From an uncultured Acidobacteriota bacterium (lineage in GTDB: Bacteria; Acidobacteriota; Thermoanaerobaculia; Multivoradales; UBA5704): a DNA stretch of 64,000 nucleotides. This document shows, piece by piece, positions 1 to 64,000 of this stretch. Under the pieces are notes generated by a model. The model made no database searches. It had not been told where the DNA came from and was given only the letters and a program-made list of their open reading frames with translations. Made by a program: the position numbers and the translations under genes. Position 1 is the first letter of the stretch. Each line of letters opens with the position of its first letter. The DNA is taken from assembly GCA_963792575.1 (NCBI GenBank), contig CAWBWZ010000001.1, positions 125,555-189,554 of the forward strand, written 5' to 3'.

Positions 1-234
1 GGCCTCGCCATCGTGCGGCAGGCGCTCGCCGGCCACCCCGGGATCACTCGCCTGCCCAGCGAGCTCGAGCCCAACGGCTCCGCGCTGGCCCTGGTCGTCG
101 CCGCCACCGCCCAGGCGCACCGCCTCGGCGAGACGGAACGCGCCCGGGAGCTGCTCGACTGGCTGCGCTCGCTGGAGCCGCGCAGCCTGGAGGGGGAAGA
201 GGCCGGAGGAGAGGACGAAGAGCAAGAGGACTGA
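1..234 (+). CDS. 3-prime fragment of a hypothetical protein (start lies upstream of the window)
   Basis: The frame of track ORF 13..234 stays open back to base 1. It ends in an acidic EEAGGEDEEQED tail. No motif I recognise. Confidence 0.35.
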   Translation, partial: GLAIVRQALAGHPGITRLPSELEPNGSALALVVAATAQAHRLGETERARELLDWLRSLEPRSLEGEEAGGEDEEQED

Positions 235-253
235 GGCCGCTCGACGACGAGTC

Positions 254-414
254 CGCCCGCAGGGCGGGATTTATCCAGCCTGGGGTGTCAACCCCAGGCA
301 GGGCGATCCCCGTTCCCATAAGTCCCGAAGGGCCGACAGACCCGGTCCCGATGGGGTCTCCGCCCTTCCTGGGGTTGACACCCCCAGGCTGGATAAATCC
401 CGCCCCTGCGGGCG
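254..414. repeat. MITE-like or structured element: two ~46-nt near-identical inverted arms around a ~69-nt spacer
   Basis: Left arm 254..298 is CGCCCGCAGGGCGGGATTTATCCAGCCTGGGGTGTCAACCCCAGG. The reverse complement of right arm 368..414 is the same apart from one-G length differences in two G-runs. Each arm also holds its own small hairpins (CCGCCC/GGGCGG, CCTGGGG/CCCCAGG). Confidence 0.6.
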
Positions 415-497
415 AGCGTTGCCGGTTTCCGCACCTTGATCTCTTCTTTGAATCTCGATAGGTCGCGCATGGAGATGATTAAGGCTACAATCTCTCC

Positions 498-3400
498 ATG
501 CCGACCTCCCTGGCCGCGATTCGTCGTCTCCATCCGCAATCTCCGGAGTTTCCGCACGGCTATCTGGACCGGATTGCCGAGACGGAACGGCGGGGGGAGG
601 CGCGGGAGGAGAGCTTCTACCCGCATCTGCTCGAGCTCTTCGATGACTACGCGGAGCGGCGGGGGGCGAGCGATCTCCGGGTGATGATGCTGCCCCGGAA
701 GACCCGGGACTGCCTGCTCGACTTCCAGGTTCGACGGGGAGAGCGGATCGCCGGCTACGTCGAGGCGAAGCGGCCGGGGACGGATCTGGACCGGTCGGCG
801 GACACCGGGCAGGTCGAGCGGTATCGCCTGGCCTTTCCCAATCTCCTCCTCACCAACTTCCGCGAACTTCGGCTCTACCGGGGGACGCAGATGGCGGCCC
901 GGGTCGACATCGGCCGGCTGGGCTCGGGGCCGGAGCCGCTCCTCTCCCTTCTGGATCTGTTCTGCGATTTCGTTCCGCCGGCGAGCGCCTCGGGCTCGGA
1001 GCTGGCGCCGCGATTGGCGTTTCGCACCCGCCTCCTGGCCGAGAGGATCGGCGAGCTGCTGAAAGACGAGGGGGCCTCAGATCTCTCCGGCTTCTACCGG
1101 GCCTTCTCGGAGCACCTCCTCGCCGGGCTCACCCGCGAGGAGTTCGCCGATCTCTACGCCCAGACTCTCTCCTACGGACTCCTCGCCGCCCGCTGGCAAG
1201 CGCCCGGGGATTTCGACCGCCGGATCGCGGCGGAGAGCATCCCGTCCACCAGCGGCTTGCTGCGCGACGCCTTCCGCTACATCTCGCTCGCCGATCCACA
1301 CCCGGACATCGCCTGGATCGTGGACGAGATCGTCGATCTGCTCGCCGGCTCCTCCGTGCGGGCGATGCTGGAGCGCTCGCTCCAGCGCGGGCGAGATCCG
1401 GTCCTCGACTTCTACGAGACCTTCCTCCGCCACTACGACCGGGAGCTGCGCAGAAAGCGCGGCGTTTACTACACGCCGCCGGAGCTGGTCTCCTACGTCG
1501 TCCGTTCCGTCCACCGGCTGCTCCAGACGCGGCTGGGCCGGCGGGACGGCCTCGCGGACCCGACCGTGACCCTCCTCGATCCGGCGGCGGGCACGCTGAC
1601 CTTCGTCATCGAGGCGATCCGCTGCGCCGTCGAGGAGGTACGGACCACGGCGGGCGGCGGCGGCGTGCCGGCGCTGGTGAGCGATCATCTGCTGCGGGAT
1701 TTCCACGCCTTCGAGCTGATGATGGCTCCCTACGCCATCGGCCATCTCAAGATGAGCCTGATCCTGGAGGAGCTGGGCCGGCCGCTCGGCGCGGGGGAGC
1801 GGGTGCCGTTCTACCTGACCAATACCCTGGAGATGGAGGATCTGGCGCAATCGACGATCCCCGGGACGGCGGCGCTGTCGCGGGAGTCCCGTCTGGCGTG
1901 CGGGATCAAGAACGACGCGCGGATCACCGTCATCCTGGGAAATCCTCCCTGGTCGGGCCATTCGGCGAACCGGGGGCATCGGGTTGAAGGGTACGACCGG
2001 ATCGACGGCCAGCCGCTGGGCGACAAGAACCCGAAGTGGCTGCAGGACGACTACGTGAAGTTCCTCCGCTTCGCCCAGCGGAAGATCGACGAGGCCGGCG
2101 AGGGGATCGTGGCGTTCGTGACCAGCCACGGCTACCTCGACAACCCCACTTTCCGGGGCCTGCGCCAGTCGCTCCTCGCGACGTTCGACGAGATCCACCT
2201 CCTCGATCTACACGGCAACGGCAAGAAGAAGGAGCGGGCGCCGGACGGCTCGGCCGACGCCAATGTCTTCTCCGACGTGCGGCAGGGGGCCGCCGTGGCG
2301 ATCCTGGTCAAGCGGCCCGGCCTGCCGAAGCGGACGCGGAAAGCCGACCTCTGGGGGAGCCGGTCCGCCAAGCTCCGCTGGCTGGGGGAGCACGACGTCG
2401 AGACCACCGGCTGGACGGTGATCGAGCCGCGCGGGCCGGCCTTCCTGTTCGCGCCGCGCGACGCCGCGCTGGAGGCGGAGTACGGCCTGGGCGTGCCGCT
2501 CGCCGGCATCTTCCCCGAGCATTCGGTGGGCATCGTCACCGGCCGCGACGCCTTCGCCATCGACACCGATCCGGCGGAGCTCAGCCGGCGGGTCGGGCGG
2601 CTCCGGAGCGAGATCGTGCACGACGACTTTGTCCGCAAGGAGTGGGGCTTGATCGACCGCGGGCGGTGCGGGCTGGAGGAGGCGCGCCGGAGGGTCCGGA
2701 CCGATCCGGACTGGCAGGCGAAATTTCGCCGCATCCTCTTCCGCCCCTTCGACTGGCGAAAGATCTTCTACGCCGACTACGTCGTCGAACGCCCCCGGCT
2801 CGAGACGATGAAGCACCTGCTGATCCCGGGGAACCTGGGGCTGGTGGTGCCCCGGCAGGGCAAGGAGGAGCCGGGCGCGCTGGTGACCGACACGATCATC
2901 GCGCACAAGACGGTGAGCGCGTTCGACATCAACTCCGCCTTCCCGCTCTACCTCCACCCGGAGCCGCGGCTGGACGGCGCCGGCCGTCTCGCCAACGTCG
3001 ATCCGGCCTTCCTCCGCCTCCTCGCCGGCCGTCTGGGCGAGGAGCCCTCGCCGGAGCTGATCCTGCAGTATGTCTACGCCATCCTCTACAGCCCTCCCTA
3101 CCGGCGGCGGTACGCCGATCTCCTGCGGGCGGATTTCCCGCGCATTCCGCTGCCGCCGGACCGCGGGGCCTTCCTGGAGCTGGCGGGGCTCGGCGCGGTC
3201 CTGATCGATCTCCACCTTCTGCGCTCGGATCACCTGGAGCGGCCCGGCGTCCGCTTCGAGGGGCAGGGGCCTGGGCATCTGGATGGGCGCCGCGAGCACC
3301 AGGACGACCGGGTGATCGTCAACGCCGAGGGGCAGGCGTTCGCGGGGATCTCCCACGAGGTCTGGGAGTACCGGATCGGCGGCTACCAGGTGTTGGACCG

Positions 3401-3563
3401 CTGGCTCGCCGGCCGCGCCGGGCGGGGGCTGCGCTGGGAGGAGATCGAGGAGCTCCGGAAGATCGCCACGGCGCTGCGATGGACGATCGAGATTCAGCGC
3501 CGCTGCGGCCTCCTCTGCGGCTTGGCGTTCCAGGGGTCCTCGGGCCAGGCGTGCCTGGGATAG
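498..3563 (+). CDS. Single-polypeptide type IIG/IIL-like restriction-modification enzyme (PD-(D/E)XK nuclease + gamma-class N6-adenine DNA methyltransferase + specificity region)
   Basis: 1021-aa ORF. The N-terminus has D75-x13-E89-A-K91 followed by RPGTDLD, resembling the MmeI-family nuclease motif. It also has YYTPPELVSYVV, the catalytic NPPW (VILGNPPWSGH), and a C-terminal region with YRRRYADLLRADFPRIPLP as seen in type ISP/IIG specificity domains. The last ~70 nt overlap the convergent hrpB end. Confidence 0.8.
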   Translation: MPTSLAAIRRLHPQSPEFPHGYLDRIAETERRGEAREESFYPHLLELFDDYAERRGASDLRVMMLPRKTRDCLLDFQVRRGERIAGYVEAKRPGTDLDRSADTGQVERYRLAFPNLLLTNFRELRLYRGTQMAARVDIGRLGSGPEPLLSLLDLFCDFVPPASASGSELAPRLAFRTRLLAERIGELLKDEGASDLSGFYRAFSEHLLAGLTREEFADLYAQTLSYGLLAARWQAPGDFDRRIAAESIPSTSGLLRDAFRYISLADPHPDIAWIVDEIVDLLAGSSVRAMLERSLQRGRDPVLDFYETFLRHYDRELRRKRGVYYTPPELVSYVVRSVHRLLQTRLGRRDGLADPTVTLLDPAAGTLTFVIEAIRCAVEEVRTTAGGGGVPALVSDHLLRDFHAFELMMAPYAIGHLKMSLILEELGRPLGAGERVPFYLTNTLEMEDLAQSTIPGTAALSRESRLACGIKNDARITVILGNPPWSGHSANRGHRVEGYDRIDGQPLGDKNPKWLQDDYVKFLRFAQRKIDEAGEGIVAFVTSHGYLDNPTFRGLRQSLLATFDEIHLLDLHGNGKKKERAPDGSADANVFSDVRQGAAVAILVKRPGLPKRTRKADLWGSRSAKLRWLGEHDVETTGWTVIEPRGPAFLFAPRDAALEAEYGLGVPLAGIFPEHSVGIVTGRDAFAIDTDPAELSRRVGRLRSEIVHDDFVRKEWGLIDRGRCGLEEARRRVRTDPDWQAKFRRILFRPFDWRKIFYADYVVERPRLETMKHLLIPGNLGLVVPRQGKEEPGALVTDTIIAHKTVSAFDINSAFPLYLHPEPRLDGAGRLANVDPAFLRLLAGRLGEEPSPELILQYVYAILYSPPYRRRYADLLRADFPRIPLPPDRGAFLELAGLGAVLIDLHLLRSDHLERPGVRFEGQGPGHLDGRREHQDDRVIVNAEGQAFAGISHEVWEYRIGGYQVLDRWLAGRAGRGLRWEEIEELRKIATALRWTIEIQRRCGLLCGLAFQGSSGQACLG

Positions 3564-6013
3564 CGGCCGGCCAGCTCCTTGCGGACCTGCCGGTAGGTGT
3601 TCTCCCAGAAGCTCCGCAGGTCGTGGGTCACCTGCTGGGGACGGCCGTTCGGGGCGAGGAGATGGAGGAGAACGGGGACCCGACCGGCGGCCACGCGCGG
3701 GGTCTCGGCGAGGCCGAACATCTCCTGGATGCGCGCCGCGAGCACCGGCGGCTTGCCCGGCTCGTAGGCGATCCGGATCTGGCTGCCGCTCGGCACCTCC
3801 AGCCGCTCGGGAGCCTCCCGGCGCACGGCTTCGAGCTGCTGATAGGAGAGGGCTCCCTGCAGGACGTCGAGAAGCGGGGCGCGCCGCAGCTCGGCGAAGG
3901 ATTTGCGGCCGGCGGCGAGGGCGGGGAGCAGCTCGCGGAGCTCATCCTCGGTGAACCGCGGGAGAGCCAGCTCGGGCATCCAGTCCGCGAGGCTGCGGAC
4001 GCGGGCGAGGAAGGCCGCCACCTCTGGGTCGTCCAGGGGCAGCGCGCGGTCGAGCCGTTCGGCGGCGGCCGCGGCGAGGACCCGCGCGGTCTCGGCCGCG
4101 TCCGGCGGCGGGACCTCGGCCTCGGCGATCACCAGATCGTCATAGCGGGTCCGCTTCCAGGCGGCGACCCGGTCGCGGGACTCGTCGAATTCCAGGTCGA
4201 TCGTGGTCCGCAGGCGCTCCGCGGGGAGCCACGCGAGCTCGACCTCCGAGGCCTTCCGCACCAGCGCATCGGAGAGTGTGCCGCCATCCAGCTCGACGCA
4301 GAGGAAGAGCGGCGCTTCGAGCACGGCGCTCTCGTCGGCGAGGCGCACCCCGCGGCCCCCCACCATGACGCCCCGCGGACTGCGCGGCTCGCGGCGGCGG
4401 GCGACGCGGTCCGGATAGGCGGCGAGAAGGGCGCGGAGGAGGGGCTCCTCTTCCCGTAGATCCCCGCCGTCCGGCCCCATCCCCAGCTCCCGTTTCGCCA
4501 GCTCCAGCAGTTGATCCCGGGCCCGCAAGACATAGCGGGCCGCGCCGGCGTTCAGGTCCCCTGCGAAGGCGTTCCGGCGCTCGAAGGCTTCGAGGGCGTC
4601 GAGGCGGTCGAGGAGGTCGGAGCGCGAGGCGCGGCGGGGTCCGGCGCCCCGGGAGGCGCGTGGGAACGGGTCCCGCTCGGAGAGCAGGGCGGCCAGCAGG
4701 GCGGCCTCGCGGGCACGGCCGAGGCGCTGCCCCTCGACCAGGAGGCGGCCGAGGCGCGGGTGGACCGGCAGGCGGGCCATCGTCCGGCCCAGCGCGGTAA
4801 CACCACGATCGTCGATCGCGCCGAGCTGCCGGAGCAGGAGCGTGGCCGTTGCCAGCGTCGCCGGATCGGGGGGCTCGAACCAGTCGAAGGCGGCGAGGTC
4901 GGGCTCCCCCCAGGCGAGGAGCTGGAGAGCCGGGCCGGCGAGGTCGACGCGGGCGATCTCCGGCGTCTCGCGCTCCGGGAGGGTCGCCTGCTCCCAGGCG
5001 GGCCAGAGGCGGAGACAGATCCCGGGGGCCTGGCGCCCGGCGCGGCCGGCGCGCTGATCGGCCGAGGCGCGGCTGATCTTCCCCAGCTCCAGGCGGTCGA
5101 GCCCGGTCGCCGGATCGAAGCGCAGCCGGCGGACGGCCCCGGAATCCACCACCGCGGTGACGCCGTCGACGGTGATCGAGGTCTCGGCGACGTTGGTCGC
5201 CAGCACGACCTTGCGCCGGCTCGAAGGGCGCAGCACCGCGTCCTGCCGCTCGGCCGGCAGATCGCCGTAGAGCGGCAGGACGGCGAGGTCCTGCTCGGCG
5301 GCCAGGCCGGCGAGAGCTTCGGCGCTCCGTTGGATCTCCCCAACGCCGGGGAGAAAGACCAGCACGTCCCCGGGAGTCGCCGCCAGCACCCGCCGCACCC
5401 CGGCGGCGATCTGGCCGGGCAGGGGGCGATCGTCCGGGCGGTCCAGATACAGGATGTCCACCGGATAAAGCCGTCCCCGGCTCTCGATCGCCGGCGCGCC
5501 GCCGAGGAAGGCCGCCACCGGGCCGGGGTCGAGGGTGGCGGACATGGCGACGAGCTTCAGGTCGGGGCGCACCTCGCGCTGGACGCGGCGCGCCATGGCG
5601 AGCGAGAGGTCGGTCTGCAGGCCGCGCTCGTGGAGCTCGTCGAAGATCACGACGCCCACGCCTTCCAGGAAGGGATCGGCCTGCAGGCGCTGGACGAGAA
5701 TCCCCTCGGTCACCACCAGGATCCGGGTCTCGGGACCCGCCTTGCGCTCGAAGCGCACCTGGTAGCCCACCTCGTGGCCGAGCGTCCAGCCGCCTTCCTC
5801 GGCCATCCGGCGGGCGGCGGCGCGGGCGGCGATCCGCCGCGGCTCGAGCATGACGATCTGCTGGTCGCCGCCGATCCCCGCGGCGAGCAGGGCGGGGGGA
5901 ACGCGGGTCGTCTTTCCCGCGCCGGTGGGCGCGATGAGCACGGCCGCGGACCCCTGGCGCAGGGCCGCGATCAGCTCGGGCAGGACCTCGTCGATGGGGA
6001 GCGGCGTGGGCAT
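3494..6013 (-). CDS. hrpB: ATP-dependent RNA helicase HrpB (DEAH-box)
   Basis: 839 aa. Walker A APTGAGKTT, DEAH-type FDELHERG, SAT (MSATL), and a long HrpB-type C-terminal domain. Confidence 0.9.
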   Translation of the reverse strand: MPTPLPIDEVLPELIAALRQGSAAVLIAPTGAGKTTRVPPALLAAGIGGDQQIVMLEPRRIAARAAARRMAEEGGWTLGHEVGYQVRFERKAGPETRILVVTEGILVQRLQADPFLEGVGVVIFDELHERGLQTDLSLAMARRVQREVRPDLKLVAMSATLDPGPVAAFLGGAPAIESRGRLYPVDILYLDRPDDRPLPGQIAAGVRRVLAATPGDVLVFLPGVGEIQRSAEALAGLAAEQDLAVLPLYGDLPAERQDAVLRPSSRRKVVLATNVAETSITVDGVTAVVDSGAVRRLRFDPATGLDRLELGKISRASADQRAGRAGRQAPGICLRLWPAWEQATLPERETPEIARVDLAGPALQLLAWGEPDLAAFDWFEPPDPATLATATLLLRQLGAIDDRGVTALGRTMARLPVHPRLGRLLVEGQRLGRAREAALLAALLSERDPFPRASRGAGPRRASRSDLLDRLDALEAFERRNAFAGDLNAGAARYVLRARDQLLELAKRELGMGPDGGDLREEEPLLRALLAAYPDRVARRREPRSPRGVMVGGRGVRLADESAVLEAPLFLCVELDGGTLSDALVRKASEVELAWLPAERLRTTIDLEFDESRDRVAAWKRTRYDDLVIAEAEVPPPDAAETARVLAAAAAERLDRALPLDDPEVAAFLARVRSLADWMPELALPRFTEDELRELLPALAAGRKSFAELRRAPLLDVLQGALSYQQLEAVRREAPERLEVPSGSQIRIAYEPGKPPVLAARIQEMFGLAETPRVAAGRVPVLLHLLAPNGRPQQVTHDLRSFWENTYRQVRKELAGRYPRHAWPEDPWNAKPQRRPQRR

Positions 6014-6050
6014 GGCGGGGAGGGTACACCACCCTCTGCCCGCTGTCGGA

Positions 6051-6530
6051 TCAGGGCTCGGGGTCCGGCGCGTGGACCTCGTCGGCGTAGGGGAGGACGC
6101 GGAAGCCTTCGAGCGCGGCGGCGAGGCGGAGCGGCGAATGGAGGGAGACGAGGGTGGCGCCGTGGGTGCGCTCGCGGCACCAGATCAGAGCGGCGGCCAG
6201 CTCGAGCGCGGCGGCGGCCCCCAGAGGATGGACGGAGAGGATGCGCAGGGCGCGGGCGCGCAGCTCCTCGGTGGGCTGAATCTCGAAGGCGCGGGCGCGC
6301 AGGTGATCGATCACGGCCCGGGCCTTCAGGAGGTCGGCGGGGGAAATCCGTTCCCGCCGCCGGGCGGCCAGAAGGGCTTCGCTGCAATCCAGGGGCGCTC
6401 CCCACCAGAAGGCAACGTCCGGATCCCGCTGCAAGAGCGGCTCGATCTTACCGGAGTCGGGTTCCCTCACCGCCAGGGCGAGGAGGGCCGAGCTGTCCCA
6501 GAACCTCAGACCGCCTCCCGCAGCTCCCAC
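6051..6530 (-). CDS. PIN-domain ribonuclease toxin (VapC-like)
   Basis: N-terminal FWDSSALLAL (PIN acidic motif). About 150 aa. Overlaps the end of an upstream antitoxin-like gene. Putative GTG start. Confidence 0.7.
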   Translation of the reverse strand: MGAAGGGLRFWDSSALLALAVREPDSGKIEPLLQRDPDVAFWWGAPLDCSEALLAARRRERISPADLLKARAVIDHLRARAFEIQPTEELRARALRILSVHPLGAAAALELAAALIWCRERTHGATLVSLHSPLRLAAALEGFRVLPYADEVHAPDPEP

Positions 6531-6805
6531 GAATCGGGCTGGTCGTCAGAGTCATCCAGCGGATCTTTGCGGTACTCGCCGCGCGGCAGCTTCCAGAACG
6601 CTTCGTCCAGCGGCTTTTCCGGCGCCCGCACCTGCCCCATCCGCACCAGCTCCTGAGTGGCCGCGGCCGGCGCCGCCGCCGACAGCGGCAGGATGCGGGC
6701 GATCGGACGCCCATGCTCGGTGACCAGGACCTCTTCTCCCGCCTTGACCCGCGCGAGAGTTTCGGAAAGCAGCGCTTTCAGCTCGGCAATTCCCAGGGAT
6801 CGCAT
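6506..6805 (-). CDS. Phd/YefM-type antitoxin
   Basis: MRSLGIAELKALLSETLARVKAGEEVLVTEHGRPIARILPL is typical of prevent-host-death antitoxins. Start taken at the internal ATG (residue 13 of track ORF 6506..6841). Confidence 0.7.
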   Translation of the reverse strand: MRSLGIAELKALLSETLARVKAGEEVLVTEHGRPIARILPLSAAAPAAATQELVRMGQVRAPEKPLDEAFWKLPRGEYRKDPLDDSDDQPDSWELREAV

Positions 6806-6896
6806 GCCAGGAACTATAGACAGGCGAAAAAGACCTGTCAAGTCATAATCGTGGAGCCAGAAAGATCTCTGGCGACGCGATTCAGGAGCTCGCTCT

Positions 6897-7121
6897 TCAG
6901 GAACCAGGGGCGCTCGGCTTCGAGGCGATCGAGAGGAACAGCTCCTGGACGACTTCCCGGAGCTCGAGCGTGTAGGTGGCGAGGTCGCGCACCGTCACCT
7001 CCAGCTGCTCGGTGGTCGGCCGGACGAGGGCGCCGCCCGGCCGGGGGCGGATCTTGTGGCTCATCCGTTCGTCGAGGCTCTGCAGCTTCTGGTAGGCGTC
7101 CTTCAGGCGTTGCGGGTCCAT
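6897..7121 (-). CDS. small hypothetical protein
   Basis: ATG at 7121 is preceded by AAGGAGAG and sits 2 nt after the stop of the upstream cytochrome c gene. The sequence is helical and charged. No motif recognised. Confidence 0.35.
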   Translation of the reverse strand: MDPQRLKDAYQKLQSLDERMSHKIRPRPGGALVRPTTEQLEVTVRDLATYTLELREVVQELFLSIASKPSAPGS

Positions 7122-7122
7122 G

Positions 7123-7467
7123 TCAGGGTCTCTCCTTGGAGGTTGACTCAAGCTGGAAGGTGAAGTCGACGAGCCGCTCGAGCTCCTGGGGGGTGACGCG
7201 CCGGGCGAATCCGGGCATCGGGCCCTCCCCCTCCTGGATGCGCTGGCGCACGGCTGCGCGGTCGCCGCCGCGTATCATCGGTGAGGTGAGCAGGTTCAGG
7301 TGCGGGTAGAGCTTGAGATCCTCGGGGTCCCCCTTCCCTTTCCCCTGCTCGCCGTGGCAGCGGGCGCAGTAGGTCGAGTAGAGCTCGGGCGCGGTGAGGT
7401 CCTTGTGCGCGCACCCGGCCAGGAGGGCCAGGGCCGCGGCGAGGAAGGTAGCGGTCCGGGACTTCAA
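7123..7467 (-). CDS. monohaem c-type cytochrome, probable lipoprotein
   Basis: Only the C-terminal part of track ORF 7123..7914 looks real. It has the lipobox LALLAGC and haem site CARCHG. The TTG start at 7465..7467 overlaps the TGA of the upstream SDR gene (TTGA). Confidence 0.7.
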   Translation of the reverse strand: MKSRTATFLAAALALLAGCAHKDLTAPELYSTYCARCHGEQGKGKGDPEDLKLYPHLNLLTSPMIRGGDRAAVRQRIQEGEGPMPGFARRVTPQELERLVDFTFQLESTSKERP

Positions 7468-8219
7468 GCCTGGGGTGGTTCCCGCCGGTTCACCATCGTG
7501 GCGGTCGCCTGGTCGCGCGGGCGGACGACGATCTCGTCGATATTGACGTGGGACGGGCGGGTCGCCGCCCAGACGACGCAGTCGGCGATGTCCTCGGGAG
7601 TCAGCGGCTCGAGCCCGCGGTAGACCGCCTTCGCCCGCTCCTCGTCGCCGGCGAAGCGGACCCTGGAAAACTCGGTCTCGACGAGGCCGGGATCGACTTC
7701 GGTCACCCGCACCGGCTGCCCCAGCAACTCCAGCCGCAGCGTGCGGGTGAACGCCCGCACCGCGTGCTTGCTGCCGGTGTAGCCCGCCCCGCCGGCGTAG
7801 GTCTCGAAGCCGGCGATCGAGCCGAGGTTGATCACGTGGCCGTCCCCCGACGCCCTGAGGGCGGGGAGCAGGGCGCGGGTCAGGCGCAGCACGCCGAGGA
7901 CGTTGGTCTCCCACATGCCGATCCAGTCCTCGTCGCGGGCGTCCTCGATGCGGTCGAGCCCATAGGCCGCGCCGGCGTTGTTGACCAGCAGGTGGATTGC
8001 GGGGGGAAGCTGGGCGGCGAAGGCCGCGACACTGCTGGCGTCGGTCACGTCGAGCTCCAGGGCGGTGGCGCCGAGCGGCTCGGCCACCTCGCGCAGGCGG
8101 TCGAGCCGGCGGGCGCCGAGGATGACGCCGAAGCCTGCTCCGGCGAGCGCCCGGGCGGTGGCGGCGCCGATGCCGGCGCTGGCGCCGGTAACGACGGCGG
8201 TCTTCTGCGCTTCACTCAT
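7464..8219 (-). CDS. SDR-family oxidoreductase
   Basis: VVTGASAGIG cofactor motif and YTGSKHAV (YxxxK) catalytic motif. 251 aa. Confidence 0.9.
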   Translation of the reverse strand: MSEAQKTAVVTGASAGIGAATARALAGAGFGVILGARRLDRLREVAEPLGATALELDVTDASSVAAFAAQLPPAIHLLVNNAGAAYGLDRIEDARDEDWIGMWETNVLGVLRLTRALLPALRASGDGHVINLGSIAGFETYAGGAGYTGSKHAVRAFTRTLRLELLGQPVRVTEVDPGLVETEFSRVRFAGDEERAKAVYRGLEPLTPEDIADCVVWAATRPSHVNIDEIVVRPRDQATATMVNRREPPQA

Positions 8220-8231
8220 CGTTCACTCTCC

Positions 8232-8897
8232 TCATACCTCGGCCGACGGGCAGAGGTCCGCCACCGGGCAGATGGCGCATTCGGGCTTGCGCGCCTTGCA
8301 GATCTTCCGCCCGTGATCCTGGAGCAGCAGGGCGAAACGCGTCCACTCCTCCCGCGGCAGGACCGGCATCAGGTCGCGCTCGATCTTCTCCGGGTCGGTC
8401 TCCTCGGTGAGAAAGAGCCGCCGGGAGAGGCGCTGGACGTGGGTGTCGACCGCCACCCCCTCGTTCACGCCGAAGGCGTTCCCCAGCACGACGTTGGCCG
8501 TCTTCCGCCCCACCCCGGGCAGCGCCACCAGCAGCTCCAGGCTCGCCGGCACCTCGCCGCCGTGCTCGGCGGCCAGCGCCGTCCCCAGGTTCTTCAGCGC
8601 CCGCGCCTTGTTGCGGAAGAAGCCGGTGGTGCGGACCATCTCCTCGAGCTCGAGAATGTCGGCCGCCGCGTAGTCGCGGGCCGTGGGATAGCGCCGGAAG
8701 AGCGCCGGGGTCACCTGGTTGACCCGTTCGTCCGTGCACTGGGCGGCGAGCACGGTCGCCATCACGAGCTGGAGGGGGGTCTGGAAGTCGAGCGCCAGCC
8801 GGACCTCGGGGTACGTCTGGCGCAGACGCGCCAGGATCTCCGCGGCGCGCTGCCGCCGCGCGCGGCCGGACTCCCGTCTTGCCTGGGCTGGGCGCAT
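8232..8897 (-). CDS. nth: endonuclease III
   Basis: HhH-GPD region (LVALPGVGRKTANVVL) and C-terminal 4Fe-4S ligands C-x6-C-x2-C-x5-C (CKARKPECAICPVADLC). Confidence 0.92.
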   Translation of the reverse strand: MRPAQARRESGRARRQRAAEILARLRQTYPEVRLALDFQTPLQLVMATVLAAQCTDERVNQVTPALFRRYPTARDYAAADILELEEMVRTTGFFRNKARALKNLGTALAAEHGGEVPASLELLVALPGVGRKTANVVLGNAFGVNEGVAVDTHVQRLSRRLFLTEETDPEKIERDLMPVLPREEWTRFALLLQDHGRKICKARKPECAICPVADLCPSAEV

Positions 8898-8904
8898 CCT
8901 TAAG

Positions 8905-9252
8905 CTACTCCGGAGTGAACGCCCGCAGGAGCCAGTTGACGAGCGCCATCACCAGGCCGCCCAGGATCGCCGCGCCGCATCCGCTCACCTGCAGCTGGTT
9001 CGGGAGCAGCCAGGCGGCGAGGTAGAGCACCAGCCCGTTGATCACCAGATAGAACAGGCCCAGGGTGAGCAGGATCAAGGGGAAGGAGAAGAAGGTGACG
9101 ATCGGCTTGACGATCAGGTTGATCAGGCCGATCACCAGGCCGACCAGCAATAATGACGGCAGGGTGCCGGTGTAGATGATGCCGGGCACCAGATAGGCCG
9201 CGACCAGGACGGCCACGCCATTCAACGCGATCTGCATCAGCGCTCGAAGCAT
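8905..9252 (-). CDS. small 4-TM membrane protein of the YvlD / phage-holin-IV-like family
   Basis: 115 aa, from the internal ATG preceded by GAGGAGGGG. The sequence is almost entirely hydrophobic and resembles B. subtilis YvlD-type proteins. Confidence 0.65.
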   Translation of the reverse strand: MLRALMQIALNGVAVLVAAYLVPGIIYTGTLPSLLLVGLVIGLINLIVKPIVTFFSFPLILLTLGLFYLVINGLVLYLAAWLLPNQLQVSGCGAAILGGLVMALVNWLLRAFTPE

Positions 9253-9284
9253 TGAGATCCCCTCCTCGGTTCCGGTCGCCGATC

Positions 9285-9725
9285 TTATCCCGTCCGGCCG
9301 GAGGCCTGGCGATCCGGCTGCACGATCGCCCGCGCCTGCAGGACCACCCGCCGCTCGTTCTCGAAGCTGAGCTTGGAGATCCCCTCGTCCCAGGAGAACC
9401 ACTCGGCCCCCGAGACCTCGTGGACATCGAAGTCGGCGGTGTCGCCGCTGACGAAGGTCAGCAGGTAATAGTCCACCTGCTTGTGGACCCGCTGGGCCCC
9501 CTTCTCGACGAACCAGTACTCGACCCCCGGGAGCGGCGCCACCACCCGGCCGGTGACGCCGGTCTCCTCCCGCACCTCGCGCACGGCGGTCTGCTCGGGG
9601 GTCTCCCCCTCCTCGATGTGCCCCTTGGGGAGCTGCCAGCGGCGGCCGGACTGGGTCGAGATCAGCAGGATGCTGGCGCCGCGCACGACCAGTCCGCCAG
9701 CCGATCGGTGGTGGACGGTCTTCAT
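9285..9725 (-). CDS. NUDIX hydrolase
   Basis: Nudix box GHIEEGETPEQTAVREVREETG. Confidence 0.9.
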   Translation of the reverse strand: MKTVHHRSAGGLVVRGASILLISTQSGRRWQLPKGHIEEGETPEQTAVREVREETGVTGRVVAPLPGVEYWFVEKGAQRVHKQVDYYLLTFVSGDTADFDVHEVSGAEWFSWDEGISKLSFENERRVVLQARAIVQPDRQASGRTG

Positions 9726-9765
9726 GATTGGGCGGAGGGGGACGGGCGGGGGAGCGGGCCCGCTG

Positions 9766-10368
9766 TCAGTTCGTCGAATCCTCGGAATCGGAACCCGGGA
9801 GCCAGGAGGGGAGGACGGCCGGATCGATGCCGACCGAGCGCAGCGCCGCGTCCCAGACCTGCTCGGGATCGGGAGCGAAGATCAGCTCGCTGCTCGCCGG
9901 CGCCGTCAGCCAGTCGTTGCGGAGGATCTCCTGCATCAGCTGACCCTCGCCCCAGCCGGCATAGCCCAGGATCAGGCGGAACTGGTCGGGCGGCGCCTCG
10001 GCCAGGCGGGAGAGGTCGCCGACGTGCTGCGTCAGCGCCACGCCGGGGAGGACCTCGGTCGCGGTGTCCTCCGGTCCGCCCTCGGCGAGGACCGGCGCGA
10101 ACAGCACGGTGCCGAGCTGTGGCTGCACCGGGCCGCCGAAGTAGGCGACCGCCTCCTCGCCGCCGGACCAGGCGACCTCCATCCCCTTCAGGATCTCGCC
10201 GACCTTGATCCCGGTGGGGCGGTTGAGGATGAAGCCGAAGCTCCCCTCATCCTCGTGATGGAGGAGGAGCACGACGCTGCGATTGAAGAACGGGTCCAGC
10301 ACCTGAGGCATGGCCATCAGCAAGACCGGGGTGATGAGATCGGAGCCGCTCACGGACATAGAGCTCAT
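9766..10368 (-). CDS. YqgE/AlgH-family protein (UPF0301)
   Basis: LLMAMPQVLDPFFNRSVVLLLHHEDEGSFGFILNRP ... YFGGPV is characteristic. Start taken at ATG residue 30 of the track ORF. Confidence 0.85.
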   Translation of the reverse strand: MSSMSVSGSDLITPVLLMAMPQVLDPFFNRSVVLLLHHEDEGSFGFILNRPTGIKVGEILKGMEVAWSGGEEAVAYFGGPVQPQLGTVLFAPVLAEGGPEDTATEVLPGVALTQHVGDLSRLAEAPPDQFRLILGYAGWGEGQLMQEILRNDWLTAPASSELIFAPDPEQVWDAALRSVGIDPAVLPSWLPGSDSEDSTN

Positions 10369-10484
10369 CTTACCCGGCCTCCGCCTCTGTGAGAAATCGA
10401 ACTGAGCTGATATCTTTGGGCCCGGTGGGCGCTTGAGTCCCGCCGCGCGCCTCACCCCTTGATAGATCCTGAGGAGAAGGTCCC

Positions 10485-13254
<2,770 letters not shown>

Positions 13255-13277
13255 ATGCGGTCCTGAAGGAGGGATGG

Positions 13278-13760
13278 ATGGCGGACGACATGAAGGGAGA
13301 GCAGGTCGTCACCCAAGCCTGCTTTGTCGACACGAATGTCCTGGTTTTCGCCGCATCTTCAGGAGCTCCGCTCCACCGGTGCGCCTCAGAAGAGCTAGGA
13401 AAGCGAGTTGAGTCCGGGCAGGAGCTTTGGGTGAGTCGCCAGGTCCTGCGGGAGTATCTGGCCGCGTTGAGCCGTCCCCAGACTTTCTCCAAGCCACGGC
13501 CAGCCCGCGAGCTAGTGAGCGACATCCGCTACTTCCTGGGCCATTTTCATCTTGCTGAAGAAGGATCTGCCGTCACGGAGAAACTACTGGAGCTGATCGA
13601 GAAGGTGGACATCGGCGGCAAACAAATTCATGACGCCAATATCGTAGCTACAATGCTGGCAAATGGTATCCCTGCTTTACTGACCCACAATGTTGGAGAC
13701 TTCGTCCGCTTCAGCGATGTGATCCAAGTGATCCCCTTGGACACGGGAGAACGACTCTGA
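13278..13760 (+). CDS. PIN-domain protein (VapC-like toxin)
   Basis: 160 aa, from the ATG preceded by GAAGGAGGG. It has [10 protein letters not shown] and a C-terminal [11 protein letters not shown] motif. It is the tail of the artefactual 1091-aa track ORF. Lower GC than its neighbours. Confidence 0.8.
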
Positions 13761-13762
13761 CC

Positions 13763-14005
13763 TTACCTTTCGTCCTCTCCATAGAGGTCTGTCCGCCGCA
13801 ACGACAGATTTTCGGGCCAGGGACCAAGATCGTGAACGGGAAAGTCGGCCAGAGAACTCTCGACCCGGGAGGCCGGTGGGACAGGCTGCTCATCGAGGAT
13901 CACCACGGCCCGATGCCGACCCGGGGGTACGTCATCGGACAACTTCAGGTCGATCCTGATCCTACCGTCCTGAGTGACGATGACATCCGTCTCGATGGTC
14001 TTCAT
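13763..14005 (-). CDS. putative antitoxin-like small protein
   Basis: 80 aa. The pattern ...PPGRHRAVVILDEQP...DFPVHDLGPWPENLSLRRTDLYGEDER resembles small proteins usually encoded upstream of PIN toxins. Here it is tail-to-tail with the PIN gene. Confidence 0.45.
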   Translation of the reverse strand: MKTIETDVIVTQDGRIRIDLKLSDDVPPGRHRAVVILDEQPVPPASRVESSLADFPVHDLGPWPENLSLRRTDLYGEDER

Positions 14006-14052
14006 AGGCCGTCAGCTTACTGGATGCCTGGAAGGGCCGCAACAATAAAAAG

Positions 14053-14082
14053 CCCCGCTCCGGGGAGGGATCCGGCGCGGGG
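14053..14082 (-). terminator. intrinsic-terminator-like hairpin with U-tract on the minus strand
   Basis: CCCCGCTCCGG-ggagggat-CCGGCGCGGGG, preceded on the plus strand by ATAAAAAG. This gives a U-run after the stem on the minus strand. Confidence 0.4.
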
Positions 14083-14238
14083 GGAGGAGAGGGAGCTGAA
14101 GGAGATTGTCGGAGTATTTGACTCCGGGACGGGTACAACTCCCGAACCCCGTCCCACCTCGTATAACCGGGGCGAGGTATGTGCGATTCCCATTTTCTCC
14201 AATATCTTGGATGCTCCCCCGTTCTCTAGAAACCTGCG

Positions 14239-15210
14239 ATGCGGATCTTCCTGACTGGCGGCACCGGCTACATCGGCCGCGCTCTGGCGCGCCGGCTCGT
14301 CGAATCCGGGCATGAGGTCCGGGCTCTCGTCCGCCCCGCCAGCGACGCGGAGCCGTTGCGGCAGCTCGGCGCCGCTACCTTCACCGGCGACATCGCGGAC
14401 CGCGTCTCGATGCGAGAGGGGATGTCCGGGGCTGACTGGGTAATCCACGCCGCCGCCGATCTCGACCTCACCGGCCCCCCCGAGCGGATGCAACAGGCCA
14501 ATGTCCAGGGGAGCGAGAACGTCGCCTCCCTCGCCTACAAGCTCGGCGTCGGGCGCTTCCTCTCGGTCTCCTCGATGGCCTACTTCGGCGGCAGTCCGTC
14601 CGACGGCTCGGTGGTGGACGAGACCGCTCCCGTCCAGGCCTCGTTCCCCACCCGCTACAGCGCCACCAAGCACTCCGGCGAGCGGGCGATCCAGGAGTGG
14701 GCGAAGAAGGGGCTGCGGATCAATACCGTCTATCCGAGCCTGGTCTACGGCCCGCCAGGGAAGAAGGAGGGGGCGAATTCCATCCTGCGCGGCTTCCTCA
14801 AGGGTCGCTACCCCGTCCTCGCCGGTGCCGACCGCAGGATGTCCTGGATCTATCTCGACGACCTGGTCGAGGGGATGCTCAAGATGATCGCCAAGGCCCC
14901 GCCCGGCCGCGGTTATCTGATGGCGGGGGACGTCACCACCCTGCGCTCTCTGGTGGACCGGGTCTGCAAGTTGGGCGGAGTCGCGCCGCCACGTGCCAAC
15001 CTGCCGATCGGGGCGGCTCGCGCCGGGCTGGTTCTCTCAGCCCCCTTCTTCAAGCTCGCCGGCCGGCGGCCGCCGTTCTCCCACGATCAGCTCAACAGCC
15101 TGGAGCGTCACTGGGCGTTCAGCGACGCCCGCGCGCGGGCCGAGCTCGACTGGCATCCGCGGAGCCTGGACGAGGGGCTGCCGCCGACAGTGGCGTTTCT
15201 GCAGCAGTAG
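14239..15210 (+). CDS. NAD-dependent epimerase/dehydratase family protein
   Basis: MRIFLTGGTGYIGRALARRLVESGHEV Rossmann motif. YSATK catalytic YxxxK. Confidence 0.9.
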   Translation: MRIFLTGGTGYIGRALARRLVESGHEVRALVRPASDAEPLRQLGAATFTGDIADRVSMREGMSGADWVIHAAADLDLTGPPERMQQANVQGSENVASLAYKLGVGRFLSVSSMAYFGGSPSDGSVVDETAPVQASFPTRYSATKHSGERAIQEWAKKGLRINTVYPSLVYGPPGKKEGANSILRGFLKGRYPVLAGADRRMSWIYLDDLVEGMLKMIAKAPPGRGYLMAGDVTTLRSLVDRVCKLGGVAPPRANLPIGAARAGLVLSAPFFKLAGRRPPFSHDQLNSLERHWAFSDARARAELDWHPRSLDEGLPPTVAFLQQ

Positions 15211-15287
15211 TAGGCCGTTCCTTTTTTCGGGAACCTCCTCTGGCGCGGTACTGCTTTTGGGGAATCAATTGCAATAAACTTCTCTCC

Positions 15288-16301
15288 ATGGCACGCCGCA
15301 AGGAGCAGGACCAGCTCGCCCTCTTCGCCTTCGAGCCGAAGCCCGAGCCGGAGAAGAAGGGCGTGGGGGCGGCGGGGCAACCGGAGGAGGTCGAGGCGCT
15401 CGGCCGGGAGCTGCCGCGGGGGATCTATCTCGGCGGCTCGACGTGGTCATTCCCGGGGTGGGCCGGGCTCGTCTACGACCGCTCCTACTCCCCCTCGAAG
15501 CTGTCCCACCAGGGTCTACCGGCGTATGCCCGCCACCCCCTGCTGCGAGCGGTGGGGGTCGACCGTACCCACTACGCGCCGGTCGAGGCCATGGAGCTCG
15601 CGCAGTATCGGGAGTCGGTGCCGGAGGAGTTCCGCTTCCTGGTCAAGGCCCACGAGGCCTGCACCCTGGCGCGCTTTCCCGACCATGCCCGCTACGGCGC
15701 CCAGCGCGGCCAGGAGAACCCCCTCTTCCTCGATCCCGTGTATGCGACGGATCAGGTCGTGGCGCCTTTCGCCGAAGGGATCGGGGTCGGCGGTGGAGCG
15801 CTCCTCTTCCAGTTCGCTCCCCAGAGCCTGGGGAGCGCCGGCGCCTTCGCCCAGCGTCTGCACGATTTCCTGGCGGCGCTCCCTCTCGGGCCGGTCTACG
15901 CCGTCGAGCTGCGCAACCGTGAGCTGATCACGGTGGACTACGGAGACGCCCTGGCCGCGGTGGGCGCCTGCCACTGCCACAACGTCCATCCCCGCATGCC
16001 GGACGTCCGCGCTCAAGGGCGCCTTGCGGGAACCGCCCGGGGAGTGATGACGATCGTCCGCTGGCTCCTGGGCCCCGGGATGACCTACGAGGAGGCGGGC
16101 CGCCGCTATGCCCCGTTCAACCGCATGGCCGCGCCCGACCCCGTCGGCCGCCAGGCGGTGGCCGAGCTGGCCCGCGAGGCCCTGGCCGGGGACCGGCCCT
16201 TCCTGTGCACGATCAACAACAACGCCGAGGGGTGCGCTCCACTGTCGGCGGTGGAGCTGGCGCGGGAGATTGTGGGTCCGCGGCCTACCGCATCTTCCTA
16301 G
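15288..16301 (+). CDS. DUF72 (YecE-like) family protein
   Basis: 337 aa, from the internal ATG of track ORF 14697..16301. It has IYLGGSTWSFPGW ... FRFLVKAH ... LFQF, a pattern typical of DUF72. Confidence 0.8.
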   Translation: MARRKEQDQLALFAFEPKPEPEKKGVGAAGQPEEVEALGRELPRGIYLGGSTWSFPGWAGLVYDRSYSPSKLSHQGLPAYARHPLLRAVGVDRTHYAPVEAMELAQYRESVPEEFRFLVKAHEACTLARFPDHARYGAQRGQENPLFLDPVYATDQVVAPFAEGIGVGGGALLFQFAPQSLGSAGAFAQRLHDFLAALPLGPVYAVELRNRELITVDYGDALAAVGACHCHNVHPRMPDVRAQGRLAGTARGVMTIVRWLLGPGMTYEEAGRRYAPFNRMAAPDPVGRQAVAELAREALAGDRPFLCTINNNAEGCAPLSAVELAREIVGPRPTASS

Positions 16302-19179
16302 CCACTGAGCCCCCGCTCGCGGCGGCGGCCGTGCTGGAAAAAGATCCGCGCAAGGCATCGCCATCCGGGGAGAGGGTGAAGGAGAAGCTGCCGCCGGTCG
16401 ACCTGCGGGCGCCCCGCTCGGTGTACTGGAGGGTCACGTGGCGGCCGTCGATTCGCCCCGTGAGGACGATCGGCGACCGCGCTCCGGCCGAGACCGGACG
16501 GCCGGACTCCGACCACTTCTGCCCCCGGCCGGTGATCCGGTCGCCGTCCTGCTCGAGCTGGACGCGGTAGCCCAGGCGCAGCCCCTGGTAGGCCGAGTAG
16601 TTGGTCGACTGGATCGTGTTGGTCAGCTCCCACCAGCCGGAGAGATCGGCGTCGGAGCGCTCTTCCCGGGGCTGCTCCTCTCGCACGGCGGCCTCGTTGA
16701 CGCTGTCGTCATCACCGCGTTCGTCATCCGGCTGCTCGCGCAGCCTCCGGAGGCGCTCCTGCTCCCGGGCCGCGGCCACCTTGGCCCGGCGGTCCTTCTC
16801 GGCTCCCTCCCGGGCCGCGATCTCCGCTTCCCGGCGACTCGCCGCCGCCTCTTCCCGGGCCAGCCGGTCCTCACGGGCATTGAGCGCGGCACGCTCCTCC
16901 GCCTGATCGAGCTTGGCCTGCCGCTCGGCCTCGCGCTGCTCTTCGAGCCGGCGCTTCTGCTCCTCGCGCGCCTGGGCGATCAGCTCGGTCTGCTCGTCTT
17001 TCTGACCCTCGCGCTGGGCGAGCAGCCGCTGCGAGGGGAAGCCGTTCGGCGGCGGCGCCTCGCGGCCGGGGCAGTAGGAATCCGGCTCCTTCCCCTTGAG
17101 GAACAGCTCGCGTTCGCCTCCCTCGGGCGCGCACCCTTTCTTGACGATCAGGCCGGTCGCCGGATCGACCGGCATCGAGACGACGTCCGCGGGCATCTTC
17201 CAGGGTGGTGGGGTTTTCTGCTTCGGGTTCTGATAGACGCGGGCGAGCATCCGCCCCCAGGCCGGAGCCGCGAGGCGTCCGCCCGTGGCGTCCTCGAGAA
17301 TCGGCTTGGGCTTGTCGAAGCCGATCCAGATACCGCCGACAATTTCCGGCGTGTAGCCCACGAACCAGGCGTCCGCGCCGTCGTTGGTGGTGCCGGTCTT
17401 GCCGGCCGCCGGGGCCTTGAGGCCGGTCTGCTGGATCAGGTTGCCGGTGCCGCTGACGATCGATTCGGAGAGGACGCTGGTCACCAGGTAGGCGACACCG
17501 GGGTCGAGCACGTCATGGCGGTTCGGCTGCGATCGCCAGAGCACCTTCCCCCTCTCGTCCTCCACCCGCAGGATCAGCCGCGGTTCCACCGCCTGGCCGA
17601 GGCTCGCGAAGCCGCTATAGGCCGAGGTCAGCTCGAGCGGCGAGACGGCGACCGTCCCCAGGGCCATCGAGGGGACCGCCGCGATCGGCTCCTGGATCCC
17701 GGCCTTGTGCGCCATGTCGGTGATCTGCTGGAGACCCACCGCGTCCGCCAGGCGCACCGTCGGCACGTTCTTCGAGCGGACCAGGGCGTCGCGCAACGTG
17801 ATCCGCCCCTCGTAGCGGTTCGAGAAGTTCTTCGGCTGCCAGAACTGGCCGTTGGACATCTTCACCTTGAGCGGCTGATCGAGGAGCGGCTGGCTGAGCG
17901 CCCAGCCGTCCGCCAGCGCCGCCGCGTAGACGAACGGCTTGAAGGCGCTCCCGGGCTGGCGGCGGGCCTGGAGGACACGGTCGAACTGCGAGTGGGCGAA
18001 GTCGCGTCCGCCGACCCAGGCGAGAACGTCGCCGTCGTGGGCGTCGAGCATCACGGCCGCGCCCTGGAGATAGGGGGTGCCGTCGTCGGGCGGCTGGGTG
18101 TCCGGCGAGTAGCGGGTGCCCTGGAACGCGCCCAGGCTTCCGGATTCGATCAGCTTGAGCTGCCGGCGCAGCTCCTCCTCGGCGGCCCGCTGGGCGGCGG
18201 AGTCGAGGGTGGTGACGATCCGCAGCGGCTGGGTGTAGAGGTTGGCGCCGAACCGCTCCTCGAGCTCGTGCCGCACCTGCTCCACGAAGTAAGGGGCGAG
18301 CCCGGCCTCGACCTTCTCCTGCCGCGGCGCCGGAGCGAGCCCGAGTGGCTCCAGCTTCGCCTTCTCGGCGAGGAACCTGGGGGTGCGCCCCTGCTCGCGC
18401 ATCAGCGACAGCACCAGGTTGCGACGGGCCAGCGCCTCCCGCGGATGCCGGCGCGGATCGTAGTGGCTGGGCGCCTTGGGGAGGGCGGCGAGCAGCGCGG
18501 CCTGGGAGAGCGTCAGCTCCTGGGCCGAGCGGCCGAAGTACTGGCGCGCCGCCGCCTCGATCCCCGTGGCGCGGTTGCCGAAGTAGATGTTGTTGAGGTA
18601 GAGCTCGAGGATCTCCTCCTTCGAGTAGCGCCCCTCGATTTGCTGGGCCACCCGGATCTCGAGGAGCTTGCGGCGCGTCGTCTGCTCCTCGCCCGGGAGG
18701 CTTTCCGGGAAGACGTTCCGCGCCAGCTGCATGCTGATCGTGCTGAACCCTTGAGCGAACCCGCCGGCCCGCAGATTGGCGAGCACCGAGCCGCCGACCC
18801 GCTTCCAATCCACCCCTCCATGCTCGTAGAAGCGCTGGTCCTCGACGGCGAGAAACGCCTGCGGTACCAGCGAGGGGAGGGACGACAGCGGCACGATCTT
18901 GCGCTCCGCCGAAGCGAGGTCGGCGAAGACCTCGCCGTTGCGGTCGAGCAGCACCGGCGCGCCCCCGGGCTGAAAGACGGCGAGCTTCGCCACGTTCGGG
19001 CAGGTGGAGAAGAAGCAGCGCGACCAGGAGAAGCCGAAGAAGAGGACGGCCGCGTACAGCAGCGAGAGCACGACCGCCAGCAAGAGACGCGGACTCTCCC
19101 AGACCGATCGCCAGTCGAATCGCCAGCCGAGCCGGCGCGGTGTGGACGTCTGCTCCATCGCGGAGCAGGAGAGGAGCAA
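16285..19179 (-). CDS. mrcA: bifunctional penicillin-binding protein 1A with a ~250-aa C-terminal extension
   Basis: GT51 motifs (AVEDQRFYEHGGVD, RKLLE). Transpeptidase motifs SAFKPF (SxxK), SKN and KTGTT. The true start may be the ATG at 19158. Confidence 0.92.
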   Translation of the reverse strand: MLLSCSAMEQTSTPRRLGWRFDWRSVWESPRLLLAVVLSLLYAAVLFFGFSWSRCFFSTCPNVAKLAVFQPGGAPVLLDRNGEVFADLASAERKIVPLSSLPSLVPQAFLAVEDQRFYEHGGVDWKRVGGSVLANLRAGGFAQGFSTISMQLARNVFPESLPGEEQTTRRKLLEIRVAQQIEGRYSKEEILELYLNNIYFGNRATGIEAAARQYFGRSAQELTLSQAALLAALPKAPSHYDPRRHPREALARRNLVLSLMREQGRTPRFLAEKAKLEPLGLAPAPRQEKVEAGLAPYFVEQVRHELEERFGANLYTQPLRIVTTLDSAAQRAAEEELRRQLKLIESGSLGAFQGTRYSPDTQPPDDGTPYLQGAAVMLDAHDGDVLAWVGGRDFAHSQFDRVLQARRQPGSAFKPFVYAAALADGWALSQPLLDQPLKVKMSNGQFWQPKNFSNRYEGRITLRDALVRSKNVPTVRLADAVGLQQITDMAHKAGIQEPIAAVPSMALGTVAVSPLELTSAYSGFASLGQAVEPRLILRVEDERGKVLWRSQPNRHDVLDPGVAYLVTSVLSESIVSGTGNLIQQTGLKAPAAGKTGTTNDGADAWFVGYTPEIVGGIWIGFDKPKPILEDATGGRLAAPAWGRMLARVYQNPKQKTPPPWKMPADVVSMPVDPATGLIVKKGCAPEGGERELFLKGKEPDSYCPGREAPPPNGFPSQRLLAQREGQKDEQTELIAQAREEQKRRLEEQREAERQAKLDQAEERAALNAREDRLAREEAAASRREAEIAAREGAEKDRRAKVAAAREQERLRRLREQPDDERGDDDSVNEAAVREEQPREERSDADLSGWWELTNTIQSTNYSAYQGLRLGYRVQLEQDGDRITGRGQKWSESGRPVSAGARSPIVLTGRIDGRHVTLQYTERGARRSTGGSFSFTLSPDGDALRGSFSSTAAAASGGSVARKMR

Positions 19180-19197
19180 GGTTCCTGCCAGGGGCAG

Positions 19198-19602
19198 TTA
19201 GACTGCGACTCTCTGTTCCTTGAGTGATGAGATCCGTGCGAGTAACGAGAAGTCGCGGTCGCGGTGTAACACCGGAATCCCATGCCGGATCGCGCAGGCG
19301 GCAATGAGGCAATCAACGCTCGAACGGACTGTCACCCCAGCCCTTCGAGCTGAGCGATAGAGCTGTACTGCCTCTTCGTAAACACCTGGGTGAACAGGAG
19401 ATTCAAGAATCGGCAGCGCAAACATCGCGTCCCGCGCGATACGAAAGGCTCTCTCGTCCAAGAATCCCTGAAGAACCTCCTGGATCACGGGCAGGCACGT
19501 AACGACCTCGTCCAGGCTGACTACTGAGGTGAGATCGAACTGGCTGGGCTTCCGGAAGACCTCGATCCAGACAGAGGTGTCCACGAGACGCAATGGGGTC
19601 AA
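19198..19602 (-). CDS. vapC: type II toxin VapC (PIN domain)
   Basis: MTPLRLVDTSVWIEVFRK ... and a C-terminal VDCLIAACAIRHGIPVLHRDRDF. ATGA overlap with the upstream antitoxin gene. Confidence 0.9.
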   Translation of the reverse strand: MTPLRLVDTSVWIEVFRKPSQFDLTSVVSLDEVVTCLPVIQEVLQGFLDERAFRIARDAMFALPILESPVHPGVYEEAVQLYRSARRAGVTVRSSVDCLIAACAIRHGIPVLHRDRDFSLLARISSLKEQRVAV

Positions 19603-19820
19603 CGGCGTACCCGTTCATTCCCAGGAGAGTCTCTCCGCATCTCGGAAAGGTCTCCTTCCCACATTCCGGAGCCCGCAAGCTCCAGGATGCGGCCCGCTCG
19701 ATGCCGCCGGAGGTAGTCCTCCAGAGCCTTCGTTACCGCCCGTGAGTAGGTTCGTTCTCCACTGGCCCGGGTGACCTCTTCCAAGAGATGTTCATCCAAC
19801 ACAAGATTCGCACGTTTCAT
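19599..19820 (-). CDS. vapB: type II antitoxin VapB (ribbon-helix-helix-like)
   Basis: MKRANLVLDEHLLEEVTRASGERTYSRAVTKALEDYLRR. The stop overlaps the vapC start. Confidence 0.8.
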   Translation of the reverse strand: MKRANLVLDEHLLEEVTRASGERTYSRAVTKALEDYLRRHRAGRILELAGSGMWEGDLSEMRRDSPGNERVRR

Positions 19821-19837
19821 GCGCCTAGTATACGCGA

Positions 19838-20539
19838 TCAATACTCCGGCGCCTGCGAGCTGGCGCGGATCACGATCTCCTCGGGGCGGGCCTCCGGCGG
19901 CAGACGGAGGGCGAAGCGCAGAGTCTCGGCGACCGTCTCCGGGCGGAGGAGCGACTCCTTGCCGGGGGCTCCCTGGGTCGAGCCGGCGAAAAAGGTGTCG
20001 ACGGCGCCGGGGCGCAGCTCCAGCACCCGGAGCTCTGGATTCTCCTGCTGCAGCGTGCGGGTGAGCGCCCGCAGGGCGAACTTGGAGGCCGTGTAAGGAC
20101 CGCCGTTCGGGAAGGTCCGCGTCGAGACGTCCGAGGAGACCATCACAACCTGCCCGCGCGCCGCCTTGAGATGGGGGAGGAACGCCACCGTCGCCGCCCA
20201 GGCCCCCTGGACGTTGACTCGGAACGTCCGCTCGAATTCCTCCCCCGAGAACTCCTCCAGCCGCTTGAAAATCCCGATCCCCGCGTTGTTGATCAGCACG
20301 TCAGCGCGTCCGAACCGGCCGAGCACCGCGTCCCGGAAGGCCGTGACACTCGCCGCATCCCCCACGTCGAGCGGATGGGCTAGCACCGGCGCGGGGAGGC
20401 TCGCCGCCAGCCGCTCCAGTCCCTCCCGGTCCCGCGCTCCCAGGGCGGCGGCGTACCCCTCCTCTGCGAGCACCCGCGCGAAGGCGGCTCCCAGGCCGCG
20501 GGAGGCTCCGGTGATAACGGCGACTTTTCTGTCTTCCAT
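19838..20539 (-). CDS. SDR-family oxidoreductase
   Basis: VAVITGASRGLG and YTASKFAL motifs. Confidence 0.9.
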   Translation of the reverse strand: MEDRKVAVITGASRGLGAAFARVLAEEGYAAALGARDREGLERLAASLPAPVLAHPLDVGDAASVTAFRDAVLGRFGRADVLINNAGIGIFKRLEEFSGEEFERTFRVNVQGAWAATVAFLPHLKAARGQVVMVSSDVSTRTFPNGGPYTASKFALRALTRTLQQENPELRVLELRPGAVDTFFAGSTQGAPGKESLLRPETVAETLRFALRLPPEARPEEIVIRASSQAPEY

Positions 20540-20551
20540 GAAGATCTCCCT

Positions 20552-21433
20552 TCAGTGTCGAGGCTGCCGGATCTTTTCCCACCACCTCCGCAACCGCCCC
20601 GGCGGCTTCGGGGGGATCTGTGTCTGCTCGAAGTCTTCCATCGCCTCGTCCGGCGGCATTCCCGGATTGTGGTACCGCTCCCGCAGGCTGTGCAGGTGAT
20701 CCATCACGAAAAGATAGAGGTCGGTCTCCGTCCTCCCGGGAAACTCGTCGAGGACGCCGCTGCGGCGGATCACCTCGATCATCGGCCGGTATACATGATC
20801 GCGCCAGGAGACTACTTCTTCGCGCCAGGGGATGTCCCGTTTCTCCTCGATCCCCTTGTAATAGCCGTGGACGCGGATGTGATCGATCAGGCGCTGGTAG
20901 CCGTCGGGAACGGTGATCCTGTACTCATTCGGCGCCTCGGGCTCGAGGCCGGTCGCCTCCAGGAAGGCGCCGAGGCCGTTGCGGAGCAGGACCTCCTCGA
21001 TCGAGATCCCCGGCTCGAGCGGCACCGGAGTGAGGAACTCGACGACGTGAGCCTCGATGGTGGGCGCCCCCATGGCGCGGGCCACCGAGACGCGGTGATG
21101 GCCGTCCACCACGAAATAGGCTTGTCCGACCTTGTAGAGCTCGACGGGCGGGAAGCCCTGCGGCCCCTCGGCCAGATCCTTGAGACGGTCCCAGCGGTCG
21201 CGCAGCCCGTCGTCGCGGGGGAGGAAGGCGCGGTTGAACTCTCCCGGCCGGCCGAGGGTGCCGACGATCCGGTCGAGCGGCACCTGATGGAGGCCGCGGT
21301 CGACGAGATGCCGCAGCCCGAGCTCCCGGCGGACCGTCTCGAAGGGGAGCAGGTCCGTGGGGCGCCCCGCCAGCAGGGCCAGCAGATCCGTCATCACGGC
21401 CGCGCGGCGCGCGGCCTCGAAGCCCGCCGACAT
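20552..21433 (-). CDS. ParB/Srx-fold-like protein (DUF4032-like)
   Basis: [17 protein letters not shown] resembles the ParB-like nuclease/Srx core. The rest is conserved-hypothetical in appearance. Confidence 0.5.
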
Positions 21434-21464
21434 CCTGGGACCCTCCCCGCCCTACAATATCCTC

Positions 21465-23117
21465 ATGACTCCCACACCCCGCCGCCCCCGAAGCTTCCGC
21501 TTCGCCCTCTTGCCCGTCCTCCTGGCCCTCGCCTGCGCCGGCGTTCCGCCCGCGGCATCGGCGAAAGGGCCCACCGCGCCCGCGGCTGTCCAGTGGAACC
21601 ACGACTGGGCGCGGGGAGCCGTATTCTACGAGGTCTTCGTCCGCAGCTTCGCCGATTCCAACGGCGACGGCGTTGGCGATCTCCCGGGTCTCACGGGGAA
21701 GCTCGACTACCTCAAGGACCTGGGCGTCGACGCGCTCTGGCTGATGCCGGTCTTCGAGTCGCCGAGCTATCACGGCTACGACACCACCGACTACGAGAAG
21801 ATCCAGCCTGCCTATGGCACGAGCGAGGATTTCGACCGTTTCCTCGCCGAGGCGCACCGCCGGGGGATCCGCGTCATCGTCGACTTCGTGATGAACCACA
21901 CCAGCTCGAAGCACCCGTGGTTCGTCGACTCGGCCTCCGCGCTCAGCTCCCGGCACCGCGACTGGTATGTCTGGCGCACCGACAATCCGGGGTGGAAGCA
22001 GCCCTTTGGGGATGGCCCCGTCTGGCATTCCAACCCCAACGGCGCCAATCCTGTCGCCAACTACTACTACGGCATCTTCTGGAGCGGCATGCCGGACCTC
22101 AACTTCAGCAATCCCGAGGTCCGCAAGGAGATGGAGCGCCTGACCGCTTACTGGCTCGGCCGCGGTGTCGACGGCTTCCGCCTCGACGCCACCCGCCACC
22201 TCTTCGCCAATGGCCCGGGGGACCTGCAGAACGACCAGCCCCAGACCCACGACTACCTGCGGGAGTACGCCGCGAGCGTGCGCCAGGCCAAGCCGCAGGC
22301 CACGCTGGTGGGGGAGAACTGGACCGAGACCCCAAAGATCGCCGCCTACTACGGTTCGACGGCAGCGGTGAGGGAGGGGGACGAGTTGCCGATGAGCTTC
22401 AACTTCCCGCTCGCCGAGGCGATCGTGAAGGCGGTCCGCGACGGCGAGGCGTCCGGCATCGCCGCCAAGCTCCAGGAGATGGCCGAGCTCTATCCGGCGG
22501 AGATCATCGATACGCCTTTCCTCACCAATCACGACCAGCAGCGGGTCGCCACCCAGCTCGGCGACGATCCGGCCCGGCTGCGCACCGCCGCGGCCATCCT
22601 GCTCACCCTGCCGGGCGCTCCCTTCCTCTATTACGGCGAGGAGGTCGGCCTGCAGAACGGCCGGGGAAGCGGTGACGAGTTCAAGCGCACCCCGATGCCC
22701 TGGGATGACTCCGCCGGCGGCGGTTTCACCCCGGGAAAGCCCTGGTTCGACTTCGCGCCCGGCAAGGAGACGGCGAACGTGGCCGCCGAGGCTGGCGATC
22801 CCGGCTCGCTCCTCTCCCACTATCGGCGGCTGATCCAACTGCGGCACACCTCGGCGGCCTTGAAGAAAGGGGACCTGAAGCTGCTGACCCCCGGAGACCG
22901 GAGCGCGCCGGTGCTCGCCTTCCTGCGCCAATCCGGAAAGGAGCGCGTGCTGGTGTTGCACAACCTGACCGCCAGCGAGGTGCAGGCGGGACCGTTCAAG
23001 ATCCCGGGCAAGCGGCTGGACCTTCTCCTCGGCCCCACCGCGAAGCCGGCCAAGGGACGGGACGGCTGGACGGTGACGCTGTCCGCGGGAGCGAGCGGGG
23101 CCTGGCGGGTGCGGTAG
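21465..23117 (+). CDS. GH13 alpha-amylase-family glycosidase, probable lipoprotein
   Basis: Signal/lipobox LLALAC. GH13 regions [19 protein letters not shown] and FLTNHDQ. Start taken at the ATG at residue 37 of the track ORF. Confidence 0.9.
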
Positions 23118-23123
23118 CGCTGT

Positions 23124-23164
23124 TTCCCTGGGAGCGCCGGCGGGACGCCGGCGCTCCCAGGGAA
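23124..23164. terminator. bidirectional intrinsic terminator between convergent amylase and msrA genes
   Basis: 19-bp perfect stem TTCCCTGGGAGCGCCGGCG-gga-CGCCGGCGCTCCCAGGGAA followed by TTT. Confidence 0.7.
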
Positions 23165-23165
23165 T

Positions 23166-23798
23166 TTATGCCTTCAGCCGCTCCGCGAAGTGCTTGCGCA
23201 GCTTGGAGACCTTGGGCGCCGCCGTGAACAGGATGTAGGGCTGCATGGGGTGGCGCGAGGCGTAGTCCTGGTGGTACGCCTCGGCCTCGTAGAAGGCCTC
23301 CAGCGGCGCCACCTGGGTGACGATCGGCGTGTCGTAGGCGCCGGCCTCGTTGAGCTGCCGGATGTAGGCCTCCGCCACCCGCTTCTGCTCTTCGTCCGTG
23401 GTGAAGATCGCGGAGCGGTACTGGGTCCCCTGATCCGCGCCCTGGCGGTTGAGCTGGGTGGGATCGTGGGCCACCGAGAAGAACACCTTCAGCAACTGGC
23501 CGTAGCTCACCCGGGAAGGGTCGAAACGCACCTGGACGACCTCCGCGTGGCCGGTCCTGCCGGAGCAGACCGCGTCATAGTCGGCCGTCTTGGCGCTGCC
23601 GCCCGAGTATCCGGAGACCACCTCCAGGACGCCGTCGATCTCCTTGAGCACGGCTTCGATGCACCAGAAGCACCCGCCGGCCAGCACGGCCAGTTGCGCA
23701 CCGCCGTCCGGCCCCGGCTCCACGTCGAGCGCCGGATCGGGAAACTCATGCGGCGCCAGATGGCGGCCGCGGGGGATCTCACAGGTCGGATCGCTCAT
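23166..23798 (-). CDS. msrA: peptide-methionine (S)-S-oxide reductase
   Basis: [10 protein letters not shown] active site and [12 protein letters not shown]. Confidence 0.93.
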
Positions 23799-23819
23799 GT
23801 CTCTCCTCCTCTTGGATAT

Positions 23820-24764
23820 CTACGCGCCAGCCTGCCGCCCCGGTTTACGGGCGCGGACGAAGGCGCTCATCACTTTGCCGTCCACATCCGCTGAAACGCT
23901 TTCCGGATCGACTCCTGTTCCCGCCAGGAAGTCGCGGGCGTCCTCGACGCGATAGATCCGCGTCGGCTCGATCTCGATCTGCTCGAAACCCACCTCGGCG
24001 AGAAGCCGCCCGTACTCCGCCTCTTCCAGCGCTCCGGCGACGCAGCCGATCCAGAGCTCGACGCTGCGCCGCAGCGTTTCCGGCATCTCGCCGCGGACCA
24101 CCACGTCCGAGACGGCGAAGCGCCCGCCCGGCCGGAGCACGCGGAAAGCCTCCGCCAGGACCTGCCGCTTGTCGGCCGAGAGATTGATCACGCAGTTGGA
24201 GATGATCACGTCCACGGTATCGCCGGGCAGCGGAATGGCCTCGATCTCGCCCTTCAGGAACTCGACGTTCTCAACCCTCGCCTTGCGCTGGTTCTCCCGC
24301 GCCAGCGCCAGCATCTCGTCGGTCATGTCGAGGCCATAGGCCTTGCCGGTGGGACCCACGCGGCGCGCCGAGAGGAGGACGTCGATCCCGCCGCCCGAGC
24401 CGAGGTCGAGCACGACCTCGCCCGGCTCCAGGGACGCCAGCATCGTGGGATTGCCGCAGCCGAGCGACGCGAGCATCGCCTCCGCCGGCAGCCCCGCGGT
24501 CTGCGCCGCCTCATAGAGGTCGGAGGTGATCGGGTCGCGGCCGCCGCCAGAGCCGCTGTCGCCACAGCAAGCGGCTCCACCTTTCCGGACGCTGCGCGCC
24601 GCCTCGCCATACTTCGCCTGCACCACCTCGCGCAGGGCCGCGGGATCGAGCGACTTGACGTTCTCGGCCTGCGCCGCAGGGGTGCCACAGCACTCGGGGC
24701 CACAGCAGGCGGCTTCGCCCGCCGTGGGCAAGGGGGAACTTGAAACGGAAGACTGGGTGTTCAT
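23820..24764 (-). CDS. arsM: arsenite S-adenosylmethionine methyltransferase
   Basis: N-terminal Cys pairs ([14 protein letters not shown]). SAM motif [12 protein letters not shown]. Also [15 protein letters not shown] and IGCVAGA. Confidence 0.9.
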
Positions 24765-24786
24765 GGGGATCGTCCTTTCTGGATGT

Positions 24787-24805
24787 TGTTGTTAGTAGCA
24801 ACTAT
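24787..24805. promoter_or_regulatory. putative operator upstream of arsM (copy 1 of a 19-nt motif)
   Basis: TGTTGTTAGTAGCAACTAT lies between the regulator stop and the arsM start. It contains the imperfect palindrome GTTGnTAnTAnCAAC and matches 25362..25380 at 18 of 19 positions. Confidence 0.45.
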
Positions 24806-24821
24806 TGGTTCAAAAAAAATC

Positions 24822-25376
24822 CTATCGGACCGTGCAGCAGTTTCCGGCCTCGCCTCCGCCCCTCGTCGCGGTGGCGCGGGCTAACTGGCGCAGGAGCTGC
24901 GTCATGGCCTGGCGGACCTCGGGAGCGAAGCTGGCGAGGAGATCGCGCTCTTCCGCCAGGATCGAATCCCGGATCTTCCCCTCCAGCGCGCGGCCGGCCG
25001 CGGTCGCCTCCAGGAGCACGGCCCGGCGGTCCTCCGGATGCGGCAGGCGGGTCACATACGCCTTGCGCTCGAGGGCGTCGACCACCCGGCTCGCCGTGCT
25101 CTTGTCGAGGTAGAGCTGCGCCGCGAGGTCGTTCAAGGTCATCCCGCCCCGCCGCACCAGCGCCTCCAGGGCATAGCACTGGGTGACCGAAACGTCATAG
25201 CAGCAGATCCGGTCACGGTCGCGGAACTGGTAGACGCGCACCAGCTCCGACAGGGCGTCGTACAGCGCCTCGGTATCCCTCTCCAGGCCAGGATCGGCGG
25301 GTGCCACGGTCAGGATGGGAAGGGCGGTCTTCGTGCTCACGGGAGGGACTCTACCATGATATGTTGTCAGTAGCAA
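24822..25376 (-). CDS. MarR-family transcriptional regulator with a Cys cluster
   Basis: Winged-helix region MTLNDLAAQLYLDKSTASRVVDALERKAYVTRLPHPEDRRAV. Cys cluster RICCYDVSVTQCY. The start is uncertain (TTG at 25376 or a downstream GTG). Confidence 0.8.
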   Translation of the reverse strand: MLLTTYHGRVPPVSTKTALPILTVAPADPGLERDTEALYDALSELVRVYQFRDRDRICCYDVSVTQCYALEALVRRGGMTLNDLAAQLYLDKSTASRVVDALERKAYVTRLPHPEDRRAVLLEATAAGRALEGKIRDSILAEERDLLASFAPEVRQAMTQLLRQLARATATRGGGEAGNCCTVR

Positions 25377-25380
25377 CTAT
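25362..25380. promoter_or_regulatory. putative operator in the regulator/arsC divergent region (copy 2)
   Basis: TGTTGTCAGTAGCAACTAT. Both copies generate track ORFs starting MLLTT, which shows the repeat independently. Confidence 0.45.
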
Positions 25381-25420
25381 CTTGTTTCGGGCCTTGCGCC
25401 TCCAGTGGGCCTGAAATAGA

Positions 25421-25855
25421 TTGCCGGGCATGACCGGGATACTGCCACTGCGGATTCTCTTCCTCTGCACCCACAACAGCGCCCGCTCGCAGATGGCGGA
25501 GGCGATCCTCCGCGAGCTCGGCGGCGGCCGGGTCGAGGCCGCGAGCGCGGGGACCGAGGTCACGCGGGTCCATCCGCTCGCCGTCCGTGAGATGGCGGAG
25601 CGCGGGATCGACATCGGCGCCCAGAGGTCGAAGCACCTGAACGAGTTCCTCGGCGAAAGGCTCGATTACGTGGTGACCGTCTGCGACAACGCCGGCGAGT
25701 CGTGCCCCGTCTTTCCGGGAGGTCCGGAGCGCATCCACTGGAGCATCCCCGATCCGTCCGCCGTGGAGGGCACGGACGAGATTCGGGCCGCGGCGTTCAA
25801 GCGGGCGGCCGACGATCTGACCACCCGGATTCGCGACCTCCTGACTCGGCTGTAA
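25421..25855 (+). CDS. arsC: arsenate reductase, LMW-PTPase/thioredoxin-coupled type
   Basis: P-loop [15 protein letters not shown] (CX5R). About 144 aa. Confidence 0.92.
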
Positions 25856-25927
25856 GAGCGCATCACGCACCGGGAGGCACCTTTGTATTGAAGGCAGCTA
25901 GTCCCATGGCCTGAAAGGAGATCCCAA

Positions 25928-26116
25928 ATGAAGAAGAAGGCGCCCAAGCTCTCTCTCAGTCGTGAAACCCTCGCTCACCTCTCCAACTCTCGGTTGGAAC
26001 AAGCGGCCGGTGCCGTGCCGGCCACCTATGACAAGTCGTGCCTGTATTCCTGCTACGCCGGATGCAGCGCCGTAGGCTGCACCGACACCTGCCCGGTGCG
26101 CACCCAGATCTGCTGA
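25928..26116 (+). CDS. Cys-rich peptide precursor with a double-glycine-like leader (bacteriocin/RiPP-like)
   Basis: AAAGGAG lies 7 nt upstream of the ATG. Leader MKKKAPKLSLSRETLAHLSNSRLEQAAGA. Core VPATYDKSCLYSCYAGCSAVGCTDTCPVRTQIC has 6 Cys in 33 aa. Confidence 0.5.
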   Translation: MKKKAPKLSLSRETLAHLSNSRLEQAAGAVPATYDKSCLYSCYAGCSAVGCTDTCPVRTQIC

Positions 26117-26208
26117 ACGGATGGGGCAGGCCGTGGGGCGTTTCCTCACGGCTCGTCCCGTTGTTCAGCGAGAGCCTTCATGCCTGCTCTCCGTACTATC
26201 ATGCTGCC

Positions 26209-26451
26209 ATGGCCAAGCAACTGACGATCCGCGGGATACCGGAGGATGTGGGCCAGAGGCTGGAAAACCTGAGCCGAGCCCGGGGCCGGAGGGTCAATGC
26301 CGTCGTGCTCGAGATTTTAGGAGCCGCCGTTAGGGTGGACGACCGGCGGGACAGACTGACTCGCTATGCAACCTGGAGCCCTGAAGATCTGGCGGAGTTC
26401 AATGAAGCTCTCTCCGTTCAGCGAACGAGCAGTGATCCATGTTGCGACTGA
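26209..26451 (+). CDS. ribbon-helix-helix antitoxin-like protein
   Basis: MAKQLTIRGIPEDVGQRLENLSRARGRRVNAVVLEIL is typical of RHH (FitA/VapB-like) N-termini. It overlaps the start of the next gene by 13 nt. No toxin gene follows. Confidence 0.5.
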   Translation: MAKQLTIRGIPEDVGQRLENLSRARGRRVNAVVLEILGAAVRVDDRRDRLTRYATWSPEDLAEFNEALSVQRTSSDPCCD

Positions 26452-28085
26452 CAGAGCTCAGACTCCCGCTCAATCACACCGAAGAAGAGCTACGGGCCGC
26501 CATCCTCAAAGAACTCGGCATCGAGCCGCGGGAGCTGGTCGGCTATTCGATCTTTCGGCGCAGCTTCGATGCCCGCAAAAAGGGTGCGATCGCGCTCATC
26601 TACCATCTCGACGTCGAGACGGACCGCGAGGGGGAGATCCTCCGGCGGCGTCGCGGCAACCCGCATGTCGGGCCGACGCCGGACACCTCCTATCGCTTCG
26701 TGGCCCAGGCGCCGCCGGATCTGGCGGTGCGGCCGGTCGTGATCGGCATGGGCCCCTGCGGCCTGTTCGCGGGCCTGCTGCTGGCGGAGATGGGATTCCG
26801 CCCGATCATTCTGGAGCGCGGCAAGCAGGTCCGCGAGCGCACCGTCGACACCTTCGGGCTCTGGCGCAAGGGGATTCTCAATCCCGAATCCAACGTGCAG
26901 TTCGGCGAGGGCGGGGCCGGCACCTTTTCCGACGGCAAGCTCTACAGCCAGATCAAGGACCCCGGGCACCGCGGGCGCAAGGTGCTCACCGAATTCGTCG
27001 AGGCCGGCGCGCCGGCCGAGATCCTCTTCGTCAACAAGCCCCACATCGGCACCTTCCGGCTGGTGAAGATGGTGGAGGCCATGCGGGCGAAGATCGAATC
27101 CCTGGGCGGCGAGATCCGCTTCGGGAGCCGGGTCGAGGACCTCGTCGTCGAGCAGGGAAAGGTGCGGGGATTGATCCTCGCCGACGGCCGGCGCCTGGCG
27201 GCGGACCACGTGATCCTGGCGGTCGGCCACAGCGCTCGCGACACCTTCGAGATGCTGCTGCGCCGGGGCGTCTACATCGAGCCCAAGCCCTTTTCGATCG
27301 GATTCCGCATCGAGCACCCTCAGACTCTCGTCGACCGTTGCCGCTTCGGGCCGCAGGCGGGGCACCCGCTCCTCGGCGCCGCCGATTACAAGCTGGTTCA
27401 CCACTGCCGCAACGGCCGCTCGGTCTACAGCTTCTGCATGTGTCCGGGGGGGACGGTGGTGGCCGCGGCCTCGGAGCCGGGACGGGTGGTCACCAACGGC
27501 ATGAGTCAATATTCGAGGGACGAGCGGAACGCCAACAGCGGGATCGTCGTGGGCATCACGCCGGACGACTATCCCGGCGGGCCGCTGGCCGGCGTCGACT
27601 TTCAACGCCACTGGGAAGAGCGCGCGTTTGAGCTGGGCGGCGGCACATACGAGGCGCCCGGCCAGCTCGTCGGCGACTTCCTGGCGGGCCGCCCCTCCAC
27701 GGAATTCGGCGCGGTCCTGCCGTCCTACCGGCCCGGCGTGCGCCTGGGGGATCTGAGCGCGAGCCTGCCGGACTACGCGATCGAGGCGATCCGCGAGGCG
27801 CTCCCCGCCTTCGACCAGCAGATGCGGGGGTTCGCCATGCGCGACGCCCTGCTGACCGGCGTCGAGACGCGCACCTCCTCACCCGTCCGGGTCCAGCGGA
27901 AGGAAGACTTCCAGAGCCTCAATACGGAAGGTCTCTATCCCGCGGGCGAGGGGGCCGGATACGCCGGTGGCATCCTCTCCGCCGGCGTCGACGGCATCAG
28001 GGTGGCGGAGGCCGTCGCCCTGAGTATTTTGGAAGGCCAAGCGGAAGCTCGAAAGAGCGGCGGCCAGGCACCTGTTCTTTTGTAG
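26439..28085 (+). CDS. FAD-dependent oxidoreductase of the COG2509 type
   Basis: Conserved N-terminus MLRLTELRLPL.H.E..L ... FDARKK. Dinucleotide fold VVIGMGPCGLFAGLLLAE. C-terminal YPAGEGAGYAGGI. Confidence 0.85.
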   Translation: MLRLTELRLPLNHTEEELRAAILKELGIEPRELVGYSIFRRSFDARKKGAIALIYHLDVETDREGEILRRRRGNPHVGPTPDTSYRFVAQAPPDLAVRPVVIGMGPCGLFAGLLLAEMGFRPIILERGKQVRERTVDTFGLWRKGILNPESNVQFGEGGAGTFSDGKLYSQIKDPGHRGRKVLTEFVEAGAPAEILFVNKPHIGTFRLVKMVEAMRAKIESLGGEIRFGSRVEDLVVEQGKVRGLILADGRRLAADHVILAVGHSARDTFEMLLRRGVYIEPKPFSIGFRIEHPQTLVDRCRFGPQAGHPLLGAADYKLVHHCRNGRSVYSFCMCPGGTVVAAASEPGRVVTNGMSQYSRDERNANSGIVVGITPDDYPGGPLAGVDFQRHWEERAFELGGGTYEAPGQLVGDFLAGRPSTEFGAVLPSYRPGVRLGDLSASLPDYAIEAIREALPAFDQQMRGFAMRDALLTGVETRTSSPVRVQRKEDFQSLNTEGLYPAGEGAGYAGGILSAGVDGIRVAEAVALSILEGQAEARKSGGQAPVLL

Positions 28086-28115
28086 GATGCTCTTCAACCT
28101 GACTGGAGGAACGGA

Positions 28116-28427
28116 ATGTCGAAAAAGTGTGTCTGGGCCGGACTTCTTCTGATCGCCGCGCTCTCCTTCGCCGGCCCCACCTGGGCGGTGGAGCCGCCGG
28201 CCGCTGATTGCCTGGCCGCCACCTCCACGCTCCCGGATCTCCCGGTCTGGATGCAGGCGGGTCCCATCCCCTGCGGCGCCGGCTGTCCGCTTTCCGGCCA
28301 GGGCACCTCTCCCAGTTGCACGGGCAAGATGACGGGCGACGCCTGTGGAGTCGGAGGGACCTGCTTTCTGGTCCTGACGCCTTCCTGCCCGCGCTCCGCG
28401 GCTCGTTGCTCCTGCATCACGCAGTGA
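28116..28427 (+). CDS. small secreted Cys-rich protein
   Basis: GGAGGA RBS. Sec signal MSKKCVWAGLLLIAALSFAGPTWA. The mature part has 9 Cys. Confidence 0.6.
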   Translation: MSKKCVWAGLLLIAALSFAGPTWAVEPPAADCLAATSTLPDLPVWMQAGPIPCGAGCPLSGQGTSPSCTGKMTGDACGVGGTCFLVLTPSCPRSAARCSCITQ

Positions 28428-28428
28428 G

Positions 28429-29127
28429 CTACTCGGCCGCTTCCAGCAGAGCGCGCATTTCAGGAGTCTTGGCCGCCTCCATCAGGGCGGCCTTGTGCTC
28501 GCCGAGCCTGGCTCCGGACGCGAGCAGGAGCCGGACGACGTCGAGGTGATTCTCGTTGACGGGTCCATACAGCAGGGGGAAGCCGCCGGGCGCGGCATTG
28601 GGATCGGCACCGGCCTTGAGCAGAATCGTGCACATCTCAAGGTTGCCCGTACGCGCCGCCTCCGCGAGCAACGGCACGCCGTACTCGTTGGCCATCCTGG
28701 CATCGGCCCCCGCCTCGACGAGAATGCGCACCAGCGCGGGATCTCCGGAATCGACCGCCTCAAAGACGATCGTCTTTCCGGACTCCATCGACGGCGCGTT
28801 CTTCTCGTTCGGCGCGACACCGCCGGCGAGCAGCGCCTTGAGAACCTCGGGCTGCTTCCGCTCGACCGCGATCCAGAGCGCCGTGCGTCTCGAGGAGTTG
28901 GCCGCCGAGGGATCGATACCGGCTTCGAGGAAGAGCGTCACGTGCGACGCGTCCCCCTCGGCGACTTTCTGCAGGAACGCCTCCGGGGTGAACGCGATGC
29001 CCTCCTTGGCAAGGGCTTCGCGGGCGCCGGCCTGATCGCAACGGGCGGGCGGAACGGCGAGGAACAGAGCGGCGAGCGCGAGCACGGCGAGCGGCGTCTT
29101 CATCGGGTTCTCCCGTCTTATGGGCAA
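28429..29127 (-). CDS. secreted ankyrin-repeat protein
   Basis: Signal peptide, then repeated ..TALWIAVERKQPEVLKALLAGGVAPN.. and ..LLAEAARTGNLEMCTILLKAGADPN.. units. Confidence 0.9.
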   Translation of the reverse strand: MPIRRENPMKTPLAVLALAALFLAVPPARCDQAGAREALAKEGIAFTPEAFLQKVAEGDASHVTLFLEAGIDPSAANSSRRTALWIAVERKQPEVLKALLAGGVAPNEKNAPSMESGKTIVFEAVDSGDPALVRILVEAGADARMANEYGVPLLAEAARTGNLEMCTILLKAGADPNAAPGGFPLLYGPVNENHLDVVRLLLASGARLGEHKAALMEAAKTPEMRALLEAAE

Positions 29128-29264
29128 AACATTCGTAGGCTGGACCTCACGCTACCATGACTCCCTCCGTCTGAGCCGATCGGAAAAGCCAAAGACAAGG
29201 ACGACAAGGACAGCAAGGACGAGAGGCAGGCCGCCGAAACTGTGGCGTTCGCTTCGCGGTGGAG

Positions 29265-30311
29265 TCAGCTTTTCCAGAACCGGGTCAGCCTCTCCAGAAT
29301 GGATCTCGAAGACTTTACCTTTTCGGGATCGAAAAAGGAGAGTCGATTCCCGATCCATCCCAGGACCTCCGGGGCACACCCGATCCAGGTCAGCACTTCC
29401 CGGAGTCGATCCTGGTACGGGACCTCCGCCAGATAATGATAATGAAGCAGAACGGGTTGGAAGCCCGGATACATGGGCCAGGACCGGCCGGGACCGATCA
29501 GATTATGGAGAGGGATGTTGTACCGCTCGTCATAGGTGTAAACGTCGGAGGTCCTGGACCAGATCGCGACGCTCAACGCGGCCTGGCTGGAACCCCACCA
29601 CTCGCTGGCCTCGAGCCCCACGGAACCCGTGGACGCCAGAACGTCAAATTCCTTGCCCTCCAGGGGGCGCAGGTTTTCCGCCAGGGACGCGAAGAAGATC
29701 TCCCGCGTTCTCTGGAGGATGCCGAGATCCCGCCGAACCACGGTGAAGCCGCCGTTGTACGACGCCCGGATCGGGAGGTTGTCGATCGTCGTGGAAATCA
29801 TCGGCAATTGTGACAGGCCGATGCCCCCGAACCCGCACATGCGGGCCCAATAGACGTCCTGTGGATCGCCGGCTCCGCTCGATGCCGAGCCTTTGACGTC
29901 CACCGGCCGAACCCCCGCATCCGCGCGCGCGAAACCGGGCTCGCCGACCAGGACGGTATCCGTGTCGAGCAGGACGAGGTAGGGCCGTGGGGAAAAGGTC
30001 TCCGCCCAGGCGCCGGCCACGATGCGGTTGATCGTGCCATAGGGACTGCCGGTATCGTTCAGGGGCTCGACGGCGTACGTCACTCCGAGCTTGGCGAGAT
30101 GTGCCCTGGCCTCGGAGCCCAGCGCGAGATGGGGCCGGGGCGAGACGGCGAGAATCGGAGCCTCCCGGTATCGTCCGCCGAAGGTTCGCAGGCTCTCGCA
30201 GAGGAGACGGGCCTGCGGCTCGAGCCGGTTCGCTTCGACGCAGATCAGGAAGGCGACCTCGCTCTCGTGGAGTGGGTCGTCGAGCTTGGATGCGTCCATG
30301 CCCTGGAGCAT
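29265..30311 (-). CDS. GT8-like nucleotide-diphospho-sugar glycosyltransferase
   Basis: Only the last 348 aa of track ORF 29265..31814 look real. It has LVLLDTDTVLV (DxD) and YNGGF. Start at ATG 30311 or 30299. Confidence 0.65.
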   Translation of the reverse strand: MLQGMDASKLDDPLHESEVAFLICVEANRLEPQARLLCESLRTFGGRYREAPILAVSPRPHLALGSEARAHLAKLGVTYAVEPLNDTGSPYGTINRIVAGAWAETFSPRPYLVLLDTDTVLVGEPGFARADAGVRPVDVKGSASSGAGDPQDVYWARMCGFGGIGLSQLPMISTTIDNLPIRASYNGGFTVVRRDLGILQRTREIFFASLAENLRPLEGKEFDVLASTGSVGLEASEWWGSSQAALSVAIWSRTSDVYTYDERYNIPLHNLIGPGRSWPMYPGFQPVLLHYHYLAEVPYQDRLREVLTWIGCAPEVLGWIGNRLSFFDPEKVKSSRSILERLTRFWKS

Positions 30312-30326
30312 AATCGAGCCGCCGAC

Positions 30327-31928
30327 ATGCACGCACGAGTCGATCGCCGGGCTGATCCCCGAAAACGAGCCTGGACGAGCCAGGAATCGGACGCCGGGCG
30401 TCCGCTCTTCGCAGGGCTCGTTGCCGCGGCCTTTGTGCTTCTGACCGTGCCGCGCCTTCTCCTGCACGAGCTCTGGCGGGACGAGTCCTGGCTCTGGCTG
30501 GTGGTTCAGGAGAGCCGCTCCGTCCACGATCTGTTCCAGCCGCTGGCCCGGAGCGGTCAGGGGTATCTCTTCCCCCTGCTCTGCTTCCTGGCCGGGCAGG
30601 TGTCGACGTCGCCGCGGGCGATGCAACTCATGCACCTTGTGCTGGCGGGTGGCGCGGCCTTCGCTTTCGCCCGCTGGGCGCCGCTCGGCCGCCGTGAGCG
30701 CGCGCTCTTCGTGCTCGGCTACTTCCCGTTCTACGAATACGCGGTGATCAGCCGCCACTATGCCGCCGGAGCCCTTCTCGCCTGGCTGGCCTGCGCCGCG
30801 GCGCTCAGCCGCCGGCCGGCGCTGGCCCTCGGGGCGGCGCTCGCGCTGCTCTGCCAGACCACCGTCTACGGCTACATCCTGGCCCTCGCGATCGCCTGCG
30901 GATGGCTGCTCGACCGCTGGTTTCGCCGTGGAGAGCTCGCACCATTGCCACGGGGCGAGGCCGCGGCCGGCCTTGCCCTGGCGCTGGCCGGCGCTGTCGC
31001 GGGGCTCATCCAGCTCATCCCGCTGCCCGGCACCAGCTTCGCGCCGGGGTGGCGCTTCGGTTGGGATGCGGCACAGGCTGGCCAGACGCTGAGGATGCCC
31101 TGGCGCACCTTCGTGCCCCTGCCACGGCTCGATCTCCATTTCTGGAACACCAATCTGCTCGACGCCTGGCCCGGTCTGCAAACGCTGGCGGGACTGCTGA
31201 CGCTGGCGCTGGCCATTGCCCTTCTCTGGCCCCGGAAGGCGGCCCTGGCGACCTTCTGCCTCGGCGCCGCCGGCATTCTCGCCTTCGGCTACGTCAAATA
31301 CGCCGGCGTTCTGCGCCACCAGGGGCATTTGTGGCTCCTCTTCGCGGCGGCTCTCTGGCTGGGCGGCGGTTTCCGGGAGGAAGACCGCCGGTCCTGGCGC
31401 GCCCGGACTCTCCTGGTCCTGTTGATCGTCCACTGCGGCGCGGCGGCCTTCGCCAGCTGGATGGATCTCCGCCACCCCTTCTCGAATGGCGCCGCGACCG
31501 CGGAGCTGATCCGCGGCGAGGGGTTGGACCGGCTCCCGTTGTTCGGGTCGCGCGAGCCGCCGGCGGCAACCGTCGCGCTCGCCCTCGGCCGGCCGCTCTA
31601 CTCGCCGTCGCGGGGCGTCTTCGTCACCCATCCGGATTGGGGCCCTGAGCAGCGGGAGCTCAGCGCGCGGGAGGTGCGTTGCGCCGCCCGCGAGCTGGCC
31701 CGGCGAGAGGCCGGGGACATCGTTCTCGTCATGAGCTCGGAGCTCCCACCCTGGGAAGAGCTGACCGCGGCCGGCTCCAGGGTCGGAGCGATCGTGTCCA
31801 CGGAGGACTATCACCTCTACCGGCTGCTTTACAGCCGCCTCGGCTCAACGGCTCAGGCGGCAGGATGCGAGGCCTCCGCGATCACTCCCTCCGCCTCGCC
31901 CGCCGCCAGTTCCGGACCTCCGCCATAA
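30327..31928 (+). CDS. polytopic membrane protein, GT-C (ArnT/PMT-like) glycosyltransferase candidate
   Basis: About 10 hydrophobic segments followed by a soluble C-terminal domain. Divergent from the GT8-like gene. The start is uncertain (ATG 30327). Confidence 0.55.
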   Translation: MHARVDRRADPRKRAWTSQESDAGRPLFAGLVAAAFVLLTVPRLLLHELWRDESWLWLVVQESRSVHDLFQPLARSGQGYLFPLLCFLAGQVSTSPRAMQLMHLVLAGGAAFAFARWAPLGRRERALFVLGYFPFYEYAVISRHYAAGALLAWLACAAALSRRPALALGAALALLCQTTVYGYILALAIACGWLLDRWFRRGELAPLPRGEAAAGLALALAGAVAGLIQLIPLPGTSFAPGWRFGWDAAQAGQTLRMPWRTFVPLPRLDLHFWNTNLLDAWPGLQTLAGLLTLALAIALLWPRKAALATFCLGAAGILAFGYVKYAGVLRHQGHLWLLFAAALWLGGGFREEDRRSWRARTLLVLLIVHCGAAAFASWMDLRHPFSNGAATAELIRGEGLDRLPLFGSREPPAATVALALGRPLYSPSRGVFVTHPDWGPEQRELSAREVRCAARELARREAGDIVLVMSSELPPWEELTAAGSRVGAIVSTEDYHLYRLLYSRLGSTAQAAGCEASAITPSASPAASSGPPP

Positions 31929-33942
31929 GCCGGTCGCGGCGCTCGGCGGCGGTGATCCGCGAGCGTCCGAGGAGACGCCCCATCACGGTGGTGATGGCGC
32001 GGCCGGTCTTCCAGCTTCGCGAATCCAGCGTGGCGGAGAAAATGGCGTCGAGCTCGTCGAGCCACGAGAAGGCGCGGTGGAGGTCCGCCGCGCTTTCCGC
32101 AACCGAGACCGCTGGCGCGCTCAGGCTCGCCGCCGCATGGGTGTGCGCGGAGATCTGATGGCGCAGGCCGCGTGTCGTGGCCTGCGTGCTCTGGTAGGTG
32201 GCGAGCAGGTCCCGCGCTCCGGCGGAGAGGGGTGGGATCGGGTCGAGGTCGAACGCGGTGCCGTTGGCCAGCGCGTCCAGCAGCTCGAGCTGTGGAAAGG
32301 TGAGATAAGGGCGCTCGATCTCGGGCTCGTGCGCATGATGCACGAGCGCGGGGTCCAGGACGGCGCGGATCTCTTTCTCGGTGGGAATCTGAAAGCGCGC
32401 GAGCTCCGGCCTGTGCCGCGCCATCTGGTCATACAGCCGCTGGAGGGTGGCCACGGGATCCGCCATCAGCTCCCGGTGGGAGACGAGGACTCGCGGCAGG
32501 CCCCGGGTGGACGCCAGCGCCTCCAGGGTGTACCGCTCCCAGAGGGCGATGCCGTAGGGGATCGGAATTCCGTCGCGAGCGGCCAGCGAGCGGGCGACCG
32601 GCAGCGGCTCGCGATAGATCAGAACACAGAGCGGGCGTTCGAGGATCTCCCGCCAGAACGGGAAGAGCAGGCAGAGCCGTGGATCTTTGACCACCCAGGA
32701 GCCATGCCGGTCGAGATCCCGGACGATCGCCCGGGCGCGCTCCTTGAAGCGGGCGCGCACCCCTTCTCCCAGGCGGGAGAGATCGAGATCGGCGATCTCG
32801 GACCAGCTCGCGCCGAGCGTCTGGAGAATCGCCTCGTCGACAGACCAGAGGCCCCGATGCTCCCAATAACCTTTCTGATTGTGGTCGTCCCCGGGCGGAA
32901 AGTCCTCTTCCTCTCCGGCCCAGAGTCCCAGCAGCCAGAGGAGATGGGTGATCGCGGAGGTCCCGGAACGGTGCATGCCGAGGACGACCACCTGTGTGGC
33001 CGGAGCGGCCGGCGGGGCGGGGCCCTCCCGGGGCGGCCGCGCGCGTCCGGACCGTGCCTCTCTTTCCTGGCGCAACCGCCGGTTGAAAGCTTCGATCCGT
33101 ACCTGGGCGAACGGATAGGGGGTATGCAGGAGATAGCCTTCGGGGTCGGCGCGGTCGTAGTAGTGCAAGATGGCGGGGTCGACGGCGAGGAATCCCTCCG
33201 GAGGCGGAAATTGGGAGAGGTTAAGCTGGAAATTGAGCTCGACCGGCGCCTCCGCGAACGGGACGGGACAGGCGGCCAGGGCCAGGCTCAGGCTCGCCTG
33301 CTGGCACTGGCGCTCACAAGGGCGGAGGATCTCGAGCTCCTCGGCGAGCCGCTGGTTGTAGTCGCTCCAGACGGGGAGGATCTGGCGCGCCAGGTGGGAC
33401 GGCAGCAGGATCATTCCCGAGTTGAAATAGGGGATCGTCGGCGTCCCGGCGAAGCTGTTGACGTGCTCGCGCGCGGGCAGCGGCAGGCCGTAATGAAGGA
33501 AGGCCCGCTCGAAGACCTCGGGCGTCACGGTCGGCAGCGGAGCGATCCTGGCCTGGAACAGGCCGCGGCGCATCCAGGGGAGCGGATCCTGAATGACCAC
33601 CGTGTCGCAGGCGAGCAGCAGGAGCATCTCGCGGTCTGTCTCCCAGACCTCCTGGAAGAGCTGCGGCTGGTTGGCAAGGCGGTTGTGCGGCTGGAGGGGA
33701 GGAGGGACGATCCGCACCTCGGCCCGGTAGCGCTCGAACTCCTGCCGGAGGCTCCGGTCGAGCCCTCTCACCACACAGATCCGCACCCGCGCGTCCGCCA
33801 TCTCGCCGCCGAACCAGCGGATCGACTGCACGAGCCGCAGCGCCTGGCCGAGGAGCCGGGGATCGTTCTCGGCGACGCAGCCGACGAGAAAATCCTGGGC
33901 GGCGAGCCCGGTCTGCGCGCGAGGGGGGGAGGGCGCCGGCAT
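31882..33942 (-). CDS. fusion protein: GT8-like glycosyltransferase domain + sulfotransferase domain
   Basis: The N-terminal half has LLLLACDTVV and YFNSGMILL (GT8-like). The C-terminal half has VVVLGMHRSGTSAITHLL (PAPS 5-prime-phosphosulfate loop) and SWVVKDPR (3-prime-phosphate motif). Confidence 0.65.
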   Translation of the reverse strand: MPAPSPPRAQTGLAAQDFLVGCVAENDPRLLGQALRLVQSIRWFGGEMADARVRICVVRGLDRSLRQEFERYRAEVRIVPPPLQPHNRLANQPQLFQEVWETDREMLLLLACDTVVIQDPLPWMRRGLFQARIAPLPTVTPEVFERAFLHYGLPLPAREHVNSFAGTPTIPYFNSGMILLPSHLARQILPVWSDYNQRLAEELEILRPCERQCQQASLSLALAACPVPFAEAPVELNFQLNLSQFPPPEGFLAVDPAILHYYDRADPEGYLLHTPYPFAQVRIEAFNRRLRQEREARSGRARPPREGPAPPAAPATQVVVLGMHRSGTSAITHLLWLLGLWAGEEEDFPPGDDHNQKGYWEHRGLWSVDEAILQTLGASWSEIADLDLSRLGEGVRARFKERARAIVRDLDRHGSWVVKDPRLCLLFPFWREILERPLCVLIYREPLPVARSLAARDGIPIPYGIALWERYTLEALASTRGLPRVLVSHRELMADPVATLQRLYDQMARHRPELARFQIPTEKEIRAVLDPALVHHAHEPEIERPYLTFPQLELLDALANGTAFDLDPIPPLSAGARDLLATYQSTQATTRGLRHQISAHTHAAASLSAPAVSVAESAADLHRAFSWLDELDAIFSATLDSRSWKTGRAITTVMGRLLGRSRITAAERRDRLMAEVRNWRRARRRE

Positions 33943-33979
33943 GGTCCGAGCTTCTTACCAGAAGAGGGAAGGGGCGTCT

Positions 33980-36244
33980 ATGGAGGCTGGTGTACACTTC
34001 AGCATCCCGATGCCGCAGTTCCCGCTTCATTCGCTCGTGATCGTCGCCGACGTCGGTGCCGAGCCGTTCCATGTCGGCGACGAGGCGATGCTCGAGGCGA
34101 ATCTCGAGGCGCTGCGCCGGCATGACCCCACCGTCCGCATCACCGTGATCGGCCGCGATGCGGCCCAAACGCCCGCCGAGGCCCTGGCCCGAGCCGGCGG
34201 GCTGTTCGTCTCCGGCGGCGGCAACCTCAGCTCGTCCTGGCCCGGATTGCTCCACCAGCGGATCCGGTGGATGCGCGAGGCGCGGCGGCGGGGGCTTCCG
34301 GTCGTCACCGGCGGCCAGACGATCGGCCCCGAGCTCGTCACGGCGGAACGGTCCAGGCTGGCGAAGGCCCTGGCCGGCGTCGAGCACCTGGGAGTCCGCG
34401 AGCTCCCCTCGGTGGCGCTGGCGCTGCAGATGGGAGTGCCGCTCGACAAGCTCAGCTACCAGCTCGACGACGCGTTCTTCCTCGCCGGTCGTCCGTTTGC
34501 CCCGGAGAAGGGGCCGAGCTGCCCGGACGAGCCGTTCCTGCTCGTCACCCTGGATCCCAGCTTCGCCGCGGCGGAATCCCGCCCAGGCCTCAGCAGCCTC
34601 GCCCTTCAGCTCGCCAGGATCGCGGCCGAGAGCGGACTGCGCCTCGCGTTCCTGCCTCACGTCGGGCCGCCTGGAAGCCTCGGCGACGAGGATGGCCGGG
34701 CGGGGACCGCGCTTGCTCAGCTCTTGCGGGCCGAAGGGGTAGGGTGCGCGCTGCTCCCGGTGATGCCACCCGCGGAAACCGTCTGGATGACGCAGCGGGC
34801 GGCCGCCGTCGTGTCGTCCCGCTACCATCCCCTGGTGTTCGCAACGGCCGCCGCCGTCCCTTGCCTGGGGCTCTATCGCGACGACTACACCCGGATCAAG
34901 CTCCAGGGGGCCCTCGCCCATCTCGGGATGGAGGCCTGGTGCCAGTCGGCCGCGGACGCCGAGAGGTTCGGCCTGATCAAGGCCTTCCGCCGTCTCTGGA
35001 GCCAGCGGGAGGAGATCGCCGCGGCGATGACCCGGGCGCGGCAACCGCTCGCCGCTCAGGAGGAGCGGCGATGGCAACAGCTGTTCGCGCGGCTGGGCTG
35101 GCCGCGGGAATCTGTCGGGCAGCCCGTCGAGCAGCCCGCCGCGGTGCTCCTCGGCTGGCCGGCCGACCAGAGCGGCCGGCTGGCGGCGGCGGCTCTCTCC
35201 GCGCTCGTCCTGCAACGCCAGGCCAGCGAAGCGGAGTCCTGGCACTGGCGGGGTGTCGTCAACCAACTGGAGAGATCGGCCGGCCTCGCCGTCCAGGCCG
35301 TCCGGGGAAGACCGCGAGGGGCTATGGAGGAAACCAAAGTGTTGACAGAGCAGCAATGGAACGACTACTCGCGTGACGGCTTCCTGCATCTCGGAAAGGT
35401 GCTGGAGCCGGAAGAGCTGGAGGCTCTGCGGCACCGGGCCGACGACCTCGCGCTGGGCAACGTCAAGAACCCGGATGTGCAGATGCAGCTCGATACCGGC
35501 GGCGTCTACGAGGACCTGCCGGCGGCAGTCCGCGCTTTCGACCGCGGCACGATGCTCTACCGCAAGATCCAGGGCCTTGAGACCGACGAGCTTTTCGTGC
35601 GGCTCGTGAAGCACCCCCTCTTTCTGGAGATCTGCGCGCGCCAGTACGGCTCGCATGCCCCGGTCTCGATCTTCCGCGCCATGGTGATGAACAAGCCGGC
35701 GGGGCAGGGCACGGTCCTGCCCTGGCACCAGGACGGCGGCGACGTCTGGCGCCTCGACCGCGACCCCCTGGTCACTGTCTGGGTCGCCCTCGACCCGGCG
35801 ACGCGGGCGAATGGCTGTATGGAAGTAGTTCCCGGGACCCACCGTCTGGGGCTGCTGAGCCTGTATGGCAGCACGGTTGAAGAGGAGCACGTGAAAGTCC
35901 ACTGCCCCGCGGAGCGCGTCCAGCCGCTCGAGGTCGAGGCGGGGCACGCCGTCCTGCTCCACAACTGGTTGATCCATCGCTCCGGAGTCAATCCGACGTC
36001 CGTGCCGCGGCGCGCCCTGACGGTCTGTTACATGGACGGCCGCACGCTGAGCACTCTGACCGGCAACCCTTTTCCTCTCGTAGCCGGCTCCTTGCCCGCG
36101 GAGTACCCGTTCGTCCACCAGCTGCGCCAGGACTGCGCGACATTGCGCGAGCTCGCGACCCGGCGGATGTGGAAAGTGGGGCTTCAGCAGCTCCGGGGCG
36201 GGCTCTCCCGCTTGCGCTCCCGCCTGACGGCGGCCACGCGCTAA
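33980..36244 (+). CDS. polysaccharide pyruvyl transferase domain fused in frame to a PhyH-type Fe(II)/2-oxoglutarate dioxygenase domain
   Basis: The N-terminal ~360 aa have GGGNL..., VVSSRYHPLVFA (CsaB/WcaK-like). From 35324 comes MEETKVLTEQQWNDYSRDGFLHLG ... LPWHQDG ... HNWLIHRSGVN (PhyH). There is no stop codon between the two domains in the given sequence. Confidence 0.65.
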   Translation: MEAGVHFSIPMPQFPLHSLVIVADVGAEPFHVGDEAMLEANLEALRRHDPTVRITVIGRDAAQTPAEALARAGGLFVSGGGNLSSSWPGLLHQRIRWMREARRRGLPVVTGGQTIGPELVTAERSRLAKALAGVEHLGVRELPSVALALQMGVPLDKLSYQLDDAFFLAGRPFAPEKGPSCPDEPFLLVTLDPSFAAAESRPGLSSLALQLARIAAESGLRLAFLPHVGPPGSLGDEDGRAGTALAQLLRAEGVGCALLPVMPPAETVWMTQRAAAVVSSRYHPLVFATAAAVPCLGLYRDDYTRIKLQGALAHLGMEAWCQSAADAERFGLIKAFRRLWSQREEIAAAMTRARQPLAAQEERRWQQLFARLGWPRESVGQPVEQPAAVLLGWPADQSGRLAAAALSALVLQRQASEAESWHWRGVVNQLERSAGLAVQAVRGRPRGAMEETKVLTEQQWNDYSRDGFLHLGKVLEPEELEALRHRADDLALGNVKNPDVQMQLDTGGVYEDLPAAVRAFDRGTMLYRKIQGLETDELFVRLVKHPLFLEICARQYGSHAPVSIFRAMVMNKPAGQGTVLPWHQDGGDVWRLDRDPLVTVWVALDPATRANGCMEVVPGTHRLGLLSLYGSTVEEEHVKVHCPAERVQPLEVEAGHAVLLHNWLIHRSGVNPTSVPRRALTVCYMDGRTLSTLTGNPFPLVAGSLPAEYPFVHQLRQDCATLRELATRRMWKVGLQQLRGGLSRLRSRLTAATR

Positions 36245-36480
36245 TGGGGCGCGCCTGAAAACCACCGGAAGTAGTAGCACCGCCGAGGCAGAGCCGGCTT
36301 CTCCAGGGCGGAGTTAGCTTATCCAGAACGCCACCAGACTTCCGAAGGCCCGTCCACAGGCGGGAGGCTACGAACCGATCACGATTGATGCCTCCGCGGA
36401 GCTCGCGTCGTTCACCCAAGGCGGCTGCACACCAGAACGCCCATGCGCTAGGATCGAGGCTTGAAGGAGGGGAGGGAGCG

Positions 36481-37245
36481 ATGATCGAGGAAGAGGTCGA
36501 GATCCGCACCGCCGACGGAACCGCCGGCGGCCTTCTCTATAGGGCTGAGGACGCTCAGGGCGGAGGCCGCCGCGAGCCCGGCGTCATCTTCCTGACCGAC
36601 ATCGGCGGCATGCGCCCCTCCCAGCGCGGGATGGCGTGCCGTCTCGCCGAGGCCGGATACACTGTTTTGATGCCCAACCTCTTCTACCGGACGGGAGAGC
36701 CGCCGGTAATCGACCTTTCGCCGGGCTTCGAGGACGAGGGGGTGCAGAGACGGCTGGCGGAGCTCAGAGCGTCGCTGCCGCCGGAGGCGGTGGAGCGCGA
36801 TGCCGCGGCCTACGTCGACTTTCTCGCCGCCCAGGATTCCGTGGGGAAAAGTGGGATGGGCGTCGTCGGTTTCTGCTTCGCGGGGGGAGTTGCGTTGCGG
36901 ATCGCGGCGGCACGGCCGGACCGGATCGCCGCCGCCGCCTCCTTCCATGGCGGCGGGCTCGCCACCGACGCTCCCACCAGCCCCCATCTCCTCCTGCCGC
37001 GCATCAGCAAGGCCCGGCTCTACTTTGGGCACGCGGCGCAGGACCGCGGCATGCCGGAAGCGGCGATCGAAAAGCTCGACCGGGCGCTCGACGCCTGGGG
37101 TGGCCGATACGAAAGCAAGGTTTACGAGGGCGCGTTTCACGGCTGGACGGTGCCGGACAGCCCGGTCTACAACCAGCCCCAGGCCGAACGCGCGTTCCGG
37201 AAGCTGACGGAGCTGTTCGCGGAAACCTTGCGAAACCCGGCCTGA
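36481..37245 (+). CDS. dienelactone hydrolase family protein
   Basis: 254 aa, from the ATG preceded by GGAGGGGAGGGAG. It has GVIFLTDIGG, GVVGFCFAGG (nucleophile elbow with Cys) and a C-terminal ...GAFHGW. Confidence 0.85.
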   Translation: MIEEEVEIRTADGTAGGLLYRAEDAQGGGRREPGVIFLTDIGGMRPSQRGMACRLAEAGYTVLMPNLFYRTGEPPVIDLSPGFEDEGVQRRLAELRASLPPEAVERDAAAYVDFLAAQDSVGKSGMGVVGFCFAGGVALRIAAARPDRIAAAASFHGGGLATDAPTSPHLLLPRISKARLYFGHAAQDRGMPEAAIEKLDRALDAWGGRYESKVYEGAFHGWTVPDSPVYNQPQAERAFRKLTELFAETLRNPA

Positions 37246-37273
37246 CGGCGTTGCCTTCAGCGAAGAGTTTTCT

Positions 37274-37304
37274 GACACGTCAGAGAGCGTCACCGACACG
37301 TCAG
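37274..37304. promoter_or_regulatory. two direct copies of GACACGTCAG spaced 21 bp (candidate activator site)
   Basis: Copies at 37274..37283 and 37295..37304, about 65-95 bp upstream of the sigma-54-like element. Confidence 0.35.
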
Positions 37305-37366
37305 GATCTCCTCCGTGGGCATCCTTGCGGCGGCCGGCCACGGAGGAATGAACCGATCCGGGGTCC

Positions 37367-37382
37367 TGGCTTGTGCATTGCA
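37367..37382 (+). promoter_or_regulatory. sigma-54 (-24/-12) type promoter candidate
   Basis: TGGCTTGTGCATTGCA fits TGGCAC-N5-TTGCA with exact GG-N10-GC spacing. It lies 43 nt upstream of ATG 37425. Confidence 0.45.
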
Positions 37383-37424
37383 CAGGCAGTTTGAGTTTCC
37401 AAATTCCAGGAGGAGGGGTGAGTC

Positions 37425-38639
37425 ATGTGGCAGATCGCTAGTCTGAACAACCTCACGGGACAGGCCGTCAGCTTCAGCGACGGACAACCGCTCAATGCCG
37501 TGCGCGGCGGCAACGGGACTTCGTATCGCATGGTGGTCAACGGCTATGGGTTCCTTGATTTTACGGAAGTGTTTCATCCGCTCTCGCAATACTTCGGGAT
37601 CGGCTTTCTCGACTTGAACGGAGCGGGGCTCGCCTATGTCACGGAAGTGGCGCAGCTCGTGCTGACGCTGCAGCCCGCCGGCACCTTTGCGGTATCCCTT
37701 CCCGGGGGGCCGCCGAGCCAGGGAAACCTGAAGCCGTTGCCGCAGGTCTCCGCCGGAGACGCGCAGACGCTCGATGAGATGATGACGTTGAAGATCGTCC
37801 CTTATCAGGACATTCCCGACGCTCCGGGCAAGTCGATGCAGGAGATCGAGCAGCTCGGCCAGCAGTACTTCCCGTTCACGCCCTATAGCTTCCAGTTGGC
37901 GATGTCGATCTATGACTGGACGACCGCCGATTTCGCGCGCATGGTGTTTTACAAGATTTTTGCCTACACCGGTATCGCGCAATCGCCTTTGCCGCTCGAC
38001 CTGGCCGGCATCGCCCAGGCGATCTGGACCTCGAACTGGCCTCCCTACATACCTCAGAATGCCGATTACATGAATTCGTTCATGATGACGCCGGCCAACA
38101 GTTACGAAGAGGTGTACAACCAGCTGCAGGCGAACTACTTGCAGGTACAATCCTTCAACGACGCGGAAAACCGCCTGCTGTCCGCCGCCTTCGCCTCCAT
38201 GCCGCGGACCTCGATCATCGCCGAGCCTCTGCTCTACAGCGGGCAGCTGGATATCCAGAATCTTGGAAGCCAGCATTTCGCGACGGAGTTCCTGCAGAAT
38301 CCCTTGAACCGGGGGCCGGTGGGAGTGCCGCTCGAGATGCCTCTGCAACAGGCGCTCGACACGTTCATCGTGCCCGGCGCCACGCTCACGACCAAGATGG
38401 TGTGGAGTTTCGGCAACTCGATGGAAGAGGCGATGACGTATCAGAATGGCATCATCCTGATCGCGGTACCTCCCGCCGGCAGCATGGTGTGGAACACCGT
38501 GAGCTACATCACGCCGATCTCCGACGACTCGACCAAGATCGAATATACCTTCGCGCCCGGCACCAGCTTTCTGGTGAAAAACGTCGAAACCCGGACCGTT
38601 CAAGGCAAGCCGGTGGTGGTCATCACCCTGCAGACCTAG
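37425..38639 (+). CDS. orphan hypothetical protein (404 aa), lower GC, C-terminal region faintly ADP-ribosyltransferase-like
   Basis: [14 protein letters not shown]. Codon usage is richer in A/T than the neighbours. No signal peptide. C-terminal strings LLYSG, VWSFGNS, IILIAVPPAGS and KIEYTFAPGTSFLVKNV. Confidence 0.6.
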   Translation: MWQIASLNNLTGQAVSFSDGQPLNAVRGGNGTSYRMVVNGYGFLDFTEVFHPLSQYFGIGFLDLNGAGLAYVTEVAQLVLTLQPAGTFAVSLPGGPPSQGNLKPLPQVSAGDAQTLDEMMTLKIVPYQDIPDAPGKSMQEIEQLGQQYFPFTPYSFQLAMSIYDWTTADFARMVFYKIFAYTGIAQSPLPLDLAGIAQAIWTSNWPPYIPQNADYMNSFMMTPANSYEEVYNQLQANYLQVQSFNDAENRLLSAAFASMPRTSIIAEPLLYSGQLDIQNLGSQHFATEFLQNPLNRGPVGVPLEMPLQQALDTFIVPGATLTTKMVWSFGNSMEEAMTYQNGIILIAVPPAGSMVWNTVSYITPISDDSTKIEYTFAPGTSFLVKNVETRTVQGKPVVVITLQT

Positions 38640-38693
38640 AGCGACGTTTTACAGATACCGGCTTCAGTGGCCATCGACTGCTTCGGGGCGTTG

Positions 38694-41675
38694 CTACGGA
38701 AACGGGGTGGTGCTGACGTCGATCGAGCGCAGGAACCTCGCGATCCTGGCCCGGTCGGCGGCATTGCTCAGAGTGTCGACGCCGCCCGTGCCCGCGCTGC
38801 GATGCGTGACGTTGTTCAGCACCTCGTCGAAGCTCTGCGCGGCGCTGTTGTGGAGCTGCGGGCGCTCGAACGCGAAGGCCGACAGCAGCGTCGGGGGGGC
38901 GAACCCGTCGGCGCCGAGCGGCGCCGACGCGTCCTGGCGGACCTCGTTGAAAGCCGCCGGATTGAACGTGCCGACGTTCCTCAGCTCGGAGAGGATCTGG
39001 CCGTTGACCACCATTGCCGGAGACGGCGGCGGCGTGAACCTCAGAAGGCCCCGGGTCCAGTGGTTCCCGCCGTGGCAGGACTGGCAGTTGGCGCTGGCGA
39101 ACAGCGCCCGTCCCGCGATCACGTCCGGATCGGTCGGCGATACGGGAGAGATGGGAGCGCGGATGCCGAACCGCACGAACGCCTTGAGGGCGTCCCAGGC
39201 GCCGGCTCCGCGCACCTTGAGCTGGTTTCGGCCGGCGTTGGCCAGGGGGAGGAGGTCATCGACGCCGGGGTCCGGAGTGATTCCGTCCGGCAGCACGATC
39301 AGGCCCTCGCCCCCGGAGACCCGCCGGATGTTGTTCTCGAAATCTTCCTGTTCGTCGCGGGTCGCGGACGCATTGAGGATCCGCGTCTGCTGCCGCAGCG
39401 GATCGCCGGGATCGAAGTCGGCGTGCTGCGGGATCGTCCGGCGCGGACCGTCCGCGAAGATCCAGGCCACCTGATCGCTCAGGCCGGAGGGGTGGCACGT
39501 GGAGCACGCGCCCCAGCCGTTGGCCGACATCCGTCCGGTGATCGGTTGGCCTCCCGGCGTGGCCGGATCGAACACGCCGACCGACGTGTTGTAGAGCTCC
39601 TTGCCAATATGAAGGAGATCCTCCGGCGTGCCCGGAGCGGGCAGGCCCGCCGAGGGGAGCGTGGCGGTCACCTGCTCCCTCGCGCCGGTCAGATCGATCA
39701 CGCTGACGTCGCGCGAGACGTAGTTCATCACGTAGGCGCGGGTGTCGTTCCAGTTGACGACGATGCCGCGCGGATTGCGGCCGACCGGGATCTGCAGCAC
39801 GCGGGTGGCGTCCGCCGGATCGGAGAGCACTGCCGGCGCTCCTGTCGCCGGATTCACCGCCATCTTGATGACGATGTTGCTGGCGGCGCTCACCACGTAG
39901 CCCTGGTCGGCGCCATGCTTGAAGGCCATCGCCCAGGGCTGGGTGATGAACAGCTTCGGCAGGCCGGTCTGGGCGGCGACCGCGGTGTGCAGGTTGAGGG
40001 TGACGCCGGCATCCGCGTCGGTCGCGGTGTTGATCGCGGCGAGCAGGCTCTGGGTGTTGACGTCGAAGCGCACGGGGCCGTTGGGCGACGCGCCGGTATT
40101 GGGCAGGTAGGCGAAGCCGCCGTGCAGGGCGACGTTGTTCAACTGGTTTGGGTACGCACCAGTCGTGAAGGTGAAGCCCGCTCCCGGCGGAATGCGCCCG
40201 AGCGCGTCACCCGCGGCCTTGAACCCGGTATCCGCGAGCGGGTTGATCGATACCGCTCCGATCACGGAATCCGTCGCCGTCGAGACGACGGTCACCATCC
40301 CCTGCTTGGCATCGTCCGCGCCGTCGAGCCGGCCGGCGATGGACACGGCGAGGAACGAGGTCACATAAAGCTTTTCATCGGCGTCGTCGGCGTCACCGTC
40401 GTTGGTCACGGCCAACCCGCGCGGCTCGATGCCGGCGTTGGGAATGGTCGTGATGACCGTGTTGGTGGCGGTGTCGATGACCGAGATGGAATCGGACCGC
40501 GAGTTGGCCACATAGAGCTTCGTCCCGTTCGGCGCCAGCGCCAGCGCGTAGGGCTCGGTGCCGACCGGAACGTGAGTGGTCGGCGTCGCGGCCATGCCGT
40601 TGGCGAGGTCGACATCGAGGACCGACACCGTTCCGCTCACCGTGTTGGCCGCGTAGGCGCGCCGGCCGTCCGGCATGAACGCGACGCCGTTGGGCTCGCT
40701 CTGCACCGGCACCGTGGCCACGCGCAGATTGAGGTCGGAGCGCAGATCGAAGAAGCTCACGCTATTGTTGTCGGGATTGGCGACGGCGAGGAAGTCGCCG
40801 TTGGCCGAGAGCGCGAGCGGCTGCGAGGAGGTGGGCCCCGCGAACCGGCCGGCCGGCGGCTGGACAGCGCTGGCGTCGACGTCGAGGCGGAGGAAGAGCG
40901 TGCCCCCCTCGATCGTGCCGAAGGCGCGCCGGATCTCGAAGTTCACCGGCGCGTCGGCCGGCGGGAAGACGTCGTTGGCGATGGCGCCGTGGCCCACCCA
41001 GTCCGCCAGGTTGCCGTCCGGGAGGTGTGGCGAGGCGGCGACGGCGGCCCCCAGGCCGCCGCTCAGCAGCAGGACGCCGATCAGGAGCCCCGCCCGCGAG
41101 CGCCGCCGGCGCAGGGTGAAGCAGCCGGTGGCGCAGAGCAGCGCGGCGAGCGCCAGCAATCCCCAGCCGCCCAGTGCCGGGACGTCGGCGCCCAGGATCT
41201 GCAGGACGATCGGGGCGCCGGCCGGCTGGCCGTCCGTGGTAAACAGGGTGTCCGCCGGCGCGGACCGGGGGCCGGAGAAGAAGCCCAGCTGGATCGAGCC
41301 GCCCACCGCGCCGGCGCTCAGCGGCAGGTAGGTTTCGACGGCGTCGAGCCCGGAGACGGCGCCCGCCGGCCAGGGAGGGGAGAACCGCGTGAACGGGTTC
41401 GGCCCGCCATAGGGGACGAAAGTCCCACCGGCGCACTGGTTGAGCGCGAGCCCGGTGACGACCGGCGGGTCCACGGCGGTGTCGACCGTCGTCACCAGCT
41501 CGAAGTCGGCCCCTTGGAAGGTCCCGACCGTACAACCGCTGGCGTCGCTGTTGTCGATGTCGATCAGGGCGCTGAAGTCGGCCGCCGCCACCGTGGGCGC
41601 GAAGCCCACGAATCCCCCTGCGACTGCCAGCACGACCGCGACGACGATCCTACGGCTCTCTTTGCAAAGACTCAT
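38694..41675 (-). CDS. large secreted protein: N-terminal module ending in an IPTL-CTERM-like motif, YVTN-type beta-propeller repeats, C-terminal dihaem cytochrome c (peroxidase-like) region
   Basis: Start taken at ATG 41675 (GGGAGGGG RBS, signal peptide RRIVVAVVLAVAGGFVGFAPTVAAA). Repeats such as NGTKLYVANSRSDSISVIDTATN. Haem sites CSTCH and CQSCH. Confidence 0.8.
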   Translation of the reverse strand: MSLCKESRRIVVAVVLAVAGGFVGFAPTVAAADFSALIDIDNSDASGCTVGTFQGADFELVTTVDTAVDPPVVTGLALNQCAGGTFVPYGGPNPFTRFSPPWPAGAVSGLDAVETYLPLSAGAVGGSIQLGFFSGPRSAPADTLFTTDGQPAGAPIVLQILGADVPALGGWGLLALAALLCATGCFTLRRRRSRAGLLIGVLLLSGGLGAAVAASPHLPDGNLADWVGHGAIANDVFPPADAPVNFEIRRAFGTIEGGTLFLRLDVDASAVQPPAGRFAGPTSSQPLALSANGDFLAVANPDNNSVSFFDLRSDLNLRVATVPVQSEPNGVAFMPDGRRAYAANTVSGTVSVLDVDLANGMAATPTTHVPVGTEPYALALAPNGTKLYVANSRSDSISVIDTATNTVITTIPNAGIEPRGLAVTNDGDADDADEKLYVTSFLAVSIAGRLDGADDAKQGMVTVVSTATDSVIGAVSINPLADTGFKAAGDALGRIPPGAGFTFTTGAYPNQLNNVALHGGFAYLPNTGASPNGPVRFDVNTQSLLAAINTATDADAGVTLNLHTAVAAQTGLPKLFITQPWAMAFKHGADQGYVVSAASNIVIKMAVNPATGAPAVLSDPADATRVLQIPVGRNPRGIVVNWNDTRAYVMNYVSRDVSVIDLTGAREQVTATLPSAGLPAPGTPEDLLHIGKELYNTSVGVFDPATPGGQPITGRMSANGWGACSTCHPSGLSDQVAWIFADGPRRTIPQHADFDPGDPLRQQTRILNASATRDEQEDFENNIRRVSGGEGLIVLPDGITPDPGVDDLLPLANAGRNQLKVRGAGAWDALKAFVRFGIRAPISPVSPTDPDVIAGRALFASANCQSCHGGNHWTRGLLRFTPPPSPAMVVNGQILSELRNVGTFNPAAFNEVRQDASAPLGADGFAPPTLLSAFAFERPQLHNSAAQSFDEVLNNVTHRSAGTGGVDTLSNAADRARIARFLRSIDVSTTPFP

Positions 41676-41802
41676 ACAAGACCCCTCCCGGCAGCCGTTC
41701 CGCGCGCCTGATAGCATAGGCGCCAGAGTCCAGGGATTCGTTACAGAGAACGGCATCGGGTCACGTTCGCCTGGATATGCACGACGAAGGGGCTCAACGG
41801 CC

Positions 41803-42702
41803 ATGCGCTACCGCTACTACATTTGCGATGTCTTTACCGAGACCCGCTTCAGTGGCAATCAACTGGCCGTGCTGCCGGAGGCCCAGGGTCTTTCGGACCG
41901 GCGGATGCAGCAGATCGCCCGCGAGTTCAACTTCGCCGAGAGCACGTTCGTGCTGCCGGCGGAGGCCGGGCATACCCGCAGGGTTCGCATCTTCACCCCC
42001 ACCACCGAGGTTCCCTTTGCCGGGCATCCCAATATCGGCACCGCGTTCGTCCTGGCGGCCGCGGGCGAGTTCGGGCCGATCCTGCCATCGCTTACGGTGA
42101 CCTTCGAGGAGAAGGCGGGGCTCGTCCCGATCACCATCCAGCGACGCGAGGGGGGCCGCCTCTGGTGCGAACTGTCGGCGCCCCAGCGTCTTTCGCTGGG
42201 AAAGACCGTTTCCGCGCAGTCTCTGGCAAGGGCGGTTTCGCTCACTCCGGAGGATGTCGTCACTCGGACCCACCTACCCCAGGTGGCCTCGGTCGGCCTG
42301 CCGTTCCTGGTGGCGGAGCTCGCGGATCGCTCCGCTCTCGAACGAGCGCGCGTCAACATGGATGGGCTCGACGCCCTCGTCGCCGAAGGCGTGACCCCCG
42401 ACGTCCATCTGTATGTCCACAGTGCCGACGAGTTCGATCTTCGAGCCCGCATGTACGCACCTCTGGACGGGGTCCCGGAAGATCCCGCCACCGGCAGCGC
42501 GAACTGCGCCCTGGCCGGATTGCTCAGTCAGTGCGACGGGAGGACCGACGGCAGCTTCCGCTGGCGCATCGCCCAGGGGGTGGAGATGGGGCGTCCCAGC
42601 GTTCTGGAGGCGCGCACAGTGAAGAGAGAGGGAGCCGTCGTGGACATCCGGATCGGCGGGGCGAGCGTCCTCGTGAGCGAAGGTTTCATTGAGGTCGATT
42701 AG
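41803..42702 (+). CDS. PhzF-family isomerase-like protein
   Basis: MRYRYYICDVFTETRFSGNQLAVL ... EFNFAESTFV ... and a C-terminal GGASVLVSEGFIEV. Confidence 0.88.
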   Translation: MRYRYYICDVFTETRFSGNQLAVLPEAQGLSDRRMQQIAREFNFAESTFVLPAEAGHTRRVRIFTPTTEVPFAGHPNIGTAFVLAAAGEFGPILPSLTVTFEEKAGLVPITIQRREGGRLWCELSAPQRLSLGKTVSAQSLARAVSLTPEDVVTRTHLPQVASVGLPFLVAELADRSALERARVNMDGLDALVAEGVTPDVHLYVHSADEFDLRARMYAPLDGVPEDPATGSANCALAGLLSQCDGRTDGSFRWRIAQGVEMGRPSVLEARTVKREGAVVDIRIGGASVLVSEGFIEVD

Positions 42703-42745
42703 TCATTCGAAAGGAAAACAGGAGACCGAGAACGTGAAGAACGGA

Positions 42746-43747
42746 ATGCGCGCCATCGTCGTTCAGAAGCTGGGACCGCCCGAGGTCCTGGAGCTGAGCG
42801 AGGCGCCGGTGCCCCAGCCAGGCCCCGGGCAGGTGCTGGTGCGGCTTCATGCCGCGGGTGTGAACTTCTCGGACACCGAGCGGCGGCGGGGCATCTATCC
42901 CGCGTTCGATCTACCCTGGATCCCCGGCACGGAGGGGGCCGGCCGGGTTGTCGCGGCCGGCCCTGGCGTGGAGCCCACTTTGCTCGACCGGCGCGTGGCC
43001 TTCTGGGCGATGCCGCCGGCGGTGAGCGGCACCTACGCCGAGTACGCGGTAGCGCCGGCGAGCTCGCTGTTTCTCCTCGGACCGGACACGCCCTTCGACC
43101 TCGGAGCCGCCTTTCCGCAGCAAGGGCTGACAGCGTATGGTCTGACCTTCTTCGCGACCACGATCCACCCCGGCGCCACGGTCCTCATCCACGCGGCCGC
43201 GGGGGGCGTCGGCCAGATCCTGGTCCAACTCGTCCGCCGGCAGGGCGCCCGCGTTTTCGGGAGCGTGTCGAGCCCTGAGAAGGCCGACGCCGTGGCCGCC
43301 CTTGGCGCCGAGCCGCTCCTGTACGGGGAGGATCTGCCGGAGCGCGTCGCGGCGGCCACCGGCGGGCGCGGCGTGGATCGCGTCTTCGATTCGGTCGGCA
43401 AAGCGACGCAGGTCCAAAGTCTCGCGATGCTGGCTCCCCACGGCGAGCTCATCTTCTTCGGTGACGCGAGCGGTCCACCGGCGCCGATCGACCCGGACCA
43501 TCTCTACGGCCGAAGCCTCAAGATCGGCGCCTTCGGCCTGAACGTCGACCGTGATCCGGCGGCTTGGGCGGCGGCCCGCCGGCATCTCCTGGAGTGGATC
43601 GAAGCGGGGGAGCTGGCGATCTCGATCTCGCGGCGTTTCCCGCTTGAAAAGGCCGCGGAAGCGCACCGTCTACTCGAGAGCCGGGCCACGACCGGCAAGG
43701 TCGTCCTGATGCCGGCCGGCGCGGAAGAGCGGCGGCAGGGCACCTAA
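42746..43747 (+). CDS. qor: NADPH:quinone oxidoreductase (MDR superfamily)
   Basis: MRAIVVQKLGPPEVLEL..., GVNFSD, the cofactor motif HAAAGGVGQILVQL, and a C-terminal ATTGKVVL. Its last 156 nt (43592..43747) are copy 1 of the repeat family described below. Confidence 0.9.
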   Translation: MRAIVVQKLGPPEVLELSEAPVPQPGPGQVLVRLHAAGVNFSDTERRRGIYPAFDLPWIPGTEGAGRVVAAGPGVEPTLLDRRVAFWAMPPAVSGTYAEYAVAPASSLFLLGPDTPFDLGAAFPQQGLTAYGLTFFATTIHPGATVLIHAAAGGVGQILVQLVRRQGARVFGSVSSPEKADAVAALGAEPLLYGEDLPERVAAATGGRGVDRVFDSVGKATQVQSLAMLAPHGELIFFGDASGPPAPIDPDHLYGRSLKIGAFGLNVDRDPAAWAAARRHLLEWIEAGELAISISRRFPLEKAAEAHRLLESRATTGKVVLMPAGAEERRQGT

Positions 43748-43819
43748 TTGCGCCTCGAGGCTGGACAGGATCGCGGTCACCGACAGATTCGAATCCATGG
43801 CTCTTTCTCCAGGAAAAAC

Positions 43820-44125
43820 ATGCCGCGAGTCACCTCCAGGCGACTCGACAAAGGCTTTATTCGCGGCAAGTAAAGCCCAAAATGCCGCATAATGGCGCCA
43901 TTACGCGGAATAATAAGAAAATTATACCGCGAAATTGTTGGTCAATGCGGGAGATTTATGATTTTATGTCGCTTTATAGCTCTCCATTGCCGCGTAATTC
44001 TCATTTCGTGCTGCCTGTTGTCAGCAATGCGGCGCGACAAATCACTTTCATGGCGCCAAGTAAGGAAAATATACCGCATATTTCAGATTATACGCGGAGT
44101 AATTGGCGGTACACGCGGCATGACG
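43820..44125. repeat. AT-rich non-coding stretch packed with short CGCGG-core motifs (iteron- or arm-site-like)
   Basis: TTACGCGGAATAAT (43901), TATACGCGGAGTAAT (44089), TACACGCGGCAT (44110) and GAATTACGCGGCAA on the other strand (43987..44000). Also ATACCGCGAAAT (43924) / ATACCGCATATT (44071), and ATGGCGCCA twice (43892, 44050). Confidence 0.45.
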
Positions 44126-44347
44126 GCCTTCACGGCACCGGCGCGAGCCTGGCGCGCCTCCAGGCCGTGGCTCTGGGGTGAGCTTCGTGGCTCATGAACC
44201 TCGATGCCTTGATCGACCGCGGGTCCGTGAGCGGCGACGCGGAGCGCGCCAACAAGTATTTCTCTCTCTCAACGGGCTTTGCGACGTCCTCGGCGTCGAG
44301 CGCCCGCACCCGGAGAGGGTGCGAGAGGTGGAGAGGTACCGCTGAGA

Positions 44348-44529
44348 GAGGTGCCAGGCGCTTCGTCAGGGGGGAGTGGATTGAAGCGGGGGAGCTGGCG
44401 ATCTCGATCTCGCGTCGTTTCCCGCTCGAGGAGGCCGCGGAAGCGCACCGCCTGCTCGAGAGCCGGGCCTCGACCGGCAAGGTCGTTCTGTTGCCGGCCG
44501 GCGCGGAAGAGCGGCGTCAGGGCACCTGA
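44348..44529 (+). repeat. qor 3-prime-end pseudo-copy 2 with upstream GAGGTGCCAG motif
   Basis: 44374..44529 aligns base for base with 43592..43747, with about 12 mismatches over 156 nt. It still translates to EWIEAGELAISISRRFPLEEAAEAHRLLESRASTGKVVLLPAGAEERRQGT plus a stop. It is preceded by GAGGTGCCAGGCGCTTCGTCAGGG. Confidence 0.85.
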
Positions 44530-44672
44530 TAAGGGGTGGCCGGTTTCATGTCCGCTCCCGCGAGCCCCGGTCCAACATCCGGAGAGGAAAGAGTCATTAA
44601 CAAGAGCTTCGCCAGGAAGCTGACCGCGCGAACCGACGGTTCGGGCGTTCAGACTACAGTGAGACGGTCGGC

Positions 44673-45284
44673 TTACCCGTCCTCCTCATCCTTTGCGATA
44701 GTGAGGATCACCCGCAGTGTCGGAGCCTCACCCTCCCAAAGCGCGCTCCACTCTGAATCAGACAGGTCCCACTCCACTGAAGGCGCCTTCGAGTTCGACG
44801 TCCCGATGCCCAGGGCGTAGTTGCCCATCGCGTTGACGGCGGCCCCCTTCGTTGCGCCAAGCACGAGATCATCCCACTGCTGCCGGCGGACCTCTTTTCC
44901 CTTCGAGAGCAGGGCAACTGAGAGGGCTACGTGTTGGCGAATCCACTCCGTGCTCAGTGCCGTGGTGGCGGTGATTCTCTTTTTCCCTCGCCGATCCTCC
45001 AGCCGCAGGAGCACCACGCCGATCCTTGCCTTGTCACAGACGTATCCAGTGGCATCGTTGTAGGCTCGCGTCACCCCTGCAGGCGAGTCATTGAATGCCT
45101 TCCGCGGTTTCCCGTTAGGCGATGTGCCGGCCCCAAGCGGAATGTCCACTAGCATCGGGCTGGGTATCTCCCGCGAGTTCGTTGCGGTCGCCATGTCCTC
45201 AGGCGTTGCTTGTCGAACCTGAGGATAAAGCGGCCATGCCGACAGTGTCCCAAGGATGCATGCCTGCACAAGCATCTTGCGCAT
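44673..45284 (-). CDS. hypothetical secreted protein (cassette 2)
   Basis: ATG preceded by GAGGAGAGAAGG. Signal peptide MRKMLVQACILGTLSAWPLYPQ. No motif recognised. Lower GC. Confidence 0.55.
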   Translation of the reverse strand: MRKMLVQACILGTLSAWPLYPQVRQATPEDMATATNSREIPSPMLVDIPLGAGTSPNGKPRKAFNDSPAGVTRAYNDATGYVCDKARIGVVLLRLEDRRGKKRITATTALSTEWIRQHVALSVALLSKGKEVRRQQWDDLVLGATKGAAVNAMGNYALGIGTSNSKAPSVEWDLSDSEWSALWEGEAPTLRVILTIAKDEEDG

Positions 45285-45531
45285 ACCTTCTCTCCTCTGT
45301 TGAAGTGACACCTAATTTTCGCCCGGTTCGCTCCTCCCGTCCATCCGTCTCACTTCCGCCTGTCACAAAATTGTCTCCTCCCAACGCCTGACCCCGCCAT
45401 GGGGCGTGTCCTAACTCAATGTGGGCGGTGGCCGGGAGGACGGGTTGAGGTTCAGCAAAACTCGCTAACACTACAGTTGCACACGGTGTCGGTCCCACAA
45501 AAACTTGCAGTGAAAGGAGAGGGTGAAGGGA

Positions 45532-45687
45532 GAGGTGCCAGGCGCTTTGTCAGGGATCGAAGCGGGGGAGCTGGCGATCTCGATCTCGCGGCATTTCCCA
45601 CTCGAAGAGGTGGCGGAAGCGCACCGTCTGCTGGAGAGCCGGGCCTCGACCGGCAAGGTCGTCCTGATGATGCCGGCCGACGGCTGA
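45532..45687 (+). repeat. qor 3-prime-end pseudo-copy 3 with upstream GAGGTGCCAG motif
   Basis: GAGGTGCCAGGCGCTTTGTCAGGG is followed from 45556 by IEAGELAISISRHFPLEEVAEAHRLLESRASTGKVVLMMPADG plus a stop in the qor frame. Confidence 0.8.
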
Positions 45688-45816
45688 GACTGCGATAGAA
45701 TAGCCCTCACAAACGATGGCCAGAGGTTGTGGGTGTGCCGCACCGTCCCCGCAATGGATAGACGGCTGAGGGCCGCCTCCCGCCTGTGTGTTCGTCAAGG
45801 CCAGTCAGGGAGAACC

Positions 45817-46113
45817 ATGAGCTACTTTGTCCTCTTCGCCGTGGTCCTGGTCATCTGTTTCGGGATCAATCGAGCCAAGGGCCGGCCAGTCTCGAATCCA
45901 GGCTTTGTGGCTCTGATCGTCCTTGCCATCTTCCTCATAGTCGACCTCGGGTTCGGGGTCTACATGCTGGCTGGTACTCGCGTGGATCCCGAAATGCAAG
46001 GCAGGTTCATTGGCGGGATCATCGGCCGCGCGTTGATTCCGCTCATCCTTGCCACCTTGATCGGCAACAGCTTCCGCAAGAAGCACTCGATGCCGGTTCA
46101 GACTCTGGATTGA
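45817..46113 (+). CDS. small membrane protein, about three TM segments (cassette 3)
   Basis: AGGGAGAACC RBS. 98 aa: MSYFVLFAVVLVICFGI..., FVALIVLAIFLIVDLGFGVYML, IGGIIGRALIPLILATLIG. Confidence 0.6.
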   Translation: MSYFVLFAVVLVICFGINRAKGRPVSNPGFVALIVLAIFLIVDLGFGVYMLAGTRVDPEMQGRFIGGIIGRALIPLILATLIGNSFRKKHSMPVQTLD

Positions 46114-46165
46114 GAGAACGGCCGGTCACTTTCCGTCGTCCAGCGACAATACGAGGAGTCAGCTC

Positions 46166-47239
46166 GTGAAGAAATCGATGCTCTTTATCAGTCATATAGC
46201 CAAAGAAACGGACCTGGCCCAGTGCCTGAAGAAGTTTCTGGTCAACGACTTTCTAGGCATTCTCGAAGTGTTCGTTTCATCCGACGGAAAGACGATCCAG
46301 GCAGGAGAGCCGTGGCTGAACAAGCTGAGTGAGGCACTGGAAAGGGCGAAGTTCGAGATCGTCCTATGCAGCAAGGAATCCGTCGCGCGTCCCTGGGTCA
46401 ACTTCGAAGCCGGTGCCGGTTGGGTCCGCGGGATCCGGGTTATGCCCGTCTGTCATTCAGGGCTGATCCCGGACCATCTGCCGATGCCCCTGAACCTCCT
46501 TCAGGGGATCGAAGCTGGCCGCCCAGAAGGTCTGCAGCAACTCTACGAGGCGATTGCGGGACTGCTTGAGGTGCAAGTGCCAAGAGTTGATTTCAAGGCT
46601 ATGGCTCAAGAGGTTGAAGCTCTCGAGGAAAAATACCGCCTGTCAGGTCAGGACCTGGAGCGGATCGATAATCCTCGGATCCTCTGCGCGGCCAGTGAGC
46701 AGTACACCGATCACATGAAGTTCGATATGGATGTCGCGGTTTTAGAAGAGATATTCCCTGGGCAAGTCGTGGTAGAGCGTCGGTTGACGTCAGATCGCCT
46801 TCGTCGGTTACTGACAACTCAGACCTTTGAAGTCATTCACTTGGTACTGCCAATCGACCCCGAGAGCGGCGACCTTCTGTTCAGTCCAGTCGGTTCCGGA
46901 CACAAGCCGTCCACTCCCAAAGTCGACAAGATGTTGCCCGAATTTTTCGCCACGCTTCTGGTAGAGTCAGAGACCCGGTTGGTGGTCCTGGCCACCTGTT
47001 ATGCTTTGTACTTGGCCGTCGAAGTCGCGCGTATCGCGAACATGGTTGCTACCAAGGCCATAGTGAATGGCGAGCAGATGGCCGAATGGAGCGAATGCTT
47101 TTACGGCCTGCTCGCCGGAGGTTACTCCGTGTACAAGGCCTACGAGATCACGGAGTCCAATAGAAACTTGGTGCCGATGAAGCTACTGCGCCAGAAAGAC
47201 GTAGCCTTCTCATTCGCAGCAAAATCGACCGGCGAGTAG
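46166..47239 (+). CDS. TIR-domain protein with a C-terminal caspase/CHAT-like (His-Cys) domain
   Basis: GTG start 8 nt after GAGGAG. TIR hallmarks LFISHIAKETDLA..., VFVSSD..IQAGEPW, IVLCSKESVARPWVNFEAGAGW (candidate catalytic Glu). The C-terminus has FEVIHLVLP ... LVVLATCYAL ... FYGLLAGGYSVYKAYE. Confidence 0.75.
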   Translation: MKKSMLFISHIAKETDLAQCLKKFLVNDFLGILEVFVSSDGKTIQAGEPWLNKLSEALERAKFEIVLCSKESVARPWVNFEAGAGWVRGIRVMPVCHSGLIPDHLPMPLNLLQGIEAGRPEGLQQLYEAIAGLLEVQVPRVDFKAMAQEVEALEEKYRLSGQDLERIDNPRILCAASEQYTDHMKFDMDVAVLEEIFPGQVVVERRLTSDRLRRLLTTQTFEVIHLVLPIDPESGDLLFSPVGSGHKPSTPKVDKMLPEFFATLLVESETRLVVLATCYALYLAVEVARIANMVATKAIVNGEQMAEWSECFYGLLAGGYSVYKAYEITESNRNLVPMKLLRQKDVAFSFAAKSTGE

Positions 47240-47279
47240 TCTGGGCGGAGGACGCGGACGCGCACCGCCGGCAACGGGC

Positions 47280-47329
47280 GAGGTGCCAGTCCCTCTGTAG
47301 GGCGCGGGAGAGCGGCGGTAGAGCACCTA
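47280..47329 (+). repeat. qor 3-prime-end pseudo-copy 4 (internally deleted), distal island boundary
   Basis: GAGGTGCCAGTCCCTCTGTAGGG is followed directly by CGCGGGAGAGCGGCGGTAGAGCACCTA. The native end is CGCGGAAGAGCGGCGGCAGGGCACCTA. Confidence 0.7.
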
Positions 47330-47378
47330 TACCTTATGATGGCCGGCTTGACGCCGGCTGGCAACAAGGAGACCAACG

Positions 47379-47687
47379 ATGAAGAACTTTACGAAAGCCC
47401 TCGTCCTGCTCGCCCTCTTCGCCCTGGCCCTCTGCGCCCAGGGCATGGCTCAGACTCCGGCGGCGGCGCCCGTTCCCGCCAGCACCGCGGACTTCCTGGC
47501 GACCCTGTCAGGCGGCCAGGGCAACGTCACGAGCGATCTGCTTCCCAGCCCCATCTTCCTCTCGACACTCTGCGCCACCAACGCCGACTGCCCGACGGGG
47601 CAGCTCTGCTGCTACCCCTGCGGCATCGACGGCTGCAACCGGGTCTGCACGAAGCCGCTGCGCGGCCACTGCCCGCTGTATCCGTAG
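47379..47687 (+). CDS. small secreted Cys-rich protein with a WAP-like four-disulfide-core motif
   Basis: Signal MKNFTKALVLLALFALALCAQGMA. C-terminal CATNADCPTGQLCCYPCGIDGCNRVCTKP resembles C-x3-DCP-x3-xCC-x2-CG-x3-C-x3-C-x2-P of WAP domains. Confidence 0.6.
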   Translation: MKNFTKALVLLALFALALCAQGMAQTPAAAPVPASTADFLATLSGGQGNVTSDLLPSPIFLSTLCATNADCPTGQLCCYPCGIDGCNRVCTKPLRGHCPLYP

Positions 47688-47705
47688 AGGCCGGCCAGAT
47701 AGCAA

Positions 47706-47731
47706 AAGGGCGGGGATTCGTCCCCGCCCTT
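47706..47731 (-). terminator. intrinsic terminator of the leftward alpha-glucan locus
   Basis: AAGGGCGGGGA-ttcg-TCCCCGCCCTT (11-bp stem). The A-run on the plus side gives UUUUGCU after the stem on the minus strand. Confidence 0.7.
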
Positions 47732-47751
47732 CCCTCAGAACAGGAAACCCC

Positions 47752-48718
47752 CTACTTCTGATCCGCGGGCACGACTCCGGTGAGCTTCACCGGCTTTTTG
47801 GCGCGGGCGTCGAAGTCGGAGAGGACCTGTTCCTGGGTGCGGCCGCCCTTGGCCACGATGAGGTCGATCAGGGGCGGCTGGATGTCGGCGTTCTCGCGGC
47901 CGCCGCCGAAGCGGTCCTGCCAGCGGCCCGGGGAGACGGGGAGGATCATCAGACTCTTGTCGGCCGGATCGCGGCCCAGCTTGCGGGCGAGGTCGAAGGA
48001 CTGCAGCAGGTCGGCGCCGGTGGTGGCCACGGTGTAGGCCCAGGTGGATTTGGCCGGGCCGCCGAGGACGATGCCGGGCACGAAGAAGCTGATCTTCTGG
48101 CCGCGCACGTGGATCTGGGTGGGGAAGAAGATGCGCTCCTCGACGTCGACCGGGATCTGCTTCTTGAGCGAGTCGATCTCCGCGTCGGTGAGGCTGCTGC
48201 TCTTCTTGGCGTCCTCGTTGAGGGTCTTCAGGAGCAGCCGCTTGAGCTCGGCCTTGGCCTCGTTGGGCCGGGGCGTCAGGATGACCGCCTTCTCCCAGGC
48301 GGTCGACGGATCGACCTCGGCGTGGCGGCCGGGGAGCATGGTGAGGCCGCCGGAGCCCGCGACCCGGTCGGTGTCGATGTAGAGGTCGAGGTTCAGGTTG
48401 TAGAAGCCGAAGCGGGCGATCTTGTCGAGCTGGGTGCCGAGCTCGTCGATGGCCTCCCGGGCCGGGCGTCCGCACGGGGCGCGCGAAGGTGACCTCGAAC
48501 ATCGTGCCGTCGCCGTCCTCCCGGGCGGTCAGGGAGAGGATGTCGAGATCGCCGGGCTTCAGATCGTCGTTGTTGGGGTAGACGATCTTGCCGTCGCCAT
48601 GGTCGTCGCCCCGCGGGTCGGTGAGGGTGAAGATCTCCTTGCCGGCGCCGAAGGCGGGCGGAGCGATCAGGGAGGCGAGGAGGGTGGCGGTGAGCAGATG
48701 GGAACGGCTGAATCGCAT
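47752..48718 (-). pseudogene. secreted glucodextranase-C-terminal-like (DPxGDDxG...YP family) protein, one frameshift
   Basis: The N-terminus with signal peptide and TDPRGDDHGDGKIVYP is in track ORF 47735..48718. The rest (AIDELGTQL... to ...VVPADQK) is in the frame of ORF 47752..48339. The switch is near 48457. It is a paralog of 51069..51890. Confidence 0.7.
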
Positions 48719-48803
48719 TGTTTCTCCAAAAAGCGCGTCTCCAGGATATCCGATCCTAAAACGCGGGGGCGACCCCAGAGGGCCGCCCCCGCGAAGATTT
48801 CCT

Positions 48804-51034
48804 TCAGCCTTCTAGAACCGGACCTTCATGAACACCTTGAGGCGGTTCTGTTTGAAGTCCCGCTTGATCAGGCTGTTCCAGCCGCCGAAGCGGCCCTTGA
48901 AGCCGGGGGAGCCGACCGGCACGCCGTAGTCGCGGGCGATCCCGGCGTCGGCGTACTGGGTCACGAAGCCGCCGCCGAAGTCGGGGTCGAAGGTGCCCCA
49001 GTTGTACTCGTAGTTGGCGCCGAACTCGGCCCCGCCGAAGGTGTAGTGCGCGTAGAGGATCAGCTTGTTCTTGTCGTTCTGCCCTGACGCCATGCTGTGG
49101 AGCTGATAGGCCTGGAAGGCGGTGTTGCCGTCCTTCAGGTCGACGTTGTAGCGCTCGTAGGTCAGCGAGCTGTAGAGGTTGCCGGTGAGCTGGTAGCCGG
49201 CGCCGAGCTGGTAACAGCTTGTAGTCGAGGTCGCGGTCGTCGTCCGAGAGGCTGTCGAACGGCTTCCACTGGTAGCCGGTGACGCCGTTGACGGTGATCA
49301 CCGGCGGGTTGCCGTAGAGGTCGGCGGTGGAGTTGCCCGGCGCGTAGTAGTTCTGGGCGTGGTTGTGGCACGCCACGCCGCCGCCCGGGCAGTCGCCCGG
49401 CCTGGTAGGGCAGGAAGCGCGAATCGTTCATCCGCTTGTCGGTCTCGTCGATCAGCTTGATCTTGCCGAAGACGTCGACGCCCTTGCCGACGTTGAGCAG
49501 GTACTTGCCGCGCAGGATGGCGATGTCGGTCTTCTTGTCCTGGAACGGCGCGTAGGCGTTGCGGAAGGAGCCGACGCCGGCGTCGGACTCGAAGTTCGGG
49601 TAGATCGAATCGGTGATGCCGGCGGCTGGTGTCGCCCCAGGCCTGCCAGTTGGTGTTGTAGTCGATGTGGGAGTACTCGCCCGAGAGGTCGAGGTCGCCG
49701 ATCGTCCAGTTGGGAGCGACGGTGATGCCCTTCCAGCCGATGACGGTCTCGGCCATCGGCTCCTCGAAGTCGGTGAACTCGTTGTCGACGTTGATCGTCG
49801 CCACCTGCTGCGCCGGGCCCTCCCAGCCGCCGTAGCCGATGCGGGTGGGGTTGCCGGCGAAGACGCCGAAGGCGGAGTTGTCCGGGCCGGGGAAGACGAA
49901 GGCGCCGTCGTGCCCCTCGGTCAGCAGCACGTCCGACCTCGCGGCGGGCCGCCAGGATCGAGACTGTACTGGGCGCCGATGTTGAAGTACTCGACGTTGA
50001 AGGAGAGGCCGATGCCGAACGGATCGTTGAGGTCGACGTTGGCCTTGTAGAGCGGGTCGCTGACCTTGCCGGCCAGCGCCGGCGAGAAGCCCGACAGGCC
50101 GAAGCCGGTGGGGGTGCCGAACTTCGGGTTGGACTCGGCCTTCGAGTAGTAGTAGAGGCCGCGGAAGTCGAACTTCGAGCTCGGATGGATGCCGAACTTG
50201 CCGCCGTAGACGTCGTTCTTGAAGCGGGAATCGAGGCTGCGGCCATTGTCCACGCCGTTGTTGCCGGTGTCCTTGGCGCTGACCTCGACGTCGCGGACGC
50301 GATCGTAGATGCCGACGGCGTCGAAGAACGAGCTCGGCGTGAACTTGAGCTGCAGGCCGTAGGCGCCGTCCTGGCCGGCGTAGTCGCCGGTGTTGAAGTT
50401 CGGGCCGGCAAACAGGCGCGGCAGCGAGACGCGGATCAGGTCGTAGGTCAGCTGGCGGCTGCCCAGCGGCGCCCTGGAAGAGGATGGCCTTGGCGTTGTC
50501 GCGGTCGATGTAGCGGATCTTGCCGATCGTGAACGGATCGAACATGCCGAGGTCGGAGGAGCCGATGGTGGCGGCGTCCAGCCACTTGAAGCCCGGGGTG
50601 AAGCGGGCGGTCAGGCCGCGCATCTTGATGTATTCGTTGGAGCGCGGATCGAACTCGCCGCAGTCGCCGCCGACGCAATCGCCGCCCGGCGGGTTCTCCA
50701 GCGCCGGGTTGCGGCCGCCGAAGCCGGCGTAGTTGGTCCACTGGTTCTGGTTGAAGCGCGATTGCAGCCGGCCGGTCACCTCGATGTTCTTCGAGGGGTG
50801 GGAGGAGATCAGCAGATCGATCTCCGTGCCCTGGCCGTTGTCGCCGTACCCCTCGCCGGGGACGGTGGTGAAGTTGTAGACGCTGCCGTCGGTGTGCTGG
50901 TTGCCCCACAGCCACTTGGTGTAGTCCTCGCCGGTGATGATCATCGTCTGGCCGTCCACGGCGAGCGCCGGCATCGAAGCCAGCGCCGCCGCGGAGGCGA
51001 GCAGACCGATCGCAAAGCCCCTGGAAAATCTCAT
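48804..51034 (-). pseudogene. outer-membrane beta-barrel (porin-like) protein, about five frameshifts
   Basis: Signal MRFSRGFAIGLLASAAALASMPALA. Gly/Tyr/Asn/Asp-rich strand-like sequence. C-terminus ...NRLKVFMKVRF. Coding pieces lie in track ORFs 49298..51034, 49921..50253, 49162..49431, 48804..49376 and 48812..49093. Confidence 0.65.
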
Positions 51035-51068
51035 ATCAGTTCCTCTCCTCCGGATGGAGTTGGATGGT

Positions 51069-51890
51069 TTACTTCTTGGCGGAAACCATCTTGAGGGCGG
51101 CGCCCGACTTGCGCGTGCCGTCCGGGTTGCACTCGTACTTCAGCATGTCGTGCTGCATCTGGACCTCGTCGGCCGCGCCGGTGCCGTTGCCGGCCAGGAT
51201 GTCGATCACGTGCGGATCGCAATCGCTGTCGGTGCCGCCGCCGAAGCGGTGCTGGCCCTCATACTCGTTGACCTTGCGGGTGAGCAGGTCCTTGCCGTCG
51301 GGGAACCCCTCGTTGGACTGCACGAGGACCTGGTAGCCCCACTGCGAGGGGTCGCCGCCGCCGAGCTGGTCGAGGTCCACCGAGCCGGTGATCGTCCGGC
51401 CGGCGCCCTTGACGCGGGTCGGGATGACCACCGCTCCGCCCTGCGCCGCGGCCATCTTGGCGTCCACCTCGGACTTCACCTTGCCGGGCCCCTGCGGCGA
51501 AAGGATCACCATCTTGTTCCACTCATTGCCGTCGGCGAAGGTGACGTTGGTGCCCGGAGGGCCGTCCTTGAAGCCCCCCTCGGCGCCGGTGCGGATGGCG
51601 ATGAACACCATCTGCACCGAGAAGCCGCCGCCCATCCGCCAGGGGTCCTCGAGGGCGGTGTTGAAGGTGACGGCGAAGTCCACCTTCTTGCCGCTGACCT
51701 TGACGTCGAAGGCGGTCATGTCGAACGAGCCGCGCTTGTAGACGCCGTCGGTCGGGTAGGTGTAGCTGCCCGGACCGTTGTCGTCGTTGGCGGGATCCTT
51801 GAACGAAACGCCGCTCTGGGCGAGCGCGGAGCCGGCGATCAGCAGGCCGGCCGCGGCCGCGGCACCCATTTTCCAGAAATTCTTGGACAT
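51069..51890 (-). CDS. secreted glucodextranase-C-terminal-like carbohydrate-binding protein
   Basis: 273 aa at the end of the artefactual 1030-aa track ORF. AAGGAGG RBS. Signal MSKNFWKMGAAAAAGLLIAGSALA. Motif KDPANDDNGPGSYTYP. Confidence 0.75.
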   Translation of the reverse strand: MSKNFWKMGAAAAAGLLIAGSALAQSGVSFKDPANDDNGPGSYTYPTDGVYKRGSFDMTAFDVKVSGKKVDFAVTFNTALEDPWRMGGGFSVQMVFIAIRTGAEGGFKDGPPGTNVTFADGNEWNKMVILSPQGPGKVKSEVDAKMAAAQGGAVVIPTRVKGAGRTITGSVDLDQLGGGDPSQWGYQVLVQSNEGFPDGKDLLTRKVNEYEGQHRFGGGTDSDCDPHVIDILAGNGTGAADEVQMQHDMLKYECNPDGTRKSGAALKMVSAKK

Positions 51891-51916
51891 ACGTAGACCT
51901 CCTTGTTGGTGGGCCT

Positions 51917-52799
51917 TCAGCCCTTGACTGCGCCGGCCGTAAGACCGGAAACCAGATATTTTTGCAGGAACAGGAAGAGCGCCATCACCGGGATGGCGGC
52001 GATGATCGAGCCGGCCGCGAAGTACCCCCACTGCTGGGAGAAGCCGCCGACGAAGAAGCGCAGCCCCACCGGGGCCGTGTACATGTCCTCGCTGGTTCAT
52101 GAAGGTGGCGGCCTGGATGAACTCGTTCCAGCCGGTCATGAACGAGAACAGCGCGGTCACCGCCACGGCGGGCTTGGCCAGCGGCAGGATGATGCGGAAG
52201 AAGATCGTCGCCTGCGAGGCGCCGTCGATCAGCGCCGACTCCTCGAGCTCCTTGGGGATGGTGTCGAAATAACCTTTCATCATCCAGACGCAGAAGGGGA
52301 TCGCGGTCACCGTATAGATCAGCACCAGGCCGGTGAAAGTCGAGCCCAGCCCCAGCCACTGGACGATGATGATGTAGAGCGGGATCAGCATCAGGGTGCC
52401 GGGGAACATCTGCGACACCAGGAAGGCCATCAGCCCCGCCCGCCGGCCGGGGAAGCGGAAGCGCGAGAAGGCGTAGGCCGCGGTGCAGGCGAGGAAGACG
52501 CCGAGGACCGTCGTCAGCCCCGCCACCAGGACGCTGTTGAGCAGCCAGCGCCCGAACGGCTGGTCGGCGAACAGCGAGCGGAAGTTGTCGATCGACAGGT
52601 GCGAGGGCCAGGGGATGACGGCGCGCAGCCGGTCGATGGCGCCGGCGTTCGACGGCACGTCGGCGATCGCCAGGCTCTGTCCGCCGGAGAAGGCGATGGT
52701 CAGCACCCACAGAATCGGGTAGACGGTGATCAGCACCATGATCAGCACGAAGATGTGGAGCGGCCAGTGGGCCGGCTCGTCGCTGCGTCTCGATCTCAT
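51917..52799 (-). pseudogene. sugar ABC transporter permease (MalG-like), one frameshift
   Basis: EAA-loop region ELEESALIDGASQATIFFRIILPLAKPA. The frame breaks after ...ATFMNQ (about 52090) and resumes as DMYTAPVGLRFF...LTAGAVKG. The start overlaps the stop of the upstream permease gene (ATGA). Confidence 0.85.
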
Positions 52800-54161
52800 C
52801 CGATCGCCTCCGTCGCGCCGGTCACCCGGTTCTGCCAGGTGCCGTAGGCGAACAGGATCAGGAAAATGATGGCCGAGTAAGCGGCCGCGTAGCCGTAGCG
52901 GTACTGCTCGAACGCCAGCTTGTACGACTGCGTGATCAGGATCTCGGTCGAGTGCCCGGCGGTCGCCGGCGGAGACCAGATAGATCACGTTGAACTGATT
53001 GAAGGTCCAGATCACCGACAGGATGATCGCCGGCACCAGCGCGGGCTTGAGCGACGGCAGGGTGATCGAGCGGAACTGCTGCCAGCGCGTGGCGCCGTCC
53101 ACCCGCGCCGCCTCGTAGAGATCGGCCGGGATCGACTGCAGGGCGCCCAGCGAGATCACCATCATGAACGGGAAGGAGAGCCAGCCGTTGGTGGTCAGCA
53201 CCGCCAGGAACGAGGTGAACGGGTGATCGAACCAGGCGACCTCGGGGATTCCGGCGATCTGGAGGATCTGGTTGATCACGCCGAACTGCCGGTGGAACAT
53301 GCCCTTGAAGATCAGCGCCGTGATGTAGTTGGGCATCGCCCAGGGGAGGATCAGCAGCACCCGGTAGAGCGGCCGCAGGGCGAAACCCTTGAGATTCAGG
53401 GTCAGCGCCAGGGCGAGCCCGAGCGTGACGCCGATCGCCACGTTGGCCACCGTCCAGACGATGGTGAACAGCAGCGTGTAATAGAAATTCTGATAGTCCC
53501 AGGCGACCCCCGCCGCCGTGCGGTGCACGATGTGGAAGTCGCTGATGATGTCGAGGTAGTTCTGGAGCCCGACCCAGGTCTCGAAGATCGTCTTGTCGGT
53601 GTTGTAGATGTTGGCGTTGGTGAACGACAGGGCGATGCCGTAGAAGAACGGGAAGAAGACCAGGATCAGCATGCCGATCATCGCCGGCAGGACATAGGCG
53701 TAGGCTGTGCGGTACTCGACGAGGGCGGCGCCGGTGCGCGCCGCCCAGCCCAGCCCGACGAAGGCGAGCAGGACGAGCGAGAGCAGGGCGAGCAGGACCA
53801 CCGAGCGGGTCATCCGCCCGGCGTCGACCTGGACGAGCTCGCCGAGCTTCCCCTCGTCGAGAGCGCCGGAGGCGCCGATCAGCCCGCGCGACTGGCGGTA
53901 GAGGTCGACGTCCCAGAGCGTCGGCGCCAGCGGCTGGCCGGCGGGGATCGACTGCCGCGCCAGGAGCGCCTCCGCCTTCTTCGACTCCTCGCCGATCTGG
54001 GCGGCCACCGCCTGGGCCGAGACCCGGCGCTCGGCTTTCAGCACACTGACGGCGAAGCGTCCGTAGAAGAAGAGGGAGAGGATCAGCAGGAGGGCCGCGG
54101 CCGCCGCCAGCAGCCACCGCCGTTCACCGAGGACGAACGAGAGCAGGACCAGGGCGATCAC
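52796..54161 (-). pseudogene. sugar ABC transporter permease (MalF-like), frameshifted near its 3-prime end
   Basis: LYEAARVDGATRWQQFRSITLPSLKPA EAA loop. The frame breaks after ...FNVIYLVS (about 52960) and resumes as HSTEILITQSYKLAFEQYRYGYAAA... Confidence 0.85.
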
Positions 54162-54900
54162 CGGCGCCAGCCAGAAGCAGACGAATGGCAGAAAGATGAA
54201 GGTGGGGGGCTCGACGGGTAGCCCGGGTCTCCATCTGCACCATGCCGATCACCTCGCCGCCGCGCTCCACCGGCGCCCCCAGCGCGAGCACGCCGTCCGC
54301 CTGCCGCTCGAAGCCGAGCTCGGGCGCGCGGGCGGCTCCCTCGGCTCCCTGGCGGTTGCTCTCGACGTTGGCGCGCAGCTTCTGGCCGAGATCGTAGAGC
54401 GGCTTCTCGTCGCGCTCCAGCCGCCGCGGCGCCGCCTTGGCGCCCTGGTCGGCCGCGGAGGTCGAGGCGGCGAGCATGATGCCCTCGAATTCGACCACCC
54501 GGATGGCGGCCACTTCGGGGTGGTCGGCGGCGAAGCCTTCCACCGCCTTGCGGATGGCGCCAGCCTCGGCGTCGGTGGGCGCCTGGGCTTGCCCCTGCTC
54601 GGCCGCCGCGATCTCGGCCCCCAGCCCCATGCCGCCTTCGGCGGGCGTTTCAGCAGGAGCGGCCGGCGCCGCCTCCTGGACGCTGCCGCCGCTCGCCCGG
54701 TCGACGACGGCGGCGAGGGCGGAGAGAGTGACCAGGGCGCGGCGCTCGGCGCTCTCGCGGCGCTCGGCCGTCTGCGCTCCGGCGAGGAGCATCGCCCCGA
54801 GCCCCACCGCGAGCAGGGCGGCGAGGGCGAGGCCGATCAGGAACCGCCGCCGGTGCGAGGCGGGGCGAGCTTCACGCCGATCGGAGCTTTCACTGGCCAT
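54124..54900 (-). CDS. membrane-anchored hypothetical protein, possibly the N-terminal extension of the MalF-like permease
   Basis: One TM (FLIGLALAALLAVGLGAMLL), then an Ala/Glu-rich domain. It would join the permease frame by a 1-nt shift in the C-run near 54205. Confidence 0.4.
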   Translation of the reverse strand: MASESSDRREARPASHRRRFLIGLALAALLAVGLGAMLLAGAQTAERRESAERRALVTLSALAAVVDRASGGSVQEAAPAAPAETPAEGGMGLGAEIAAAEQGQAQAPTDAEAGAIRKAVEGFAADHPEVAAIRVVEFEGIMLAASTSAADQGAKAAPRRLERDEKPLYDLGQKLRANVESNRQGAEGAARAPELGFERQADGVLALGAPVERGGEVIGMVQMETRATRRAPHLHLSAIRLLLAGAGDRPGPALVRPR

Positions 54901-54927
54901 GGCGGTTCTCCCGGGCTAATTCTTCGG

Positions 54928-56152
54928 CTACTTCTTCAACAGGCTGGCGATGCGTTCCAGCACTTCCTTCTGCGCCTGGTCCAGCGCGGCCTTGGGCGTC
55001 GACCGCCTTCTTGACGATGGTGTTCATCGCCGTCGTCGCCGGCGACCAGACCATCGACATCTCGGGCAGGTTGGGCATCGGCACGGCGACGTCGACCTGC
55101 TGGCGGAAGGCCTTGAGGATCGGGTCGGCCGCCACCTGCGGGTCGGCGTAGACCCCCTTGTTGGCCGGGCGTCTGCCGCCCCTCGAGGGCCAGCACCTTG
55201 GCGGCCGGCACGTCGGTCAGGTACTTGAGCAGCTCGTAGGCGGCGTCCTTGTTCTTCGACGGCGCGGCCACGTAGACCCCCTCGACGGTGATCCACGGCC
55301 GCATCGGCTTGTTGCCGGCCTCGCGAGATCGTGGGCAGCGGCGCCAGGCCGTAGTCGATCGCCCTTGGCGATCTCGCCGAGGAACCAGGGGCCGGAGAAG
55401 ACCATCGCCGCCTTCCCCTCGTTGAACAGCGAGGTGATCAGCGCCGTCGACGGCTCGGCCGGCATGAAGCCCCTGGTTGATCCACTTCAGCAGGTAGTCG
55501 AGCGAGGCTGACGTTCTGCGGCGAGTTGAGCGTCGGCTTGCGGCCGGCGAAGACGCCGCCGCCGAAGCCGTTCATCAGCGCCGCGTGGTAGTAGAAGTCG
55601 GAGTACGCAGTAGGCCAGGCCGAACTTGCCGGCCGGGGCGTTGGTGAGCTTCTTCGCCATCGCCTGCCAGCTCCGCCGTGGTCTTCGGCGGCACCGGCAC
55701 CAGCTTCTTGTTGTAGATCAGGGTGATGACCTTGAAGTTCGAGCGGGAGCCCGTAGGTGTTCCCCTGGTAGGTCATCGCGTCGCAGGGTGGCCTTGAGAT
55801 AGCGCCCCTTGGTCGGCGCGTCGAGGAAGAAGTCGAGCGGCTCGACGGTGTTGCCCGCCGCCACCCAGCCGCCGAGGCGGTCCTGGGCGAAGATGAAGAC
55901 GTCCGGCCCCTTGCCGCGCGGCACCGCCGCCGTGATCTTGTCGGCGAAGGCGTCGTAGGGGACGGCGAGGGTCGTGACCTTGATCTTGCCGGCGTTGGCC
56001 TTGTTGAAGTTGTCGACCACCTTCTCAAAGGCGGCCTTCTCGCCGCCGCGGTAGCCGTGCCAGACCACGATCTCTTTCTGCGCCAGGGCGGCGAGGGGGA
56101 AGGCGAGCAGCAGCGCCAGCGCCAGGGTGCCGCGAACGAGTTTGGTTTTCAT
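54928..56152 (-). pseudogene. extracellular solute-binding protein (MalE-like), many frameshifts
   Basis: Signal MKTKLVRGTLALALLLAFPLAALA, then KEIVVWHGYRGGEKAAFEKVVDNFNKAN... Later pieces (DAMTYQGNTYGLP, YSDFYYHAALMNGFGGGVF, MRPWITVEGVYVAAPSKNKDAAYELLKYL, ADPILKAFRQQV..PNLPEMSMVW, QKEVLERIASLLKK) lie in different frames. Confidence 0.8.
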
Positions 56153-56186
56153 GCCGGTTCTCCTTGGTGGAAGCAGGTCCCGAGGC

Positions 56187-57288
<1,102 letters not shown>

Positions 57289-57314
57289 GCTTAGAACCCC
57301 TTCTCCGACAACAG

Positions 57315-58876
57315 CTACTTGACCGCGAAGATCCGTTGCCCTCTTCGGCGCCACCGACGGCGCGAAACCTTGCCGCCGTCCGTGGCCACGGCCTGCACCC
57401 GTCCAGACGTCGCGCACCGGAGCGGCCCCCCACTCCGCCGGCGCGTCGAAGCTCGCCGTCGCCGGCGCGCTCCCGCGGTTGATCGCCACCACGACGGCGT
57501 CGTGGCTCGCCGCGTCCCGCTGCAGGAAGACCAGCAGGTCGCCGTCCGTCGACAGCCCTGAATGCAAACCGCGCGAGAAGGCCGGGTGGGCGCGGCGGAT
57601 GGCGATCAGTTTCTTGTAATCGGCCCGCAGGGCCTCGTCGCGCGGCTTGCCGGCTCCGGGGAGGATCTTGCGGTCCCCCCACGGCATGTCGCTGCGGTTG
57701 TCCGGCCAGTCGCCGCCGGGGCGCCCGACCTCCTCGCCGTAATAGATCATCGGGATCCCGCCGGCGGTCAGCTCGAGCAGCGCCGCCAGGCGGAACAGCT
57801 CCTTGTCGCCGTTGAGCTGGAAGAGCGCCCCCGGCACGTCGTGCGAGGAGAGGTAGGGGGAGAGCAGGTGGCCGGCGCGCACCTTCTCGCGCGACTGGAG
57901 ATAGCGGTCGAAGGCCACCGTGCGACCGCGCCCCTGGACCCAGCCAAGCGCGTTCCCCTGGAAGGAGAAGTCGAAACCGGCGTCCATCTCGTCGTCCGCG
58001 AACCAGGGGTCGAGCACCTGCGCGTCGCCGCCCCAGACCTCGCCGATCAGGAAGAAGTCCTGGCCGAGCTCGGCGCGGGTGCGCCGCCGGTGCTCCTTCC
58101 AGACGTCGTGCTGGACGTGCTTGACCGTGTCGAGCCGGAAGCCGTCCACCCCCACCCGCTTGGCGAGGCCGAGCTGGGCGTTCAGCAGATAGTCGCGCGA
58201 CCTCGGGGAGCTCGGTCTTGAAGTCGGGGAGGCCGGAGACGCAGGTGGTCACGTCGTCCTGGCCGCAGGTGCTCGGCGCCGACGCGGAACCAGCCCCTTG
58301 GTGCGCGGGTCGTCGAGCATCCTGCGAGTCGTAGCCGGCGTGGTTGTAGACCACGTCGAGCAGCACCTTCATGCCGCGGGCGTGCGCCTCGTCCACCAGG
58401 GTCTTGAGCTCCGCCTCGGTGCCGAAGCGGGGGTCGAGCCGCTGGAAGTCGTCCCCCCAGTAGCCGTGGTACCCCCAGTCGGGGAAGCCGGCGCCGGTGA
58501 CGAAGCCGTCGATGTTCTTGACCACCGGCGTGATCCAGAGCGCCGTCGCGCCGAGGTCGGCGATCTCGTCGAGGTGTTGGGTCAGCCCCTTGAGGTCGCC
58601 GCCGTGGAAGGTCCCCTTGGCGTTGCGGTCGACGTCCCGGTCGTTGCCGGGGTCGCCGTCGGCGAAGCGGTCGGTGACGACGAAGTAGAGGACGGCGTCG
58701 CGCCAGCTCTCCTGGGGAGTGACCGAGACGCGGGCCGGTGGGCTGGATGGGGAAGGAGGAGCCGCTCCGGAGGTCTGGGGCGCCGGAGCGCCGCTACAGG
58801 AGACGAGGAGGATTGTGGCAGTCGCCGCCAGCGAACGGCGGAAGAATCGACCCGGCTCCGCGACGAGAGACCACAA
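57315..58876 (-). pseudogene. GH13 alpha-amylase-family lipoprotein, at least four frameshifts
   Basis: Lipobox ILLVSC. GH13 regions [21 protein letters not shown] and YLSSHD. The body is split between track ORFs 57200..58876 and 56692..58155. Inferred stop TAG at 57315..57317. Confidence 0.85.
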
Positions 58877-59120
58877 ATGGAAAATCCCTCCAGGCGTTCT
58901 TTTTCTGACCCTGACGAGCGGCGATTCTAAGAAGTGGTGACAAACCTGTCAATCTATCGTGACGTGAGAGAAAACCCCACGTTTCCAGGATGATACGCCA
59001 ATTCCGCCGCGCTGTCCGGCGAATGCCTGTAAACGTTACCACCTGGGGCGGTCCCGCTGCCCTGTCCAGGTCGCTGGCGTGCGGAGCGGTCGGAAAATTC
59101 GCGCGGTGTGGCAGCTGGTT

Positions 59121-59209
59121 CCTCCCCCTCAGGGGGAGGTTAGGAGGGGGCCTCAACGTTCCGGACTCCGGAACGCCCCCTCCTGGCCTCCCCCGGTTCC
59201 CGGGGGAGG
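59121..59209. repeat. three consecutive GC-hairpins built on the same CCTCCCCC/GGGGGAGG arms
   Basis: H1 at 59121..59139 is CCTCCCCCT-ca-GGGGGAGG. H2 pairs 59142..59151 AGGAGGGGGC with 59175..59184 GCCCCCTCCT and encloses GTTCCGGA-ct-CCGGAAC. H3 at 59187..59209 is CCTCCCCCGG-ttc-CCGGGGGAGG. Confidence 0.55.
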
Positions 59210-59332
59210 AAAACAGCTGGCCAGCCGCTCATCGGGGGTGAAGGTGCGACACGGAACGTGTTACGTTCTCGGCAGACAAGGGCGGCGGGCGGACCCGCAG
59301 GCCCGCCATGGCTGGAAGGGAGGTCTATCTTC

Positions 59333-60366
59333 ATGCCCACCGGAATCGGTTTGATGGGATTGGGACGGATCGGGAGGAACATCTTCCGCATCCTTTATAA
59401 GAGCGACGATCTGCGGATCCAGGCGGTGAGCGACGTGGCGGACCCCGCGGCGCTCGCCTATCTGCTCCGCTTCGACACCCTCCTCGGGCGCTTCCCGGAC
59501 GAGGTGAGCATCCAGGACGGCGACCTCCAGGTCGCCGGCCGCCAGGTGAAGATGCTGACCGAGGCCAAGGGATCGCAGGACGTGCCCCCCTGGGGGGACC
59601 TGGGGGTCGACGTGGTCATCGAGGCGACCTCGAAATTCCGCACCCGCGCCGACGTGGAGCGCCACTTCGCGGCGGGGGCCAGGCGGGTGATCCTCTGCTC
59701 GCCGCCCGCCGAGGCGCCGGATCTCACCGTCGTCTTCGGCGTCAACGAGGACCAGCTCCGCCCCGAGCACCGGATCGTCTCCGCCAGCTCGGCGACCGCC
59801 ATCGCGGCCGGGCCGGTGCTCAAGGTGCTCGACGACGCCTTCGGCATCGAGCGGGCGTTCCTCACCACCGTTCACGCCTTCACCAACCAGCAGCGGCTGG
59901 CCGACGTGCCGCACGACGATCCGCGCCGGGGGCGGGCGGCGGGGGAGAACATCATCCCGCAGGAGACCCACGCGGCCGAGCTCCTCGCCGACCTCCTGCC
60001 CGGCCTCAAGGGGAAGATCACCGGCTACTCGATGAACGTGCCGGTCGCCAACGGCTCGGTGGTCGACCTCGTCTGCTGGCATCGGAAGCCGGTCACCGTC
60101 GAGACGGTCAACGAGGCGGTCCGCGCCGCCACCGCGGGGGACCGCCTGAAGGGCGTGCTGGACTACGAGACCGAGCCGATCGTCTCCTCCGACATCCTGC
60201 ACTCGGAGTACTCCGGCACCTACGACAGCCTCGCCACCATGGTGCTCGGCAAGAACGTCTCGAAGACCCTGACCTGGTTCGACAACGGCTGGGGCTACGC
60301 GCACCGGGTCGTGGACCTGCTCCGCCGCTTCGAGCAGCTCGATGGAGCCCAGAAGGGGAAAGCGCA

Positions 60367-60370
<4 letters not shown>
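59333..60370 (+). CDS. GAPDH-like paralog lacking the catalytic cysteine
   Basis: GGAAGGGAGG RBS. Rossmann GLMGLGRIGRN. The canonical [12 protein letters not shown] is replaced by SASSATAIAAGP, TGAAKA by THAAEL, and RVP by NVP. TTVHA is retained. The stop overlaps the start of gap (ATGA). Confidence 0.8.
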
Positions 60371-62552
<2,182 letters not shown>

Positions 62553-62553
62553 G

Positions 62554-62937
62554 CTACGCCCGCACCTCGCTCATCAGCGCCAGCGTGTTCCCCTCGGTAT
62601 CCCGGAAGAACGCCATCCAGAGCTCGTGGTCGGGCATGCGGGCGAGCAGGTGGGGCTCGCCGCGGAGATCGGCGCCGTGGTCGCTCAGCGATTTCCAGGT
62701 GGCCTGGATGTCGTCCACCTTGTAGTAGAGGATGGAGCCGGGGTGGTCGAACTCGGCCTCCTCGGGGAGGCTGAGCATCAGGCGGACGCCGCCGCAGTCG
62801 AAGAAGGCCAATTTGGGCGGAGCCTGGAAGAGGAACTTCATCCCCAGGACGTCGCGATAGAAGGCGACCGCCCGGTCGAGGTCGTGGACGACCACCGAGA
62901 TCTGGCCGATCCGGGAGAGGGAGAGGCCTGGCGCCAT
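62554..62937 (-). CDS. VOC (glyoxalase/bleomycin-resistance/dioxygenase) family protein
   Basis: 127 aa, with IGQISVVVHDLDRAVAFYRDVLGM ... and FFRDTEGNTLALM. Confidence 0.85.
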   Translation of the reverse strand: MAPGLSLSRIGQISVVVHDLDRAVAFYRDVLGMKFLFQAPPKLAFFDCGGVRLMLSLPEEAEFDHPGSILYYKVDDIQATWKSLSDHGADLRGEPHLLARMPDHELWMAFFRDTEGNTLALMSEVRA

Positions 62938-62950
62938 CAGGCCCTCAGTC

Positions 62951-63496
62951 TCAGCAGACCTTGTCCGCGGTGCAGGCGGTGGTCAGCGCGCTGGAGACCG
63001 CCTGGCTCAGCAGGGCGGAGGTGCTCATCGGAGCCCAGCCCCTCATCACATAAGCGATCCGCCCCTCGGCGTTGATCACCACGTAGCTGGGCAGGTTGTT
63101 GACTCCGAAGACGCCGCCGATCACCAGCCCCTTGGCGTCCCAGGCCTGTATCCAGCTCATGCCGTTCGCGTGGACGAACTCCTCGAGCGCCTTGCGGTTC
63201 TCGTCCGCGCTGACGCTGATCAGCACCAGCGGCTTGCCGGTATTCTTCTGCAGCAGCTCCTTGAGCTCCGGCAGCGCCTTGCGGCACGGCCCGCACCAGG
63301 TGGCCCAGAAGTCGAGCACCACGACCTTCCCCTTGAGGCTGGCGCTGCTGACCGTCTTGCCGTCCAGGGTCTGGAGGTTGAAGGCGGGAGTGGGGTCCCC
63401 GACCTTGAGAGGCGCGGCGCTCGCGGCGAGGCCGGACGCCAGCAGGCCGAGGAGAGCTACCCCCAATCGAACTTTGATTCCTGCGCTCCGCGTCAT
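62951..63496 (-). CDS. TlpA-like periplasmic thiol-disulfide oxidoreductase
   Basis: AAAGGAG RBS, a signal peptide, and [21 protein letters not shown]. Confidence 0.88.
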
Positions 63497-63533
63497 TCCA
63501 ATCTCCTTTCCTGACGATTGTATCGCAGGCGGG

Positions 63534-63983
63534 TCAGCCGAGCCGCCGCTCCAGCCTCCGGCGGGCCGTGGGGGAGGGCGCCGCGGCGAGCAGGGTCTCC
63601 CGGTCCTGGGGATTGAGGGCACGGCGATTTTCAGCCAGGGTGCCCAGACACCAGAGGCGATCGCGCTCCGATCCCAGAATCTCGACGAGCCCGAGCGCGT
63701 CGCCGAGCGCGGCCGGAGCGCCGGTCCGCAGCAGCTCGACGAGGGCCCGGCGGCGGGCCCAGCCGTCGGGGAAGGCTTCGACGACAGAGCGCAGACCGTC
63801 CGCCGGCAATCCTTTCGCGTCCTTCAGATGATGCCGGAGGACGTGGAACCGGGCGGTGAGCGACGAAGCCTCGGCCAGCTTCCCCGCGAGGCCGTTATCC
63901 TCCACTCTCTCCACCCTCCGCGCGGGAGGCGCCGGCGGCGGGGGCTTCGGAGGCGGCGGAGGCTCCACAACCGGGGAAGCCAC
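63534..63983 (-). CDS. hypothetical Pro-rich protein (5-prime end may lie beyond the window)
   Basis: The frame is open to the window edge. N-terminal [13 protein letters not shown]. No motif recognised. Confidence 0.35.
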
Positions 63984-64000
63984 GGCCGGTGGCGGAGGTG

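Follow-up and report, generated by a model that had tools for sequence, protein, structure and literature searches.

The DNA at positions 29265-36244 of the window, i.e. of the whole 64,000-nucleotide stretch of a soil Acidobacterium that was analysed, most plausibly carries two separable glycan-decoration units side by side rather than one fixed pathway, a reading that we place slightly above even odds (about 0.55). Unit A (g3-g2-g1) is a three-gene block specific to the Thermoanaerobaculia, and unit B is g4, a widely distributed bifunctional enzyme (Table 1). Third-position GC content (GC3) picks out exactly four coding frames in this interval. All five domain assignments of the first-pass annotation, i.e. 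two GT8-like domains, a GT-C protein, a sulfotransferase and the pyruvyl transferase joined to PhyH, were upheld by Pfam, structure models and homologues, and all four genes are genuine. The genes are tightly packed with intergenic gaps of at most 137 nt: g1 and g2 diverge with about 15 nt between their start codons, g2 and g3 converge with a 47-nt overlap of their 3' ends, and g3 and g4 diverge with about 67 nt between them, provided that g4 starts at a conserved MPQ (ATG 34010). The latter start is the one conserved in an alignment of relatives, the g4 frame itself being open from 33941. The flanking genes, encoding among others an FAD oxidoreductase, an ankyrin protein and a dienelactone hydrolase, are unrelated. 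Genes for Wzx/Wzy, Wza/Wzc, a priming transferase or nucleotide-sugar synthesis were not found within about 10 kb of g1-g4, which agrees with the earlier view that this is not a standard polysaccharide locus. Upstream of the cluster, both here and in L023, lie a small Cys-rich secreted ORF and the ankyrin protein.

Table 1. Genes and domains of the locus; positions are those of the window.
Feature	Positions	Strand	Assignment and basis
g1	29265-30311	-	GC3 frame; 348-aa soluble protein, predicted retaining-type GT-A glycosyltransferase, GT6/GT8-like
g2	30327-31928	+	GC3 frame; 533-aa polytopic membrane protein, predicted GT-C fold
g3	31882-33942	-	GC3 frame; GT8-like domain + predicted NodH-type (PF13469) sulfotransferase
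g3 N-terminal domain	33058-33942	-	GT8-like GT-A; motifs YFNSG, LHY; DCD of the family is ACD in this lineage
g3 central domain	32263-33030	-	predicted PAPS-type sulfotransferase, PF13469 (NodH-type family); 5'-PSB loop GMHRSGTS, 3'-PB motif R444...S452
g3 C-terminal region	31885-32262	-	about 125 aa, predicted helical, invariant SRSW motif
g4	33941/34010-36244	+	GC3 frame; PS_pyruv_trans + PhyH
g4 PS_pyruv_trans domain	34028-34975	+	Pfam
g4 linker	34976-35335	+	conserved
g4 PhyH domain	35336-36040	+	Fe(II)/2OG dioxygenase; Pfam; HxD H596, D598

The AF2 model of g1 (pLDDT 87) finds its best Foldseek matches in the GT6 enzymes ABO GTA/GTB and in GT8 glycogenin (E 4e-8 to 2e-7, TM 0.45-0.58), and the predicted fold is hence that of a retaining GT-A enzyme with GT6 and GT8 as the nearest solved folds. 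In the alignment, D116-x-D118, N186-G188 and H290/H292 are invariant, the DxD aspartates and the two C-terminal histidines throughout 37 sequences. The protein matches no Pfam family at E <= 10, Glyco_transf_8 included, and no NCBIfam model; searches of the PDB with sequence profiles of g1, g2 and g3 returned nothing useful. With g3, g1 aligns over the DxD region (E 0.008), and judged from its sequence the N-terminal domain of g3 is a distant paralogue of g1. Both families share with CAZy GT8 (LgtC, glycogenin, LPS-core enzymes of the WaaI/WaaJ type) the GT-A fold and the motif series DxD ... (Y)FN(A/S)G ... H-x-H. Neither g1 nor residues 1-300 of g3, however, match Glyco_transf_8 or any other Pfam family (E <= 10), the g1 model scores slightly better with GT6 than with GT8 structures, and g3 of this locus reads AxD.

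Position 111 of the g3 family is D in 90 of 102 members, which thus carry D-C-D, whereas A-C-D is found in the present copy; A also occurs in seven close relatives and two more distant members. The loss of the first Asp may impair one of the two GT8-like activities of this locus. That a separate g1 is kept only where the GT8-like domain of g3 is absent or degenerate was considered as well and rejected, given that L156 and L157 carry an intact DCD in g3 together with g1.

NodH belongs to the PF13469 sulfotransferases (PMC11625862), and the central domain of g3 resembles this family in a sub-threshold PF13469 match, in the R-x-G signature of its 5'-PSB loop and in the 3'-PB motif. It differs in its fusion to a GT8-like domain and a helical C-terminal region, and in a Sulfotransfer_3 score (22.7-23.9 bits) under the Pfam cut-off of 27. 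PF13469 is annotated in most g3 homologues, and the orthologue in G054 reaches 39 bits. M323, G327, S329, R444, V449 and S452 are invariant in the family alignment and G322, H324, R325 and T328 nearly so, while a family HMM of the C-terminal region (g3C) matches every g3 and every sulfotransferase-only relative. The fusion of both activities had been regarded as unusual; instead, hundreds of full-length relatives exist.

For g2, the AF2 model (pLDDT 92.8) predicts a GT-C glycosyltransferase: the 13 best Foldseek matches in the PDB are all GT-C proteins (probability 0.90-1.0, TM about 0.32-0.45), led by ArnT and including STT3, ALG12/9/3, AftA/B/D and PglB. About 11 TM helices are followed by a C-terminal alpha/beta domain (approximately aa 385-510) that is probably periplasmic. 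H47, D52, E53, Y132 and E137 are invariant; in 98 diverse sequences of the family, D52 and E53 remain invariant and H47, E48, W50 and R51 are invariant or nearly so. Helix and charge analysis places the D52/E53 pair in the first extracytoplasmic loop after TM1. There is no Pfam match for g2, and models are equally absent for g1 and the GT8-like domain of g3. The g2 family alone comprises 3533 clusters at 50% identity. A sulfotransferase lies within about 2.5 kb of g2 in 10 of 11 other genomes that carry g2, a count that includes a second sulfotransferase lineage (G004, G028, G031, G010) of only 34-35% identity. This linkage was rejected as a property of the entire g2 family, as its distant members in Acidobacteriota are flanked by genes for GT2, epimerase and methyltransferase proteins, and the HMM detects no sulfotransferase there.

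The company of cytoplasmic GT-A and polytopic GT-C enzymes in the absence of Wzx/Wzy or export genes is reminiscent of multi-component transmembrane glycosylation. Such systems combine a polyprenyl-phosphate sugar synthase of the GT-A class with a flippase of the GtrA type and a GT-C transferase, as in Gtr O-antigen glucosylation and ArnC/ArnEF/ArnT (PMC13390465). The likeness extends to ArnT as the best structural match of g2 and to distant members of the g2 family, which adjoin GT2 proteins whose length of 313-318 aa is that of polyprenyl-phosphate sugar synthases. In contrast to these systems, the GT-A partner of unit A is of the retaining GT6/GT8-like type and not GT2, neither a GT2 polyprenyl-phosphate sugar synthase nor a GtrA-type flippase is encoded in or beside the g1-g4 cluster, and a PAPS sulfotransferase is the constant partner, for which no description in such systems was found.

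The single gene of unit B is assigned with high scores in both halves. PS_pyruv_trans (PF04230) matches g4 with 98 bits (cut-off 25.3) over profile positions 2-279 of 280, and PhyH (PF05721) with 110 bits (cut-off 22). No substitution of H596, D598, H669, H674 or H679 occurs among 11 aligned sequences, and in 10 relatives with 63-88% identity g4 likewise forms one ORF. The N-terminal half is thus a full-length match to the family of CsaB and WcaK, from which g4 differs in its covalent link to an oxygenase and in its usual setting, either stand-alone or paired with a large GT4 protein, outside loci for EPS or secondary cell-wall polymers. It is not a CsaB equivalog (TIGR03609, 54.6 bits vs 213.1). 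The nearest NCBIfam models for the oxygenase half, phosphonate and ectoine hydroxylases, score far under their cut-offs. KdoO is an Fe(II)/2OG oxygenase that tailors a glycan, acting on the Kdo of LPS; the oxygenase of g4 belongs to a different family but resembles such enzymes in its PhyH fold, its HxD...H motif and its glycan-modifying company. This second fusion had likewise been called unusual, whereas the pair, whether fused (in both domain orders) or encoded by neighbouring genes, is found in Acidobacteriota, Betaproteobacteria, Pseudomonas, Verrucomicrobiota, Actinomycetota and Myxococcota. Outside Acidobacteriota, its usual neighbour is a GT4 protein of 800-1100 aa. As the true partner of g4 in the present genus this large GT4 was rejected, since a homologue occurs in most genomes irrespective of g4 and never adjacent to it. 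Elsewhere in the genus, g4 lies among unrelated housekeeping genes.

The separation into two units results from gene order across relatives. The g3-g2-g1 layout recurs in many Thermoanaerobaculia genomes and contigs, in identical orientation in G001/L072, L023, L156, L157 and G026/L070, and g1-g2-g3 lasts without g4 in at least G001, L023, L156, L157, G026 and G016. Conversely, g4 stands alone in many relatives, at least nine genomes among them (G033, G020, G007, G024, G013, G025, G002, G050, G022). It adjoins g3 only in a subset, namely the window, G011/L092 and L158, and in rearranged form in L081. Co-conservation of the four genes, for which a check had been proposed at first, is hence uneven: it holds for the g1-g2-g3 block and extends to g4 only in a subset, and inheritance as one four-gene unit is not borne out.

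These data bear directly on the possibility that all four proteins act in obligate sequence in one dedicated pathway to a single sulfated, pyruvylated and hydroxylated glycoconjugate. Such a pathway would account for the same four-gene order in G011 and the window, for a g4-g3-g2 arrangement with a different glycosyltransferase in place in L158, and for G054, a member of a different family in which a g1-type domain fused to a sulfotransferase is followed by g2 and all five domains lie within 11 kb. In addition, decayed g4 (pyruvyl transferase) fragments beside g1 and the sulfotransferase in G018 imply an ancestral four-gene state. Yet an obligate sequence is hard to reconcile with the persistence of unit A without g4 and of g4 without g1-g3, the latter in at least nine genomes of the genus and across other phyla, there with the GT4 partner. 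We therefore consider a single pathway rather unlikely.

At the other extreme, the adjacency could be merely historical, both units having landed or been retained in a variable chromosomal slot while acting on different target molecules. Indeed, close relatives differ in the slot bounded by the FAD-oxidoreductase and hydrolase genes: G033 has 4 kb inserted beside a duplicated gene end, L023 has restriction-modification genes and L024 a PKD protein, so that a hot spot for insertions shared by both units may explain part of the adjacency. A duplicated end of the FAD-oxidoreductase gene, the sign of cassette insertion seen in G033, was looked for in the window and not found. Moreover, g4 is not enriched at the genome level among carriers of unit A, its frequency being about 20-25% both with and without unit A among the sampled genomes. 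Against this stands the divergent g3/g4 junction, which recurs at 66-72% identity in G011 and L158. In every sampled genome with both units (G000, G011, G019, G054) they are at most 15 kb apart, and the proximity in the different family of G054, as well as in L081 and L091, would be unlikely for unrelated genes. A purely historical neighbourhood thus appears as improbable as the obligate pathway. On the favoured two-unit reading, g4 is an ancestral neighbour of g3 in this genus that has often been lost since, and it probably decorates the same polymer as unit A but is not required by it.

For the two-unit reading, we infer substrates, an order of steps and an acceptor from the folds, motifs, gene order and co-occurrence described above. 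At the cytoplasmic face of the inner membrane, g1 would take a hexose from a nucleotide sugar and attach it to a glycan anchored in the membrane, and the N-terminal domain of g3 may perform the same addition in relatives with an intact DxD. The sulfotransferase domain of g3 could then sulfate that glycan with PAPS; an APS kinase for PAPS supply is encoded in the source genome. After flipping of the carrier by housekeeping machinery, g2 would add a further sugar from a polyprenyl-phosphate donor at the periplasmic face. If the acceptor is built elsewhere, unit A could dispense with dedicated genes for Wzx/Wzy, priming or export. In the case of g4, the pyruvyl-transferase half presumably uses PEP, and the Fe(II)/2OG oxygenase half may catalyse a consecutive step on the same residue or substituent. 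The favoured candidate for the acceptor is an envelope glycan anchored in the inner membrane; besides LPS core and lipid A, other lipid-linked glycans come into question. The simplest candidate would be LPS core or lipid A, which we take as acceptor by analogy with known GT8 enzymes, ArnT, KdoO and LpsS.

Alternatively, unit A might represent an Arn-like pathway for a sulfated sugar, which we deem improbable. In this scheme, a sugar linked to polyprenyl phosphate would be assembled by the GT8-like enzyme and the sulfotransferase and sulfated while still on the cytoplasmic side; in the periplasm, g2 would then transfer the sulfo-sugar to an envelope acceptor such as lipid A or LPS core. If true, g2 would be the first GT-C enzyme known with a sulfated donor, and the pathway a new bacterial route for placing sulfate onto the cell surface. 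Targets other than envelope glycans, i.e. a secreted or cytoplasmic protein or a glycosylated and sulfated small-molecule natural product, are very unlikely. In their favour, retaining GT-A relatives of GT6/GT8 include protein modifiers such as glycogenin, polysaccharide assembly genes are absent nearby, and the Cys-rich ORF and ankyrin protein are found upstream both in the window and in L023. However, these two upstream genes are missing from most other copies of the block, the locus contains no natural-product core genes, and g2, a GT-C enzyme whose C-terminal domain is probably periplasmic, speaks for a lipid-linked donor and an acceptor outside the cytoplasm.

How bacteria sulfate their glycans is little understood, and very few of the enzymes involved have been characterised. 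In unit A, a sulfotransferase is firmly associated with a membrane glycosyltransferase of the GT-C type and with GT8-like enzymes, and this in a large lineage of soil bacteria without a cultured model; as a compact three-gene set, unit A is open to expression and assay. In the literature searched, no paper was found on the pyruvyl-transferase/PhyH fusion or on the pairing of a GT-C enzyme with a sulfotransferase, nor any characterisation of either fusion. The pyruvyl-transferase/PhyH pair is a widespread, uncharacterised two-step unit that is directly testable in the cultured Variovorax, Comamonas and Pseudomonas strains in which it is present. SLH-like (PF09985) proteins were considered as readers of the g4 pyruvate mark and rejected, as they occur near g4 only in the closest relatives and show no significant association at the genome level. 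The SLH-like genes themselves form a conserved pair.

The window has a G+C content of about 68% and hence long spurious open reading frames (ORFs) on both strands; coding frames at the locus were chosen by third-position GC. Four such frames lie within 29265-36244, all intact and each matching relatives end to end, which confirms the four genes of the first-pass annotation. Just about 15 nt separate the start codons of the divergent genes g1 and g2 (window 30299-30327), so that the promoter of each must sit within the other gene. The convergent genes g2 and g3 share 47 nt where their 3' ends meet (window 31882-31928), and g3 is divergent to g4, whose conserved start is MPQ at ATG 34010 according to an alignment with ten relatives. 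Both the g1/g2 start spacing and the g2/g3 overlap are kept in the relatives L023 and G001 (L, individual homologous locus; G, related genome). The names borne by homologues put the source organism in the class Thermoanaerobaculia of the Acidobacteriota.

Coordinates of the four genes (frames chosen by third-position GC) and of other features discussed in the text
Feature	Location	Coordinates	Strand	Length
g1, GT8-like transferase	window	29265-30311	-	348 aa
g2, GT-C-like membrane protein	window	30327-31928	+	533 aa
g3, GT8-like/sulfotransferase fusion	window	31882-33942	-	686 aa
g4, pyruvyl transferase/PhyH fusion	window	33941-36244	+	767 aa
Small Cys-rich secreted ORF	window	28116-28427		103 aa
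Ankyrin-repeat protein	window	28429-29127		232 aa
PF09985 gene	window	47752-48339		
PF09985 gene	window	51069-54161		
GT4-partner homologue, split over several frames	genome contig C2	888113-890841		
APS-kinase gene, split over several frames	genome contig C21	27712-28171		
GT4 partner	L096	7515-9956		
GT4 partner	L101	7491-9941		
GT4 partner	L131	1416-3809		
GT4 partner	L117	6544-9039		
GT4 partner	L093	11758-15087		
GT4 partner	L095	11977-15153		
ORF with pyruvyl transferase/PhyH fusion	L089	8321-12130		1269 aa
FAD-oxidoreductase gene	L011	4182-5774		
Copy of its last 66 codons	L011	9744-9941		

The five domain calls of the first-pass annotation proved correct, as judged from Pfam matches, conserved motifs and predicted folds. 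In g4, Pfam places PS_pyruv_trans at residues 45-314 (98 bits) and PhyH at residues 476-692 (110 bits); the protein is not a CsaB equivalog, and its PhyH half retains the HxD motif (H596, D598) and the invariant downstream histidines. The Sulfotransfer_3 match of g3 is sub-threshold in Pfam; PF13469 is carried by most full-length homologues, down to 42% identity, and an alignment of 40 sequences shows both PAPS-binding motifs to be invariant. The N-terminal 300 residues of g3 have no Pfam match and display a GT8-type motif order (DCD, then YFN(A/S)G, then LHY(H)), with a weak alignment to g1 that spans the DxD region. DCD is present in 90 of 102 family members. The window's g3 reads ACD and HYY instead, as do seven near relatives of 86% identity or more. 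Two more distant members share the alanine along with further motif changes, which points to independent degeneration in other lineages, and in G016 and G035 the GT8-like domain is internally deleted.

Neither g1 nor g2 gave a match in the domain-family search. The AlphaFold model of g1 (pLDDT 87) most resembles GT6 blood-group transferases and GT8 glycogenin, and alignment reveals invariant D116-x-D118, N186-G188 and H290/H292. The family of g2 is large (3533 clusters at 50% identity). For its model (pLDDT 92.8), the 13 best PDB matches are all GT-C enzymes, including ArnT, STT3, ALG12/9/3, AftA/B/D and PglB. H47, D52, E53, Y132 and E137 are invariant across 98 diverse members, and an analysis of helices and charges suggests that g2 crosses the membrane 11 times, starting inside and exposing the DE loop and the C-terminal domain on the outer side.

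To follow the block g3-g2-g1, 60 related genomes were searched with each of the four proteins and the flanks were scanned with purpose-built family HMMs, of which those for the sulfotransferase, g1 and g3 were narrow, so that distant homologues may have been missed. The block occurs in the window's orientations in G001, L023, L156 and L157. Variants comprise g1 and g2 with a sulfotransferase-only g3 (G026), g3 and g2 only (G016, G036), g1 and a sulfotransferase only (G003, G015/L024, G018), g2 beside a second, 34-35% identical sulfotransferase lineage (G004, G028, G031, G010), and, in G054 from a different family, a 703-aa fusion of a g1-type domain and a sulfotransferase followed by g2. A sulfotransferase lies within about 2.5 kb of g2 in 10 of 11 other g2-bearing genomes, G019 being the exception. 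Given these recurring arrangements, both the GT-C/sulfotransferase and the GT8-like/sulfotransferase pairings are robust within this clade. The g2 family was found in 16 of 301 Acidobacteriota genomes; its distant members adjoin epimerases, methyltransferases and GT2 proteins of about 315 aa, a setting that fits a GT-C enzyme supplied by a polyprenyl-phosphate sugar synthase. The narrow HMM detected no sulfotransferase beside these distant members in the Acidobacteriota genomes, and the pairing does not reach into the wider g2 family.

The linkage of g4 to this block is looser. As a single ORF of 63-88% identity, g4 is present in 12 other sampled genomes, nine of which (G033, G020, G007, G024, G013, G025, G002, G050, G022) lack every part of the block within 10 kb and show no recurring glycan theme among the g4 neighbours. 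It adjoins g3 in the window, G011/L092 and L158, the last with a GT2/GT4 protein in place of g1. In L081, a gene for the g3 N-domain lies directly upstream of g4 and is accompanied by g1 and g2 fragments; g2 is 5-15 kb from g4 in L091 and G019. Two pyruvyl-transferase fragments stand beside g1 and the sulfotransferase in G018, and separate divergent PhyH and pyruvyl-transferase genes lie 5 kb from the block in G054. Every sampled genome with both units has them at most 15 kb apart, and g4 is no commoner among genomes with the block than among those without it. The most parsimonious history would be that all four genes stood together ancestrally in the genus and that one part or the other was then lost often and independently. 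Of the single four-gene pathway proposed in the first-pass annotation, the domain content stands; its unity is not supported, g4 often lying apart from g1-g2-g3.

When a single genome of each prokaryote species was scanned and the returned loci were then searched with HMMs, the g4 pair emerged well beyond this class. Fusions with the pyruvyl transferase first occur in Bryobacterales, Paludibaculum, Vicinamibacterales, Variovorax (including V. paradoxus NBRC 15149), Comamonas sp. B-9, Diaphorobacter caeni, Gaiellales and Polyangiaceae, the reverse order in Verrucomicrobiota, Pseudomonas fluvialis and Acetobacteraceae, and adjacent opposite-strand genes in several other lineages. That the two are fused in either order, and otherwise stay adjacent, is strong evidence that their activities would act in consecutive steps. 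Outside Thermoanaerobaculia, the recurrent neighbour is an orthologous protein of 800-1100 aa with a C-terminal GT4 domain, preceded by 400-700 aa of uncharacterised sequence; these proteins are 33-57% identical across phyla. The homologue in the window's genus is encoded elsewhere in the genome, and its presence does not track g4. In L089, from an actinomycete MAG, the fusion ORF begins with about 560 further residues that match no Pfam family.

Of the five catalytic domains, four would need co-substrates from the cytoplasm (nucleotide sugar, PAPS, PEP, and 2OG with Fe(II)); the GT-C active site is probably oriented to the periplasm. A common substrate would thus have to be membrane-anchored and flipped across the membrane. 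The flanking genes are unrelated (FAD oxidoreductase, dienelactone hydrolase, beta-propeller protein and others), and no gene near the four would assemble, prime or export a polysaccharide or make a nucleotide sugar. This would be explained if housekeeping machinery supplied the acceptor; the simplest candidate is LPS core or lipid A, with MsbA as the flippase. Precedents are GT8 LPS-core transferases, ArnT, KdoO and rhizobial LPS sulfation. APS kinase is encoded in 56 of 61 sampled genomes, including that of the window, so PAPS should be available. In a bolder but less probable version, the lipid-linked donor for g2 would be the sulfated sugar itself. For either route, substrate, step order and acceptor are our proposal. 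The locus is a lineage-specific variation on known glycan-decoration logic, built from uncharacterised but not rare families.

Indel errors seem to be present in the window's assembly (26 contigs, estimated completeness 76%): both the APS kinase gene and the GT4-partner homologue are broken over several reading frames, which suggests long-read errors rather than true pseudogenes. The APS kinase is likewise split in G014, a genome of few contigs and low estimated completeness.

The Cys-rich ORF, which has a signal-peptide-like start, and the ankyrin gene lie between the FAD oxidoreductase and g1; they hold the same position in L023 and are missing from other copies of the g1-g3 block. The closest complete relative is G033; in its locus L011 the end of the FAD-oxidoreductase gene recurs (89% identical at the protein level) directly upstream of g4, and between this copy and the intact gene lies a 4-kb insert in which an M48 peptidase is encoded. 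No such duplicate was found within the window. The two PF09985 genes of the window carry an SLH-like Glucodextran_C domain, which in one of them is part of a fusion with an ABC-transporter permease. In about half of the related genomes there is a pair of just this kind, its members separated by roughly 3 kb, and it is close to g4 solely in the nearest relatives.

Follow-up and report, generated by a model that had tools for sequence, protein, structure and literature searches.

Displaced qor 3′ ends and foreign cassettes in an array of an uncultured Thermoanaerobaculia bacterium

The qor locus and its array

The window, a 64-kb stretch of DNA from an uncultured Thermoanaerobaculia lineage (a soil Acidobacterium), carries an island of 3.55 kb with the order qor–A–copy 2–B–copy 3–C–copy 4, in which an intact quinone-oxidoreductase-like gene, preceded by phzF, is followed by cassettes of 0.6–1.6 kb that alternate with displaced copies of a qor 3′ end. 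Its GC content, 0.49–0.63 against 0.66–0.73 in the flanks, bears out the lower-GC island of the preliminary description. The features are:

42734–43747, plus strand: intact qor, quinone-oxidoreductase-like, MDR family, 337 aa
43591–43747, plus strand: copy 1, the qor 3′ end in current use and reference copy of repeat family D1
43748–44345, no strand assigned: cassette A, ~600 nt, AT-rich, GC about 0.49–0.51, without a credible ORF
44346–44371, plus strand: motif M, instance 1, GAGAGGTGCCAGGCGCTTCGTCAGGG, abutting qor −156
44373–44558, plus strand: copy 2, a displaced long-tail qor end, 156 nt plus ~28 nt of native-type intergenic sequence
44559–45529, minus strand: cassette B, a single minus-strand gene
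45530–45555, plus strand: motif M, instance 2, one mismatch to instance 1, abutting qor −148
45554–45695, plus strand: copy 3, a displaced short-tail qor end (...MMPADG, stop at 45685–45687) with ~8 nt after the stop like L026-type qor
45696–47246, plus strand: cassette C, a small membrane protein and a TIR-domain protein
47248–47329, plus strand: copy 4 remnant, comprising qor −99..−78 (47248–47269), a degenerate M (47278–47300) and qor −29 to the stop (47301–47329)
47379–47687, plus strand: native downstream neighbour, a secreted Cys-rich protein of 102 aa, marking the right edge of the insertion site

The qor product contains the Pfam domains ADH_N, ADH_zinc_N and ADH_zinc_N_2, and its best NCBIfam match, which lies under that model's cut-off, is to the PIG3/quinone reductase subfamily. 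The gene shares 88–91% nucleotide identity with its orthologues in three relatives (L002, L015 and L026) and is a recombination mosaic among these and the window: at alignment positions 421–480, the window and L015 agree at 58/60 sites, as do L002 and L026, whereas the window and L002 agree at just 50/60. Copy 1, the last 156 nt of the gene, is a long-tail allele (ending ...AGAEERRQGT before the stop); it is 94.9% identical to the native end of L002, as counted on the alignment, and 100% identical over the final 46 nt.

Cassette A contains two related ~72-nt units (43840–43911 and 44029–44100), each with a CCGCnTAnT...ACGCGG hairpin; its two ORFs of 99–101 aa gave no Pfam match, and the cassette no Rfam match. 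The gene of cassette B (44673–45284, minus strand) encodes 203 aa with a signal-peptide-like N-terminus and was assigned to no known family in Pfam, PADLOC and NCBIfam scans. Cassette C encodes the small membrane protein (45817–46113, 98 aa) and the TIR-domain protein (46166–47239, 357 aa), the latter with matches to Pfam TIR_2 (1e-9), PADLOC TIR-TM (5e-8) and ThsB-like proteins; this is the cassette with a TIR defence-type gene. Homologues were found for cassette C (n=714), many of them from soil metagenomes.

The displaced copies largely agree with their first description. The last 156 nt of qor indeed recur in copy 2, where the frame is open, runs to its own TGA stop and matches Pfam ADH_zinc_N_2; its alignment to copy 1 is gapless, with about 92–92.8% identity, and comprises 11 substitutions in 153 coding nt (8 synonymous, 3 non-synonymous) plus a TAA>TGA change. 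Nucleotides 44373–44556 are 93.5% identical to L002 10858–11041, a match that continues 28 nt past the stop. Copy 3 has the extra ATG codon, separate stop and different tail previously attributed to it; this tail is the ordinary short tail of qor in other lineages, L026 and L003–L009 among them, and the copy is 87% identical to the intact L026 qor end (5972–6110). The fourth copy, placed earlier at 47303–47329, is a remnant as proposed, but its extent had been underestimated. Nucleotides 47301–47329 correspond to the final 29 nt of qor at 90% identity, and 47248–47269 match qor −99..−78 with 2 mismatches, a 22-mer pattern found in the window at the four copies alone (0.01 expected). Because this upstream block matches qor, the motif at copy 4 lies inside a pseudo-qor. 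Downstream, a native spacer of 50 nt leads to the gene at 47379, with 47301–47751 collinear with L002 10985–11444 and L015 10987–11441; the same structure is present in L026, where M is better preserved. Copy 4 represents the oldest qor end, still in its native context.

The displaced ends are ADH_zinc_N_2 C-termini that differ at 3–5 residues. Each copy is a formerly working qor end, which is supported by the mostly synonymous substitutions and by the coexistence in a single array of a short-tail allele (copy 3) with alleles of the long-tail type found in L002 and L015 (copies 1 and 2). The array is not the assembly artefact that the preliminary description had allowed for: the Logan contigs L032 (44384–45567) and L001 (45565–48902), from independent short-read assembly, tile it and break inside a 32-nt exact repeat core, and L026 carries B–pseudo-qor–C–copy 4.

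Occupied and empty sites in relatives

As had been proposed, related genomes were compared for an empty site or for different cassettes, and both were found. In L002 and L015 the site is empty, with qor followed by ~50 nt and then the gene at 47379, and qor is single-copy in these empty-site relatives. In L026, a different strain, the order is qor–phzF–acyltransferase–B–pseudo-qor–C–copy 4. Cassettes B (95.5% identical to L026 8395–9181) and C (91% nucleotide identity) are common to the window and L026, whereas A and copy 2 occur in the window alone, cassette A being absent from L026, L002 and L015. This distribution fits an order in which newcomers displace the previous end. In L026, copy 3 is represented by a qor pseudogene of 320 nt with an internal deletion, which lacks the motif and is joined at about −537, and in L014 a displaced copy consists of a 60-nt mid-gene piece (98% identity) fused to the 3′ end (90%). 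Displaced copies thus decay by deletion, as seen in L014, L026 and copy 4.

Six further genes in related genomes show this recombinase-free architecture: phzF (a 5′ end of 634 nt), an sbcC-like gene (three copies), an ABC-F gene, the gene at 47379, a Glucodextran_C gene and the qor of a Holophagales genome. Cargo in these analogous islands includes CHAT and toxin-like genes. No recombinase was found in the six islands examined (L004, L005, L009 and L015 among them), and an IS1-like fragment in the L002 island is the sole trace of mobility. A donor genome with qor–A, qor(+28)–B or short-tail-qor–C was not found.

Within the window, no integrase, recombinase or transposase domain was detected in the island ORFs (Pfam, PADLOC and NCBIfam) and no mobility domain in 30 other ORFs (Pfam), in agreement with the earlier reading of island and flanks. 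The scan covered ~90% of the 64-kb window of a multi-megabase genome, that is, all but four ORFs near the window end and a few short gaps. A reverse transcriptase domain was likewise absent from the scanned ORFs. A diversity-generating retroelement was considered and rejected, since the repeats differ by every kind of substitution (C>T, G>T, T>C, A>G, A>T) rather than by adenine-specific changes and no reverse transcriptase was found in the scanned ORFs.

Origin of the copies and of their joins

Across eight pairs of intact and displaced ends, 30, 25 and 102 differences fall at codon positions 1, 2 and 3, respectively, and 101 are synonymous and 56 non-synonymous; the phzF fragment (633 nt) has 61 differences, 45 synonymous and 16 non-synonymous, and no indel. 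With 102 of the 157 differences at third positions, the copies are diverged alleles that came with the cassettes. An alternative is that the qor end was duplicated locally in tandem, by replication slippage or template switching, and that the copies then decayed neutrally while unrelated DNA was inserted between them. The repeats are direct and tandem, as such an origin would have it, and displaced copies do decay by deletion. The third-position share, however, is 0.65, against an estimated 0.46–0.53 expected for the decay of dead copies; structurally unlike allele types share one array; the inserts are foreign and of lower GC; and copies 1 and 2 resemble each other (92.8%) no more than each resembles L002 (94.9%). 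We regard local duplication as highly improbable.

Motif M is a 23-nt sequence that precedes copies 2, 3 and 4, as had been noted. The motif sequence GAGGTGCCAG occurs three times in the 64 kb, all at these sites, against 0.25 expected, and a 24-mer of the motif occurs twice in the window against 0.00 expected; short degenerate GAGAGGTG repeats lie upstream. The right edge of M is constant, and it is joined to qor at three positions, −156, −148 and −29; with the upstream block of copy 4 included, the boundaries between cassettes and qor extend to −99 as well. The preliminary description had suggested that M might be a diverged continuation of qor. This was discarded: the join at copy 3 is shifted by 8 nt relative to copy 2, which places M in another reading frame, its similarity to qor does not exceed that of shuffled sequence, and M is present as well at two island edges, in L002 and L026, that are not at qor. 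The left ends of the cassettes hold nothing conserved, and their left edges lie at +0, +28 and about +10 after the qor stop.

Such a motif invites a site-specific explanation, in which an integrase acting in trans would have integrated the units in tandem, as non-autonomous integrative elements like CIME, pseudo-SCC or satellites. The attP would then consist of M plus a replacement qor end, with the previous end pushed aside by crossover where M meets qor. Supply of a replacement gene end by the incoming element is the classic mark left at icd by e14 or phage 21, and arrays of recombinase-less units beside a gene 3′ end have precedents in SCC composite islands and in ICE/CIME accretion. Each unit at qor does supply a replacement end, the conserved M and its degenerate repeats stand at each right end with a constant edge, M reappears at the two other island edges in close relatives, and empty sites and cassette polymorphism exist. 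The rest of the evidence is harder to accommodate: no recombinase was found in the scanned ORFs of the window or in the six analogous islands, qor is joined at three positions with differing left edges, and the cassettes lack a conserved left-end sequence. In L026, B is joined without M to the pseudo-qor with its ~320 nt of internally deleted qor; the six other genes show the same architecture without M, including the 634-nt duplication of a 5′ end; and M was found in just one further species among metagenome contigs and in no viral contig. M leaves limited room for a site-specific system, and an integrase in trans seems to us unlikely, with a small but real chance of being correct. The original proposal of repeated site-specific integration therefore survives in part: the serial displacement of gene ends is upheld by the alleles and the L026 order, but its site-specific character is not, as joins and edges vary.

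The preliminary description had also likened the layout to an integron-like or satellite-like array. In that case M, alone or with the qor repeat, would behave as an attC-like site for an integron-type integrase encoded at a distance, and the array would count as an integrase-less attC cluster. Such clusters reportedly exist (Cury et al. 2016) and would require no integrase nearby, the cassettes measure 0.6–1.6 kb, and the element between them is repeated in direct orientation. Yet six folds of single-stranded M plus repeat, on both strands, gave z-scores of −0.49 to +0.56, no better than shuffled sequence, and the one minus-strand segment of copy 3 with a z-score of −2.08 is a local hairpin rather than the two-end pairing of an attC site. 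Direct reading of the borders revealed no R′′/R′ boxes (RYYYAAC/GTTRRRY), and the repeats are clearly coding sequence, the end of a gene that is single-copy at empty sites. Cassette B lies on the opposite strand and cassette A lacks an ORF; phzF is upstream, and no IntI integrase was detected in the scanned ORFs of the window. Together with the variable boundaries and the long, internally deleted pseudo-qors in relatives, these observations largely refute an integron-like platform, to which we attach very little credence.

With slightly better than even confidence, we propose instead that foreign DNA was acquired at the qor end in successive homology-anchored steps, for which a dedicated recombinase is unnecessary. 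An incoming piece from a related lineage would bring that lineage's qor 3′ allele together with a downstream stretch, the future cassette. One side would be resolved by ordinary homologous recombination within qor. For the other there would be two routes: an illegitimate join within the resident qor end, at GG microhomologies of 2–3 nt, or a further homologous crossover that uses a pseudo-qor arm displaced earlier. The same product would also result if a circularised piece entered by one (Campbell-type) crossover. The outcome is what the locus displays, an intact qor with the newcomer's end and a 5′-truncated resident end pushed downstream. Repeated rounds would yield qor–A–copy 2–B–copy 3–C–copy 4, with the displaced ends later decaying by deletion. 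The recombination steps themselves, and the route by which the DNA entered, we infer.

Homology-facilitated illegitimate recombination has reportedly given mostly deletions, not duplications, in published experiments (de Vries and Wackernagel 2002). The presence of M at all three cassette/pseudo-qor joins also counts against a recombinase-free origin, since it is not predicted by pure illegitimate joining. Possibly, the junctions spread by descent: an existing qor–cassette–pseudo-qor unit would have both flanks homologous to a naive qor, so that RecA alone could suffice to transfer it to a genome with an empty site or to add it to an array already present, carrying the M|pseudo-qor junction along. 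Descent from a single junction explains the M copies of the window but not the sites in L002 and L026.

Comparison with described systems

Islands that depend on integrases (e14/phage 21 in icd; SCCmec composite islands at rlmH; ICESt/CIME accretion at fda; dusA-specific integrases, PMC4482086; tycheposons) resemble the qor array in supplying a replacement gene end and leaving a pseudo-end at the far border, in forming tandem arrays that may hold recombinase-less units, and in having empty sites in relatives. In them, however, the crossover core is fixed and one unit or more encodes a recombinase, a gene that was not found here in the scanned parts of the window or in the analogous islands. 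In contrast to theirs, the borders of the present array vary, displaced copies can exceed 500 nt and carry internal deletions, and many unrelated genes are affected.

A closer parallel is insertion with long target duplication (Nobusato et al. 2000; Furuta, Abe and Kobayashi 2010, PMC2853133), in which a block of <20 kb without integrase or transposase lies between long direct repeats that often overlap a gene 3′ end and align to the single-copy sequence of an empty-site genome, here the qor end of L002 and L015. The direct repeats reported by Furuta et al. 2010 (PMC2853133) measure 46–423 bp, and their cases lack mobility genes and come mostly from naturally competent species; the repeats at qor span 29–186 nt, and up to 634 nt in relatives. 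As in that study, repeats of >30 bp correspond to one empty-site sequence, no mobility gene is found and the block is below 20 kb. The cargo is of a defence type in both cases, restriction-modification there and TIR, CHAT and toxin-like genes here. The qor array differs in its three nested events at one site, as against single insertions, in its conserved junction motif M and in its uncultured Thermoanaerobaculia host. Moreover, the left and right repeats of Furuta et al. 2010 (PMC2853133) are up to 98.6% alike and nearer each other than to the empty site, whereas duplication of the recipient target is not seen here, given the 92.8% between copies 1 and 2 against 94.9% from each to L002. The present repeats are 75–93% alike with mainly synonymous differences, which identifies them as alleles from other lineages, not copies made at insertion.

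The layout itself is that of C-terminal displacement arrays at rhs, cdiA and T6SS effector–immunity loci (Jackson 2009; Poole 2011; Koskiniemi 2014; Kirchberger 2017, PMC5361080), where an intact gene is followed by orphaned 3′ fragments that each keep a conserved stretch of the gene, and newcomers settle beside the gene, moving older ends further away. These arrays do without an integrase; homologous and homology-facilitated illegitimate recombination have been proposed, the latter by Kirchberger et al. 2017 (PMC5361080) for displaced effector ends. At qor, too, 5′-truncated copies of the 3′ end lie in the same orientation, with the newer nearer the gene. In those arrays the variable part is a toxic C-terminus with its immunity gene, and selection keeps the old immunity genes; here there is no toxin tip or immunity gene, as the displaced ends belong to a metabolic enzyme and are near-synonymous alleles, and the cargo has no relation to qor. 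The arrangement at qor is, in sum, of an already described kind.

Displaced qor ends and the history of the array

The quinone-oxidoreductase-like gene qor, whose best NCBIfam matches are PIG3/NADPH:quinone reductase subfamilies, is followed by three recurrences of its final 156 nt, placed much as the preliminary description had reported. These displaced ends (copies 2–4, copy 1 being the end in use) delimit three inserts, cassettes A, B and C:

42734–43747, plus strand: qor, product of 337 aa (domains ADH_N, ADH_zinc_N, ADH_zinc_N_2)
43748–44345: cassette A, AT-rich, with no credible gene and two related ~72-nt units, a hairpin in each
from 44373: copy 2, 92% identity, ungapped, with its own TGA stop
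between copies 2 and 3: cassette B, one gene on the minus strand, whose 203-aa product looks secreted and belongs to no known family
from 45554: copy 3, with one extra ATG codon, a different tail and its own stop
between copies 3 and 4: cassette C, with genes for a membrane protein (98 aa) and a TIR-domain protein (357 aa)
47301–47329: copy 4, the last 29 nt of qor, 90% identity

Copy 2 carries 11 substitutions per 153 coding nt, 8 of the 11 synonymous, and its match to the native sequence extends 28 nt past the stop. The tail of copy 3 (...PADG*) is the usual short tail of qor in other lineages, including the related contig L026. A further fragment at 47248–47269, directly upstream of the third occurrence of the junction motif M, equals qor positions -99 to -78 (counted from the end of the gene) with two mismatches; as a 22-mer pattern it matches only the four copies in 64 kb (0.01 expected). 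No other repeat of the gene-end type was found in the window, where the sole other long direct repeat comprises two tandem paralogous genes (59144–61412; ~71–74% nucleotide identity, 1030-nt spacing), perhaps for glyceraldehyde-3-phosphate dehydrogenase, judging from the repeat sequence.

The island has a GC content of 0.49–0.63, compared with 0.66–0.73 in the flanks. The units of cassette A (43840–43911 and 44029–44100), spaced by 189 nt within 600 nt of AT-rich, non-coding sequence, each form a strong hairpin (ATGCCGCATAATGGC/GCCATTACGCGGAAT; CCGCATATTTCAGATTATACGCGG followed by a T-rich run on the minus strand); they may represent two small RNAs or two sites for protein binding, and have no Rfam match. 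Searches for known RNA families and tRNA/tmRNA targets found none, and comparison of the island with plasmids and phages gave nothing meaningful. The TIR-domain protein of cassette C weakly matches TIR-type anti-phage components and has 714 homologues, mostly from soil metagenomes.

The array is not an assembly artefact, a concern raised at the outset: an independent short-read assembly (run ERR11596053) tiles it with two contigs equal to window 44384–45567 and 45565–48902, and another strain (L026) carries part of it. Both contigs end within a 32-nt stretch identical in three copies, the behaviour of a k-mer assembler at a true repeat. Exact-protein look-ups for further strains returned only contigs of this run.

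The organism is placed in Thermoanaerobaculia, Acidobacteriota, and its relatives reveal how the locus was built. In contigs L002 and L015, whose qor is 91% identical to that of the window at the protein level, the homologue of the gene at 47379 follows qor after ~50 nt. Because the window is collinear with this native arrangement from 47301 on, the 3.55 kb at 43748–47300 is an insertion, and copy 4 is the oldest qor end, retained in its native context. L026 (88–95% nucleotide identity) has the order short-tail qor–phzF–acyltransferase–B–pseudo-qor–C–copy 4–downstream gene; B, C and copy 4 therefore predate the split between the two strains. Only the window lineage has cassette A and copy 2, and L026 differs in what adjoins qor, a pattern that fits addition next to qor. 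Relatives thus supply both the empty site and the cassette polymorphism for which the preliminary description had proposed to look.

Gene order also varies on the other side of qor. phzF lies directly upstream of qor in the window (41806–43747) and directly downstream in L026 (5099–7056) and in contig L004 (10001–16552), and L002 has a dienelactone hydrolase gene upstream of qor and no phzF; the left flank is therefore a rearrangement breakpoint as well. Downstream of the island, a Glucodextran_C-domain gene (47752–48718, minus strand; 321 aa, intact in the independent contig L001) is split into two frames in the window by one extra C in a CCGGGCC run at 48462, probably an assembly indel. The long ORFs at 48812–51034 and 51072–54248 likewise seem to be frame-broken or fused. 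At the window start (483–3560) lies a gene for a restriction-modification enzyme of type ISP (N6_Mtase and Type_ISP_C domains).

Recurrence of the layout and allelic nature of the repeats

Related genomes share a common layout, in which an intact gene is followed by an island and then by a 100–640-nt copy of the gene's end at 87–95% identity:

L004: phzF, first 634 nt copied (a 5' end case)
L005: sbcC-like gene, three copies
L009: ABC-F gene
L015: homologue of the gene at 47379
L026: Glucodextran_C gene

In a Holophagales genome (L014), qor and a 0.77-kb cassette precede a composite displaced copy, in which 60 nt from mid-gene (98%) are fused to the final 140 nt (90%). The L026 counterpart of copy 3 is likewise a composite, a 320-nt pseudogene without motif M in which a mid-gene piece (window 43222–43270) is fused to 43461–end. 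These internally deleted structures in L014 and L026 indicate that displaced copies began long and shrink by deletion. Cargo of the analogous islands includes CHAT-TPR, TIR, peptidase S58 and DUF2000 proteins; no recombinase was found in them, the L002 island holding only an IS1-like fragment.

Individual loci add detail. L005 (12772–20284) holds a second multi-copy array, in which three copies of the last 160–290 nt of a gene for an sbcC/Rad50-like ATPase, 90–95% identical, bracket two cassettes: one of 6 kb with a CHAT-TPR protein and one of 0.67 kb with a single ORF whose predicted C-terminus looks like that of a RelE/ParE-type toxin. In L015 (11441–13467), a 2-kb insert separates a Cys-rich gene from a displaced copy of its last 130 nt plus terminator; the insert encodes a 377-aa Cys-rich secreted protein and an unknown ORF, the latter followed at 12171–12200 by 30 nt from the very start of the qor coding sequence (window 42733–42762, 97% identity), a displaced qor 5' end far from qor. 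The L002 island (11458–14607; also in L025) begins 13 nt past the Glucodextran_C stop position, opens with motif M and contains a small ORF resembling ribbon-helix-helix proteins and another whose 358-aa product weakly matches an IS1 transposase; the contig ends inside the island. In L026 (11530–12594), two copies of a 178-nt segment, made up of the terminator and the final 115 nt of the Glucodextran_C gene, enclose a 0.7-kb insert that opens with M and carries, on the minus strand, a gene for a small Cys-rich secreted peptide resembling the window 47379 gene. A search with the 52-aa qor C-terminus for orphan qor ends gave only five short matches, on tiny contigs. One of the five, on a metagenome contig from an unrelated sample (L030, 1209–1388), is a genuine orphan and thus a further displaced qor end: a 59-aa qor C-terminal ORF lies mid-contig with no qor sequence upstream, in surroundings too limited to give usable context. 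The pattern appears common in Thermoanaerobaculia, at least eight cases having been found across ~0.5 Mb of related loci, and integrase-based island finders would miss such islands.

Across eight intact/displaced pairs, differences number 30, 25 and 102 at codon positions 1, 2 and 3 (101 synonymous, 56 non-synonymous), and the 633-nt phzF fragment has 61 differences without an indel, 45 synonymous versus 16 non-synonymous. The observed third-position share of 0.65 compares with an estimated 0.46–0.53 for a copy dead from duplication onward. Copies 1 and 2 (92.8% identical) are no closer to each other than each is to L002 (94.9%, counted on the alignment); long-tail and short-tail allele types of the qor C-terminal end occur together in one array; and qor itself is a mosaic among four lineages. 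Together, these observations indicate that the repeated ends diverged as working ends in different genomes and arrived with the cassettes. The 'duplicated target' is a second allele travelling with cargo, which points to homology-anchored capture.

Proposed routes of insertion and the junction motif

We infer the following route. Incoming DNA would consist of the 3' part of a relative's qor plus whatever followed it. One side would be fixed by homologous recombination within qor, and the other either where the resident end offers a short microhomology (GG at each of the three joins) or through an already displaced pseudo-qor as second homology arm; the same product would result if a circularised piece entered by one crossover. 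The gene would stay intact and the resident end be displaced, in either polarity, repeatably and with no dedicated enzyme. Both arms of a qor–cassette–pseudo-qor unit would be homologous to a naive qor, so that RecA alone could suffice for its spread. A cassette between two copies of one gene end would bring its own homology arms, and this would offer defence-type genes (TIR, CHAT, toxin-like) a simple way to spread without mobile-element machinery.

The preliminary description had inferred repeated insertion with replacement of the gene end, which holds, and had attributed it to an attachment site in an integron-like array, which finds no support. In agreement with what it had noted for the island and flanks, scans of the island ORFs and 30 other ORFs with coding-type GC3, covering ~90% of the window (all but four ORFs at 59144–62982 and a few short gaps), revealed no integrase, recombinase or transposase domain. 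Border positions vary: cassette left edges fall at +0, +28 and ~+10 after the respective stops, and M joins qor at three different positions. Six of seven single-strand folds of inter-cassette segments were no better than shuffles as attC-like structures (z -0.49 to +0.56); the seventh, the copy 3 minus-strand segment (z -2.08), is a local hairpin. Given also the displaced copies that lack M and the recurrence at other genes, a site-specific or integron-like system is unlikely. A diversity-generating retroelement was rejected, the substitutions not being adenine-specific and the scanned ORFs having shown no reverse transcriptase domain.

Motif M (GAGGTGCCAGGCGCTTNGTCAGG, 23 nt) is the main reason for keeping enzyme-based readings in view. 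It precedes copies 2–4, as originally described: GAGGTGCCAG occurs three times in the window, each time at one of these sites (0.25 expected), and a 24-mer of the M region occurs twice (none expected). Its right edge is invariant across all three qor joins, at -156, -148 and -29; ~45 nt upstream of the join are common to copies 2 and 3, and short degenerate GAGAGGTG repeats lie upstream of M. The suggestion that M is a diverged continuation of qor fails, since local alignment is no better than shuffles (290/300 scoring at least as high) and the reading frame differs between copies 2 and 3; no qor homology was found upstream of M in either copy. M as a genome-wide repeat was likewise rejected: in the window it is confined to the island. 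As a Chi-like over-represented word it was rejected too, since across 225 kb of related sequence none of its 7- or 8-mers shows enrichment or strand skew, and it matches no known RNA and no viral sequence.

Among the contigs compared, M is found only in the window, L002 (with L025, of the same species) and L026; a metagenome search gave one match, from the L002 species. Both L002 and L026 have M at island edges that adjoin the Glucodextran_C gene, not qor, and a pseudo-qor remnant after M is not significant in either (86/500 and 267/500 shuffles scoring at least as high). At the analogous junctions, those of L004, L005, L009, L014, L015 and L030, neither M nor any shared motif was found. Descent of a single M|pseudo-qor junction, carried as homology arm, explains the window copies of M; it does not account for the L002 and L026 sites. 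Mainly for this reason, we leave a small but appreciable probability to a recombinase acting in trans, and a slighter chance to M being the candidate recognition or cleavage site of an undescribed recombinase or nuclease encoded elsewhere. With such an enzyme, excision and insertion would carry a replacement gene end along with each mini-cassette, giving a platform that docks at the end of ordinary protein genes, more than one of them (qor and the Glucodextran_C gene) in this lineage. The conserved motif is a concrete loose end that can be tested.

Relation to described systems

Cases of 'insertion with long target duplication' have been on record since 2000 with no mechanism to account for them. 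Furuta, Abe and Kobayashi (PMC2853133) described restriction-modification units between direct repeats of 46–423 bp, both of which match a single sequence in a genome with the empty site, with no mobility genes, mostly in naturally competent species and by an unknown mechanism. Kirchberger et al. (PMC5361080) described type VI secretion clusters whose effector ends were displaced one after another, and invoked homology-facilitated illegitimate recombination, as earlier proposed for orphan rhs and cdiA ends. The qor array has the features that define the former class and the same layout as the latter clusters. It is a clear polymorphic, multi-step example, from a little-studied phylum, of a described class lacking a settled mechanism, with empty sites and an intermediate strain. 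In contrast to both systems, it comprises three steps at a metabolic gene, a conserved motif marks its junctions, and its repeats are demonstrably alleles, not copies made in place.

Follow-up and report, generated by a model that had tools for sequence, protein, structure and literature searches.

A widespread, unnamed single-gene protein joining a TIR domain to a CHAT-like domain

Among described systems, SAVED-CHAT of type III-B CRISPR-Cas (PDB 8tl0) is the closest match, in both structure and sequence, to the C-terminal domain of the protein analyzed here. It is an active protease with a full H375/C422 dyad, and its CHAT fold is joined to a SAVED domain. Type IV Thoeris is an immune unit that also combines a TIR with a caspase-fold domain. 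It consists of separate TIR and caspase-like proteins with N7-cADPR as the signal between them, and the caspase-like protein, which cuts after arginine, needs its catalytic cysteine for defense (10.1101/2024.10.24.620036). In CBASS CAP12 (TIR-SAVED) and in Pycsar PycTIR and PycTM, a TIR or two-helix membrane (2-TM) output is fused to a control domain that binds a nucleotide from an adjacent cyclase. SpbK, AbTir-like TIR proteins and SPARTA TIR-APAZ contain a TIR fold with a WxxxE glutamate. SpbK is described as a one-protein abortive-infection TIR NADase (PMC12847820).

The protein analyzed here shares features with each of these systems and differs from all of them. Like SAVED-CHAT, it joins a CHAT fold to a second signaling domain, but the second domain is a TIR at the N-terminus, the gene has neither a CRISPR nor a cyclase gene close to it, and the catalytic histidine appears to be missing. 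Type IV Thoeris is made up of two genes, and its caspase-like protein is of the C14 type with an active dyad, whereas here a single fused gene encodes a domain of the CHAT type with no recognizable catalytic histidine. Relatives of the CHAT-like domain carry TIRs of the CAP12/PycTIR types or a 2-TM module, as CBASS and Pycsar effectors do. However, the control domain is CHAT-like instead, and no conserved cyclase or other partner is found nearby. Outside the TIR, SpbK, AbTir and SPARTA are unrelated to it, and none of them has been described as having a CHAT-like domain.

The gene lies in a 64-kb window, which is the whole stretch of DNA that was analyzed. Its open reading frame of 357 aa (46166–47239, + strand) has a GTG start, is preceded by GAGGAG and begins 52 nt downstream of a 98-aa open reading frame (45817–46113, + strand). 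The latter has an AGGGAGA Shine-Dalgarno sequence and encodes a small membrane protein with three hydrophobic segments, here called TM98. Both open reading frames and the gap between them are as the original prediction gave them, and all the motifs it quoted are found in the 357-aa protein (LFISH, VFVSSD, AGEPW, NFEAGAGW, FEVIHLVLP, LVVLATCYAL and WSECFYGLLAGG). The homologue in locus L093 has ATG at the codon of the GTG start. The AlphaFold2 model of the protein has a pLDDT of 87.

The TIR / CHAT-like protein is real, widespread, encoded by a single gene and without a name. It has more than 714 full-length homologues with 50–95% identity, and clustering at 90% identity leaves more than 700 clusters of full-length proteins, whereas clustering of the CHAT-like domain at 50% identity gives 565. 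Homologues are found in Acidobacteriota, Actinomycetota, Bacteroidota, Proteobacteria and Nitrospira, with a patchy distribution across phyla. Comparison with the homologous gene in locus L001 revealed 49 synonymous and 20 non-synonymous codon differences, which indicates purifying selection. No family in PADLOC, NCBIfam or Pfam covers the whole protein, in agreement with the earlier view that it belongs to no named family. The term ‘TIR-CHAT’ was not found in a literature search, and a CHAT fusion is mentioned neither in a survey of TIR systems (10.64898/2025.12.03.692087) nor in a domain-centric screen (PMC13069673). The one mention found of a protein with CHAT and TIR domains concerns a target of a diversity-generating retroelement (PMC10907252).

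The TIR module occupies residues 1–157 (46166–46636, + strand) and is composed of a TIR fold at approximately residues 1–118 followed by two linker helices. Residues 7–117 match Pfam TIR_2 (PF13676) with 39.3 bits, above the gathering cut-off of 28 (E 1e-9), and this match is present in all 33 homologues compared. The entire module matches a phage protein family, phrog_29177 (E 5.7e-30). Its top Foldseek matches are SPARTA TIR-APAZ, SpbK and AbTir, all NADase TIRs of defense systems. The WxxxE motif W77-V-N-F-E81 (46394–46408, + strand) aligns to WTNYE in AbTir, which places E81 at the glutamate that we take to be the catalytic E208. W77 and E81 are invariant among the 33 homologues, so the predicted TIR domain with a glutamate of the NADase type is borne out. 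The TIR domain is probably an NAD+-cleaving enzyme, with E81 as the putative catalytic residue. The same module carries at least 13 other classes of C-terminal domain, and such alternative C-termini are found in loci L025–L085. Between the fusions of the TIR module and those of the 2-TM module, no common C-terminal domain other than the CHAT-like one was found by BLAST (E 1e-3).

The C-terminal CHAT-like domain spans residues ~165–349 (46658–47212, + strand) and has a caspase fold. A separate model of it has a pLDDT of 90. Its best Foldseek match is SAVED-CHAT (TM 0.69, E 8e-9), followed by MALT1, caspase-6/7/8 and separase. In hhalign, it matches a set of 20 canonical CHAT domains with 95.6% (E 1e-8), and a profile match to SAVED-CHAT has an E of 3e-5. 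The LVVL(A/N)(T/A)C strand and the FY helix after it align between the two proteins. These results uphold the C-terminal caspase/CHAT fold of the original prediction. At the sequence level, the relationship is visible only by profile and profile-profile comparison. A direct sequence search of the whole protein against the PDB gave weak TIR matches only, and the window protein has no match to Pfam CHAT (PF12770) at E<1. Pfam CHAT is matched by five of the 33 close homologues and, at E<1e-3, by 18 of 85 diverse representatives of the domain; two relatives that score are P0140 (46 bits) and P0193 (26.6 bits). The CHAT-like domain has no family in PADLOC, NCBIfam or PHROGs, and a viral structure library gave generic caspase-like matches only.

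Profile alignments place C278, in LVVLATC (46997–46999, + strand), at the position of the CHAT catalytic cysteine (LNAC), which in CHAT peptidases follows strand beta-4, as the catalytic histidine follows strand beta-3. It is invariant in all 33 close homologues, and among the 85 diverse representatives the cysteine is kept in 72 and lost in 13. The histidine of the claimed His-Cys dyad did not hold up in the same way. H225 aligns with the first, non-catalytic histidine of HxxxHG in the CHAT motif ‘IVHFSGHG’, and the histidine of GHG, which corresponds to H375 in SAVED-CHAT (47 residues before C422), aligns with P229, a register that rests on the profile alignment (hhalign) and secondary structure. 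Both residues lie in the segment H225-L-V-L-P229 (46838–46852, + strand). The catalytic histidine position is thus proline in the window protein and alanine in most close homologues, and the residue four positions after H225 is variable across the 85 diverse representatives. Going by these alignments, the canonical CHAT catalytic histidine is missing from the domain and the active-site cysteine is kept. Because of this combination, a sensing, regulatory or assembly role for the CHAT-like domain is most likely.

The invariance of C278 and H225 in the close family would also fit catalysis with a non-canonical base. The protein could then be bifunctional, combining a TIR with an active cysteine protease whose non-canonical center is formed by H225 and C278, or by C174, H225 and C278. 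One version of this possibility is a ‘fused type IV Thoeris’, with a caspase-like domain that is activated by the product of the TIR on the same chain. C174 is also invariant in the 33 homologues, the closest fold is that of an active protease, and type IV Thoeris provides a precedent for TIR-to-caspase signaling (10.1101/2024.10.24.620036). However, the histidine of GHG has no counterpart. H225, four residues upstream of that position, is located within a beta strand (residues 223–227) in both predicted models. In addition to the loss of the cysteine in some diverse relatives, H225 is replaced by glutamine, leucine or glutamate in 12 of the 85. No match to Peptidase_C14 is found in the window protein or the 33 homologues. 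P0140 contains a canonical CHAT domain alongside its CHAT-like domain, which suggests that the two are not redundant. Taken with these points, an active protease is unlikely.

A range of modules is found N-terminal to the CHAT-like domain in the 85 diverse representatives. Of these, 25 have TIR_2 and 19 have a TIR of the CAP12/PycTIR type, which matches the PADLOC model of a CBASS effector (E 1e-48) as well as PycTIR (E 4e-35). A 2-TM module is found in about 30. A PycC-like cyclase, EAD1 and a canonical CHAT domain occur once each. The N-terminal modules are varied, and therefore the output module is swappable on a constant C-terminal module.

The original prediction also joined TM98 and the TIR protein in a two-gene module. 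Our analysis of homologous loci argues against this. TM98 has five homologue clusters (60–100% identity), all of 98 aa, and in a tblastn search against 85 loci, L001 was the sole match. The pair is found in the window, L001 and L093 only, three close relatives in which it lies at the qor locus. At no other full-length locus is TM98 within 5 kb of the TIR / CHAT-like gene, and more than 25 other loci have this gene on its own. Conversely, L092 and L094 contain TM98 and no TIR gene, and the similarity there is confined to the TM98 coding region. The neighborhood check, set beforehand, thus found no co-conservation of the pair outside one narrow lineage. Relative to L001, TM98 has six synonymous and nine non-synonymous codon differences, which is near neutral. 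TM98 could still be the TIR protein's membrane effector or its regulator. The two genes are on the same strand with good ribosome-binding sites, they are close together and retained in the three related genomes, and pairs of a TIR protein with a TM effector are known in Thoeris (10.64898/2025.12.03.692087). Missing co-conservation largely refutes such a two-gene system, which we regard as highly improbable. TM98 has no family in PADLOC, NCBIfam or PHROGs, and is best read as a separate small cassette gene and not an obligate partner of the TIR gene.

The cassette has a GC content of 0.56, compared to 0.68 for the whole window, and repeat analysis of the window revealed copies of the qor 3′ end flanking it on both sides. 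The proximal boundary is a third qor 3′-end copy (45549–45706, + strand; repeat family D1), which is 75% identical to the native copy at 43591–43748. In L093, an intact qor gene directly upstream of TM98 ends in the sequence that matches this copy. The distal boundary is a degenerate fourth copy (47247–47333, + strand; repeat families D3, D4, D7 and D8, alignment A3). The claimed mobile, lower-GC context is supported by both features. The + strand contains no promoter-like site in a promoter scan. A terminator scan gave only two terminator-like matches, both within coding sequence, and shuffled sequences yield as many. The open reading frame in cassette 2 has no family in PADLOC, NCBIfam or PHROGs.

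The genes flanking the TIR / CHAT-like gene in the window are metabolic, and as originally stated no known Thoeris or CBASS partner is nearby. A PADLOC run on the window protein gave weak TIR-domain matches only. To compare neighborhoods, every open reading frame of 70 aa or longer that lies up to 4 kb from one of 22 homologous loci was entered into a clustering. No conserved neighbor emerged, and only shadow frames of the TIR gene clustered. The same clustering at 10 loci of genes joining a 2-TM module to the CHAT-like domain gave no conserved neighbor either. In Thoeris, CBASS or Pycsar-type systems a signal-generating enzyme is adjacent to the effector; no flanking gene is common to the 22 loci.

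Many homologues are located among ordinary metabolic genes, outside recognizable defense islands. Bacterial TIR proteins with non-defense roles exist, and the protein could be a housekeeping or regulatory one, acting in NAD-linked signaling or as a protein-protein adaptor, that lies in a variable region by chance. Metabolic genes flank most homologues, and the whole protein is covered by no PADLOC model, both in favor of such a role. We give this non-immune role a low probability. The homologues are patchy across phyla, the gene is located in a low-GC cassette, and its TIR module matches phrog_29177, a family of phage proteins. What has been shuffled onto the CHAT-like domain at its N-terminal side are the effector modules of CBASS and Pycsar. 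In addition, five TIR genes and a patatin gene form a cluster in L091, where the homologue is found. From architecture and context we infer a defense role.

Of the explanations considered, we favor, at slightly below even confidence, a self-contained single-protein conflict module in which a TIR NADase effector is under the control of a CHAT-like pseudo-protease domain for sensing or assembly. The 357-aa gene would be a horizontally mobile, one-protein module of the abortive-infection type, most likely a suicide switch against phages. Its TIR domain would act as the effector and probably cleave NAD+ once TIR domains are brought together. The CHAT-like domain, most likely as a pseudo-protease, would bind a trigger or mediate oligomerization. 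It would thereby take the place of the SAVED, STING or cNMP-binding domains of CBASS and Pycsar TIR effectors.

A broader reading is possible but tentative. The CHAT-like domain that appears to lack the histidine may represent an unrecognized family of pseudo-proteases that serve in sensing or assembly. Such a domain would itself detect infection or another trigger and then switch on the module fused N-terminally to it, be it TIR_2, a CBASS/Pycsar TIR, a 2-TM pore or a PycC-like cyclase. Proteins of this kind would make up a new class of abortive-infection systems that consist of one protein and are spread across many soil phyla.

TIR and caspase-fold domains are emblematic cell-death modules common to bacterial, plant and animal immunity, and here they are fused in a compact protein. 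The family is large, and it is missing from the defense-system catalogues queried. Should the CHAT-like half act in sensing or as a scaffold and not as a protease, bacteria would have in it a counterpart of animal pseudo-caspases and paracaspase scaffolds. It would also be a new control domain for TIR and membrane effectors, beside the SAVED, STING, CARF and cNMP-binding domains. If the reading of the domain as a sensor without the catalytic histidine is true, the caspase fold would have been repurposed from executioner to sensor.

The original prediction described a TIR/CHAT-like ORF with an ORF for a membrane protein upstream. Both are present in the window as reported, together with every sequence motif that was cited. 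The upstream ORF, at 45817-46113 on the + strand, encodes a 98-residue protein with three transmembrane segments (TM98). It starts with ATG, preceded by the Shine-Dalgarno-like sequence AGGGAGA. The TIR gene follows on the same strand after a gap of 52 nt (46166-47239, +) and encodes the 357-residue TIR-CHAT-like protein. Its start is GTG, with the Shine-Dalgarno-like GAGGAG before it; both Shine-Dalgarno-like sequences are purine-rich. The GTG start is supported by the homologue in L093, a metagenomic contig, which has ATG at the equivalent codon. The interval containing the two ORFs has a G+C content of 56%, compared to 68% in the window and 70% in the adjacent qor gene.

Residues 7-117 of the TIR-CHAT-like protein match Pfam TIR_2 with 39.3 bits (curated threshold 28), and the match is also found in 33 of 33 aligned homologues. 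W77 and E81 in the WVNFE motif are invariant among the aligned homologues. This motif aligns with WTNYE in AbTir, an Acinetobacter TIR NADase, whose Glu we take to be the catalytic E208. In the full-length AlphaFold2 model (pLDDT 87), the best structural matches after SAVED-CHAT are the TIRs of SPARTA (TIR-APAZ), SpbK, AbTir and BtpA. The evolutionarily conserved module spans residues 1-157, composed of the TIR fold and two helices, and matches the phage protein family phrog_29177 (E 5.7e-30).

The C-terminal half has a CHAT/caspase fold, as originally proposed; structural matches, profile and hhalign all bear this out. Modeled separately, residues 158-357 reach a pLDDT of 90 and a pTM of 0.88, and their structural matches in the PDB are exclusively caspase-fold proteins. 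The closest structure is SAVED-CHAT (8tl0; E 8e-9, TM 0.69), followed by MALT1, caspases 6, 7 and 8, Craspase TPR-CHAT and separase. The profile of this domain finds the 8tl0 CHAT sequence (E 3e-5), placing LVVLATC on LVVLNAC. Alignment with 20 canonical short CHAT domains by hhalign gave 95.6% probability and an E value of 1e-8 over 155 columns. Pfam CHAT does not match the window protein itself at E<1. It matches 5 of 33 close homologues, and the distant relatives P0140 (46 bits) and P0193 (26.6 bits) score above its threshold.

Canonical CHAT domains contain the invariant motif I-V-H-F-S-G-H-G. The dyad in SAVED-CHAT is H375/C422, with a spacing of 47 residues (10.1101/2023.06.23.546230). 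This spacing picks out the second His in the alignment, that of GHG, as catalytic. In two independent hhalign runs, F-D-I-V-H225-L-V of the family fell on P-x-I-V-H-F-S, and H225 is hence equivalent to the first His. The column of the catalytic His is occupied by Pro229 in the window protein and by Ala in most homologues, or is deleted in the other hhalign run. In both structure models H225 is located in the middle of strand 223-227. In caspase-fold enzymes, the catalytic His would be located just after the equivalent strand. The His-Cys dyad in the original prediction was thus half right: its fold and Cys hold, but its His is the first and not that of GHG.

A natural control is provided by P0140, in which a canonical CHAT domain (IIHFSGHG ... 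ILNTC) is followed in tandem by a copy of the histidine-less domain (VVHLSAIA ... FLSSC). We also surveyed the C-terminal domain in 85 proteins, each representing a cluster at 50% identity. Variation is seen four residues past H225 (Y, F, P, Q, D, A and others). The Cys at the C278 position is kept in 72 of the 85, and the H225 column contains 73 His and 10 Gln. Conservation is highest at G235, W308 and F312. Among close homologues, C174, H225 and C278 do not vary. We conclude that the CHAT-like domain is probably not a conventional Cys-His protease, and a non-canonical activity is conceivable.

TM98 belongs to a real gene family, with five clusters that share 60-100% identity and are all exactly 98 aa long. 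The only genomes with TM98 beside the TIR gene are three close relatives, those of the window, L001 and L093, and each has the pair at the qor locus. No TM98 was found within 5 kb of the TIR gene in any other full-length locus. L092 and L094 contain TM98 without the TIR gene, and their DNA similarity ends at the TM98 coding region. Compared to L001, the ratio of synonymous to non-synonymous codon differences is 6:9 in TM98 and 49:20 in the TIR gene. By the criterion set in the original prediction, the proposed two-gene system is refuted, as the pair is not co-conserved elsewhere, and a membrane partner for the TIR protein is not supported.

The quinone-oxidoreductase-like gene qor (42689-43747) was identified by Pfam ADH_N / ADH_zinc_N. 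The native copy of its 3’ end (43591-43748) is followed by a second at 44373-44530 (92% identical), a third at 45549-45706 (75% identical) and a fourth, degenerate remnant at about 47247-47333. The four copies (43591-47333) mark off three small cassettes. TM98 and the TIR gene are located between the third and fourth. In L093, an intact qor ends in a sequence exactly matching the third copy in the window, directly followed by TM98 and the TIR gene. L001 encodes a TIR protein 95% identical to that in the window and has genes for a PhzF-like protein and an acyltransferase after qor instead. Since these related genomes show other states, the qor locus is a variable insertion hotspot. Incoming units each seem to supply a new qor 3’ end in place of the old one. 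A search of the window from 38 to 52 kb gave no tRNA gene, and the scanned proteins in or beside the island gave no integrase family match. The island looks as if elements mobilised in trans had inserted one after another at the 3’ end of a gene. Its flanking genes are metabolic, encoding a dienelactone hydrolase, a lactonase-like propeller and an ABC permease / glucodextranase-C module.

Several additional features are found at this locus. The PhzF-like gene, after qor in L001, precedes it in the window (42001-42702, matching L001 4352-5056). In L001 the qor call is split into two ORFs (127 and 144 aa; 3271-4102), which may reflect a frameshift or a pseudogene. A 26-nt box, GAGAGGTGCCAGGCGCTT[C/T]GTCAGGG, is located just 5’ of the qor-like segment in repeat copies 2 and 3 (44346-44371 and 45530-45555), with a weaker copy at 47276-47298; the native qor gene has none. 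The box may be the core of a recombination site or mark the boundary of a cassette. Cassette 2 contains a 212-aa ORF (44673-45311, -) with a hydrophobic N-terminus, 98% identical in L001, for which no match was found in Pfam, PADLOC, NCBIfam or PHROGs. Just past the last qor repeat, a 102-aa Cys-rich protein (47379-47687, +) has a signal-peptide-like start. Its homologue at L078 2047-2328 is 54% identical and 2.7 kb from a protein with the same TIR module.

Full-length homologues, about 355 aa long, number more than 714. Within the genome collection, their carriers belong to Acidobacteriota, Thermoanaerobaculia, Gaiellaceae, Acidimicrobiia, Mycobacterium, Bacteroidota, Nitrospira, Thauera, Rubrivivax and other Proteobacteria. 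The gene is solitary and widely scattered: no flanking gene is common among 22 loci, and annotated neighborhoods are mostly metabolic. Within 8 kb, L091 (5770-13420) contains five TIR-domain genes, a patatin gene and a TPR gene, and looks like a TIR-rich conflict island. The five encode TIR_2 alone, pentapeptide-TIR, a member of the TIR-CHAT-like family, TIR-FGE-sulfatase and a 358-aa CAP12/PycTIR-type TIR protein.

The C-terminal domain was used as a profile in an exhaustive search that produced 565 representative clusters, and architectures were counted in 85 representatives with N-terminal extensions of at least 75 aa. The N-terminus is TIR_2 in 25, a CAP12/Pycsar-effector TIR in 19 and a two-helix membrane module (TPLGFFVLVVLVVEA) in about 30. 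A PycC-like cyclase (P0129), EAD1 and the canonical CHAT domain (P0140) are single cases. PADLOC agrees with these assignments (CBASS effector model, E 1e-48; PycTIR, E 4e-35), and its ‘TIR-TM’ model matches another subgroup of CHAT-like relatives (E 5e-53). When one genome per species was scanned, the TIR module turned up in fusions with at least 13 other small C-terminal domains, none related to another (for example in loci L025-L085). The membrane module is fused to at least 22 others (for example in L108-L163). At a BLAST E of 1e-3, the CHAT-like domain alone is common to both sets, which form a large combinatorial collection of small single-gene proteins. The fusion counts and PADLOC assignments therefore indicate that a few output modules, identical in kind to those of CBASS and Pycsar effectors, combine with many alternative C-terminal modules, of which the CHAT-like domain is one.

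No model in PADLOC, NCBIfam or Pfam covers the whole protein, and we found no description of a TIR-CHAT-like fusion family in the literature. A CHAT+TIR protein is named once in another context, as a diversity-generating retroelement target (PMC10907252). Type IV Thoeris also joins TIR signaling to a caspase-like protein, but has two proteins and an active protease (10.1101/2024.10.24.620036). Unlike the TIR-CHAT-like protein, SAVED-CHAT has a full dyad and a SAVED sensor (10.1101/2023.06.23.546230). In known systems of the CBASS/Pycsar type, the domain at the CHAT-like position is a control or sensor domain. Since no conserved signal-producing neighbor of CHAT-like genes was found in 22 loci of the TIR form or 10 of the membrane-module form, the CHAT-like domain may sense a trigger directly or drive assembly. 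The TIR-CHAT-like protein, a putative NADase, would most likely be a stand-alone TIR effector governed by a histidine-less CHAT-like domain.
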